Shown in pieces: positions 1 to 64,000 of a stretch of DNA of 64,000 nt (position 1 is the stretch's first letter; the number at the start of each line of letters is the position of its first letter). The DNA lies in the NCBI GenBank assembly GCA_030141605.1, contig JAQGDQ010000191.1, positions 1 to 64,000 of the forward strand, in the 5' to 3' direction. Origin of the DNA: Tubiluchus corallicola (taxonomy: Eukaryota; Animalia; Priapulida). Position numbers and translations under genes: made by a program. The notes below the pieces were generated by a model. The model did no database searches. It saw nothing but the letters and a program-made list of their open reading frames with translations, and was not told the DNA's origin.

Positions 1-2
1 TA

Positions 3-520
3 TCTTAATATATAAGATTCGAGGCTACAGCCCGGACGAGGGCACCATTTGCGGCGATCTATATATCAAACGAAAGGTCTCGATCTAGTGTCGTGCCATT
101 GATGGTTTATTTTTCGAATGGGGCCCACCGGGAGGAACGAGGGGGAGGCGAAAAACCTCCAAAAATGGCCATTTTTCGGCCGTTTTTTGCAAAAGTTATA
201 CGGCTGAGATCTGAAGAACGGGAACGGGCCATAGGTGGCGCTGGCTATGGATAGATAGCCCGTTCAGCGGTGGGTGTAGTAGGCATATTTAGAATTCCCG
301 AGAGGGCCACGGCGTCCCGTAACGGGCGTTTTCCCGGACCCAACTCGCGACTTTTTCGAAATTTTAACCAAACAGCATGCGGGAAAAACGTTCTAGCATC
401 GCCTGGTGGGACTCTCGGAAGGAGATATAGAGTTCTTTAGAAAGAGGAAGAATGGGGCTACACGATGATGTGGGCTAGATTTTAGCACGTCTACCGAGAA
501 AAGTTAAATATCTGCGATTA
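3..520 (+). mobile_element. Non-autonomous Helitron-like element, 5' portion
   Basis: Starts TCTTAATATATAAGATTCGAGGCTACAG and is closely similar to 7318-7800. That family ends in hairpin + CTAG in the other copies. Similarity fades after ~500. Confidence 0.55.
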
Positions 521-1094
521 GTCGAAATTATCAATTAAATCCGACAGTGACACATGTAGCAGCATAAAGAATGGTGCAATACCCAAAGCGCATTAGTTGT
601 GAATCAAATTCTGTATTTTGTGTACTTCCATTTTTTTAAATAAGTACAGTCATACCTCCGTTGTCGAACGTCTCCGTACTCGACCAACCGCCAAACACGT
701 GATGAGCGCATGTGCTCTGCAAGAGTCATGTACAACATTTGAATTGCCTAACATCGCAAAGTGCTTTTCATGCAGGAACAATCATGTTTTTCTTTCACTG
801 TAATTCTATTATGTTTTTCTTATCAATTATATCATGTATCTACTGTTTGAATAAACATTTTTGCATTATTATATTTTGTTTTAGTAATACTTTACAGTTC
901 ATTTGGTGCTTGAGAATGGATTATTTGCTTTTACATTATTTCTTATGAGAATAAATGATTCGGTTCTCAACGAAATGGATTGCAAACACTTTTTAGGAAC
1001 GAATTATGGTTGAAAACAGAGGTTTGACTGTAGAAGAAAAAACGAGTTACTATTAGTTTTGTATTATTACTTTATTATTAGTTATTATTACTTT

Positions 1095-1519
1095 GCCAAG
1101 AAAATGATTTGTCACACAGGTCACATTTGTATGGTTTCATTCCAGTTTATTATGCTGTGGCACCTGTAACATGTTGACTCACATGTTGTAATGTTTATGT
1201 TGACACATTTCTCGGTTTGAGTGTTCATGTGCTTGAGAAGATTACCTCGCTGAGAAAATGATTTGTCACATTAGTCACATTTGTGAGGCTTCATTCCAGT
1301 ATGTGCGTTCATGTGACTGAGAAGATGACCTCGCTGAGAAAATGATTTGTCACAGTCACATTTGTGGGGTTTCATTCCACTATGTGTGTTCATGTGACTG
1401 AGAAGGTGACCTCGCTGAGAAAATGATTTGTCACATTAGTCACATTTGCGAGGTTTCATTCCACTATGTGTGTTCATGTGCCTGAGAAGACTACCTCGCT
1501 GAGAAAATGATTTGTCACA
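1095..1519 (-). pseudogene. Decayed continuation of the zinc-finger array beyond the stop codon
   Basis: About four further 84-bp units plus a fragment. The same TTA>TAA stop recurs near 1437 and 1272, and there is a 4-nt deletion near 1353. Confidence 0.8.
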
Positions 1520-2625
1520 TTAGTCACATTTGCGAGGTTTCATTCCACTATGTGTGTTCATGTGCCTGAGAAGACTACCTCGCTGAGAAAATGATTTGTC
1601 ACATAAGTCACATTTGTGGGGTTTCATTTCAGAGTGAGTGTTCAAGTGACTGAGAAGATTACCTTGCTGAGAAAATGATTTGTCACATAAGTCACATTTG
1701 TGAGGCTTCATTCCAATGTGTGTGTTCATGTGCCTGAGAAGACTACATCGCAGAGAAAATGATTTGTTACATAAGTCACATTTGTGGGGCTTCATTCCAG
1801 TGTGAGTGTTCATGTGCATGACAAGACTACCTCGCTGAGAAAATGATTTCTCACATAAGTCACATTTGTGGGATTTCATTCCAGTATGAGTGTTCATGTG
1901 CATGAGAAGACTACCTTGCTGAGAAAATGATTTGTCACACAAGTCACATTTGTGAGGTTTCATTCCAGTATGAATGTTCATGTGACTGAGAAGATGACCT
2001 CGCTGAAAAAATGATTTGTCACATAAGTCACATTTGTGGGGTTTCATTCCAGTATGTGCGTTCATGTGCCTGAGAAGATGACCTCGCTGAGAAAATGATT
2101 TGTCACATAAATCACATTTGTGGGGTTTCATTCCTGTGTGAGTGTTCATGTGCCTGAAAAGATTACCTCGCTCAGAAAATGATTTGTCACATAAGTCACA
2201 TTTGTGGGGTTTCATTCCAGTGTGAGTGTTCATGTGCTTGAGAAGATTACCTCGCTCAGAAAATGACCTGTCACACGAGTCACATTTGTGAGGTTTCATT
2301 CGAGTATGAATGTTCATGTGCTTCAGAAGATTACCTCGCTCAGAAAATGATTTGCCACATAAGTCACATTTGTGGGGTTTCATTCCAGTATGAGTGTTCA
2401 TGTGCGTGAGAAGATAATCACGGCGAGAAAATGATTTGCCACACAAGTCACATTTGTGAGGTTTCATTCCAGTATGAGTGTTCATGTGACTGAGAAGATT
2501 ACCTCGCCGAGAAAATGATTTGTCACATAAGTTACATTTGAGGGGTTTCATTGCAGTATGAGTGTTCATGTGACTGAGAAGATGACCTCGCACAGAAAAT
2601 GATTTGTCACATAAGGAGGAGACAC
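1520..2625 (-). CDS. Terminal exon encoding a tandem C2H2 zinc-finger array (12 complete fingers, TGMKPH linkers); upstream exons not identified
   Basis: 84-bp repeat encoding C-x2-C-x12-H-x3-H. A minus-strand acceptor (ttctttttgatacag|G) opens the exon at 2625. The track's start at 2593 is an internal GTG. The frame ends at TAA replacing a TTA Leu codon. Confidence 0.85.
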
Positions 2626-2930
2626 CTGTATCAAAAAGAAAGGAAAACTAAAATTTACAGTTAAAAATGCAATATCCTTATTGAATATCATTATTAAGAC
2701 TATGTAACAGGTTTACGATTTAAGAACACCATCTAGAAACATTAGTTTATTGACACAAAAGCAATTTGCGATTACAAATATCTACGTATAGAATCTACAA
2801 TTCTACATTTTTGAATGTTAGTAAGTAAAAACAGAGCAAATAGCTAAGAAATAATTTCATTTTCTGACCATTTTTGCTCATTTACCTTTCCTTATTTCTT
2901 CCTATTTTTGTACTGCTTGTACAAAGTCAT

Positions 2931-3597
2931 GTGCTTACAATAATGCAAGTGTGGCAATTGTCCCTCTGCCTCCCTCACCCCCTGTTACACAAACTCGGTG
3001 TGCTTACAATAATGCAAGGGTGGCAATTGTCCCTCTGCCTCCCTCACCCCCTGTTATACAAAGTCGGTGTGCTTACAATAATGCAAGGGTGGCAATTGTC
3101 CCTCTGCCTCCCTCACCCCCTGTTATACAAACTCGGTGTGCTTACAATAATGCAAGGGTAGCAATTGTCCCTCTGCCTCCCCACCTCCTGTTACACAAAG
3201 TCGGTGTGCTTACAATAATGCAAGGGTGGCAATTGTCCCTCAGCATCCCCCACCCCCTGTTATACAAAGTCGGTGTGCTTACAATAATGCAAGGGTAGCA
3301 ATTGTCCCTCTGCATCACCACTGTTACACAAAGTCGGTGTGCTTACAATAATGCAAGGGTGGCAATTGTCCCTCTGCCTCCCCTCCTCCTGTTACACAAA
3401 CTCGGTGTGCTTACAATAATGCAAGGGTGGCAAATGTCCCTCTGCCTCCCCCACCCCCTGTTATACAAAGTCGGTGTGCTTACAATAATGCAAGGGTGGC
3501 AATTGTCCCTCTGCCTCCCTCACCCCCTGTTACACAAACTCGGTGTGCTTACAATAATGCAAGGGTGGCAATTGTCCCTCTGCCTCTCCCACCCCAT
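2931..3597. repeat. 69-bp minisatellite, ~9.7 copies
   Basis: GTGCTTACAATAATGCAAGGGTGGCAATTGTCCCTCTGCC... recurs at 2931, 3000, 3069 etc. Confidence 0.95.
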
Positions 3598-3614
3598 TAT
3601 CAATTTAACATATT

Positions 3615-4000
3615 GTCAGGGCATATTCACCAATAGGCTTACTAAGCTATAGCCTAGGGCACCAAAGTTTCAGGGCATCACTTTTAGAAAAAATTCTTAT
3701 TCTCCTCGGAAAATGTGTATACTTTCATATTCATGTAAAGGGCATATTTCATAACACACCACAGTTACTGAGCGCAGATTTTATATAAGTGCCACATAAC
3801 GAACAAGTGCAACGTATTACACAACAAGCAGTTGCGCAATATGCTTCAATATAAGTAGCAATAGTACGAAATAAAAGAATAAAAAAGAATAGTAATAACA
3901 AGCGCTATGCAAATACATGTAACTAATAATGATCTCGTAGAAACTAGCTTAATAGTGTTTCTAACACACCACAAGTAATTGTTTAATATGCTCAATACAT
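3615..4000 (+). repeat. Unclassified dispersed repeat, also at ~15130-15445 (+) and ~29220-29545 (-)
   Basis: Shared blocks CTATAGCCTAGG, CTCGGAAAATGTGTATACTTTCAT, ATAAGTGCCACATAACGAACA and ACACCACAAGTAATT. Confidence 0.7.
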
Positions 4001-4878
4001 AAACATAAATTCAAGTTTTCAAATACAGTTTTCAATATACAACATCTATGTTATATTTACTCAGCATTACGCTTAGCTGTTTGAAAGACTTAAAGGACAA
4101 TAAAAGGGGCACCTGAAGTAGATTTCAGAAAAAATGCCTTGAAAAATTATATTACTTTACGGGCACGTTTATGCACATCGTGTTTGTGTTGAATGCAATT
4201 TTCGTTTGTTTGCATTTCAAATCTCCCGCAATACTGTTCCGACGACGCCATTACATGATGTCACTACACCACGTAAATCAGGGGAAGAAAAGGCAATGTT
4301 AAATTATGACCCAAAAAACTTTCCGTGCAAATCTATATTACTTAGCATTACTGGTGTAAAGACTTATGTAACTAAAATAATAATTTAAAATGTTTGTGCC
4401 AATTGGTAAATGTCGCTGACTCACTCTCCAGGGTGCACCACTCACTGACCAAAAACGTATTTTTAATCTTATTGACAAGATACAGTAATTTAAAATTTTA
4501 CTTAGTTAGCAACGTTTATGCCACCAATGCTCTGATTATTTTTTCAAACTTAATTTAATGTTATTAAAACTTTTTCCACAAGACCTACCATTAAAATGGC
4601 TGCGTCTAACGGTCATCGCGGGAGTTTAAATTTACACGTTTTATACAGCGTTACTGCCGATGCAAGCCATGCATATAAAAAGGTACTATGTAAGTGGTAG
4701 AAAATTTCGAGACAAATTTTTTAAGCTTTATGTAAGTGGAGGGTTTTCTTGTGCTTTAAGTAACTGGGAAAGAAAATTCCTAATAATTTAAAATGTTGGA
4801 GCCAACTGGTAAAACAGCAGTGCACATAGATTCACCAAAAAACATATTTTTAATCTCACTGTACACGCCTACTGTACA

Positions 4879-5379
4879 CAGGGATGAAAATGACAAATTG
4901 CAAAAAACTCTGAAACAGGCCGGGGGTTTGCAGTCTACCCCATGGAGGTTCAAGGGGAGCTAGCAACAAATAGCAATTTTGTGACCATAAAGAACCTCTA
5001 AGTGGACTTAAAATATCAATTACCTTGTTTCATGCATAATTTAAAATACCCAACTATCAAGGATACATGATGGCTAATTGTCTCAAAAACGCCTAAGTAC
5101 TGGCCGCTCCTATGCAAAAGTATATAAAAACTGTCTGCAATTGACTCAAATAACTCCGCACAATTGATTCTATATTTTTATACATAGAGATATACACGTG
5201 GTTACACTGATGTACGTGACGTAAACAAAGTGACGGCCTGCCAACTAGCGGTCGGCTTGTGAAATAATGTACTGGGTCCATAAAAATTTGTCAACGAATT
5301 TACAAGATTTATAAAAATGACACTACTGGTCTTCCAAAAACTCGGAATTCTGAGTATCCGCGGAAAATTCTCATCACTG
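4879..5379 (+). mobile_element. hAT-like MITE, family A
   Basis: Ends CAGGGATGAAAAT ... ATTCTCATCACTG (Ac-like termini). Homologous to 16515-17034 and 27703-28221. No 8-bp TSD seen. Confidence 0.65.
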
Positions 5380-5633
5380 AGTGGAGGGTTTTCTTGTGTT
5401 TTAAGTAACTGGAACAGAAAATTCCTAATAATTTAAAATATTGGAGCCAACTGGTAAAACAGCAGTAAACAAACATTCACCAGAAAACACATTTTTAATT
5501 TCACTAACAGATTTACAGCCTTTCACTAAGTGTGCCATTTTTTTATTTTGCCACCTTTACCTACTTTTCCATTTGGGCCACAAAGAAAAGATAAAGACAA
5601 GGTCCTGTGTTGGGTGGCTGGTTGTCCTGCGTT

Positions 5634-5715
5634 AGGCAGCCGAGTGGTTTAGATATCGGACTGCAAGCACGCAGTCTTGAGTTCGATACTAGCGCCTGCC
5701 AGGGCCAACGGAATA
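5634..5715 (+). mobile_element. tRNA-derived SINE head or tRNA relic
   Basis: A-box-like GCAGCCGAGTGG and B-box-like GAGTTCGATACT at tRNA spacing; no proper acceptor stem. Confidence 0.45.
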
Positions 5716-6480
5716 TACCCTGCATGTTATTTGTTATACGTGTGTTGTAAATGTAAGTTACGAAATTTACGTGTGCTAATGTTGTCTGTTAAATTTTGTC
5801 TTTGTCACTGAAAATACATGTTTGAAAATCGGCCCCACTAATATAATAAACTTAACATTTTTGAAATCCAACTTTTCAAATTTTTGCTTTTAAAACTCCA
5901 TACTATTGTTGCAACCCCTCCCCCTCGCAAATTACAGCTCCTAGACCATCACCGGGACGCCAACTTACGTTACTTGAAGCATTCAAAGAGTTTCCACTTC
6001 TGTTATTAGTAGTCGGTTTCCGTGCTGACACTTCTGTGACCAGTTTAGTACTTTAATTAAACAACAGTACCACCACTTACTAGCCAAGTTCTCAAAAAAG
6101 TGAAACGCGGCCAAAAAGAAAAGGCTCCTAGTGCTAATCAGTCTACTAGAACTGAATCACTTTCTGCTTCTAGACGCAGCCATGATCGCGGAAAGAACCG
6201 CTACTTGAGACGCACCAATCAATTCCGTTCAGTTCACTTTATTTCACCATCAAATGTTTTCGATGTAAACTAGATACATTTTAGCAAATACAATAATAAT
6301 TATTATACAAAAAATTAAATATGGCAGACTAAATAAGATGTTCCAATAGCAAATAATACACAGGTGCAGCTACTACTGCACTGAGATACAAAAGCCGATA
6401 TCAACATAGAAATAAGAGACACAAAATTTGATTGACAGATATATTAAAAACCCTGTGGCAGAGGACTTACGTATTATTAT

Positions 6481-7291
6481 CTAGAAAGAGGAAGAACAGG
6501 GCTACACGAAGATGTGGGCTATATGTTAGGATAGGTCCACCAAGAAGATTGACGATGAGTTAATTACATGTTCTATTTTCAGCAATTTTCGCTTAGAAAA
6601 CTGCTGACGCAAAGCCATTGTTGTGATGTCATCCATTGTACTTTGTCTATAACCTTATAGCAGGGGTGTGCAAATTACCTGACTAGCACGACCACATTAA
6701 ACTTTCCCGCAATTCCTGTGGGCCACGAGCAGTTTAATCAAGGAGCCAAGTACAGTAGGACCTAATAACGATTTTTTTGCATCCGACCTGCGTACATCAT
6801 TACTACTACACTCAAGAAACTATTTTAGAGGTTATTAAAATTTATATTACAAACCATATATTTCTACTTTGAGGACAGATAGTGGTAATTTCATTACAAT
6901 GCATATTAGTAATGTGTATCACGCAGTCTGTGTAGTACAGTGACATTAATGTACAACCGTCTTGTAAGGGTTAATGGCATCCGACTTAGTAGAAAAAACT
7001 AACCGCACTATCTTTTGGATCGTGGCACGGACTTCAGCTGGATACAGTCAATTAATCGCTCAGGCCGCACTTTCATTAGGTTGACAAATCTCTTCGCCGG
7101 CCGCACAAATTCTCTTGGCGGGCCACAAGTGGCCCACGGGCCGCAATTTGCACACCCCTGCCTTATAGCTTTAATTCAGCAAAAAGCTGCTGCTGGCTTT
7201 GCGTGATAAAAACGAGGACTAGATAGTATGTTCTCATGGTATTGATTATACGTGTGTTTATACGCAAAATTTTTTGTGGGGCTTTTGCTAG
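6481..7291 (+). mobile_element. 3' part of the Helitron-like element, interrupted by a hAT MITE
   Basis: Matches ~7740-8037. Ends with hairpin CGCAAAATTTTTTGTG, then GGGCTTTTGCTAG|T. Confidence 0.6.
6661..7160. mobile_element. 500-bp hAT-superfamily MITE with intact ends
   Basis: Perfect 16-bp TIRs (CAGGGGTGTGCAAATT / AATTTGCACACCCCTG) and an 8-bp TSD CCTTATAG at 6653-6660 and 7161-7168. Confidence 0.92.
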
Positions 7292-7317
7292 TCTATATAT
7301 TAATTCTCTTGGTATGT

Positions 7318-8037
7318 TATATATATATAAGATTCGAGGCTACAGCTTCGACGACGGCACCATTTGCGGCGATCTATACATCAAATGAAAGGCCTCGATC
7401 TAGTGTCATGCCATTGGAGGTTTATTTTTCGAATCGGGCCCACCGGGACGAACGGGGGGTGAGAAACCTCCATTTCTCGGCCGTTTTTTGCAAAAGTTAT
7501 ATACCTGAGATCTGAAGAACGGGAATGGGCCACAGGAGGTGCTGGCTATGGATAGATAGCCCTTTCAGTGATGGGTGTCATAAACATATTTAGAATTCGC
7601 GAGAGGGCCACGACGTCCCGTAACGGGCATTTTCCCTGACCCAACTCGCGAGTTTTTCGAAATTTTGGCCTAACAGCCTGCAGAAAAAACGTTCTAGCCG
7701 CGCCTGGTGGGACTCTCGGAAGGAGATATATAGCTCTTCAGAAAGAAAGAGAACAGGGCTACATGATGATGTGAGCTGTATTTTCAGACACGTACAGCAA
7801 GAGGAGTATCGACGAGTTAATTAGATGTTCTATTTTCGGCAATTTTCACTTAGAAAACTGCTGATGCAAAGCCATTGTTCTGACGTCATCCATTATACTC
7901 TGCATATAACTTTAATTCAGTAAAAGCTGCTGCTGGCTTTGTGTTAGGTAAGTAAACGAACACTAGGTAGGATGTTCGCGTATTTTTGATTATACGTGTA
8001 AATTTATACACTAAATTTTTTGCGGGGCCTTTGCTAG
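7318..8037 (+). mobile_element. Non-autonomous Helitron-like element, near-complete copy
   Basis: 5' (TA)n-AAGATTCGAGG as at 3-30. 3' end TTTTTGCGGGGCCTTTGCTAG|T. No TIRs or TSD. Confidence 0.65.
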
Positions 8038-8329
8038 TCTATATTATTATAGTCTGCATTTGGAACTTTGAGCTGATAAGCTTACTGATATTTACTGATA
8101 CCAAGAGGTTTACATTAGGTATAGGTAGCTAAATGCTTCATAAATAACTTGAACTTTATCCGTTGAAACTGATGTGTGCGTATATTGTGTGCACAAGATA
8201 TTTCATATGTTATATAAATCCCAGGATTAAACAGTGACTCATAGTCAGATGTGTCCCTTTATGCAATATTGGTAGAAAAAGTGATGCATGTTGAAAGGTG
8301 ATAGAAGTTGCTGTCTGTGTTGAAAATTT

Positions 8330-8740
8330 AATAATGACAGCACATTTTGTTGCGTGTTATTATAGTCTAAGGCGTAAAATGATAGCACATTTTGTAACAT
8401 GTTATTACAGCTCTAAGGCGTAAAATGACAGCGCATTTTGTAGTGTGTTATTATAGCTGTAAGGCGTAAAATGACAGCGCATTTTGTAGTGTGTTATTAT
8501 AGCTGTAAGGCATAAAATGACAGCGCATTTTGTAGTGTGTTATTATAGCTGTAAGGCATAAAATTATAGCACATTTGTAGTGTGTTATTACAGCTCTAAG
8601 GCCTAAAATGACAGCGCATTTTGTAGTGTGTTATTATAGCTGCAAGGCATAAAATTATAGCACATTTTGTAGTGTGTTATTATAGCTGTAAGGTGTAAAA
8701 CGGGAGCCCATTTGTAGTGTGTTATTGCAGCTCTAAGGGT
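8330..8740. repeat. 46-bp minisatellite, ~9 copies
   Basis: TAAAATGACAGCGCATTTTGTAGTGTGTTATTATAGCTGTAAGGCG recurs at 8421, 8467, 8513 etc. Confidence 0.95.
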
Positions 8741-9415
8741 TTTGTGAAGTGCCTGTACTGATTTACTGTGTCTGTAAAATTGCTGTTCTAGTTCCCCCTT
8801 TTCAGAATAAAAAACAAAAATAGAAAACCCCCGATTGCCTTTTTGGGAAGGAAAGTCTTTCATCGTTAATTTTTTTATTTACCATGACCTGATAATTATT
8901 TTTCATTTTTAGGTACAAATTTCTATTACGTACATCCAGATTGAAGCGGAAAAAGCTGACAAATTTCCTTTGGTTTAAGTCACTGGAACATGTCGTACAA
9001 ACTGGGTGGTAGTCGTAAAGGTTTCCGCCACTGTTTTGGCGGTAGTTGATAAAAGTGTTTTTCGGAATATTTTATTTTATCGGATAGTGTTTAAATAAAG
9101 TTTAAAACATTACTTTAATTGTACTAGCTTTCTAGTTAATACAATAACATTATAATTACAGTGACATCCAGTGACAAAAATGGTACAGTTCAGAGTAACA
9201 TTTTTACACATACTTAGTAAAATAGACAAAGATACGACAGGACTTAAGGAAGGAATTAGAAGAGGAAAGAAAAAATGAGAAGAGCAGAAGGGAACAGAGG
9301 TGTTTTCAGTATAATTAGCCAATCTTTATAGGGGCTAACAAGTAAATATAGGGCGGAAAAATTTCCGTTACTTCATAACTGTGTTTTCTCTCCTGGTAAA
9401 CAGGTGTAGATATGA

Positions 9416-12319
9416 ATGAGCAATCAACTAAAAATGGACAGAGAGGACAGCGAAGCAGATGACAGTGACACAGAAGATGAATTCAATGAAAAGAAAGAGC
9501 AAGGATGGACTGCACTTCACGAATCTGTTTATGAGAACGACGTTAGCGCAGTGCGCCATCTACTGGCAGAAGGACATTCTGTTGGAGGACAATCTGGCAT
9601 TCTGTCAAAGCGAACACCTCTCATGATAGCATCAGCCAAGGGGTATATGAGTATAGTGCAGTTGTTATTGGAGCATGAAAATAAACTTTCAAGTTGTGAA
9701 GAGAGACAAATAAACTGCAAGGATTATGATGGACGAACACCCTTACACCATGCAGCACAGCACGACTGTGCAATTGCAGTATTTTTATTAAACCATGGAG
9801 CACCGCTAGATGTTAAAGATAATTATGGTTATTCGCCCCTTCATCTTGCGGTTGAAAGTGGACACGTCGACATTGTTCACTTGTTACTAAATCGTGGAGC
9901 TCAAGTTGACTGCGCAAACAACGAAGGCGAAACACCTCTACACACGGCTGCTGAAGAAGGGCACGTTGACGTAGTCGAGATGCTACTGAAACACGGTGCG
10001 GCAGCTGACAGACGAACAAAACGGCAAGGATTCACACCGCTTCATAAAGCAGCTGGCAAAGGATATGATAAAATAGTCGAGATACTACTGGACAGTGGAA
10101 TACAAATTGACTGTGCAGATGATGGTGGAAATACTCCTCTCCATGATGCAGCTGATTTTCAACACGCTGATATAGTCAAGATGTTACTAGATCGTGGAGC
10201 ACAAATAAATGTTAGAAATACCGGTGGAAGTACCGCGTTACACCGGGCAGCAATAATGAACAGCCGTTGCGATATTGTCAAGTTGTTATTAGACCGGAGC
10301 AGTGGAGCTTTAGTTGAATGCCGTGACGACGACGGCAACACGGCTTTGCATCGTACAGCAACTTACAGTCTTTGTCCTGACATAGCAAAGGTGCTATTAG
10401 ATTTTAAAGCAACAATTGGATGCAGAAACAAAGACGGAGAGACGCCTTTACATTTAGCGTGTGCGTACGATCGCACAGAGCTGATCAGGTTTCTTGTGGA
10501 TGCTGGAGCTGATGTAGATGCCATCAATGATAAAGGTCAAATGCCTCTTCATCTTGCAGTTAGTTATTCTCGTTCACTCGACATTATTAAACTTCTGTTG
10601 AGCAAAACGAAAACTATAAACCAGACTGATGATTGTGGTATGACACCTTTGCACTACATTTACAATCGACCTACAGTTATTTTAAACATTGATGTGGTAA
10701 GGGATTTCATTCGTCTTGGAGCCAACACAGACATAGTCAGTAATGATGGTCAGACCATTAAAGACCAGCTAGTCGAACGTGGAAATTTTGGCAAAGACAA
10801 TAACAAAGTCGTCCGGCGAGTTATAGGTCAGCTTTATCAACATCAGTATTTTAAAACCTGCAAAACATTCTCAGTAGCGTCAGCTGATCAAGATGCGTTC
10901 AAATTTGACTGCATTAATTCACTCCTCGGCGGCAGAGATAATCATATAACCAACCTGCTGCTTGTTGGTAACTTAGTAGAACCGGAAGAGTGTGATAAAA
11001 TTAAAAACTCTGTTGATTCACTGATAAGGAATGTTTGCAGTAGGATCAAAGGGTTAGAACCAGAGCTTGAAGGTGAAGCTATGTTGATTGGAAGCAGCTC
11101 ATGTGGGATAAAGTGCTGGTTACCGGACGAATTCGATTACTTCTTTGTGTTAACAACATTGAGTGAAAAAGTTACAATTGAAGCAAACAAGGACGGATAT
11201 GCGAAAGTAAGAGTGAACGATGATTTGTGCAAAAGTATGAAAAACTATGTTAGCGACGGATATCTTCAAATCCAAATAAAAGATATGTTTGCTGACGTGC
11301 TCTGCAGAGCCATGTCTGAAGCTTACCAGTCGACAATCAATCAAAGATCTCAATCTGACACATCGCTTTCAGACTTTGAACTTTTCCCAGTGCAGGATTC
11401 CATAATAGAGTGGAACAAGGTTTGCACCACATTCAACGTAATTGTTCAAGGCTCCTTCTACAAACAGCTGAAAATATCTGTCGATGTCTCGCCAGCTTTA
11501 AGGGTATCTGGTGGACCGCCAGGAGCAATATTGTCACGTCTTTCTCAAATATCGAATTTGGAATATCATGTAGTGCCAAAACCGGCGGAAGACGCTAGCA
11601 TTCAAAAACTTTCAGAGGAGTGGACGACAACTTCGACGATAAGCACCAGTTCTCCTGAAAGCAAAGTCATTCAACTGACTTCCCAGCGTAGCAAAGACGT
11701 AATGATAATACTGAAAACTTTGATGAAAGAGTACGTGTACAACGTCAAGTTGCCAAAAGCCGTTGCCAACTCGTGGATGGAAGAGCAAAAGAAGCAGCTG
11801 GAGGAGAAGAAAGATCGAGAGTCGGAATCGGGAATAGATATGCCCTATAAGTTGTTTTTAATGGCGAAACGTTACCCAGGCGATATGATAGACTCCTATA
11901 CCATAAAGACGGCATTCCTTCAAGAACTCTGGAGAAGCGGTGAGCCAAAGGACGAAGCAGAAATTGAAGAAAGAGTGCAGAGCATACTAGGGTACATCTC
12001 GTCATGCTGCAGGAATCGTTACATGCCTCATTACTTACTTAATGATTTTAACATATTAGAAAGCTTGAATGATAAATTAATCCAAAGTCAACCGCTGCCA
12101 TTCCTCATGGAAAAATGTGCGGCTGCTATTAAGCAGCATATAACCACTGATGGAGTGCCTACACACAAGTGCTTGATGAGCATAGATGCAGACGATGTGT
12201 ACGCAAACATGGAGCTAGCCCGACGCGAGCGAGACATATTTTATTGGAGTGAAACAATTGCTAACAAAAAAATATGGCAGGAGCTAGAGAAAGGTTGGCA
12301 AGAAGAGTTCAGTGAGTGA
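9416..12319 (+). CDS. Ankyrin-repeat cGAS-like receptor (ANK x~12 + Mab-21/cGAS-type nucleotidyltransferase), 967 aa in one coding exon
   Basis: About twelve G-x-T/S-P/A-L-H-type ankyrin repeats (aa ~30-445). Then LIGSSSCGIKCWLPDEFDYFFVL (GS + E-F-D), ISVDVSPAL (third Asp), SYTIKT and MPHYLLNDFNIL, which are Mab-21 family C-lobe motifs. An acceptor-like cag| at 9403 suggests an upstream exon. Confidence 0.9.
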   Translation: MSNQLKMDREDSEADDSDTEDEFNEKKEQGWTALHESVYENDVSAVRHLLAEGHSVGGQSGILSKRTPLMIASAKGYMSIVQLLLEHENKLSSCEERQINCKDYDGRTPLHHAAQHDCAIAVFLLNHGAPLDVKDNYGYSPLHLAVESGHVDIVHLLLNRGAQVDCANNEGETPLHTAAEEGHVDVVEMLLKHGAAADRRTKRQGFTPLHKAAGKGYDKIVEILLDSGIQIDCADDGGNTPLHDAADFQHADIVKMLLDRGAQINVRNTGGSTALHRAAIMNSRCDIVKLLLDRSSGALVECRDDDGNTALHRTATYSLCPDIAKVLLDFKATIGCRNKDGETPLHLACAYDRTELIRFLVDAGADVDAINDKGQMPLHLAVSYSRSLDIIKLLLSKTKTINQTDDCGMTPLHYIYNRPTVILNIDVVRDFIRLGANTDIVSNDGQTIKDQLVERGNFGKDNNKVVRRVIGQLYQHQYFKTCKTFSVASADQDAFKFDCINSLLGGRDNHITNLLLVGNLVEPEECDKIKNSVDSLIRNVCSRIKGLEPELEGEAMLIGSSSCGIKCWLPDEFDYFFVLTTLSEKVTIEANKDGYAKVRVNDDLCKSMKNYVSDGYLQIQIKDMFADVLCRAMSEAYQSTINQRSQSDTSLSDFELFPVQDSIIEWNKVCTTFNVIVQGSFYKQLKISVDVSPALRVSGGPPGAILSRLSQISNLEYHVVPKPAEDASIQKLSEEWTTTSTISTSSPESKVIQLTSQRSKDVMIILKTLMKEYVYNVKLPKAVANSWMEEQKKQLEEKKDRESESGIDMPYKLFLMAKRYPGDMIDSYTIKTAFLQELWRSGEPKDEAEIEERVQSILGYISSCCRNRYMPHYLLNDFNILESLNDKLIQSQPLPFLMEKCAAAIKQHITTDGVPTHKCLMSIDADDVYANMELARRERDIFYWSETIANKKIWQELEKGWQEEFSE

Positions 12320-12475
12320 TCTAACAGTTGCAGGTCAAAGACTTTAATTGATATTGCTGCAATTTGACAGAACTGCAAATACAAATATATCAGAGCTTGT
12401 ATTACTCTTTGACTCAATTTACAAACTCGCTGAAGTTGCTAATGAAGCTGATTTCTTACAAGGATGTCGCCAGGT

Positions 12476-12736
12476 AAGACACTCTATTAATGCCTCCTTG
12501 AGTCTATTGAAAACCAGAGATTTATTTTGATGAGAGGTGCTCAACAACTCTGGAGAAGTCGTGAGAGTCATAGGAGATTCATATAGAGTCATACTATGAG
12601 AGTCATGATTTTGGCATTAATAGCTGTGAAGTGGTTACAAAGAGTCAGTTGTCCCAAAACATGCATATATCAAATAAATGCAGTATGACTGAATCTTAGA
12701 AACTAAATGGCAAGAGAGTCCACAGACACTATTACA
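12476..12736 (+). repeat. ~260-bp unit, inverted at 13911-14170 and direct at ~31256-31502
   Basis: AGACACTCTAT...GAGAGGTGCTCAACAACTCT...CAAATAAATGCAGTATGA...GAGAGTCCACAGA; its reverse complement reads at 13911-14170. Confidence 0.85.
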
Positions 12737-13322
12737 GTTTTCCCTTTCAAGGAAGTAGTGTGATCAGTTGCGGCTCATAGCTAAAATTACCGAGGGTGCT
12801 GCTTCACACAGACACTATTACAGTTTTCCCTTTCAAGGAAGTAGTGTGATCAGTTGCGGCTCATAGCTGAAATTACCGAGGGTGCTGCTTCACACAGACA
12901 CTATTATAGTTCTCTCTTTCAAGGAAGTAGTGCGATCAGTTTCGGCTCATAGCTAAAATTACTGAGGGTGCTGCTTCACACAGACACTATTATAGTTCTC
13001 TCTTTCAAGGAAGTAGGGCGATCAGTGGCGCCTCATAGCTAAAATTACCGAAGGTGCTGCTTCACACAGACACTATTATAGTTCTCTCTTTCAAGGAAGT
13101 AGTGCGATCAGTTTCGGCTCATAGCTAAAATTACTGAGGGTGCTGCTTCACACAGACACTATTATAGTTCTCTCTTTCAAGGAAGTAGTGCGATCAGTTT
13201 CGGCTCATAGCTAAAATTACTGAGGGTGCTGCTTCACACAGACACTATTATAGTTTTCTCTTTCAAGGAAGTAGTGTGATCAGTGGCGCCTCGTAGCTAA
13301 AATTACCGGGGGTGCTGCTTCA
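12721..13322. repeat. 86-bp minisatellite, 7 copies
   Basis: CACAGACACTATTA...GGTGCTGCTTCA at 12721, 12807, 12893 etc.; ~1.3 inverted copies at 32374-32488. Confidence 0.95.
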
Positions 13323-14304
13323 GAAATTTTTTAGCCAAAGTTGTTTAATACTGTGTAAAACGAAACAAACATATCAAATTTTAATGTTGCAATTGTAATT
13401 TTAAACAAACCAATATGTGAAAGTATATACGTAAACTTGATAAAATCCTAATCACAAAAAAGTATTTTTTCCACACTAATAGCCTAAATTGTTGCAGTTC
13501 AATCTTGATCCATTCACAGTAAGCACGTGACAACTGACAACAAACTGTGTGAGCGAGAGTACTTTTTCTACCTGGGATCAGACATGTGCGCATGACCGCA
13601 AACGCACAACTGTTACAGCCAAACACCTCGTTGCTGGAGCGCAATGTGCTGAGCTATGAAGCAAACACCACTGCCCTCACATGCTCTGGTTTTGTACAGG
13701 TATAAGGAAAGAACTAAAGAAAAGACTCGTTATAGTTGTGAATATTATCAATAATACTGAGTGAAAATATGCAAAGACACTGGTAAAGACATTGATCACA
13801 CTTGTTGCTTTAGAATAAGTTGCAGTGTAACATAAAACTTTGTTACGTCAATACAAATAATAATTCCTCTCTATAAACACATACGTTTATAAGTGCAAAT
13901 GCACTGCAAATGTAATATTCTCTGTGGACTCTCTTACCATTTAGTATCTAAGATTCATTCATACTGCATTTATTTGATGTATAGATTTTTTGGGACAACT
14001 GACTCTTTGTAACCACTTCAGCTATTAATGCCAAAATCATGACTCTCATAGTACGACTCTATATGAGTCTCATATGACTTTCATGACTTCTCTAGAGTTG
14101 TTGAGCACCTCTCAGCAAAATAAATCTCTGCTTTTCGATAGACTCAAGGAGGCAGTGATAGAGTGTCTTATAGACAGGTTTGTTGAAACTTAGTAGTCAT
14201 TCAACTAGTGCAATATCATTGGATCGCTGTTCTATAAGCTTTCGAACTATTTGTTTGGCACTATGATGATACAGCTTGCTCTGTATTGCTCTAAAATTAA
14301 GTTT

Positions 14305-14580
14305 GACCAGACGGTTTAGTCTAGTGGTAACGCGTCCACTTTCCGTCTGGGAGGTTGTGAGTTTGAACCAGCGGCCGGGTCATACCAAAGACTTTAAAAA
14401 TGGTACCCGCTGTTGCCCTGCCCGACGCGTAGTATTTAGGGTAAAAGTGGGGTAATAATAGTCTCTGTTGTGTAGTTGTAGGTTGTTATTTACAGTCGGC
14501 GATAATAGCTCTTTGAGCTAATGTTAATTGTTGACCCAAAAGCCGACTTTAAATAAAGATTATCATTATTATTATTAATA
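14305..14580 (+). mobile_element. tRNA-derived SINE with Meta-domain-like core; mirror copy at ~30845-31123 (-)
   Basis: A box TAGTCTAGTGG and B-box-like GAGTTTGAACC. Core GGTCATACCAAAGACTTTAAAAATGGTAC resembles the MetaSINE domain as I recall it. AATAAA and a (TTA)n tail follow. Confidence 0.7.
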
Positions 14581-15010
14581 AGTTATATTTATTAATTACG
14601 TTGTTAAGATGAATACTCGGTAACTCATAGCTGTACGTTGTAATCATAGCACTTTTGAGAATTAATAAGTTATTTTTATTAATTATGTTGTTAAGATGAA
14701 TACTCGGTAACTCATGGCTGTATGTTGTAATCATAGCACTTTTGAGAATTAATAAGTTATTTTTATTAATTATGTTGTTAAGATGAATACTCGGTAACTC
14801 ATGGCTGTACGTTGTAATCATAGCACTTTTGAGAATTAATAAGTTATTTTTATTAATTATGTTGTTAAGATGAATACTCGGTAACTCATGGCTGTATGTT
14901 GTAATCATAGCACTTTTGAGAATTAATAAGTTATTTTTATTAATTATGTTGTTAAGATGAATACTCGGTAACTCATGGCTGTATGTTGTAATCATAGCAC
15001 TTTTGAGAAT
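14575..15010. repeat. 87-bp minisatellite, ~5 copies (left arm)
   Basis: Unit containing GATGAATACTCGGTAACTCATGGCTGTA; the same family has ~14 copies in the right arm. Confidence 0.95.
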
Positions 15011-15761
15011 TTAAATTATTTACATAATAAGAAACTTGTGTTAAATGATTTTATTGAAATGTGACATTGAGTGAAGCCTTGTAACAGTAAAGAAACTTCA
15101 CAGTTTCACAAATGTTTTAGATGTCGCTATCAGGGGCATATTAACTAATAGACTAACTAGAGTCTAGACTATAGCCTAGGCCCCCAAAGTTTGAGAATTA
15201 GAAATTTTTTTATTCTGCTCGGAAAATGTGTATACTTTCATTTTCATATTCATGTGAAGGGTGCATTTTATAACACACCATAGGCAGTTACTGAGGCCTG
15301 CTCCTATATAAGTGCCACATAACGAACAGGTGCAAGGCATTATACGACTAGCATGCACTATGCAAATACATGTAATTGATAATGACCAGGTTAATAGTGT
15401 TTCTAATACACCACAAGTAATTATTTAATGCACTCATTACATAAATAACACAATAGAGATATGCGGGACAGAACTATTGACCAAAGGCATTATAAAGTCT
15501 TGATATGTCCCTGGTCACAGAATTGCAAATGTTGTTCTCTTCTCTACATGGGATGTTGTTACATTTGAAATGAAATTTGATAACAGATCATAAATTCATA
15601 ATAGCAACATAATGTGGCCATTTAAAAACATAGCCGAGAGGATTGTGCTACTCTCAAATACTGCGCTACAGAGCACATCAATATTTCTGATCAACAAACC
15701 AATTACAATGTCCAAACCATCTGATCCTCCAATGACCATTCGCCTTACACAGCAACATTGG

Positions 15762-15876
15762 AGTAATCATTATTTCTATGTAGTAATCATTATTTCTATG
15801 GAGTAATCATTATTTCTATGTAGTAATCATTATTTCTATGGAGTAATCATTATTTCTATGTAGTAGTCATTATTTC
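15762..15876. repeat. 20-bp tandem repeat, 5-6 copies
   Basis: AGTAATCATTATTTCTATG(T/G); only ~2 copies at the mirrored site 28855-28895. Confidence 0.9.
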
Positions 15877-15898
15877 ATTGTTGCTACTCATTGGCTAT

Positions 15899-16514
15899 AT
15901 GTGTGCTTGACAAACCAAAACTGTCCATAAGTGGGCATAGTTAAAACAATGTTATGATGTTTCAAAGTACAATGCACCAAAAAGTTGGTCAAATGTCACC
16001 TTTTTCTCTTTTATAAAAACAAATGCTAAATATATTGGACTTTTACAATCTAGCATGAAATTATCAAGAAAATGTTCAAAAAACACTAAAAATCCAATTT
16101 TATAACTCCTTACTCAGTTTTCTGGCTAGAAACTAGTGCTGCAATTGTAAAAAACTTGTTTTTTTAAACTCCGCTAGAAGCTCATGGAAGCAGTCATTTT
16201 ATTTCGGGTTTTTAGTGTTGACAAACCCAGATCTTTGCCAGGAACAGCCATCTACTGGATATAACATTATTTAAATGTGTTCTTGCAAAGTCCGTAACAA
16301 CCAACATTCGTGCGGTTGCTAACTGTTTTATAGAAACACGACAAAAAACAATGGCTGACTTTAACAGCGATTTTCTCAAGATTATGTTTTTCTGTGCGCA
16401 GCCTGCACCTCAACTTCAATGTGGATTACCTCAGCTTAGAAATAAAATACGGCGATGACTTTGGTATCAAAATGATTGCCGACTTATGGACAATTTTGCT
16501 ATGAAGCACACATT
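15899..16514 (+). mobile_element. TIR-bounded MITE, family B (mirror copy ~28222-28838)
   Basis: Imperfect ~38-bp TIRs: ATGTGTGCTT...CAAAACTGTCCATAAGTGGGCA / TGCCGACTTATGGACAATTTTG...AAGCACACAT. Confidence 0.7.
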
Positions 16515-17034
16515 TAGGGATGAGAATGACAAACTGCAAGAAACTCTGAAACAGGCCGGGGTTTTTGGGGCCACCTAGGCCCCATTGGGGTTGAGGGGCA
16601 AAGTCCCCTTGGAGCCAGCAACAAATTGCAATTTTGTGACCATAGAGAGCCTGTAAGTGGACTTAAAATATCAATTACCTTGTTTCATGCATAATATAAA
16701 ATACCCAACTATCAAGGATACGTGATACCTAATTGTCTCAAAAACGCCTAAGTACTGGCCGCTCCTATGCAAAAGTTTATAAAAACTGTCTGCAATTGAC
16801 TCAAATAACTCCACACAATTGATTCTATATTTTTATACATAGAGATCTACACGTGGTTACACTGATGTACATGATGTAAACAAAATGAAGGCCTGCCATC
16901 TAGCGGTCAGCTTGTGAAATAATGTACTGGGTCCGTAAAAATTTTCTCAACGAATTTACGCGATTTACAAAAATGGCACTACTGGTCTTCCAAAAACTCG
17001 GAACTCCGCGTATCCGCGGAAAACTCTCATCCCT
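16515..17034 (+). mobile_element. hAT-like MITE, family A (mirror copy 27703-28221)
   Basis: Ends TAGGGATGAGAAT ... ACTCTCATCCCT; the mirror copy has a perfect 12-bp TIR AGGGATGAGAAT. Confidence 0.7.
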
Positions 17035-17244
17035 TTGTAAACAACAAAACAAATTACAATGTCAAAAACATCTGATCCATTCATCTTACTAAGCAACAAT
17101 GGAGTAGTCATTATTTCTATGTTACTACTCAATGGCTAGATGCTAATACTATGAAATAATAATAACCAGTGCTCCAAAAAAGCACCTGTTAAATGTGCTT
17201 GATAAAATCTCATCTTGAATCACTAGGCTGTGAATTTATACTTG

Positions 17245-19035
17245 TTAAGTATTTCTTGAGTGTTTTAACCTATGTTTCCTTAGGTAGCTTTGCCTAGCGA
17301 AATTAGCTCCACATAGACTGCATAAGTATGGCTTGATTCCAGTGTGAACCGTGATGTGTTCCTTTAAGTACCGTAGCTCGCTGAAGGCAACACCGCAATG
17401 CTGACACGAATGAGGTCGAGGCTGCCCCGTATGTTTCAATCTATGGCTCTTCAACGATGAAAGATTAGAGAACGAAGCTTCACACTGCGAACAAGAATAA
17501 GGTTTTTCTCCTGTGTGAGTCATTAAATGCCTTTTCAGTAGGTACGATCGAGTAAAACTTGCCCCGCACCACGCACACGTGTGCGGTCTCTCCCCGGTAT
17601 GACCCCTCAGATGTTGTTTTAAGCTACCGGGTTCGGTAAACGAAGCGTCGCACAGGTGACAGCCGTGCGGTCTTCCACCTTGGTGCCTCTTCAAGTGCCG
17701 CTGTAGTGTTCCTGACTGGGAAAAAGCTTTGCCACATAGCTCACATTTGTAAGGTTTTTCACCGCTGTGAGTCAACAGATGGCGCGTCAGCAAGCACTGC
17801 TGTCCAAAAGCCGCTCCGCAAAAATTGCAAAGATGAGGTTTGTCGCCCGAATGCGACAGCTGGTGTCGATTTAAGTTACCCGCACAGCTAAAAGTTGCAG
17901 CGCAGTGGGTGCAGATGTAAGGCTTCTGTTTTGAATGCGTTTCTATGTGCATTTTCAAGCTGCTCATATAATAACATGCATAGCCACACTGATCGCACTT
18001 GTAAAGCTTTTCAGTCTTGTGATTCATCAAATGTCTGCTTAAATTTCTGGAATTTTTGAAAGCGAGTTTGCAGTAGTCACACTTAAATGGCAGTGGTGCA
18101 GGGTGGACATTAGGTTTGGCACCATTTTTGTCCAGTGAAGACTCGCATTGACCACTGGCTTGACAGTTTTTGATTTTGCTAACATGAGAAGTAAGATGTT
18201 TGTTGTAATGACCCAACCTGGCAAACGAGGCAGTACACTGTGAACACTGAAAAGGTTTTTCATTCGAATGTTTAAGCAAATGCTGCTTCAAATGACTTGG
18301 CCATACGAATGCGGCGTCGCACTGAGTACATTTGTGAGGCTTTGTTCCAGAGTGTTCCATCAAATGCTTCTTCAAATAACTGCTGCTGGAAAAAGTGCCG
18401 CCGCACTTAACGCACGTGAATGGTTTCACGCCGGTATGTGTGAACAGATGGCGTTTCAAGTGACTCGGACTAGTAAAGGCACCTTCACAATGCTGACATT
18501 TATATGGCCGTCCCTGACTCGCAGATTTGATTAATGGCGTATCTCCTGCAGAGCTCAGAGATGCTTCACTTACTACAATGTGCTCTGAAGAATCGCGGCT
18601 GTTGTCACATTGTTCAACAGTGTCATTGTTTTTCACACATTGTTTAACAGTGTCATTGTTTTCCACAGAATAACAACCTACATTTGATTGGGAGTTAGTA
18701 ACATTTAAATCAAGCCTAGCACTTGCACTATTGGCAGCATCAGCAACTGTCGATTTTCTATTAATAAAGTTACCAAAACAAGACCCGTTTTTGGAATTGC
18801 CGTTTGCATCAGCACCATCTTTCGCTTCTGATTCAACTTTTACGACAACTGCATCTACATCAGTCTGAGCGACAATTTCGCTGGATGAACGAGGAAGTCT
18901 TTGTAGACCTTGTTCTTCTGACGTATCTGCTGGTTTCAGTATTTTAATGTCGTACATTTCGCTCCCGTGATGGGATGCTTCAACCGGCAAAGAAGGCGGC
19001 TCTGATTTTACTAATGGACTCTCATCTTCATCCAT
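17245..19035 (-). CDS. C2H2 zinc-finger protein, 14 fingers (4+10), copy 1
   Basis: 596-aa ORF with a low-complexity N-terminus (VKSE, VKVE SUMO-type motifs) and TGEKP-type linkers. Acceptor ttcttgctttgcag| opens the exon at 19055. Confidence 0.92.
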   Translation of the reverse strand: MDEDESPLVKSEPPSLPVEASHHGSEMYDIKILKPADTSEEQGLQRLPRSSSEIVAQTDVDAVVVKVESEAKDGADANGNSKNGSCFGNFINRKSTVADAANSASARLDLNVTNSQSNVGCYSVENNDTVKQCVKNNDTVEQCDNSRDSSEHIVVSEASLSSAGDTPLIKSASQGRPYKCQHCEGAFTSPSHLKRHLFTHTGVKPFTCVKCGGTFSSSSYLKKHLMEHSGTKPHKCTQCDAAFVWPSHLKQHLLKHSNEKPFQCSQCTASFARLGHYNKHLTSHVSKIKNCQASGQCESSLDKNGAKPNVHPAPLPFKCDYCKLAFKNSRNLSRHLMNHKTEKLYKCDQCGYACYYMSSLKMHIETHSKQKPYICTHCAATFSCAGNLNRHQLSHSGDKPHLCNFCGAAFGQQCLLTRHLLTHSGEKPYKCELCGKAFSQSGTLQRHLKRHQGGRPHGCHLCDASFTEPGSLKQHLRGHTGERPHTCAWCGASFTRSYLLKRHLMTHTGEKPYSCSQCEASFSNLSSLKSHRLKHTGQPRPHSCQHCGVAFSELRYLKEHITVHTGIKPYLCSLCGANFARQSYLRKHRLKHSRNT

Positions 19036-19189
19036 CCTAGAATGTATTGAAAACTCTGCAAAGCAAGAAATGTAGTTAACTACTTTAATTTAACTGGATG
19101 TCAGACACTGTAATTACCTGTTGCATTAAATTGTCAAAACAATTTAAAACAATGTTCACACTGGTGTCATTTGCTGATAATTAAATGTC

Positions 19190-19868
19190 AAATTAAAACA
19201 GCAAAATCGTCCATAAGTAGGCAGTTAAGCTTTTTATTATTCAAATATCCCGAATTTCCATTTCCTGGGGATCATTTTAATACCAAGCTCATTACTCTAT
19301 GTTATTTCTAAGCTGAGATAATCTACGTTGAAATTAAGGTGCAGGCTGTGCAGTGAAAAACTTAATGTTTAGAAAATTACCTTTATAGTTAGCCATTGTT
19401 TTCTGTCGCGTTTCTACAAAAACTTAGCAACCGTACAACTGTTGGTTGCCAAGGACTTTGAAAGAACGCGTTGAAGTCTGTTTAAATCCAGCAGATGGCT
19501 CTTCCAGACAAAGATCTGGGCTTGGCACCAGAAAAAACCCAAAGCAAAACGAACTACAAAAGCAAAATGACTGCTTCCAGGAGCTATTATCGGAGTGTGA
19601 ATATACAATTTTTCACAATTGCAGCACTAGTTTCTAGCCAGAAAAGTGGGTAGGGGGTTAAAAAATTAGATTTCTAGTATTTTTTAAACATTTTTTTTTG
19701 ATAATTTCATGCTAGAATATAAAAGCCCAATATATTTAGCATTTGGTTTTATAAAAAACAAAAAATTAACATTTGACCAAATTCTTTGTGCATTCTAGTT
19801 TGAAGCATCATAACATAGTTTTAACTATGCCGACTTATGGACGGTTTTGGTTTGCAAGCAACACAAAT
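19190..19868 (-). mobile_element. MITE family B, second copy, inverted relative to 15899-16514 (mirror copy ~24265-24940)
   Basis: GCAAAATCGTCCATAAGTAGGCA at 19201 and TGCCGACTTATGGACGGTTTTGG ending 19850; internal similarity to the first copy. A fragment also lies at ~23200-23285. Confidence 0.7.
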
Positions 19869-22089
19869 AAGCTTCTACAACTTAAAATCTTACTCTTATT
19901 ATGTATATTCATTTTATAACATATTGGCTGGGTTATAATTATCATTGTTTTGCTTTTTGTCTATCGTTTTGTTATATATATATAAATATATATAAATATA
20001 TTTAACTGCATTTTCACCACACGGTTATTTAAGATTATATAGAGAAATTTTTAACTAATGATCAGCCAGATTTAAACAGATCAATTTGCTCAGTAAAACA
20101 GTAATAACATAATTTATTCTCAGTTCTAGTCGTGAGTTAAATATTGCTTATATATATAGTGTCATCCCAGTATCGCTTTTATCTACTGAAGGATAGCTCT
20201 ATTGGTTGACCAATATTGTCTTTCACCAACCTATTTTGCAGTAAATAATAAAGAAATACGCTTATTTGTTTTATTTATATCATGAACGTGAAAATAAATT
20301 CACGTTTGAATTTAACTGAATTGAAATTGCAGCAAGTAACAGAAAGTTCGTCAAATATATTCTCTACAACATAGAATTGTTCTAATACAAAAATTCACAC
20401 GAACACATAACTTCCCTCGTACAGGTGCTAGCAGAAGTCATCTTGAACAATATCAAATCTGTATTATTGTAGACATTCAGTGTTCTCTTAAATATCAAAG
20501 TCCCAACATCTGGACTTTTATTCCCCAAGAAATTAAAAACAAATTAACTTATTAACATATCAATAACTCTTCGTAGATCTGTGATATGCTAAAAGTAGAG
20601 TAATTTTTGCTAAACTAACCGTAATTCGTAACTACTATTTTCCTTACTTCCACTGTACTTGAGGTAACTCTATTATTTCCAGCGGGTTTTTCTATTAAGT
20701 GTAAATTAAATTCACTAATAACGTCAACTTATGCTATTTAAGTTGATATTGCATTTAGTTTTTTTAAATACTAGGTAAAAGAAAATTAGCAATGCACAAT
20801 TCACACTGAATCCGGTTATTACAAGGCTTTAATTAATAAAATATTAATAAGATTATTTCTGTCGTACTGCACAAATCCTATGCATTATAGCTCAAATGTA
20901 TGTTACGAAGGCAAGGTACTCCTTATGTATAATTTATATTTATTATTTTTGTAATCGCTAATGCTCAATTTTTTGCTCATCCTAAAGAATTTCAAGATAC
21001 ATTTGCTTTCAACTTTTTCTTTCGTGACTCAACAAACATGTTTACCCACTTTTGCTAGCTACAAGCGAAAAAATTATTTTTTCTTTCTATAGTTCTAAGT
21101 CCTAACCATAATAATAATTTTGGATACATAAAATAATCAAAGTTTAACGTGATACATATTTTAAAGATTGAACAGAAACTAACACCTTTGTGTTATAAAT
21201 TAATCGACAATTGTCTTAAATGCAATCTGATAATTCTTAACTACTTGGTACTTGCCATTAATTACATACATATCTAATAATTCTGAGAGGGTGGCTGACC
21301 TCGATAACTTATAGTTCCTTCACCACTAATCAGTAATCACTTTTCTCATTGTCATATTGTCGTATGTTGTACAGAATTATAGATCACTTAGTTATGTATT
21401 TTGCTATTGTAAAAAAATGGTGATAAACTAGTAAACTTACTTACTTATATTCCTTTGTGTCTCAATGCTGTTATTACAATCAATTATTTTCGCCCTGACT
21501 GCTTTTATTGATGGTAATTTATATAGCATTGTTGTCAGTTATTTTAATTTTGGATAAGTATTTTAGAGTTAAAATATTTGGTTGTGCGCCTATAGCTGTG
21601 TCCCTTTTTGGAAAAACCAAGGCTACTAAAACGTAATATCTTTGTCGTGCAGAAATAACGTGAAAAGAGAAAAGTTTTTGGGTGCCACTGTTTCTTGAAA
21701 GTATCCCCATATTGCAAGACGCTGTACCAATTTTCACTAAGTTGATTTAGATTTTTCTAGATTTTACTTTCTTTTTCTCTCTTTTGAGTAATACGGTTCG
21801 GTATATATAACTGAATGTAGAATTCACGTACAGTTGAACATAACAGGCTTAATTTTTGTAAGAAGACCGAAAAGATTTGTGAAAGCGTTGTTGCAAATTT
21901 ACTTAAAAAGATATAATAATTATTTACTTAACTAATGTTCTCGTAAGCTGTGTTTGGACTGGAGTGAGAGAAAAACACGAGTTACTATCGATAAAAATTT
22001 TACCGTACTTTTTCTGATAGTAGCTGTGAGATCATTTACCGTTTACTGTGAATGCTCTCAGCACTTTTTATGGAGAACTCGCAGCAGTT

Positions 22090-22815
22090 CCGGCGCTATT
22101 ACACTTTCGCACCGCCTAGCTTTTTATAGGTTATTACTCGTTTTTAGGCTCGTAAGTCATCATTCTATTATTCTTACGTCATCAGTGAATGTTTCCGCTA
22201 ATCTAATTGTAATTTAATCTTATTTAGGCATAATTACGCTGTATTCACAGTTCGACACAGTATCGCCATCTTGTTTGTGTGTGTGGTCACGTGACGAATT
22301 TCGTACTAGTTTATGCATTATCAGGGCCTAGCTTAAAAGGCACGTGACACACTTTCATCTTCACCGCATTTACGAAATAAAGAAAAAACCTTTACTTTTT
22401 TATAACCTAATAGTGATAATACTACAGTAATAAATAAAATTAATGATAAATAACTGTAGTGGTCTAAAATAATTTCCCGCGATACGATACAAACTCCCGT
22501 AGCTGCAACCCTAATAATCATAAATTATGCGAAAAAACTAAAAATACAGGTTAAGGCCCACTACGTCACTGCGCGAGAGCGATTGCGCAGCAGTGATGTA
22601 AACACGGTTATTCACGTGCAGCTTTTAATGGCGGCAGTAGGTAAGTAATGCATGATTTTAATCTGATTTTAATCTGTACTTATAAAGCGTACGCAGCAAT
22701 AATATTATGGGAATATGGTGTATATTACGCCTGTTGGTCTGCTTTCTGGCCTGTAGGCGTGAAAACAACCAATAGGCCAGGAAAAGCTAGACGGTGCGAA
22801 AGTGTAATAGCGCCG
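22090..22815. promoter_or_regulatory. Probable bidirectional promoter and first-exon region for the two zinc-finger genes
   Basis: Locally CpG-rich. YY1-like AAGATGGCG on minus (22264-22272) and ATGGCGGC on plus (22628-22635). E-boxes GTCACGTGAC (22286-22295), CACGTGAC (22341) and CACGTG (22613). Donor-like sites on both strands (22641 +, 22177 -). Confidence 0.6.
22628..22640 (+). CDS. Putative first coding micro-exon of zinc-finger copy 2
   Basis: ATG GCG GCA GTA G|gtaagt. Joining to the acceptor at 25076 gives in-frame MAAVEFSIHSR-MDEDES. Confidence 0.6.
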
Positions 22816-25095
22816 CAGTTCCTTATTTCTGTAGAGACAAACAGCTGTCAAAATTCGAGATGCAAAATCTTTCACAAGGTTTGCTTGCAGTTACTGTTGG
22901 TTAATACTCAGCAGTTTTTCGGCAAGAAAACTCTAGTCAGAATACGCCATAAACTTTTTCTTGTCCAGGCCAACAATAAAAATACCTTTTCTGTTTTTCT
23001 ATTTTTTATCGCACACCCAGCTGGGAATTTTATAAGTTCGTATAAGTGATTCATATATGACTTATTTGACACTGTCATATAAAAGCATATTTATTTCTTT
23101 AATTACAATGTAAAACCCAATAATTATTATAACATGGTTCTTTAGGGGATGCAAGACTCGGCCATGTTTTACCATGGCTAACTTTCGGCTGGGGTTGCCA
23201 TCCGTAAGTTGGCAATTAAGCATTTCTAGTTATTCACATATCCCGAATCTTCATTTCATGAGGATCATTTTGATACCAAACTCATTGGCTTTTAACACAT
23301 TTGTGTGATTACACAAAGAATTCACAATTATTATTAAACAAAACAAACTTGTGAATTAAATAATTTTCTGGCGAATTTCGAATGTGTGCATTGCTGTAAA
23401 CATCGCCATGTTTCGCATCTTTGGCACGAATGAGCAAGAACTGCGTATGAGATACTAAAAGCGTTTTTGGCTACTAATGTTTGTTTAGCAATCTCTAATG
23501 ACCTCTTGACTGTACTCGTAACATCATTCGTCTTGTTCAACAAAAAAATGGCAGTTCTTCAAACTTAATATCTCTAATAATAATATAATTTCCACAAATA
23601 TAATTTACTTGTCTGTTAGTTAAAACTCTTAAAGTGAAAGAAATATATGACATGTATTGTCTTCATTTCATGTATCAGTATCATAATTGACTACTTCCAC
23701 CAGCTTTTCAGTCATACTTTAGTCCAGTTTCAAATCAACATGATCATTACACAAGATATTCAGTCGAAAGCTATGTACTCCCTCTTCCAAAAACAAATAT
23801 AACGAAACAGTCATCAAAATACAATGCTATTAAAATATGGTCATCAATTCCGCGTTAAATGAAAACTCTTAATCTTTATCAATTTAAAAAAGCATCAAAG
23901 AATTACCTACTGCAATGGTATAATTAACTCACAATTTTACTCATCCTGATCTTAAGTTACTAACAAAACTTATTTTGTTCTAATGTACGTTATAACTGAT
24001 GAAAATGTAATGTTAATTGTCAATTGTTTCACTTATCTGGAAGAGGACTCGAAATCTCAAGGCTCCTTCCTCCTCCTCACAGTAACTCGCATAGTTTATT
24101 TACGTTTTTTTCAATGTAATATCAACTTGTATGTATGTTTGAGTTGCTGTGGAATAAATTCATAATTCAAAAATAATTCAATAATCAAGTGATACAAAAT
24201 CAAAGGAAACAAGTTTTAGAGTAAGTTTATAATAAAATAAAATGATTTTAAGTTGTAGAAGCTTATATGTGTGCTTGCAAACCAAAACCGTCCATAAGTC
24301 GGCATAGTTAAAACTATGTTATGATGCTTCAAACTAGAATGCACAAAGAATTTGGTCAAATGTTAATTTTTTGTTTTTTATAAAACCAAATGCTAAATAT
24401 ATTGGGCTTTTATATTCTAGCATGAAATTATCAAAAAAAATGTTTAAAAAATACTAGAAATCTAATTTTTTAACCCCCTACCCACTTTTCTGGCTAGAAA
24501 CTAGTGCTGCAATTGTGAAAAATTGTATATTCACACTCCGATAATAGCTCCTGGAAGCAGTCATTTTGCTTTTGTAGTTCGTTTTGCTTTGGGTTTTTTC
24601 TGGTGCCAAGCCCAGATCTTTGTCTGGAAGAGCCATCTGCTGGATTTAAACAGACTTCAACGCGTTCTTTCAAAGTCCTTGGCAACCAACATTTGTACGG
24701 TTGCTAAGTTTTTGTAGAAACGCGACAGAAAACAATGGCTAACTATAACAGCGATTTTCTAAACATTAAGTTTTTCACTGCACAGCCTGCACCTTAATTT
24801 CAACGTAGATTATCTCAGCTTAGAAATAACATAGAGTAATGAGCTTGGTATTAAAATGATCCCCAGGAAATGGAAATTCGGGATATTTGAATAATAAAAA
24901 GCTTAACTGCCTACTTATGGACGATTTTGCTGTTTTAATTTGACATTTAATTATCAGCAAATGACACCAGTGTGAACATTGTTTTAAATTGTTTTGACAA
25001 TTTAATGCAACAGGTAATTACAGTGTCTGACATCCAGTTAAATTAAAGTAGTTAACTACATTTCTTGCTTTGCAGAGTTTTCAATACATTCTAGG

Positions 25096-26925
25096 ATGGA
25101 TGAAGATGAGAGTCCATTAGTAAAATCAGAGCCGCCTTCTTTGCCGGTTGAAGCATCCCATCACGGGAGCGAAACGTACGACATTAAAATACTGAAACCA
25201 GCAGATTCGTCAGAAGAACAAGGTCTACAAAGACTTCCTCGTTCATCCAGTGAAATTGTCTCTCAGACTGATGTAGATGCAGTTGTCGTAAAAGTTGAAT
25301 CAGAAGCGAAAGATGGTGCTGATGCAAACGGCAATTCCAAAAACGGGTCTTGTTTTGGTAACTTTATTAATAGAAAATCGACAGTTGCTGATGCTGCCAA
25401 TAGTGCAAGTTCTAGGCTTGATTTAAATGTTACTAACTCCCAATCAAATGTAGGTTGTTATTCTGTGGAAAACAATGACACTGTTAAACAATGTGTGAAA
25501 AACAATGACACTGTTAAACAATGTGTGAAAAACAATGACACTGTTGAACAATGTGACAACAGCCGCGATTCTTCAGACCATGTTGTAGTAAGTGAAGCAT
25601 CTCTGAGCTCTGCAGGAGATACGCCATTAATCAAATCTGCGAGTCAGGGACGGCCATATAAATGTCAGCATTGTGAAGGTGCCTTTACTAGTCCGAGTCA
25701 CTTGAAACGCCATCTGTTCACACATACCGGCGTGAAACCATTCACGTGCGTTAAGTGCGGCGGCACTTTTTCCAGCAGCAGTTATTTGAAGAAGCATTTG
25801 ATGGAACACTCTGGAACAAAGCCTCACAAATGTACTCAGTGCGACGCCGCATTCGTATGGCCAAGTCATTTGAAGCAGCATTTGCTTAAACATTCGAATG
25901 AAAAACCTTTTCAGTGTTCACAGTGTACGGCCTCTTTTGCCAGGTTGGGTCATTACAACAAACATCTTACCTCTCATGTTAGCAAAATCAAAAACTGTCA
26001 AGCCAGTGGTCAATGCGAGTCTACACTGGACAAAAATGGTGCCGAACCTAATGTCCACCCTGCACCACTGCCATTTAAGTGTGACTACTGCAAACTCGCT
26101 TTCAAAAATTCCAGAAATTTAAGCAGACATTTGATGAATCATAAGACTGAAAAGCTTTACAAGTGTGATCAGTGTGGCTATGCATGCTATTATATGAGCA
26201 GCTTGAAAATGCACATAGAAACGCATTCAAAACAGAAGCCTTACATCTGCACCCACTGCGCTGCAACTTTTAGCTGTGCGGGTAACTTAAATCGACACCA
26301 GTTGTCGCATTCGGGCGACAAACCTCATCTTTGCAATTTTTGCGGAGCGGCTTTTGGACAGCAGTGCTTGCTGACGCGCCATCTGTTGACTCACAGCGGT
26401 GAAAAACCTTACAAATGTGAGCTATGTGGCAAAGCTTTTTCCCAGTCAGGAACACTACAGCGGCACTTGAAGAGGCACCAAGGTGGAAGACCGCACGGCT
26501 GTCACCTGTGCGACGCTTCGTTTACGGAACCCGGTAGCTTAAAACAACATCTGAGGGGTCACACCGGGGAGAGACCGCACACGTGTGCATGGTGCGGGGC
26601 AAGTTTTACTCGATCGTACCTACTGAAAAGGCATTTAATGACTCACACGGGAGAAAAACCTTATTCTTGTTCGCAGTGTGAAGCTTCGTTCTCTAATCTT
26701 TCATCGTTGAAGAGCCATAGATTGAAACATACGGGGCACCCTCGGCCTCATTCGTGTCAACATTGCGGTGCTGCCTTCAGCGAGCTACGATACTTAAAGG
26801 AACACATCACGGTTCACACTGGAATCAAGCCATACTTATGCAGTCTATGTGGAGCTAATTTTGCTAGGCAAAGCTACTTAAGGAAACATAGGTTAAAACA
26901 CTCAAGAAATACTTTACAAGTATAA
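25096..26925 (+). CDS. C2H2 zinc-finger protein, 14 fingers, copy 2
   Basis: 609 aa. Differs from copy 1 by ~10 substitutions, one extra 10-aa repeat (NNDTVKQCVK) and a 3-aa longer C-terminus. Confidence 0.92.
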   Translation: MDEDESPLVKSEPPSLPVEASHHGSETYDIKILKPADSSEEQGLQRLPRSSSEIVSQTDVDAVVVKVESEAKDGADANGNSKNGSCFGNFINRKSTVADAANSASSRLDLNVTNSQSNVGCYSVENNDTVKQCVKNNDTVKQCVKNNDTVEQCDNSRDSSDHVVVSEASLSSAGDTPLIKSASQGRPYKCQHCEGAFTSPSHLKRHLFTHTGVKPFTCVKCGGTFSSSSYLKKHLMEHSGTKPHKCTQCDAAFVWPSHLKQHLLKHSNEKPFQCSQCTASFARLGHYNKHLTSHVSKIKNCQASGQCESTLDKNGAEPNVHPAPLPFKCDYCKLAFKNSRNLSRHLMNHKTEKLYKCDQCGYACYYMSSLKMHIETHSKQKPYICTHCAATFSCAGNLNRHQLSHSGDKPHLCNFCGAAFGQQCLLTRHLLTHSGEKPYKCELCGKAFSQSGTLQRHLKRHQGGRPHGCHLCDASFTEPGSLKQHLRGHTGERPHTCAWCGASFTRSYLLKRHLMTHTGEKPYSCSQCEASFSNLSSLKSHRLKHTGHPRPHSCQHCGAAFSELRYLKEHITVHTGIKPYLCSLCGANFARQSYLRKHRLKHSRNTLQV

Positions 26926-26993
26926 ATTCACAGCCTAGTGATTCAAAATGAGATTTTATCAAGCACATTTAACAGGTGCTTTCTTGGAGTACT

Positions 26994-27560
26994 AAGATAA
27001 GATAAGATAAGATAAGATAATATTTATTTTCATCGGTATGATATAAAACAGTACATATTTGTAAAACATGAGCTTAAAGCTCGTAAACCGATATCAAACA
27101 TAATGTATATGAGCGATAACATACATGGTAATAATATGTACTTCTTAAAATCTTTTGGATGTCACCAGAGGTATTGGTGCTAGAAAAATTTATAACTACA
27201 TGAAGACAGTAAAAATTTTAGGCAGTAACATTTTCAGAAATTTACACAAAAAGCTATGTAGGTCAATAAAAAATTTTCCAGCCAACATATTCAGCATTTA
27301 ATTACGACTTGACAAAATTGGGAAGTTCGCTGAATTTACAAATGGCACATTTACATGATACACCAGTCCATGAGTTAATTAGACGTTTAAATTCCCCAAG
27401 ATTTTCAGCCATTCGGAGACAGTTTGGTAATTCATTCCACAATGTGGCTCCATAATAGGAGAAACTTTTCTTGTCATTGTAACACCATCATATGTAGGGT
27501 GTTCTGCAATGTTCATTTTTCTGAGGAAGTAGCAAGAAACAAGTTTATTAAAAATAAAAA
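26994..27560 (-). mobile_element. 5'-truncated LINE (CR1/L2-group-like) 3' fragment, right arm only
   Basis: (TTATC)n tail at 26994-27020. Minus-strand KSFSYYGATLWNELP resembles the C-terminal motif of CR1/L2-group ORF2. Absent at the mirrored site ~17168. Confidence 0.7.
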
Positions 27561-29647
27561 CTGGTTCTTATTTGACAGTATTAGCATCTAGCCAATGAGT
27601 AGTAACATAGAAATAATGATTACTCCATTGTTGCTTAGTAAGATGAATGCTCATTGGTGGATCAGATGTTTTTGACATCGTAATTTGTTTTGTTGTTTAC
27701 AAAGGGATGAGAATTTTTCGCGGATACGTGGAATTCCGAGTTTTTGGAAGACCAGTAGTGCCATTTTTGTAAATCGCGTAAATTCATTGAGAAAATTTTT
27801 ACGGACCCAGTACATTATTTCACTAGCTGACCGCTAGATGGCAGGCCGTCACTTTGTTTACATCACGTACATCGGTGTAGCCAAGTGTATATCTCTATGA
27901 ATAAAAATATAGAATCAATTGTGCAGAGTTATTTGAGTCAATTGCAGACAGTTTTTATATACTTTTGCATATGAGCGGCCAGTACTTAGGTGTTTTTGAA
28001 ACAATTAGGTATCATATATCCTTGATAGTTGGGTATTTTAAATTTTGCATGAAACAAGGTAATTGATATTTTAAGTCCACTTAGAGGTTCTCTATGGTAA
28101 CAAAATTGCAAGTTGTTGCTGGCTCCAAGGGGGATTTGCCCCTCAACCCCAATGGGGGCCTAGGTGGCCCAAAATCCCCGGCCTGTTTCAGAGTTTCTTG
28201 CAGTTTGTCATTCTCATCCCTAAATGTGTGCTTCATAGCAAAATTGTCCATAAGTCGGCAATCCTTTTTATACCAAAGTCATCGCCGTATTTTATTGCTA
28301 AGCTGAGATAATCCACATTGAAGTTGAGGTGCAGGTTGCACACAGAAAAACATAATCTTGAGAAAATCACTGTTAAAGTCAGCCACTGTTTTTGTCGTGT
28401 TTCTACAAAACACTTAACAACCGCACAAATGTTGGTTGCTATGGACTTTGCAAGAACACATTGGTGTTATGTTTAAATCCAGTAGATGGCTGTTCCTGGC
28501 AAAGATCTGGGTTTGTCAACACTAAAAACCCGAAATAAAATGACTGCTTCCATGAGCTTCTAGCGGAGTTGAAAAATTAAGTTTTTTACAATTGCAGCAC
28601 TAGTTTCTAACCAGAAAAATGGATACTCAGTTATAAAATTTGATTTCCCTATTTGTTGGACATTTTCTTGATAATTTGATGCTAGAATGTAAAAGTTCAA
28701 TATATTTAGCATTTGTTTTTATAAAAGACAAAAAGGTGACATTTGACCAACTTTTTGGTGCTTTCTACTTTGAAACATCATAACATTGTTTTAACTATGC
28801 CCACTTATGGACGGTTTTGGTTTTTCAAGCACACATATGTGCCAATGAGTAGCAACATAGAAATAATGATTACTACATAGAAATAATGACTACTCCAATG
28901 CTGCTGTGTAAGGTGAATGGTCATTGGTGGATCAGATGTTTTTGACATCATAATTTGTTTGCTGTTTAGAAATATTGATGTGCTCTGTAGTGCACTATTT
29001 GAGAGTAGCAACATCCTCTCAGCTATGTTTTTAAATGGCCACATTATGTTGCTATTATGAATTTATGATCTGTTATCAAATTTCATTTCAAATGTAACAA
29101 CATCCCATGTAGAGAAGAGAACGACATTTGCAATTCTTTGACCAGTGGCCAGGGTCATATCAAGACTTTACAATGCCTTTGGTTGATAGTTCTGTCGCAC
29201 CAATCTCTACTGTGTTATTTATGTATGTGCATTAAATAATTACTTGTGGTGTATTAGAAACACTATTAACCTGGTCATTATTAATTACATGTATTTGCAT
29301 AGTGCTTGCTAATTGTATAATACCTTGCACCTGTTCGTTATGTGGCACTTATATAGGAGCAGGCCTCAGTAACTGCCTATGGTGTGTTATAAAATGCATC
29401 CTTCACGTGAATATGAAAATGAAAGTATACACATTTTCCGAGCAGAATAAATTTTTTTTCTAAAATGTGACATTCTCAAACTTTGGGGGCCTAGGCTATA
29501 GTCTAGACTCTAGTTAGTCCATTAGTTAATATGCCCCTGGTAGCGACATCTAAAGAAAATTGTGAAGTTTCTTTACTGTTACAAGGCTTCACTCAATGTC
29601 ACATTTTAATAAAATCATTTAATACAAGTTTCTTATGTAAATAATTT

Positions 29648-30850
29648 TAATTCTCAAAACTGCTATGATTACAACGTACAGCCATGAGTTACCGAGTATT
29701 CATCTTAACAACATAATTAATAAACATAACTTATTAATTCTCAAAAGTGCTATGATTACAACATACAGCCATGAGTTACCGAGTATTCATCTTAACATAA
29801 TTAATAAAAACAACTTATTAGTTCTCAAAAGTGGTATGATTACAACGTACAGCCATGAGTTACCGAGTATTCATCTTAACATAATTAATAAATATAACTT
29901 ATTAATTCTCAAAAGTGTTATGATTACAACGTACAGCCATGAGTTACCGAGTATTCATCTTAACAACATAATTAATAAACATAACTTATTAATTCTCAAA
30001 AGTGCCATGATTACAACGTACAGGCATGAGTTACCGAGTATTCATCTTAACAACATAATTAATAAACATAACTTATTAATTCTCAAAAGTGCTATGATTA
30101 CAACGTACAGCCATGAGTGACCGAGTATTCACCTTAACAACATAATTAATAAACATAACTTATTAATTCTCAAAAGTGCTATGATTACAACGTACAGCCA
30201 TGAGTTACCGAGTATTCACCTTAACAACATAATTAATAAACATAACTTATTAATTCTCAAAAGTGCTATGATTACAACGTACAGCCATGAGTTACCGAGT
30301 ATTCATCTTAACAACATAATTAACAAACATAACTTATTAATTCTCAAAAGTGCTATGATTACAACGTACAGCCATGAGTTACCGAGTATTCACCTTAACA
30401 ACATAATTAATAAACATAACTTATTAATTCTCAAAAGTGCTATGATTACAACGTACAGCCATGAGTTACCGAGTATTCACCTTAACAACATAATTAATAA
30501 ACATAACTTATTAATTCTCAAAAGTGCTATGATTACAATGTACAGCCATGAGTTACCGAGCATTCATCTTAACAACATGATAAAAACAACTTATTAGTTC
30601 TCAAAAGTGGTATGATTACAACGTACAGCCATGAGTTACCGAGTATTCATCTTAACATAATTAATAAATGTAACTTATTAATTCTCAAAAGTGTTATGAT
30701 TACAACGTACAGTCATACCGAGTATACATCTTAACAACATAATTAATAAACATAACTTATTAATTCTCGAAAGTGCTATGACTACAACGTACAGCCATGA
30801 GTTACCGAGTATTCATCTTAACAACACAATTAATAAACATAACTTAATAA
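29648..30850. repeat. 87-bp minisatellite, ~14 copies (right arm)
   Basis: ATGATTACAACGTACAGCCATGAGTTACCGAGTATTCATCTTAACAAC... with some 84-bp variants. Confidence 0.95.
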
Positions 30851-31500
30851 TAATAATAATGATAATAATCTTTATTTAAAGTCGGCTTTTGGGTCAACAA
30901 TTAACATTAGCTCAAAGAGCTATTATCGCCGACTGTAAATAACAACCTACAACTACATAACAGAGACTATTATTACCCCACTTTTACCCTAAATACCACG
31001 CGTCAGGCAGGGCAACAGCAGGTACCATTTTTAAAGTCTTCGGTATGACCCGACCGCTGGTTCAAACTCACGACCTCCCAGACCGAAAGCAGACGCATTA
31101 CCACTAGACTAAACCGTCTGGTCAAACTTAATTTTAGAGCAATACAGAGCAAGCTGTATCATCATAGTGCCAAACAAATAGTTCGAAAGCTTATAGAACA
31201 GCGATCCAATGATATTGCACTAGCTGAATGCTACTAAGTTTCAACAAACCTGTCTATAAGACACTCTATCAATGCCTCCTTGAGTCTATTGAAATGCTGA
31301 GAGGTGCTCAACAACTCTAGAGAAGTCATGAGAGTCATATGAGACTCATATAGAGTCATACTATGAGAGTCATGATTTTGGCATTAATAGCTGTGAAGTG
31401 GTTACAAAGAGTCAGTTGTCCCAAAAATGCACATATCAAATAAATGCAGTATGACTGAATCTTAGATACTAGATGGTAAGAGAGTCCACAGACACTATTA

Positions 31501-31920
31501 CATTTGCAGTGCATTTGTACTTATAAACATATGTGTGTATAGAGAGGAATTATTATTTGTATTGACGTAACAAAGTTTTATGTTACACTGCAACTTATAA
31601 GCAGTAACACATTTGCAGTGCATTTGTACTTATAAACATATGTGTGTATAGAGAGGAATTATTATTTGTATTGACGTAACAAAGTTTTATGTTACACTGC
31701 AACTTATAAGCAGTAACACATTTGCAGTGCATTTGCACTTATAAACGTATGTGTGTTTAGGGAGGAATTATTATTTGTATTGACGTAACAAAGTTTTATG
31801 TTACACTGCAACTTATAAGCAGTAACACATTTGCAGTGCATTTGCACTTATAAACGTATGTGTGTTTAGGGAGGAATTATTATTTGTATTGACGTAACAA
31901 AGTTTTATGTTACACTGCAA
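31501..31920. repeat. 109-bp tandem repeat, ~4 copies (single copy in left arm at ~13820-13912)
   Basis: CATTTGCAGTGCATTTG at 31501, 31610, 31719 and 31828. Confidence 0.93.
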
Positions 31921-32605
31921 GTTATTCTAAAGCAACAAGTGTGATCAATGTCTTTACATATTTTCACTCAGTATTATTGACTATAACGAGTCTTTTCTGT
32001 AGTTCTTTCCTTCTGTCTGTACGAAACCAGAGCATGTGAGGGTAGTACTGTTTGCTTCACAGCCCAGCACAGTACGCTCCAGCAACGTAGTGTTTGTGTG
32101 TTGTCTAAGCCCAGGTAGAAAAAGTACTGTCGCTCACACAGTTTGTTGTCAGTTGCCACGTGCTTACTGTCAATGGATCAAGATTGAACTGCAACAATTT
32201 AGGCTATTAGTGTGCAAAAAATGCTGTTTTGTTTATGATTTTATCAAGTTACGTATATACTTTCATATACACTTACGTATATTGGTTTGTTTAAAATTAC
32301 AATTGCAGCATTAAAATTTGATATGTTCGTTTCGTTTTACACAGCATTAAAACAACTTTGGCTAAAAAATTTCTGAAGCAGCACCCCCGGTAATTTTAGC
32401 TATGAGGCGCCACTGATCACACTACTTCCTTGAAAGAGAAAACTGTAATAGTGTCTGTGTGAAGCAGCATCCTCTGTAGTTTTAGCTATATATATATATT
32501 GGTAGGCCGTCGTCAAACGACGGATCCGGCCCCACAGACAGACACAAAATACAGAGAGATATTACAGTAGGAAATAAAATAAGTGAGTCATGAAAGTCCG
32601 TCGAG

Positions 32606-35600
32606 TCACTGCACATTATTCTTACGCCGACGCCTCTTTTTTTTGAGATCTTCTATTCGTAGATGCTCAAAGTTGATCACTGCTCTCTTGCAGAGCGCTC
32701 TCCACTGAGTTCTGTCACTCGCCAGGGTCTCGAAGTTTTCTGGTTGGATGTTGCATTGATTCAGGGTATCCTTCAGCTGGTCTTTGTAACGCTTAAAGGG
32801 CCTACCGACCCTCCTTGCCCCTACTGCCAACTCACCAAACAGGAGAGTCCGAGGAATACGGTCCTCACCCATCCGGGACACATGACCAGACCAGCGGAGC
32901 CGTGCCGCAAATATGTGGGATTCAATGCCCCAGGCATTACAGCGACCCAAGACTTCAGTGTTAGGCACTCTGTCCTGCCAGCGAATGCCAGCTATCCGAC
33001 GTAAACAGCGCATATGGAAACTGTCAAGCTTCTTGACCTGTTTGCGGTACAGTGTCCAGGTTTCGCAGTTGTAAAGTAGCACCGGTAGAATGGCTGCCTT
33101 GTAAACTGCCATCTTCGTTGCTAGGCGGACATCCCGGGTATTCCACAGTCTTCCTGACAGGCCCCCGAAGGTTGCTGCAGCCTTGCCAATTCTGGTGGTT
33201 ATATCACAATCACTAGAGCAATCATTTGTCACTGTGCCTCCCAGGTAACTGAACCGATCCACGACCTTTAGAGTTTCATCTCCGATCGTTATAGCAGGTG
33301 CTGTAGGAGTTGTACCAGGTCTAGGCTGCACTAAAACTTCTGTCTTCTTCACAGACACAGTCAGACCGAAACGGGTGGCTGATAAAGCGAAGTTGTCCAT
33401 CAAAAATTGTGCATCCTCCATGGAATGACTGGCAAGTGCACAGTCATCAGCATACAGCAGTTCTCTTATCAAGGTGTAACACACCATCGTTCGCGCCTTG
33501 AAGCGGCGCAGGTTGAATACGCCGCCATCGTAACGAAACCTGACCTCGACACCCCGATAGCACTCGTTGTAGGCATCGCGTATTACTGCAGCAATGACTA
33601 TTCCAAAAAGCAGTGGGGCTAGTACACATCCCTGCTTAACACCGTTGTTGACTGCAAACGGAGAGGATTCCTGGTGCCCATCCACAATACGAGCCTGCAT
33701 GCCATCATGAAAAGAGCGTATTATGTTGACAATTTTTGAGGGACATCCTGTCCGACACAGAAGTCTCCAAAGTCCCTCCCTGCTGACTGAATCAAACGCT
33801 TTTGTTAAATCCACGAATATCAAGTAGAGGTCCCGATGTTGCTCCCTACACTTTTCTTGCAACTGCCGCACAGCGAAGATCATGTCAACAGTACCACGGT
33901 TTGCCCTGTATCCACACTGGCTTTCTGGGTGGAATTGCTCAGCGAGAGAACTAATGCGCCGTATAATTACTTGAGCCAGAATCTTTCCAGCAATACTCAA
34001 CAGCGATATTCCCCTGTGGTTGTTGCAATCTGCGCGATCGCCTTTCCGCTTGTATAGATGGATGATCGTAGCATCTTTGAAGTCCTGCGGCACAGTCTCA
34101 GCCTCCCAAATGGTATTGAAAAGCTTGAAAAGCCTTTCCACAAGAAGCGGACCACCATACTTGAAGATTTCAGGGCTAATGCCATCTGCACCAGGGGCTT
34201 TTCCACATTTCATAGCCTTGATCGCAGCTTTCACCTCTTCCAACTGAATCGGCACAGCCAGTTCCTCCATTGTTGGTTGTTGCGGCACGTTAATGATGAC
34301 ATCATTGTCGATGATAGAAGGATGTTTCCAAATCTGCTCGAAATGTTCAGCCCATCTCTGGACAATAGCAGTTGGTTCCGTGAAAAGCGTGTTACCATCT
34401 GTTGACAAAACAGCCATGGATCCATTGAAACTAGGACCATGTGCAGTCTTCAGCTCTTGATAGAAGGCACGAGTATCATGCCGGTCGGCAGCATCCTGAA
34501 GTCTTATGGCTCGATCGACCCACCAAGCATCTTTCATTTTTCTAATCCTCGCCTGTGCAACAGACCTCGCTTGATGGTAGCTGTCTTTCTTTGCTTGGCA
34601 ATTTTTATCATTCACCCAGTCCAGATGTTTCTCGTGCAGATTGGATAGTATGCCATGAATCTCCTGATCGTTGTGGTCAAACCAGTCGTTTTTGTCCCTA
34701 CGACGTTTCCCAAGTGCTGCTGCAGCACTTTCATATGTAGTGGTTTTCAAAAGTTCCCACTCTTCCTCTACATTGCCTGCTATGGTGTCCAGCATCTCAC
34801 TCTGTGCTTGGAATTGCGTGTATATCTTCTGCTCCAACAACATACGATGTGCGGGCAGCTTCAGCTTCGATAAGTCAAGTCGTGGTGCTCTTGCAGACTT
34901 TGCGCGAACCTTTGGGGGAACTTGTAGGGCTGTCTTCACCTTGACCAGCCGGTGGTCAGACCAGGCAGTGGTGCAACGAACCGCTCTAGTGAGGTGCACA
35001 TCACGTCGGTCCCTCTGCCGCACAATCACATAGTCCAAAACATGCCAATGTTTTGATCTGGCATGCATCCAGGTTGTTTTGAAGGCATCCTTCTGCTGAA
35101 ACAATGTGTTTGTGATCACAAGCCTGTGGGCAGCACAGAGACTCAGGAGCAATGTGCCATTCGAATTTTCAGCGCCGATGCCATGATGGCCAATCACATT
35201 CTCCCAGGCAGCAGAGTTTCGTCCTACGCGTGCGTTAAAGTCCCCCAGAAGAAGGATCTTGTCACCTGAGGGGATGGTTGTGATGGTCCTGGACAGCAGA
35301 TCATAGAATTCCTCTTTAGCCACATCCGGGTAAGACATCGTCGGGGCATATACACTGAGTAACGTTGCAAAATGACCATTTGAGAGCCGGACTCGCATTG
35401 TCATAAGCCTTTCAGTGATACCTTTTGGAAGACTGACCAGGTGTTGCATAAGCTTTGTTCGCACAGCAAAGCCGACTCCTGCTTGACGTGGTTGCTCCTG
35501 TGGCCTTCCAATCCAAAAGAAGGTGTAACCTGCCCCATCTTCTGACAGTTGGGACTCTTCCTCAAGACGCGTTTCACTGAGCGCTGCAAAGTCCACACCT

Positions 35601-35785
35601 TGTTCATTGAGAACCCTAGCCACGATTGCCGTTCTTCTCTCAATAGACTGTTCACTATCGATCAGTGTACGGACATTCCATGCTCCAAAAGTGTAACAGT
35701 ATTTTCGTGTTTTTCGACCGCAAGATTTGAGTAACCAGCTGACAGCGGCTTGCCAGCAGGTTGAAGAGGGACAAGCTTCTTTAGG
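32606..35785 (-). CDS. RTE ORF: apurinic-like endonuclease + reverse transcriptase
   Basis: GAWNVRTL (upstream of the track's start), LSETR, GDFNA, LDYV, SDHRLV; RT motifs GVKQGCVLAP and LYADD. The frame is open back to a TGA near 35788. Confidence 0.93.
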   Translation of the reverse strand, partial: PKEACPSSTCWQAAVSWLLKSCGRKTRKYCYTFGAWNVRTLIDSEQSIERRTAIVARVLNEQGVDFAALSETRLEEESQLSEDGAGYTFFWIGRPQEQPRQAGVGFAVRTKLMQHLVSLPKGITERLMTMRVRLSNGHFATLLSVYAPTMSYPDVAKEEFYDLLSRTITTIPSGDKILLLGDFNARVGRNSAAWENVIGHHGIGAENSNGTLLLSLCAAHRLVITNTLFQQKDAFKTTWMHARSKHWHVLDYVIVRQRDRRDVHLTRAVRCTTAWSDHRLVKVKTALQVPPKVRAKSARAPRLDLSKLKLPAHRMLLEQKIYTQFQAQSEMLDTIAGNVEEEWELLKTTTYESAAAALGKRRRDKNDWFDHNDQEIHGILSNLHEKHLDWVNDKNCQAKKDSYHQARSVAQARIRKMKDAWWVDRAIRLQDAADRHDTRAFYQELKTAHGPSFNGSMAVLSTDGNTLFTEPTAIVQRWAEHFEQIWKHPSIIDNDVIINVPQQPTMEELAVPIQLEEVKAAIKAMKCGKAPGADGISPEIFKYGGPLLVERLFKLFNTIWEAETVPQDFKDATIIHLYKRKGDRADCNNHRGISLLSIAGKILAQVIIRRISSLAEQFHPESQCGYRANRGTVDMIFAVRQLQEKCREQHRDLYLIFVDLTKAFDSVSREGLWRLLCRTGCPSKIVNIIRSFHDGMQARIVDGHQESSPFAVNNGVKQGCVLAPLLFGIVIAAVIRDAYNECYRGVEVRFRYDGGVFNLRRFKARTMVCYTLIRELLYADDCALASHSMEDAQFLMDNFALSATRFGLTVSVKKTEVLVQPRPGTTPTAPAITIGDETLKVVDRFSYLGGTVTNDCSSDCDITTRIGKAAATFGGLSGRLWNTRDVRLATKMAVYKAAILPVLLYNCETWTLYRKQVKKLDSFHMRCLRRIAGIRWQDRVPNTEVLGRCNAWGIESHIFAARLRWSGHVSRMGEDRIPRTLLFGELAVGARRVGRPFKRYKDQLKDTLNQCNIQPENFETLASDRTQWRALCKRAVINFEHLRIEDLKKKRRRRKNNVQ

Positions 35786-36456
35786 TCACCTTTTCCAGAC
35801 CCTTCCCCGAATTGGGGGGAGCTGGCTCTCCGTGAAAACGGCAGCTCCGACGCTCCAGCAGGACCGAACACTGCAGTTGTCCCGGGTCTACAGTGAACGA
35901 CCATCACACTGGTGCCGCCTACGTGTAAGTTTGCTGCTAAGGGCTCCCAGCAATACTCTTTGCCTGCCCCCACCGCCGCACACTCATCGCCGCAGGACTG
36001 GAAGTTTTTGATTGGTTGACTGTGGGACAACCTGCACAGATATGAGAAAGGTGGGTTTGTGCAGCGCCCACCCCACTCTCTCCTTCCGGCACGACATAAT
36101 AGGCAGGTCCCAAATTGAGCACATGTCCATCACGAACCGGAGCGCAGCTGGCCAGCCTGAGGAACTCGATGAAAGTGAGAACCAGCCTGGATTGCCGGTT
36201 GCCAGCAGTGGCCGGGGATTTGGAATCAGAGTTACCTTCTCTTAGGTGGGCTTGTCTAAAGAGACTAAGCGGGCTCCACCTACCCCGGTTTGAAATCAGA
36301 GTCGCCTTCTCCTAGCCTTTGTCTGAGGAGACTTACCCTGCAAGGCAGCAGGGGGATTTGAAATCAGAGTTGCCTTCTCCTAGCCTTTGTCTAAAGAGAC
36401 TTCACCCACAAGGCAGTGGGGCACCCAGATATACCACCGAGCATTTGGTCCCAGAG

Positions 36457-36524
36457 CCTACATTAGTGATACTAAGCCCCCTTGCCACGACAAGGCTGCA
36501 GGTTGGGTTTCACCATCATGGGGC
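36457..36524 (-). ncRNA. Candidate HDV-like self-cleaving ribozyme at the RTE 5' end
   Basis: Manual fold: P1 GCCCC/GGGGC (imperfect beyond that), P2 CCUGCA/UGUAGG, P3 GCC/GGC with loop UUGUCGU, and CUAA before the P2 3' strand. Confidence 0.4.
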
Positions 36525-39500
36525 AGCAGGACCTTATTGGCATTTCCTGATACCCTCACGGATAACTGGTAAACCTTCCCAAATGTCTATAGAATGCTGG
36601 ATAGGTAGAATTATTGTGGTTGCTCTTTTTAATGCAGAATATCATTTACATTGTATTTTCATCTTTTTCTTCGTAGAAGTACCTTCCAACACATTGTAGT
36701 ACATCGAGACGAGGAACAGGAGATTTACTTTTCTCCCAAGTTGGACCATGCGACATTGTCATCTGCACCCATTGCTTCCGATCCAATCCTAAATGCAGAA
36801 CTTCAGTCGCTGACAATCCTCAAAGAGGAGCATAATTTATTTCATAGTCACCTGGATCAATAATTATAAGTTGTGTTTTGGTAGAGTTGCGTGTGAGAGA
36901 GCTTGAAGTGGTATTCCATATGTAAACTATCATCACCAAGTCCTCGCCTCACTTATCAGGCAGTAAGCAAAGTGTGATGTTAAGTCAAATATTGTAACTT
37001 AAGTGAAGTGGTGATTTCAAGCGGTAACAAAACAGAGCTCATTCTTCTTAAAATAAAATGTCGCTAAACAGGGTGTCATTAGCTGAAGACTTACTGCACA
37101 TACCTTCTCTATGTACGTTGCACATTTAAAGATTCACCACTTTAGCGTTCATCTTCTCTATTTACGTTTTGCACCTTACGGAAATGAAATTGGTCTTTTT
37201 AGATAATTCTGTAACTAAAAGTTTCTTTAAAGGTTTAATTTGCTTTTGAAATATACTAATATTTTTTGTGTTTTATGCAAAAAAGCAAAAAGCATAAATT
37301 CGTTTAAAACATTTTTGGAATAAAATCATGTTTCAAATAACTGTGCTTTCTAGATTTACTGTTGTGTGTGCGTGTTACATACACTACTTGCACATCCTGT
37401 ACTTGCCAGACAAACCCAAAAAAAGATATTTGGTGGTTGATTTTGCCACTGGCATACATTTTGGTTTGAGGTTGAAAAAATCAAAGCATAGATGATAACG
37501 GTACTAGATTGTGAATCTTTATGATTATGATTAAGATGACTAAGACTGACTCTTCATGAATTCTTATGAATTCTGAAATTTTGACCACACATTTTTATTT
37601 TTTTGAAATCTAGGCTTTATTTGCCAATGATTTATTTTAACAAAATTGTGCTTAATATTTTTGCAAAAGCTACATATTTCACAGTTTCTGTCTGGAGTCA
37701 TAATGTATTGATTATAAAATAATAATAATTATGAGAGCTTTGATAAAACACTTAAGTGGCTTTTTAATACAACATGTTGGAATCTCTGTTTGTGCAAGGT
37801 AAATGAGTTAAGAATCCAACAAAAACTGCTTTTAGTTATGCTTGATAAGCTTTTTTTCGTGGAGATTTCCCACCAAACATCAGGTTATTGCTGTTATACA
37901 CTGCCAGTAAACATATTATTTACCATTATAGTTAATCAATGCATGCCACTATTTGTGCTTTTAGGCCACTTAGTGACGTTTTTACGCCACAAAATTCAGA
38001 ATTTCGTTTTGACCAAACTGAATATCAAAAGTGGTGAGAAATTCATTTCCAAATCAAACCTTGTGCAACTGTAATCTTTGGGGTCGTTCTATGCTGTTCT
38101 TACTAATGCAACAATAACACAGATGACATGCTTCCATTCCAAGTTATCTGCTACGTTATCTACAGCATATATGTCTGGAATTGTAAATCAAAATGTAGTG
38201 TATTTTCTATAGTTAATCGTCTGTACAACTGCAAACTTAACTTTGTTTAATTTTAGCTAACTATGAAAGTTGCTAATGCATTGTTAAACTAAATCACATA
38301 TCATATTTTGATATCACGAATCATTTTTAAAAAGAAAGCACATTGTACATGTGGCTTTGTGAACATTAGTTAGTTAAAAGATATGTTGTTGGACTGTTTT
38401 GTTAATAATTTATTTATTTTGTTATCACATGCACATTATTTATGCAAAATAACATGTGTAATGTGAACAACTATTGCAGGCTAAACTACATCAAGCTAAA
38501 ATTGTGTAAAATCTGATGTTATTAAAAAGATATGCGAGTTTCAGTTAGAATGATGTGGATTATTAAAGCAACTGTAAATAAAAGATCGGTGTTGTGAAGC
38601 TTTCTTAAAACCAAACAGGGTTTCAATCAGGGTGAGTCATCGGCCCCCTGGAAAGTACACTAGATTTTGGCATTAATGCTAATTTTGGTAGATGATGAAA
38701 CTAGTATAATTAGGCAATGGGCAGTGGACAGTTGGGTAGTGAACACTTCAGCAGTAGGACATTTGGGCACTAACACTTGGGTCAGTTGTGTGATTATTAT
38801 TTTATAGCAGTAGAAGTGCTACAGAACGTTTTTGCAGTTACACTACCAACCTTCTTATCCAACTAACTTCTACCTACCTACATTCTTTGTATCTAAAGAG
38901 ATAGAGACATGCTCACACGTGTTCACAGTGACACATCTCTTCCTTAAGAAAACAAAAAAGAGAGGAGAAGGAAAGTCAAAGGAGAGAAGTAAAAAGAGGA
39001 GAAAGAAAAGAAGGAATAAAAAAGAGTAAAGAGAAAACGGAGGGGAGTGGGTTGAGATGGGATGGGTGTGTTCTACAGTTGTCTGTATTGTGAAAATGTG
39101 CTATGATGCACTGATTTTTCTGTTTTTTTTGCAAAAGTCACTTTAAAGAAATAAGAATGCAATACACTGCTTGTATAATTAAATATTTAAGATACATGTA
39201 TTTAAAATACGTCGAATAAAATTTTAAATAAATTGTTTAATGAAATGTCCGGGTATAGAAAGCCCGATACATATGTCAAACATTAACTGCATTTACTTGA
39301 AAACAAATTATTATACTGGGTATTCGTGCAGGATGCTAAATATCGATCTTTCAAAATAAACTTTATTTAGCAGCAATTTACGCGAGAATAATTCACTTAT
39401 TTTATGTCGAAGGTCGCGTGTAACGTAATCAGTACCACGAAGCGCGATAATTCAGATTTATCTTGGACTGGTGACACTATTACAGCGAAAAAGTGAGGGG

Positions 39501-39738
39501 TTACTAAAATATTGAAATTCATATTTACACTGTGTTGACTGTCATGTGTGCTATGTGAGGATCCAGAAAAGTTTTAGTATGGTTGCATACCCCGGCTAAT
39601 AACCAATCCATATTATATATTCGCTCACTATGCATAGTTATTCTAGCTGATACGCTAAATCTCGTTGAATCCAGATGTGATGGGACTGACTTTTGTCAAT
39701 TTGTGTTTTCTTGGATAGAATCATAATCAGTGCGCGGC

Positions 39739-39777
39739 TGTGTGTGTGTGCGTGTGCGCGTGCGTGCGTGCGTGCGC
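39739..39777. repeat. (GT)n/(GCGT)n microsatellite
   Basis: Directly visible. Confidence 0.9.
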
Positions 39778-42637
39778 TTTAAGTCCCAAAATCCCAAGTG
39801 TAGATGATATTTGAACATGTGACACGTTGACACCCACATTCAGAACTTATTTGCATGTTGTCAGCGAGTTGGACGAAGGCAGCTACACTGAAATACGTCT
39901 GGCTGGGAAATTTTTGTTAATTGAATGGCCGCACTGTGTAGAAACATCATTGCATATCTGTCTATATTTTTTCATGACAGTGATATTTTTAGAGCAGCAG
40001 TTATGAACCATCTTATTCAAGGTTTCTCTGATCGAGAGATTCTATATAATTAGACGATTTACTACAAAAATAAAGGCAAAGTAAGATGTATAACGCGGGC
40101 CCTTTGCTTTACTTTAAAGTTTATCTCAAAACGCTGAATGCGGGGAAAGAAAAGACACGATAATAAACACCCGGTGTTATGTTTGAAAAGAAGGTCAGAA
40201 ACAAGACGATTGACATTATAAAATTGTTTAACTTTAAACGAGAACGTTTCGCAAAACTATCTGCTTCATTAGATTTAAAAGAATTTTAAAATAATAAGTA
40301 AGTATTGTTCGTTTCAGTTCGTTTCACTGCTGAGACACCGGGAAATTTCTAGCTGAACCCAAAGCGGTTATTTATCGCTTGGAATTAAAGGAAAATGAAA
40401 GGTTAAGAAGTAATGCTTGTTTTACGACGGAACAATTTGACCTGGCACGTGGTAACCCTACTAAAGTTGTTGTTATTAGAAAAATACGTCAAATACTGCC
40501 AAAAGGTTGATAAAACCTTTTTAATTTGCATCAAAGCCGTCCCATACTATGCTGAATTTGCTGCAGGTCTTTCTCTCTGTATAATCTAGGAGACGTCTAA
40601 AAAATATCAGTTTAATGTAAGTATAGAAGTAAAACATTTTGTGTGTCATTGTAAATAATGTAAATAACAAGAAAATAAACTGCGAATGGCGTTGTTCGAT
40701 CTACACATCATGAGAAATTAAGCCAAGGCTAAGGCACCAGTAGAAAAATTACTGAAAAAATGTAAGTTATTTGCTTCCCAGACTTTGGAGTCCCCCTTTG
40801 GAACCAAATGAGTGAACATTTTTCTACAAGCTTTCACACTGAAATTTCAGACCCAGTTCGCCAAAGGGCAGCAGGTGCGTGCTAGATCTTAATCCGTTTT
40901 GGGCTTTTAATGACTTTACACCATTGCATTCCCGTTTACACTGCATGTAGTTATGTGGACCTCGTGTCATTAAAAACACTCTGTCAGAGCTCCTGCATGC
41001 AATAAAAAGTGCTTGGTCATTGGTCAAAGCTGTGCTATAGACGCTAAGAATAGCAAAAGCATGGCAAAAAGATTTGGGATGGGTAATGTTCTGTTTGGAT
41101 AAATAAATAAGTGTCCTGGTTGTGTCCACTGTTAGGAGGTAGTCGCAGAAAGTCCAATAACCATAGTGGTCTTTCTGGCTGTATGGCTGTTTGGATATAA
41201 CATGTTAGTAAAATGGGCTAAGCCATACTTTGGAAAATCGTAGCGAAAGTAGCTGAACTCTGATAATTCTCCACAATATGTTCCATAATGGTTTTGGAGC
41301 ATACAAATATTTAAGGTTACTGGATAGTGTATAGAGTCTTCGGATGGATTTGACTGTCATTTGTCTGCCGGACTACCGGTTAAAGATAACTTTGCAAACG
41401 TAATTTTTTGCTACGCAGTTTTATGTCATTCAGATGAAGGCACGTAAAATTTACGGTACGGAGTTGCATGGTAGTCTCTTTAGTAACCGTTTGTTATTTG
41501 TCACAATTTCTAGGCATTTGGATGCACACAATTTTTATGAAACTTGTCCTTTATGAAAAGCCAGGCCCATTCTTTATTTAGGCAACTTTAATAGTAAACT
41601 TGGTAACGTCATCGTGGTTTTTTTTGGATCCGAGAATTAATTTGCTTCCATTGTCACTTCTCTTTTGTGGGGGACATTATCTCTTCTCTTTTGTGGCGAT
41701 AATGGTGACCCTGGAGACCAGTTTCTGGATGAAACACGTGGAAACTGGAGACACAGATGGCATTTGAGAGTTGTTGGGGGTACAGGTAAGCTTGTCGAAT
41801 ACCGCTTTCATTATTTTTTCTTTTTTCCGTTTCGAAATGCTAGGTTCTACTGTTGATGGTCCAGTGCCAGTTCATACAGTTATCGGGTTTCATAGGTTGT
41901 GGTAATAACTTCAAATTTGACTCATTCACTCTTTGTTGATAAGGTTTATCACTGTCATGGCGTATGAGCGGAGCTTTTGTCGTACTTTGTTTCACACGTA
42001 AAAAGTAAATTCTCCAACTGCGCGAATTAGCGTTAAGTTTCTTACTGGATTTCATTATTTTGCAGTCTGGTGAGGTAGATTGATCTACAAAATAGTGCTG
42101 CTGGGATTAAGTTTTGAAAGTTTTGACTTTGATCGACGTGAATTTCAACTGATCTTTGTAATGGCAAAGAGGGCATCCTCATGGTCGTTTGGAGGTTGTG
42201 AATTCGTAGAAGTGAATGTATCGAGGAAGCCTGTATTCTGATAACATGACCAACGTTATTGTAACAATTGCAAACGTTTCAAGAGGGGCAGACGCGTTTC
42301 CTCGAAGAGTTTTTTCCTAGAAAAGTTTTTTGCCAGAAAAAAGAATTCACAAATTCGCAGAAAACACTTTTACCTGAAAGCCTACTTCCCAGAAAAGATT
42401 TTCCAAAAGGTGCCATTTTCTAGCTGCATAAAATGTAAAATGCTCTGATAATTAAATGCTTTGTTACGTCATTTTGTGGTGAATAAATTTATAAATCGAT
42501 GATTTCGATGATTTGGCATTAAATCTCATGCCTCCCTGATTTTATAAAATAAACTTACTAATTGATCTAAGAACTCACTCAGCTGGCACGCCCGCATTTA
42601 ATGAGCTGTGAAAGCGTAGATAGATCCGTGAGAGAAA

Positions 42638-44299
42638 TGTAAGATTTATCGTTTGCTTTAAGGCCACTAGGATGCTAGGAGCAATTAGGTTAACAAAAGG
42701 GATGGGCACCTCAAGTGTTAGCCTAGAACAGGAGGCAGTGGGTCCGCAAGGATCCGGGGCAGTTTTTTCAATTTTTCCTGCTAACGAAGGGCGAATTAAC
42801 GTCCTACTGTGGTACCTTCTAGTCGGCGTGTGTGTCGTACTATTCTCAACTGCAGCAGGCCAAAGCCGCTGGGTCATAAATCCCTACAGTGCACAGCCTG
42901 GTTTGCCTTTTAGCTGGTAGCTCAGGCAGCCAAAGTTCTGGTACTGCCACAGAGACAGTTATTATAAGCCTGCAGTTGTGAAGTAAGTGGTACATACGTG
43001 GTACGAGGACGACAGTCCTCACCTAGCTAGGTGAAGTGTGAATTCTACGCTTCTTATAGCACTTCTCTAGTGAACAGGCTAGGCTGGTGAAAACGGTCAA
43101 AGTTCATAGAGGGATAGCAAAGTTTCCTATGGATCAGACCGTCGGTTGCCTCTGGGCGTGAGCCCTTTGGTACCTATAAGGGATGGGGATGATTTGCTAT
43201 GCTAGTAAACCTGCAAGCAGGTCATCTTCGTGATCGCTATCGACTGGGTCACCGGCCGGTAGTCTCACTGATTGGTGGTAAGGTGAGATTGCTCAATGTA
43301 CAGTCAGGCCTTAGCAAGCCGAATTGTAACCAGGCGAGCTGAGTCTCTGTGATCGACTGAAGCTGAAAAGGTTAGGTCGGGAAGCAGAGAACACAGTAGC
43401 ACGTAGAGATGCACTGTGTGGAAAGGGGTCCAGCCCAGGGTGCGTCCCATACAGGGGAGCCCAAAGGACCCAAAGCGAATATTAGGTGTAGACAGAGATG
43501 TCATTTGTTATAGCTATATGCACAAGTTACTCGTAATTAACAGAAACTCTGCAAAGTAACTGTTTTCGATGAAAAGAGGATTAATAGTCTTTACGGGTTT
43601 TGGCGACATCAAGGATGGGAAGTTCTGAAGAAACTTACCGACATAAAGAAATTCGATGTCCACCTTGCTGACCATAAATCTAGCGATTGCGTGCGACGCA
43701 GAAATTACACAAGGTTAGCACTTCGAGATATAAGCTCTGAGTTTTAGTAACCCAGCGCTCTTTCAATCGGACCACTCAGTGGAAGAGACACGCTAAGTGT
43801 GCGACACGAGTCACACACAGGGGAGAATCTGACAAGGAGATTGGGACAGCATCGTTCGATTCCAGCGTGGACATATCTGCGTTCCTAGCGATAGACTGGG
43901 CACTGGACAACGAGAGTCTCATATCAACTATTGGAGTTGACCAAGTGTACGGGGTACATTGTGGTCAATCCGCAGAGTTAAGTAATCTTAACGCATTTGT
44001 AACTGAGAGTAACTGTGCATAACTGTAGTTCACATAAGTTCACATTGTATCATATGATAAATGTAAAGAACACCTTAGGTGATATAGTTGAGGAATTGTC
44101 AAGTGAGATACTTTTGGGAGCTATACATTAATTGTACGCGTCAAAAGCGCATAAGGACAAATCTTGTAAGCTATCTAGAAGAAGTAACTTTTGTAAAACC
44201 AATAAAGTTAATTCGCTTTGACATTTAACGATTGAGTTAATGTATGATATAAGTGTGTTCAGAGTTAAGCAACACTATTTCCGTGATACGAATCTGACA
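42638..44299 (+). mobile_element. LTR-like segment (possible long solo or orphan LTR)
   Basis: Higher-GC non-coding island. TGTAAGATT...AATCTGACA imperfect inverted ends, AATAAA at 44201, and a short purine run just upstream. No TSD seen. Confidence 0.35.
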
Positions 44300-45679
44300 G
44301 GTTCGCTTTAATTAACTAACGCTCGATTGCGGGAGCGGTGCTCGAAAGCTTGAGGGAAGTAGACCTTCACTCACAACGCAAAGGTCAAGGTGAAGTCTTG
44401 AGAGTTAAGATCATTGCTCGATAGACTAATAGCTAAAGCCCTCGGAGCCAGGTGAAGAAATCGCCTTGCAGCAAATAGATAATAAAGCGAACTGATTAAA
44501 TTAAAATACAATCTATATAATATATAGATATACATCACTTTGCACTATATGATCGAGATAAACGGAAAACGATAAGTACTAAAAAGGGAAAGTGATAATT
44601 TCAAGAAATGGGGGATACTTGCAGGTAATGTGGAACAGTTGGCAGGGTAACATCGGACGTAATTAACAACTTTGTGGAAATGGCATATAAATTCTCTTAA
44701 GTGGTTTGTAATGTCGAGATTGGTCAGTGACGACATGAAAGAAATGTTGCAGAATAGAATAAGAATAGGTAAACGTCAATGTCCTCACAAACATTTTCTC
44801 CGTGTTGTTTATTTGTGAATAATATGCATTGATGGCAGATTGCGTTTAATCACAGCTCCGCTGCTGAAGTTTTTCTCTCATATTCTGTAAGTTTTTTATT
44901 TTGTAACATTTTTATGAGCTGTTCCGATAACGGTTATCTCCAAAAGTTTCTAAAATTATTTAAACCATATAAATTTTACATTGTGGGCTCAAATGACCAA
45001 AAAGTCAATGTTTTTTATCTACACAAACTACTAATTCCGGCGAAAAGTCAGACACAAAAATTCATTTGTCCGGTATTAGCATAGGCCTTCGGGTAAAGTC
45101 GGACACTATGAGTTGTATAATAAATAATAATAATAACTACGATGCTTTATAAAGTATGGCATGAACTAGTTAAGAAGTAACTTACAAAGTAAACCATTTC
45201 TGAAGAAGCTGCTATAAATAATTAATGCTTTAGGTCTGCTAATCAGCAAATTAAAAGTTAATACAATTAAGGATAAACGTGCCCACTGAGCGAGTTTGTA
45301 TGTTCATGACTATACGACTGCTAGAAGACAAAGTGCTAGGCAATGGTGAAAATGCCTGTCTAAAGATGTGATGTGGCGCTATTAACAATGAAAGGGAAAA
45401 ACAACTTGCAGGTAATTTAATGGGTTTTAGGAAAACGTAAGCTCATCCGACATTAGGCTATGTCCAGTGTTAGTCCATTTTACCCTGTGTACACCAATAT
45501 CGAGTACTTGGCTTCAGTGTAAATTAGCCATTAATAACAGTAGAATTAACTAGTTTGTTACTGCTGGGGTGACCGACTAAAGTTGCAATAATTTTTGTAC
45601 AGTTGGTTTAATCTGTTTGAAACTTGTATGTGCTACTGAAGAAAGAAATAGTACCTGAGTGGTCACGGATTATGCTTGG

Positions 45680-45735
45680 CAACCGAAGTTAAGCAATGTC
45701 TGACCTGGCAAATGATGTTAACGGATAACCGTTTA
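45680..45735 (+). other. Degenerate 5S rRNA-derived fragment (SINE3 head or pseudogene)
   Basis: CCGAAGTTAAGCAATGTCTGACCTGG resembles the 5S box A region; the flanks are decayed. Confidence 0.35.
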
Positions 45736-47054
45736 GGAATCACTCTTGGGCAGTTTCTTCCGAATTCTGTCGAATTATTCCGTACGTATCTCGATGTTTA
45801 GGGTGGATGCATCCGAATATCAGTCTGTGACTGCGACATCTCTGCCAATTTGGCGTTTCATCTCAGAGGATTATATTGATAATGAACTAAGATCTGCTGC
45901 CATGAAGTAGGGCTAGTAGGCCCCTTAGTAAACTTGCTCAAACCAGATATTACTAGAGCCGTGGTTTCATTCTGTTCACGGTTGTGAGCTCTCGACGTAA
46001 AGGTTAAACATTCATCTAGAATGAAAGAGATGGTAGAGAGATTTCTCATGAAGCCTTTAGCTGCTGCTAAATCTCTTTTCAAAGGTGTATTAAAGTGCCT
46101 TTTTACAGATGTCGAGATTCGAGATGCTTTGTTGACTAAATTGAATTGTTGTGTTATTTGCAACTAGAAAATATAATTTGCTTGCTGAGCCAAATAAATC
46201 TCTGGGGTCACGGGCGTATGCAAAATTCCTGATGATGTTTGTCTCTGTTGCCACACCCTGTTTTGCATAGCTGTGTTTGACATTATTGTTTGAATTTTTA
46301 GTCTTGAAATGGGCTCCCTTGTCTTGTTCATGTGTCAGACGAACCTGTAATTTTGTTCAATGAGCTGACTGAATGATATGCAGAGAGTCATCAGGTATTC
46401 ATTGATGACTGCATGGATGTGTGTATCAACCAATGGTCAAAAGCGGTGCTGTGTTTCCTCAAGTTTTTTTTGTCTTGAGGGACGGATGTCACACAGGGTA
46501 GAGGTGTTGATCTTGAATCAAGCTCTATGGACGAAATTGCTGTTGTTTAAGAATGTTGTTTAGGTCGAGAAATATTCTCGCATTCCATAATCTGAAGATC
46601 AGTTTTAAAGTTTGCAATTTCTTGGAGGTTTGACCGCATAAAAGGATGACCCAGGGTTGCGGTTAGTCAGCCAGGCTGTAAGTTGTCACTTTTGATGTCT
46701 TAAGCTATCTTCATTCGAGATGGCAGTAGTATTCCTAAATAGGGCTGCCTAATGCCCTGCCACATGTTAGGGATTCATAAGTAGTCACCTGTGTGTATTG
46801 GGAAAGTGACTGCAGGACACCTGCCACCAACATGCAGGTCGGGACTAAGAGCTTCTGTCATTCTTAACCCTTTGCTGTGGGACTTTGTCAAACTTGCTTG
46901 ATTTAGAGGAGGCGTTAGCAGGAAGTAATACAGGTGTGTTGGATTTGTTTAGAGGTGGATCTTAGCTTTTCAAGAAGTGCACTATGATTTAAACTAAGAC
47001 ACATGTGGAATGAGACATTCTGGATTGAGTGGTGAAAACAAAATCATCAGGAGT

Positions 47055-47270
47055 CAAACGGCCGATTTATTATGTTGATTGTTGTGTCGCATGAACAGTT
47101 TCAGGTGATTTCCTAAGATGACTCTTGAAGGCGAGACGCTCGGCTCAACCGGCAGAGGTGCTTTAGATATGTAAGAAGGAAAGTTGTTCGCATAGTGAGA
47201 GAAAGAGTAGGCACTATGGCAGATGAAATTGCTTAGAAGCATCTCTCTTCTGCCAATGGCAGTCACTCAT
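47055..47270 (-). mobile_element. Decayed LINE 3'-end relic
   Basis: Minus-strand SFSHYANNFPS...EPSVS loosely resembles LINE ORF2 C-termini, followed by AATAAA. Confidence 0.3.
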
Positions 47271-49383
47271 TCATTTAGTAAAAATGCGCAGTATTGCTTA
47301 ACTCTGGTTGCTAGGCACATATCATGATTCCTTAGCTACATCATTCGCCAAAAATACTACATTAGGCACTTTTCAATAATTTCTTTCCAAATTATTCAAA
47401 ATGTTGTGTCAGATACAACTGTATAAATAAGTTGTGGTAAAACTTGTGCTGTACTCCTAGACCATGAAAACGTGGGTGGCCGTTACAATTCATTATGACG
47501 CGTTTCATTGGGTGATTGGTATCACAAATCTATTCACTTATGCCAAAACCTATGTAACAAAACGTATGTGCTGTAGTCCAAAACCATGAAAACGTGAATT
47601 TGGTAATCAATTTCAGCGCACTTCGGTTCTTGACTCCAGAGTTGTTGGGAAAAAACATTTTTCTGTAATTGAGAACCGTTACAGTTCATTATGACCTGTT
47701 TCATTGGTTGGTTGATATTACAAATTTGTTCACTCTATATACTGAACTTGAAAATATAAATTCGGCCATCAATTTTTGCATATGCATTCGTATGGTGGTT
47801 TTTGTATTTCTTTTGCATAATTGTCATGCGTAAAATTCTTTTATTGACAGCATTCATTAGCTATTATGTGCTAATCATTATTTTAGTACGTGTACTCGGC
47901 TGTAATAATCTTATCTTGTGTTGTGTGTTGCTTGAATACATGATATATAATGCTGAAACAAATAAATTTATTATTGTTACTACGCGTATTATATTATTAT
48001 TCAGCCTTAACTGGATAATGATATAAACATTGGTTTTCTTGCAATTTATCCCCGGTGAAGCCTAAAAGTCCCAGTACTACGAAATTTTTCCTGGTTTATA
48101 TCTTGACGGCTGACAGCTTAATTAGTTTAAATTGCGTAAAGTTGCTTAAGAAGAACTACAAATGTAAGATAATACTTATAAAGTTGCAAATGAATAGGCC
48201 TAATTTTCAGTGTACCAATTTACAATAGGATTTCTCTCTTTAGGGCATGCGCACAAACTACAGTGCTACATATGGCTGCAGTATGGTGTATGAAAGTGTG
48301 TTTACGACTATCTATTCAGTATATATGCAAGTATTCGATACTTGTCTAATTAATAACAAGTAGCCAGTAATAGCCGTTCAAGCGGTTCACGCTTACAAAC
48401 GAGAAAGAGTTGTGAACGTTTGTGATCGGTGCCTCCTTGCGATCGTAGCCTGATGGCTTCACTATTGCTTGCGCTATTACGGAAGCTTGGCTTGTAACTA
48501 AAGTTCTAAGGCTATAATTGTGTTTAAGATAAAACAGCTACCGGTGCTCTTAGTGTTATTCAAAGTGTCGCTTTTGTCATTATGCATTTGAGTTGACAAT
48601 CATTGTTTTAAGTTGTTTATAGTGCAAGAATTAATTAACGTAAGACACTTTGTAGAGGACGCCATTTTTACTCGTTTACGAGGGGTAAGAATTAACAGTT
48701 CGTATTTGTTTTTCTAATGTAAGCAACTGTCTATGAAAAAAGTATCAATACCTCAAGGTTTTTTCGGAACATTTGATTTCTACTACGACAATTAAATATA
48801 CGACGCGCCATTTTTAAATTGCATACCCGCCAGTGGAGTTTGTGTTGGTAATAAAACTATAACAAAGGAGTATGATGTTTTATTTTCACTGCATTCTACG
48901 CTGATTCTTGCATGGAATTCCTCTATTCGGCTTCTGTGTCACGTTTCACGCCGATATAATAATAATTGTTAAGATCAATTTCACACTTTAGCGCCGTCTG
49001 AACTACAGCACGCTGGGGCTTTCATCTAACTTGTCACATTTGCTAAAACCATGAAAGCATTTTTGTCCGACGTACAGCCTGCAACGATGACGAGTTAATA
49101 ATGACTAACCTTTCAATGAATTAGTAATTATCTGGGAACGGCTGGATATTTAGGCATGGAGCGTTGGAAGATAAGTGCATGTGTCAAAATTGCAACGAGA
49201 ATCACTTGTGATTAACGAGGGGAACTGACACTCGACCCAGAAGCACGACAGAGTGTTCTAATTACAGACCGACACAATAATTAAGTTGCACAGACTCACT
49301 TTTGGTATAGACTCCTGCTGGAACAATACAAGACTATTTTTGCTTTCCTTACATAGTCTTGGGGTAATTTATCAGTCGCCATC

Positions 49384-49876
49384 ATGGATAAGATGCAATT
49401 TAATTTCAAGAAGGTGGGTACAGGTAAAAAGTATTGGTGTGGTCGCGAATGTGGATGCACATGTACCTACGTTCGTGGTTGCTACAGGTGTGAGGTAGAC
49501 AAAGAAAAATGCAAGAGCTACATGATTCGATTCATAGCGGCCTTATTTAGCCAAGTCGGCCTTTGTGGGACGGTGGTCGGTTACACCATTGCTGGAGCTC
49601 TCATTTTCGAAGCCATTGAAGGACCCTTTGAGATCCAACAGAAACGGGAAGTGCAAGAGGCCCGTGAACAGTTGGTGCAGGATCTCTGGGGAGTCACTTT
49701 GGACTTGAACATTTTCTACCCTGCGAACTGGAGCAGTTCTGTAGAGGAGAACCTTATTGCCTTTGAACAGACGGTGCTGATTGCCATGAGAGAGGGATAC
49801 GATGGAAAAGACGAGGATTACCAATGGAGTTTTTCTGGTGCTCTGCTTTTTGCCATAACTGTTATAACAACCATAG
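49384..49876 (+). CDS. Two-pore domain K+ channel (K2P/KCNK, TWiK-like), first coding exon: M1, cap and pore helix 1
   Basis: VGYTIAGALIFEAIEG (M1) and WSFSGALLFAITVITTIG (P1), interrupted by a donor AG|GTAAGT inside the TIGYG filter. I found no continuation exon in the remaining 14 kb. Confidence 0.9.
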
Positions 49877-51155
49877 GTAAGTATTCGTTTCAGAGAAAAT
49901 TGATAATGTCATAAGAGATGATGTTATTTATAACATATGTCGTTTTTTGTAATGGTATAATTAAAAATCGATATGTTCTAAATATCCAGTTTTAAATGTG
50001 TTCAGGTTTTTCTGTTAAAATGCTATATTTAATACATAACCTATTCCAGTGCGCCCAAGTTACCTACATGATAAAATTGCTTCAGCATCCAAAAGAGACT
50101 GTGCCAAGTGTGCGTGAAATAAACTGCAACAAGTTTTTTGGTTGTTCCCATAACGCTCTAACAGTATACCTTCTAAAAGAATATTTTCGTTTAGAAAAGT
50201 TTTTTTAAGTATCATGCGAGGTATATATAGAAAGAAACAATTGTTGTTGTAAGTGCTTGTAAAACTTTATGGAGCAATTTGTAAAAAAAATAAGACGTAA
50301 CAGTTTAGTCAACGTTATACTACAATATGGTTTCGTGTGGCTGTGAGAGCAATTAGTTTAGGTTTTGCTCAATTTGATAACGTTTGCATGAAACCTATCT
50401 AACATTGATAGATTACAGTCTGTGCTGACGACGGTTTTCATAAATTTACTTAAGGCAAGCTGAACAACAAAATTAACATTTTTGACTTCAGGAGTTGTCA
50501 GAAATAGTTTTCTGACGAACACAATAGTAACCCTGATGTACCCTGACCCAAGGACCCTGATGTATTTCAGATCTTTCTTGAAACAGCGTGACGCTTTGCA
50601 GATCACCTAGGGCTAGGAAAGCTAATAAAATTTTGCTGAACAAATTTATTTCTCACATAAAATAGATTTAGAACTTGTACAAATCACTCACGCTCTCACA
50701 ACCGTAAACCATCAAGCAGATGATTACGGAAAAAACGGATTAAAACCTCGAACAAACTGCAAAATGGTGTCTTAACACAATATGTATCTATAGATGACAC
50801 TGAAGAGTTTTCAGGTTCACAGCGTGCGCTGTTAACAACCCTTTCTTGAATCAGTGCAGTAACTTGCAAAGATCGTCCCTGCTGCGTGCCTTCTGATCGT
50901 ATTAAGTTGCTTAATATTAATCTGACAAATAACCTGGCAAACAAGATAATTGTTATTTATGGGAATTCTCATATCTTAATTCCTTTAATATATGATTTTC
51001 GGGGCTAGGGCTTTAACGACTTCAACATTCTGGACAATTCATGCACCGTGCTAGCGTTTCTATCTGATGTCTTATTACAAAGGGTTTAACTGAGCCGAGT
51101 CTCGTATAGGAATATAATACTATTATGGAACACTATTATAAATAAAACATTCAAA

Positions 51156-51720
51156 TACAGAGTGTATTAGAAGTCGCTATACACTTCAGATTTTCTATAA
51201 ACAAAGCAAAATATTTGAAAATAAATACAAGTGAACAAAAATCTTTGGCAATTTCTTTGGTCATATTAGGCAAAAACTTGAAGAAAATTACTTTAGTGGG
51301 CTTCGCTATTTTCACTACATTTTTAAAGCAGTTCTGTTAATAATGATTATCACATGTATTTCCAACGCCATCTCAAGTTAAATGTTTGCTCAGCAATCTC
51401 TAATTGTTATTTCGAGTTCATGAAGATGTCTTGGTCTTTTTGCATAAATTTTTGCCTGATATAATCTTGCAAGAATTGTAACATGTCAAGTCTGCCCAAG
51501 GTGCAGTCGAAGGAGCCTTAGGAGCCAATCTAATGGAAGTCAGGTATTTTGCATTGAGAAAGTCTCTCATAGTTCACGAAAAGTGAGGAAGGCTTCACCT
51601 TATTCAAAAACTACATTGTCGATAGAAAGAAAATAGTGTTGTTCTTATGGAGCTCTGAATTTCTGCTAACTTCACATGGTGATCAGATGGTCTCTTGTCA
51701 GGCAGAGATTTTGCACCTCA
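51156..51720 (-). mobile_element. Possible decayed Tc1/mariner relic
   Basis: TA|CAGAGTGT-type end at 51156 and faint minus-strand WIG/PDLT-like remnants near 51480-51545; no partner TIR found. Confidence 0.25.
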
Positions 51721-54700
51721 TTTCCAGCGTACTGTCGCCCCCTTAGCAATGAGTTCCAGGCAAAATATAAATAAAAATAGTTGCCCCTGTTTGATTCCTG
51801 CTTGCCGAGGTTGGAGAAAAATTTTAAAAGAAAATTAGAGAGAGAGAGGTAATAGAGATTTTTGCGACATCAAATGCTTTGTGTTGCTGATAACAGGTTG
51901 CCAAACTTCAAGCATAAAAAAGTACTCTGAGACTCAAAAGTTTTACCGAGTGCAGCTAAGAATGGGTTAACACATACGTACAAATAATTGTTTAAAGACC
52001 TTTAAAAACTTAAAAGACGAATTAGGTAATTTATATCAGGTCGACAACTTTGTGCGTGCATTGTATGAAATTCAAAAGAAAGACATAATTATAAAAAACG
52101 AAAAGTGAAAAACGACGTCAGTGAGTCTGGACTTTAACAAAAAACCTTTCGGAGGGCAGCGATATTCCGGTCATAATCTGCTTAGCTGCTCTTGTATCCT
52201 AAAGGTCCCTAGTATGACGGACATTATGCTCAGTCTGCACTCATTTGTAATCATGGGCATTAAAATTACATGAAATTATGGTGAAGCCATGACCGAATTC
52301 ATCCTCTTGCATTCCAGGGATTCCAAAATTTGCGCTCATGGATGACAAAAAATTGCAATCACTCACTGTTCGATTTCATTTTGTTCCAATGTTAGAGATT
52401 CGATAAGTCCCAGTCTTGCTCAGACAGAAAAAAAGTTCCCGTAAAAGAATGCGCGTACACGTTACAACTGTTCTGCTTTTGCGAGTGGTGTTACTGATGG
52501 GAAGGAAACCCAGGATGTGACGTGGAAATTTAATTAAAATTGATCAGACTAAGGAAATTTTAGTCAGTAAACATCGCAGGCTTTATTGGCCGTTAAATCA
52601 ACTTCCATTAAAAGTCTGGCTGAGCCTCCATTGGAGATCAGTGACTTCATTTTACGCATGAATGCATGATAATGATTTTTGTCTGTTCATTTGCTTTGTA
52701 CTAATAATTATTTCAAAAAAAGGTCGATATTATACTAACAATGCTGAATAATTAAAGGTCTGATTCACTATCTCCACAGGGTAAACATACGGAACTCGCT
52801 TGGTAGACACCTGGGGTAGGAGAATTGGAAGTGGCGTGGAGAACAGTGACCTTTTCAAAGGATAAGGACACTGGACATCAGGTCAAAACCCGGTCGCGGC
52901 GTTACGCTCGCAGATCTGGATCTGAATTTATTCAGTCTTGTTCTTATACGAAAGCCCGGTAAAAACGCAAAAAGTTCACTTTTTTACGAAAAATACCTCC
53001 TCGTCGAGTTGAACGAAAAGTAATTTAATCCCAGTTCCTCTTGGCAAAATATGCAAAACTGTAAAACAATTTTTTTGACCATAGAGCTAATTTCAAATAT
53101 CTCGTTCCACATATCAAAGAACATTTCCTCAGTGTGTATTACATTGACATTATTTCCAACACGAAACATGAAAAAAAGTTTAATTTTGTATACACATGAC
53201 AAGGTTGCATTGCCATGCATTGTCTAGGTGCTGAAGGGCACACCACTACACAGTAACAATTTCTAGCCTCACTGAAGCCTCAGAAAGAATTTTACGTGTT
53301 AACCTATTACTTTCAAATAATTTCCAAAAGACTTATTTTTCTACCTGTAAATGTATTAATCACGTCTTTTGTATTTTCCTTTTACACTTGTACCCTCGTT
53401 AGATTACTAGAGTTGCCATTAGCTGTTTCAAACGCTTGATGAAGCCAGTCTCTCAGGTGTCAGTCTTCACGCAAGAGTCATGTTGTCTCAAATAAAGTGC
53501 CTTAATGAGGATTTGCCTTAACCGAATGCAGGATAAATGTTGCTTTTGCTAGTTTAGGATCTAGACTAGAGTAAAATAACCTTTAGATTTTCTGGACACA
53601 ATGCTTGAACTTTGTATAATTGTTGAATGACTTTGGGAGCAGACAAAATCCAGTGTCCCCGCGGCTCTTGAGTGCTTTAAAAGCAAGACCTTTAGAAACG
53701 AAACTGTCACTTGATGTACTTTCGTTAATCATAGCCTTGCTTTTAACTGCTTTGGTAGTGAGCGCATTTTTACGATTGTAAAGCACTTCGAGAGTTTTAA
53801 AAGCAGTTTGACTCTGACATTTTGTGAGTTAAATGTTGGTTGGGCTGATTGTCTATGGCAAGCACTGTTTTGTGAGTAGTAAGTTGTTCGTTTTTTAAGA
53901 TCATGTGCCAAAAAGATTTGTGCTGCCAGAACGACTTCCCCTTATTTGCCTCTCTGAATCTTGTGATGAAGGCTTTTTAATGCGTGTGACAATAACATCT
54001 TAATTCGCATTTACAGGCTAACACACAGGAGTAAAGGCTAACACACGCACACGGCGGCATAACGGAAAAATCAGATAATGTAATGAAACGGACTTTAATA
54101 TTTAACTCCGCGCCAAGCCGCAGTCCAGCGCTCAGTGGCAAGTCTTACTTAATGTAGTTCATAGTGGCAGTACTGGAATCAGTCTATCAAGGGTACGATG
54201 AGGCGTGAAACAGATAGAGATGTCATAGGATAACGAATGGCATATACTTTACATCCTCTCATAACGAGATAATAACCACTGGCACTACTAGAATGAAACT
54301 GCTAAGCATTGTAGTGAAACGTTGAAACCAATAGCAGGGAAAGGTCAGATAGCAGATGACAGAGTGATGATGCCGGTGGGTGTTTTGAGCTGGTTCAATT
54401 TCATTTTTCGTTTTACATGAAACAATTATTAGACGTCCGATCTCGATTGAATGTCAAATATGTACAACCTTGCTGTAATCAGTAGAATTGAATAGGATAA
54501 TTCTATGCTATTATTAATATTGAAAATCGTTACAAATCAAAAAATTTTGCCAAACTGTGGACTTTTCTCATTTTGTAAAAAGTTAAAAATTGAAACTAAA
54601 TTAAAAATTGAAGAGTCGAAATAGCATTTTCATGTTTATTAGCAACGTCAACCATAACGTTAGTACCCACGATTTCACGATCTGTACTTTTTTGTGCATG

Positions 54701-57700
54701 CAATAAGAAGTGTCAAAGTTATGCGTTTGTCCACGTAGTATTTTAACGGTACTCAATCAACCACCTTTGGACTATACAGAACAAAATTCGAAATACGCTA
54801 TATAAAATTATCAAATGCTTATTGAGCCAAAGTGCATGACGAACATAACTGAGTAAAATTCACTCAAAAACAACAAAGAGAGACATAAAAGTACATGGGC
54901 ACAAACGGGACCAACTAATTAGTGCACACTCCGTAAATTATGGTAGCGTAATGGCTCAAACGTAGAGGTCTTAGATTTACATTTATATCACAGTAAAGCT
55001 ACAAAAAAGCAACACACAACAGCGTATAAAGCCACATTATTCCTAGATCATACCATATATTAATGATACCGCATGACCTTAGTTTTACGTTATTAATGAA
55101 TCGCGTGTATCTCTAATCATAAATGTGCCATATATGAACTTAGTTACTACGGCAATTATTTCTGTATCATCTATGGCTTGTGCTATTTATAAAAATAAAC
55201 TGATCCGCTTGGTAAATGTCGGAAAGTGAAGATTACAAGTCAGAAATCTCAAAAAATAACTGTTATTAACGCAGTTTATATGCAGTTCATCTTACACTAA
55301 AGTAAAATTCATCCTCTAGGCCTCCCTCGATTATATTATTGCATATTATTATGTTATATTATATAATATAACCTACATTATTGTTTTAGGTTATATTTTA
55401 TTAATATACGTGTAATATAAGAATATACTGTATTACAATTTGTAACCTAAATTATTGCAGTGTATGGTTATTGACACTAGGGGTCTACGTATACATAGTT
55501 TAGAAACTTGTATTTTGGTTCTGTGTCTTTTCTGTTAGCGGCAATGTTTTTACTGAAGACTTATAAACCTCGAAAATGTTTGAGTCCCACGAACATAAAT
55601 ATTGTCTCCAATGTAATAAGTGCTATAAAGGGGGCAGACACTATTCCCCGTTGGATCATAATCAGACAAGTAAGATGGCGTGTAATATTTTGTACATCTG
55701 CTTACAGCTGCCAAGACATTAAGCTTGATTAATATAGCCATTAAATCACCAAGAAGATTTCCTTGGAGGTTACACGTACACGAGAAAGGTGTTCTGAAAA
55801 AGAGAAAGAAGAAAATTGCAGAGACAATTCTTTCAAACATCTGAAGAAAAAAATACTGACGTTTCTGTCTGCTGCAGCAGCGTTGGATATGTATAAAGAA
55901 AAATGCACTATGTCTACATAAGTTTTTTAAATAGCTTTTGGAAAAACTGGAGTAAAATAAGTATTAGCGGTGCCAGTCAGCTAATTAACTAATTAATTAA
56001 CTGAGGCTAGAAAACTATTAACAATTTGCCATTTTTCTTCCTGTTCCTAAGGTTTATAATAACTACTCTACTCTATTCGTCGTTATATACAAAATTATGT
56101 AGCCACAGCAAATGGCATTTTAATACTTTAATTGTAACCTGCTCAGATTTTAGTTTGTCTTTTCTCAGTAACATCATTGCATCTTATACAGCTCCATGAT
56201 ACACTTAAATCAATCTTTCCATTCATGGTAATTATACTTTAATTGGGTCATCTTAATTACTAATGATTGTGGTTAAACTATCCTGATTTCATTTGCTACA
56301 CACGCGACTTGAAACATAGGCCGAAAACTGTTCCTATACGTCTGACGTATGTCTGAAATCGATCAGTTCGTGAAGCAAGTAAACAATATTCTCTTTAATA
56401 TGCGCGCTATTGTGTGCCTTAAACCACTTCGTGGATTGACTTCAGTGTCCATTATTATTTGCACATCACTTCAAAATGCGCCAGTAAGATTTTTATATTT
56501 TGGTCACGGATTCATGAAAATAAACGAATCTATCAATACAACAGGGATACTTTTCGGTTTTCTGATTTTTATGTATTGATAATCTACTTGTGTAAATTGC
56601 ACTTTAAAAATCCGCACGTCTTAACTCTTTTTAGGAGTCAAAACTGAAGCCATTAACATGTATAATTGTGATATAAGAAGAGCGAAATTGCTCGTTTCAC
56701 CCTGCTCGGCCATCTTTGCAAAAGTATCAAAATGCAAAAGTTCTCCCTAACATAAACTAAGGGCCTGTTGGGATCCTACTAGAGTGTAACAACGCACGAC
56801 CCTACATTTGCGCCCCATTGCGGGCCAGCGTTCTTCCTGTGTAACCTATTACAGGTTTTAACTCATAGTAATGGTTTTAACTCAATTTGAGTTTATAAAC
56901 TCAGACATCTTTTTGCTGGTAATCACTGCTTCAGCTTGAAGTGAATTGCTTAGTATTCTGCAAGAAATACGAGTTCTTTTTAGATCCTTTTGTATTGTGC
57001 TGTGCGAAGCGTGAAGCCAACCAACCTTCCTTTGACCTTGTACGCTTGGTGATTATGTCATGTTTTGATGGTAATGAAATTCGCATTTATTTTCCTATAG
57101 CATTACACCGACAAGGCTTATTACATTCATCAATAGTTAATATCATTGCATATGAAGCAATTATTATAAATTAATGTCCATATTGCGTGGCGGAAAAAGG
57201 CGATCTGTATAGTGATTTGATTTGGTTTTGGTGGCAAGACTGGTAAAAGGGAGGGGAGCTTACACACTGCACAGGTATACTTAATGGAGAATTTTTTAGG
57301 CGAGTTATAGTTTAGACTACTGAAAATTGAAAGTTGCATTAGTTTGGCTGATACATTTGTGCTTTTAAAAGTGTCAGTACCCTATTGTTGACAAATATGT
57401 AACAAACTAGTTTTTTTATCCTTTTCAGCGCCATCCACAGAAACGTTTTTAGTGATTTTTCTCAATGACAGTCGTATAACATCAGAATTGTAAATTGGGT
57501 AAACGTATCAGACCATAGCAATATGTTATTATCTTCGGCTATGTTGGTTGATTCTGTGAAGTTTTGATTTCTGCAAGCTGTATTTTTTATAACTGCGAAT
57601 TCTCCAAATGCATTGCACAGAAACATTCTACTGATTTCCCGATACAATAAACTCAAAGGCATCCGCAAGGTTATCAATTGTTAACTAAGCCTGGCCTCTT

Positions 57701-60700
57701 AAGTTAATTACCTAGCGCTGCTGACTTGGGAGAACTTATATATTTAATTGAGTTTGCTGATGTGTAATAGCAACGATTGAATAAAGGGTTGGCCACAATA
57801 AACTAACTGAGTTAGCACAACAATAAATAATTTTAAATCAGCGTTGATATTGATTTTTTGCTAATTATTGGATTTCTCTGTAATCGCAGCCTAGAAGAAT
57901 TCCGGTCATCATAATGTCAAAGATAAATTTAAACTTTGTCCTGGGAGTTGAACTCAAGACCTTTCTTTACTTCAATCAAACGTACTAAGCAGTTTCTTGC
58001 CAACTTACGCGCATAAGCTGCACTAGTTTGATCATCATTCAGAAATTTGACAGCATCGCATTTTTCAGTATGATGAATTAGGTGATTATAATTCTTCTAC
58101 TTCAACGACGTTTTGTTAGGCTTTTTAGCGATGTACTGGTTTGAGGTTTTGGTAGTTTGAGAGCCCTACTTAATTCTACACAACAGGGAGCTTCGTCTGA
58201 TAAACTTATTACATGACCAATTTATATATAGTAGTGGTATTGTTTACCCGAGACTTTTGCATCATATCCTAGGTTATTCGGTCAGACTGAAAATTTTTTC
58301 AGGGTATTTGATACACATATTTTCCGGTTAAGTGTTTGATAAGCTGTACTGTTCATCTTTATTCTTATTTTTTTGCACGAGCGTTGCTTGTGTTTTAACA
58401 AATAATGATGAATTAAAAAATTTAAAATAAGAAAAGCCTGGGATTTTTTTACTCCATGGTCACTATTCTTGTCTTTATGTATTAATACATGTATGTGTCA
58501 TTTAGGAAGTGATCGCTTGTTAAATGTTTGTATTTGCCGGTATCTTATTTTAAAAACCAAGTTATGCATTGGAATAAGAGAATTACAACGACGATGATGA
58601 CTGTGGTGATGGAGATGGTGGTGACGATTGTGATCATGATGATACTGATGATAGTATTAAAAGCTAGGTCGTACATTCTTAGAGCTAAAGTATTTAGAGA
58701 CTTGAGTTACTGTAGGCGTCAAGTATATTTTTTGATAGTGATACTGATTTAAAGAGAGATTGTTATAGGTGAAAATGGATGCGATTATTATAAAAGCTTG
58801 TTTGTGCTGCTACAATTACGCTTACTCAAGCAAAAAAACCTTGAAAAATATACATAGATCATATGTATAAAGCATAAACGTATAAGACATAACCCAGAGC
58901 TTTAGATTTTGCTTACAGAAACTTTCTTCGGTGTTTTGCTAACGCTGCTTTGTATATGTAAACTGGATACCAGTTTACTAAGTTTGCTACCATCTTATCA
59001 TCAAAAAACGTTTTTTATAAACAAAATTATAGCTTCAGTGACTAAAAATGAGCAAGGTATTTATTTCAGAACATTAATATGACCATGTCCATGAAGTGCC
59101 TATAAAAAGCAGAAAAAAAGCAAGTTCGTTTGTTACACGTGCGTGTGCCCCTGCTGCTCCTCTCATCACCGCTTTCTATTTTTTCGAGTGGCTCTTTTGT
59201 TTTTGTCTTAACCTCTCTTCTCTTCTCTAACTCCTTCCTTTGTTTTTCTCTCACACTTTTTTCTCTCCTCTTTTCTTTCTGATGTAGAGAACGGTTATGG
59301 CTCAGCTGCAATCCCCAAGCACAAGGTAAATAATAATAACCGATGTAAATAATATATTATATGCTGCTCTGTGTTGTACTCTAATGCTCAAATGTCTTTT
59401 CACAATAATCCCTAGTAGACCTGTCCTTATTTTAGAGTATATTTGTAGAATAGCGTATTTATACACGCGAACATTTTAGCATTGCCGACGGAACGATACT
59501 GAAAAGTCTGATAAAAAGTACTAAAATACCAAAATAGCAGCATTTTTAACAATGTTTGCATCGTGTTTCGCCCTCTATAGATCTTCTTCATGTAGGGACT
59601 ACATTACAACCAAAACATGACTAGTTCACTGTTAAAAATGCATTAATGATCAACAAGAAATCTTTTAAAGACTTACAAATTGCAGAACATTTTAACAGTG
59701 AAGAAATGAATGAGTGCAATGAATATTAATAAATTTTGATGCTGTGAAAATAAGCCATCAACGGGCCAACGTCCATAGCTTCAAAACTCAGAGTCCTGTA
59801 AGCAGGACCTGAGGTAGGCTAATTGATAATTAGAACAATTTTCTTTTTGATCTTTTTTAGTGAATAATGTCTTGTTTTGTCTGCATTGCATAATCAACGT
59901 CTTTGTCGCAATTGTTTTTACCTGATTAAAGTACTTTACCTGATGAAATTACGTATTTGCCATAATTATGATGACAATTCTGTGAGGTAATGTTTAATTC
60001 TTGAACATTTTCTAGATTGTTAGAATTGACACAAAAACTCTCGAGATGCTGCTCTTAAGAACACAAAGAAACACGAAGCGCGAAAAAGATGTTTCCATCT
60101 GCTGTGTTTGCTGTATGATTGTCAGGGACTCAGGGCGCTGACTATAATTGACGCTGCTGTCACTGCTGCTGTGAAACAGTTGAAGCTGATTGATGAACAG
60201 CAGCAACTAAAATGTGTTGTTGTTGATGGATTTTCATCAGGCGCATCTGGTCTAATCAGGTCAAGTTTTATACTTTCTGAGATTCGTGGTGATTGCCTGG
60301 GGCTTTGATGGAAGAAGAATTGATTGCGGCACGCATTACCACGAGCGCACGCGGGGATTCGATAAATTTAGAAGAATTAAATAACGTTTTTCGCAACTTG
60401 CACTGATTTGCGAAATGACAACAAGTATGTAAAGAGTTAGGGAAGCTATTATAACACGTGAGACTCACGTACCCCGTGATTTAACAGAGTAATAGTTCAT
60501 GAAAAAGAAATAAATAGAAAGCTAAAAACGGCTTTCCTTCTGTTTTTAACATAGGTCCTGTTTATGCCGGCATCTTATAGTAATTTTGCCTCTTAAGAAA
60601 ACTTCTGTCACTCATAGATAACTATCGCCATTACGTCGCGACCTATGCGAAGCATATGAGGAAGGTGGAATCGCAGCTGCTAGTTGAAGGCGATCTTGCA

Positions 60701-63700
60701 GCTCAAGAAGTATGGACGTGTAACATGAGCTTACGCGCGCCTAACATTCAGATATTTACTAAAACAAACTAACCAAACATTATGGCTAGTTATCTGAGTG
60801 TATTTTTGACCACGCATGCCAGTACACCGGTTTAGTTTTCCGCTGTTTTTTATTATAGGTCTAGCTGAAGCGGCTTTGTCTGTGCGTATATGTGTAAGCA
60901 CCTTAGGATAGGCTGCACCCTAGGACCCCTCAAGCTTGGGGTCCCATACTTTGCATTGCTGAATAATTCACACAATTTAAAGTAAAATCGCGAGACATTT
61001 CAGATAAGAGCCATGTATTTGAAGCCATTTATTTGAAATATGGGGCCCTCAGCTATGCAAATGTTGCTGAAATATATCACATGTAAAAACATTCGAAACG
61101 AGTGCGAGCAGACTAGAGGGTGGCTCCGTCTGATTCCATTATTTCATTAACTTAGGGGCCCCAAAAAGTCGTAATACGGCCCTGTTTATAATGCAGAATT
61201 ATGGACCTCGTTAGCATGTTTTTATGTAATATAGTGAACTGTATTTCAGTAGTGTTGTTACACGACTTATACTCTTTCACCCAAGCCATAAATTTTTCGT
61301 AAGAATTTCGGTTTTAATAGTGTCATCCAGATTGCCATTGCTTACGTCGATAAACAACATTCTCCGTTAGAAAAATATTGTCACACAATTCTCCATGTAC
61401 ATTTTGTTCTAGACTTGGTGCTTTACGTAAACAACTAAGATAGCTAACGAGAAAGAAGTATCATCTGTTGGTTCCAAATCCGATATTTCTACTTGTATGA
61501 TGGCATTTCATCTTATCAATCATAAAAACTCCATCTTGCTACCTTGTGAAAAACTTTTTTAATGTCCTTTTGCCCATTACAGTGATAAATGCCTATTATA
61601 AAAAACTCGTTTCTGTTTATTAAAACATTACAATTTACAAATTTCGCGGGTGTGCTATGGGAAGTGAGGATATGACGCCACTTTTCACCTCTTGAGGAAA
61701 CCGTTTGAGAGTTTCACAGCGACTCTCACATTGAAGCCAGGTCTTGGCAGATTGGGAGCCCGCATACGTCGAGATAGGTGCAAAGCCTAATTACTTAATT
61801 ACTACTGAACTAGGTATATGTACTACAGTTCAAGGATTTACTGAAAATGTTCTAATTCTGAGAAGGACTTGCGGTTGCGTGTAACTAAATTTATTCTTAG
61901 TTTTATTTTGTTTCTTTATTTCAGGTTTTCTCGTATAGAACATAAGAATGTCATCCTAGTTTAGGTTATAAGAAAGAATGTTATAAGGGCTGGTACGAGG
62001 TGCAGCTGATCTTGTTGCGAGAGAACAGTTTTAGTTCCAACTGTGCAAGAAAGAACTGTAACTATACGGTTTATAACAAAGAATTATCATTTATGAAGAA
62101 AATCGAAGTATTTTTTCCTTGCCTGTTTTTGGAAATCAGGATACTGTAATGATTTGCCGGTTAGGGGCTTTAAAACCCTTGGAGAAGTGGGTAACGGATA
62201 AGCTAGAGTTGAGTACAGTTAGACCATGATCGACAATGGATTGACTATTGATCATACCGCTCACCTAACAATGAAGTTCTTTTATTTACAGTAATTGGTT
62301 GCTGAAAAACGGGAGTGCAGTAAAAATCCTTGTAAGATATGGATGTATTTTTAGTGGAGGAGAAACATTTGCATGTTAAGCGTCTGGCAATCTGCATTAT
62401 TACTTTCTGATACAGATTTAGCACAGATGTTTCTGAAATGGTCCAAATCCGCGATAATCCCAGGACCTAGGCAGACATAAGAAAAGAAGACCCGAATCGA
62501 ACGCCTGAACTATTAAATGCATTTGACCTCGTTTTATACAGCAATCTTAAAACTAGCGTTTGATTCGTAGATTAGATTTTGCTTAAGATGTATATTCCTG
62601 TTCATTGATATGCAAGATCATCGTAGAAATTAAGTAACCAAAATCTAGTGGCTTCTTGACTCGCCCTTAATCTGTATAGAGCTTCACTTGGCTTTCCAGG
62701 TTATCAGTTCAATTGTCACGGTCTGAGTGTTAAAATCTCCGATCCTCTTACAAGCTTAAGCCCTCTTTTGCTAAAGTCCATGGTAAATAAGAGTTGGTAC
62801 AGCTGGCGTGAGGAGAATCATGACAAGATAGATGATAGAATCACATGTTAAATATGCAAACGAAACCTTATGGCTGAAAAAAATGCACAAGAAACCATTT
62901 AATAATAGGCGAAAACTTACCTGCCTTAATAGTTTTGCAGTTTTTCGTTGAAAACTATATAGCAATTCTTATTGGATGTAAAGGAAATCTTTAGTTTTAT
63001 TACCACTCTGAAACTCCAACATGTTGTTGTTTAACTATGATATTCAGACCTAAAACGCTTTTTTTAAATCTCGTGTAGATTATAAATGGGTTATCGAATT
63101 TGAATGTACTGAATGTAATTTACAGCGCACATATGTTTAGTCAAGTTATTCGTTAACGTTACGTAATTATTAATAGCCCCATAGTGAATTATTATAATCA
63201 TGTCAGGAACTTTTCTTTTTTTAAACTCCTGTGTATTTTCATCAGGGACAATGAGACACGCGAAGTAAAATGATACGTAATTAGTAGAGAGATTAAACTG
63301 GTTGCACCCGGTAATGTTTATTTTTATTTGTGAGCCTAAAAGATAAAATCTGTTACTGCGCAGAGGAACGTCTGTTACTGCGTCAACACATAGGACATCA
63401 AATTTCGAAAATTCTTCAGAATGATTTAATAGTACTCGTGATACAAATGCCGTTACATTTCAAATAATGACAATTATTGCTAATAACTTAGCAGTTAAGT
63501 TAATTTTCAAAATGTTTAGAAGATTTTGTAGGGAAGTAACCAAGCTGCAAATTCTGTGTTAAGTGTATTAATGTGTTAAATTTCGCATGAATTTGGTTTA
63601 AAATGGTTTGCTTCTGTTGCTGCCATGATTTGCCTTGGCCTGTTTTAACAAGTGCATGACTTTTAATATAGCTAATACACCACTTTCACTCTACCTGCAC

Positions 63701-64000
63701 TTTCTTGTAAAGATTATATCTATTTGCTTGCATATATTAAGTAGCTCTGGTAATTACTTGTGTATTTATCATTTTTGCATTATTTGCTACGTATTTGCCA
63801 ATAAAGATTAGTAAAAAGAGTTTTTATGCATTTTTATGAATTTGATTATTAAAATACATAATTACAAGTACACGATGTTTCTGATTCTCATTTCACGTCA
63901 TTGTTCGTATAATGTGTACAAAATATTAAATTTGTTTGTCATTAGGGTTAGAATAAGTGTTAGTAATTGGGTAATCATTATAGACATCATTGCTCAAGCT

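Follow-up and report, generated by a model that had tools for sequence, protein, structure and literature searches.

An ankyrin-repeat cGAS-like receptor with an intact catalytic triad in the priapulid Tubiluchus corallicola: a candidate for control by protein binding

Introduction

The cGAS-like receptors (cGLRs) of animals were catalogued by Li et al. (2023; PMC9980059), who listed 3,020 proteins, 87% of them without extra domains, and named ankyrin fusions. The portions of that article and of its supplements available here include at least dozens of ankyrin-bearing accessions in Table S2 and report that 15 of the 140 cGLRs screened went forward as active. Nine of these 15 answer to dsDNA or dsRNA, and no other activator of animal cGLRs is defined there. 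In its section 6, the cGLRs that sense DNA or RNA are described as having a pI above 8.5, and non-nucleic-acid ligands are proposed for acidic cGLRs. Ankyrin-fused cGLRs are an obvious test case for the idea that acidic cGLRs answer to other ligands.

Two ankyrin-bearing proteins of Priapulus caudatus are of particular relevance. XP_014668761.1 (LOC106810026) appears in Table S1 and, with an Ank_2 annotation, in Table S2 of the catalogue, which also contains XP_014666123.1, a second Priapulus protein with the motif WNKVC. In the supplements at hand neither accession occurs in the activity screen, none of six ankyrin motif strings lies within the opening 400 letters of the screened constructs, and none of the 15 active enzymes was seen among the Table S2 ankyrin rows examined (PMC9980059). 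A literature search that covered few subscription journals found no ankyrin-bearing cGLR that had been assayed biochemically, and a term search of the available text of 10.1101/2025.09.04.674280 returned no mention of ankyrin.

This article describes a protein of the same kind, the ankyrin-cGLR, encoded in a stretch of 64,000 nucleotides (the window) of Tubiluchus corallicola contig JAQGDQ010000191.1. Since such fusions, one of them from the same clade, were already catalogued in 2023, it is a further member of a known but uncharacterised subtype; a first-pass annotation remarked that such fusions had been noted in invertebrate surveys, and the novelty which it implied was too high (PMC9980059, as far as available). 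The present analysis delineates a subclade marked by active-site changes of its own and by a connector helix. Among the dozens of fusions already listed, the ankyrin-cGLR is a clean candidate, being encoded by what is likely one exon, intact, strongly acidic and confidently modeled; it sharpens the question of the trigger rather than settling it.

Comparison with described systems

XP_014668761.1, the closest named relative (31% identical over the domain), and XP_014666123.1 resemble the ankyrin-cGLR in their N-terminal ankyrins, cGLR domain, triad, WNKVC motif and helical insertion. The ankyrin-cGLR has twelve repeats and a domain pI of 5.1, whereas the two catalogued Priapulus proteins have about six repeats and values of 8.2-8.3. 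The protein itself is not in the databases searched, where the best match is 48% identical.

The ankyrin-cGLR shares its catalytic motif and predicted fold with Cv-cGLR1 and Sp-cGLR1, at only 18-20% identity. These two enzymes, whose structures are solved, make 2'3'-cUA and 3'3'-cUA in response to dsDNA and dsRNA, differ in how they retain the Arg or an equivalent strand motif, and were screened as constructs without ankyrins. Pd-cGLR of Pocillopora damicornis (XP_027049992.1), described in the available parts of its source as auto-active and producing 2'3'-cGAMP, is acidic (pI 5.0) like the ankyrin-cGLR and, by eye, similar to it in the long spacing before the third Asp and in a G-x-x-Y-x-x-L-x-I-S-V-D strand; unlike it, Pd-cGLR has 432 aa and no ankyrins. 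Vertebrate cGAS shares the G-S-x11-E-F-D spacing, the third Asp, S-Y-x-x-K and the helical lobe, whereas the ankyrin-cGLR has no zinc thumb, is acidic instead of basic, has lost the strand Arg and carries an ankyrin N-terminus.

The ankyrin-cGLR gene

The protein is encoded by a single unbroken stop-to-stop frame of 967 codons (967 aa) at 9416-12319 on the forward strand; an in-frame TGA at 9413-9415 marks its upstream limit. Across 30 shuffles of the window the longest stop-free frame had 170 codons, and a chance origin of the frame was rejected. It is likely one coding exon. Given an out-of-frame ATG at 9412, M7 (context AAAATGG) is the candidate start and may be the real one. A pyrimidine tract directly upstream (Table 1) is a possible splice acceptor of a non-coding first exon, as read from the sequence.

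Contigs of sequencing run X1 that span 9160-10161 and 11692-12180 are free of gaps against the frame; the run reads as DNA-like because upstream sequence and high-copy repeats are also covered. Run X2 contains a 164-nt contig about 89% identical to 10963-11124, at the start of the catalytic domain, with five of the 11 listed differences silent; by its sequence this contig likely represents a paralog or ortholog. A tblastn search of the window with the ankyrin-cGLR and seven relatives found no second copy. Carriage by a transposon was rejected, no transposase or terminal repeats being seen to frame the gene within the window. Just downstream, at 12721-13913, a minisatellite of 86 nt (seven copies) merges into a high-copy interspersed repeat, with an inverted second copy at 31827-32489.

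Table 1. Features of the ankyrin-cGLR gene and protein, in window coordinates.
Feature	Position	Strand	Basis
Pyrimidine tract holding AG dinucleotides (9402-9403, 9408-9409); putative splice acceptor	9380..9409	+	read from sequence
N-terminal tail, aa 1-28; acidic (12 D/E), low model confidence	9416..9499	+	
Twelve ankyrin repeats, aa 29-445	9500..10750	+	Pfam, sequence, model
Connector helix between ankyrin cap and enzyme, aa 464-478	10805..10849	+	model and alignment
cGLR catalytic domain (Mab-21 and Mab-21_C), aa 506-918; pI ~5.1	10931..12169	+	
Nucleotidyltransferase motif G559-S560-x11-E572-F-D574	11090..11137	+	sequence
WNKVC motif, aa 666-670	11411..11425	+	alignment (11/11 clade rows)
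Third catalytic Asp, D690 (SVDVSPA)	11483..11485	+	sequence; D in 62/63 aligned rows
T741, at the Arg place of the cGAS W-R-L-S-F-S strand	11636..11638	+	alignment
Helical insertion of the C-terminal lobe, aa 770-826	11723..11893	+	model and alignment
S-Y-x-x-K motif, aa 827-831, at the place of SYHVK in cGAS	11894..11908	+	

The catalytic domain

The G-S-x11-E-F-D motif and the third Asp lie exactly where the first-pass annotation had placed them (Table 1), and the spacing that it gave for human cGAS is confirmed by the human and mouse sequences in the available part of Table S3 of PMC9980059, which have 11 residues. All three catalytic acids are present, unlike in Mab21L/MiD49-type proteins with an incomplete active site. 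The residues by which cGLRs were defined in print, G-S and [DE]h[DE]h with h[DE]h farther along, correspond to G559-S560, E572-F-D574-Y and V-D690-V. The literal pattern in the accessible text of the catalogue, h[QT]GS with the third Asp 50-90 residues on, is not matched, Ile standing at [QT] and the interval being 113 residues. It is not the working criterion, because the catalogued XP_014668761.1 (Val, 97 residues) and the active Pd-cGLR (Cys, about 129 residues by hand count) depart from it as well.

Homology extends over the nucleotidyltransferase core and the C-terminal helical bundle. Pfam reports Mab-21 at aa 565-735 (25.7 bits) and Mab-21_C at aa 824-889 (32.3 bits), both above the cut-off of 24.1, and the isolated domain matches cGAS in two stretches at E 2e-4. 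Since Pfam flags Mab-21, a domain scan would not call the protein ankyrin-only, contrary to the expectation that automated annotation would label it just an ankyrin repeat protein. A profile built from four relatives reached cGAS at E 3e-12, Mab21L1 at 1e-10 and Sp-cGLR1 at 7e-10, and in the ESM Atlas Mab-21 clusters were found at 0.95-0.96, with neighbors that include Mab21-like 2 and TMEM102 clusters.

Folding of the catalytic domain from its single sequence gave a pLDDT of only 34. The full-length AlphaFold2 model, made from 61 aligned sequences (60 of the 69 relatives), has a pLDDT of 85.6 and a pTM of 0.82. It places E572-D574 on a strand at 572-578 and D690 on a strand at 685-698, so that the three acids would cluster in the predicted fold. 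Active cGLRs are the best fold matches of the modeled domain (aa 506-918): oyster Cv-cGLR1 (8gjw) with Z 26.1, rmsd 2.9 and 324 residues aligned, and Sp-cGLR1 (8gjy) with Z 22.7, rmsd 3.6 and 312 residues. A fold match is not proof of function, because the pseudo-enzyme MiD49 scores nearly as high as Sp-cGLR1 (Z 21.9, rmsd 3.1, 308 residues). With the full model Foldseek listed ankyrin proteins only, and it was a broader structure search that recovered the cGLR match. The three traits by which cGLRs were recognised in print, namely the active-site residues, homology over both lobes and a predicted structural likeness to known cGLRs, are all present. The reading of the locus as an ankyrin-fused cGLR with an intact triad, made before any such comparison, thus finds support in the sequence, the profile search and the modeled fold.

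The catalytic domain has a pI of 5.09 and a net charge of -13, and its spine region has five K/R against nine D/E; the cuts used for pI (18 residues wide) are fixed windows around a motif, which makes the values approximate, and pI is itself no more than a rough proxy for mapped surface charge. The zinc thumb of cGAS has a role in DNA binding, and by eye against cGAS sequences its H...CC...C insertion is absent between E748 and K767. The Arg of the W-R-L-S-F-S strand, which contacts guanine in cGAS, is replaced by T741. K767, S827-Y828 and K831 are conserved in most of the 63 aligned rows.

Ankyrin repeats and connector helix

The fusion of about twelve repeats to a cGLR-like domain, as proposed from the letters alone, was found in one predicted polypeptide, and the order of the two domains is the same in relatives. 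The twelve repeats, with a [TSM][PA]L[HM] core, begin at aa 32-410 and are followed by a capping helix pair; Pfam Ank marks ten separate stretches. Repeats 3 and 8 (aa 95-127 and 284-316) are modeled with low confidence. Pairwise identity between repeats is at most 52%, and a recent internal duplication was rejected.

The connector helix carries an N-x-x-[YLVFQ]-[RK]-x-x-x-G-like pattern in ten of the 11 clade members, aligned by eye, and the linker around it (aa 451-505) is basic (pI 9.1). A whole-chain pTM of 0.82 together with the conserved helix suggests that the two domains are not loosely hung; a fixed arrangement is predicted by the model, in which the ankyrins would pack on one face of the enzyme. 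The concave-face positions are acidic, with 16 D/E and 8 K/R among 60.

A 1,002-nt piece of run X1 differs from the window at six places, three of them upstream of the frame and one not listed. Both listed differences in the ankyrin part alter amino acids (aa 139 and 237), and both fall on variable concave-face positions of the pattern used for designed ankyrins (PMC10484509, available part). This is a weak hint of a protein ligand, noticed post hoc and at concave positions, which are the most tolerant of change anyway.

Relatives and the WNKVC clade

Searching with the catalytic domain alone yielded 66 representatives at E values up to 0.001, 53 of which have an ankyrin Pfam match (52 above the curated cut-off); the 13 others comprise an unrelated carbohydrate-binding protein, ten proteins of 146-479 aa and two long ones. 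The tree was built from 63 domain rows of 60 proteins, including an accidental duplicate row (P0017_1). Five proteins were omitted (two fragments, one false match, one weak two-domain match and one near-duplicate), as were six off the motif pattern, one of them with G-G for G-S. Row selection makes E572 and D574 invariant by construction; D690 played no part in it. The presence of ankyrins changes nine times on the tree, close to the mean of 9.5 after shuffling; most of the rows that lack ankyrins are short, and they stand beside ankyrin-bearing ones. P0015 (Ruditapes philippinarum) and P0018, each about 2,250 aa long, combine two cGLR domains with blocks of ankyrins.

The ankyrin-cGLR falls with XP_014668761.1 in a clade of 11 rows (support 100/99), all of which have ankyrins and WNKVC. 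The strand Arg is missing in ten of them and retained in 43 of the 52 other rows, and the stretch from K767 to S827 measures 44-60 aa throughout the clade. The number of ankyrin HMM matches varies from 3 to 16 per member. Domain pI ranges from 5.1 to 8.3 (median 7.3), with none of the 11 above 8.5 and with P0003 (XP_014668761.1; 8.3) and P0013 (8.2) among the highest, so acidity is not a rule of the clade; the argument from pI is good for the ankyrin-cGLR itself and weaker for its clade.

Four of the 11 rows are paralogs of P. caudatus, which has at least five genes of this clade and five STING genes. Such a pattern is typical of immune genes. XP_014670921.1, XP_014675828.1 and XP_014661479.1 (P0008, P0010 and P0011) are further P. 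caudatus ankyrin-cGLRs of the clade, absent from the six supplements of Li et al. (2023; PMC9980059) that were searched.

Proposed function and alternative explanations

The ankyrin-cGLR almost certainly belongs to the cGLR family and, judging from its motifs, is probably catalytically active, with the reservation that an intact triad is no guarantee, because only 15 of 140 screened cGLRs went forward as active. To control of the enzyme by protein through the ankyrins, and equally to the full mechanism that follows, we give a probability of about 0.45. The proximal repeats and the connector helix would brace the enzyme, and a protein bound to the concave side of the ankyrins would bring it into its active state; the two-metal site of E572, D574 and D690 would cyclise two NTPs, and a predicted cyclic dinucleotide would likely be made for STING. 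The switch would be this bound protein rather than dsDNA or dsRNA. The loss of Arg from the W-R-L-S strand suggests an altered product or base choice, and the product may be other than canonical 2'3'-cGAMP or less guanine-selective.

That the fusion is stable, the connector conserved, the whole-chain pTM high and the count of distal repeats variable fits a model of repeats that bind protein and control the enzyme; the connector helix, the pTM and the variable repeat number point indirectly to the ankyrins as a putative sensor or autoinhibitory module. A non-nucleic-acid trigger is plausible and is the favored prediction because the domain is acidic (pI 5.09), against values above 8.5 in nucleic-acid sensors (PMC9980059, section 6 as available). 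More tentatively, and with the odds against it, the whole WNKVC clade may consist of single-chain, protein-triggered synthases in which a variable ankyrin solenoid, held on the enzyme by the conserved connector helix, senses pathogen or damage proteins and a non-canonical cyclic dinucleotide results. Such enzymes would be animal cGLRs akin to an NLR sensor wired directly to a cyclase, in which gain or loss of repeats would alter specificity.

The ankyrin-cGLR could instead be an ordinary nucleic-acid sensor whose ankyrins merely localise it or recruit downstream partners. The response of nine of the 15 active cGLRs to dsDNA or dsRNA (PMC9980059, parts available), the clade domains near pI 8 and the basic linker speak for this; the acidic domain, the lack of any clade domain above pI 8.5 and the zinc-thumb insertion not being seen at the cGAS place speak against it and leave it improbable. 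Equally improbable is a Mab-21-fold nucleotidyltransferase of other chemistry or non-immune role, whose ankyrins bring in a substrate or partner protein and whose product is no STING ligand. WNKVC in place of the usual strand entry, the Arg lost in ten of 11 clade rows, a match of Mab21L1 to the profile as good as that of cGAS and the Atlas neighbors Mab21-like 2 and TMEM102 are compatible with it, yet the triad and the phosphate-contact motifs are all retained, the best fold matches are active cGLRs, and the clade expansion and STING genes of Priapulus form an immune-like pattern.

A silent or decaying copy, which a single coding exon amid high-copy repeats might suggest, is most unlikely, given 967 unbroken codons, gap-free X1 contigs and key residues retained though the nearest relative is only 48% identical. 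The ankyrin domain of RNase L binds 2-5A, as is known partly from the titles of structure entries. That the ankyrins here would likewise bind a nucleotide signal, in a relay or a feedback-controlled enzyme, is slightly less likely still: the fold matches of the ankyrin part do include RNase L sensor domains (Z 28.3 and 27.4), yet many unrelated ankyrin proteins score equal or higher, repeat number is not conserved, and the acidic concave face makes a phosphate-rich ligand a poor fit.

Other features of the window

With a GC content of about 37%, the window is animal DNA that contains C2H2 zinc-finger genes, numerous repeats and a LINE element. A large, recent inverted duplication (13815-19860 and 24272-31598, arms 93-99% alike) holds near-identical C2H2 zinc-finger frames that point apart, at 17245-19089 (-) and 25042-26925 (+). 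Tandem repeats of 87 nt at 14574-15011 and 29647-30851 yield spurious repetitive frames. A C2H2 zinc-finger tandem array with a period of 84 nt and about 17 copies, partly open, lies at 1218-2647 (-), and a LINE-type retrotransposon frame with endonuclease and reverse transcriptase runs unbroken for 1,059 codons at 32606-35785 (-). An exon of a two-pore potassium channel at 49384-49878 (+) has only two matches, 48-52% identical, one of them from a millipede.
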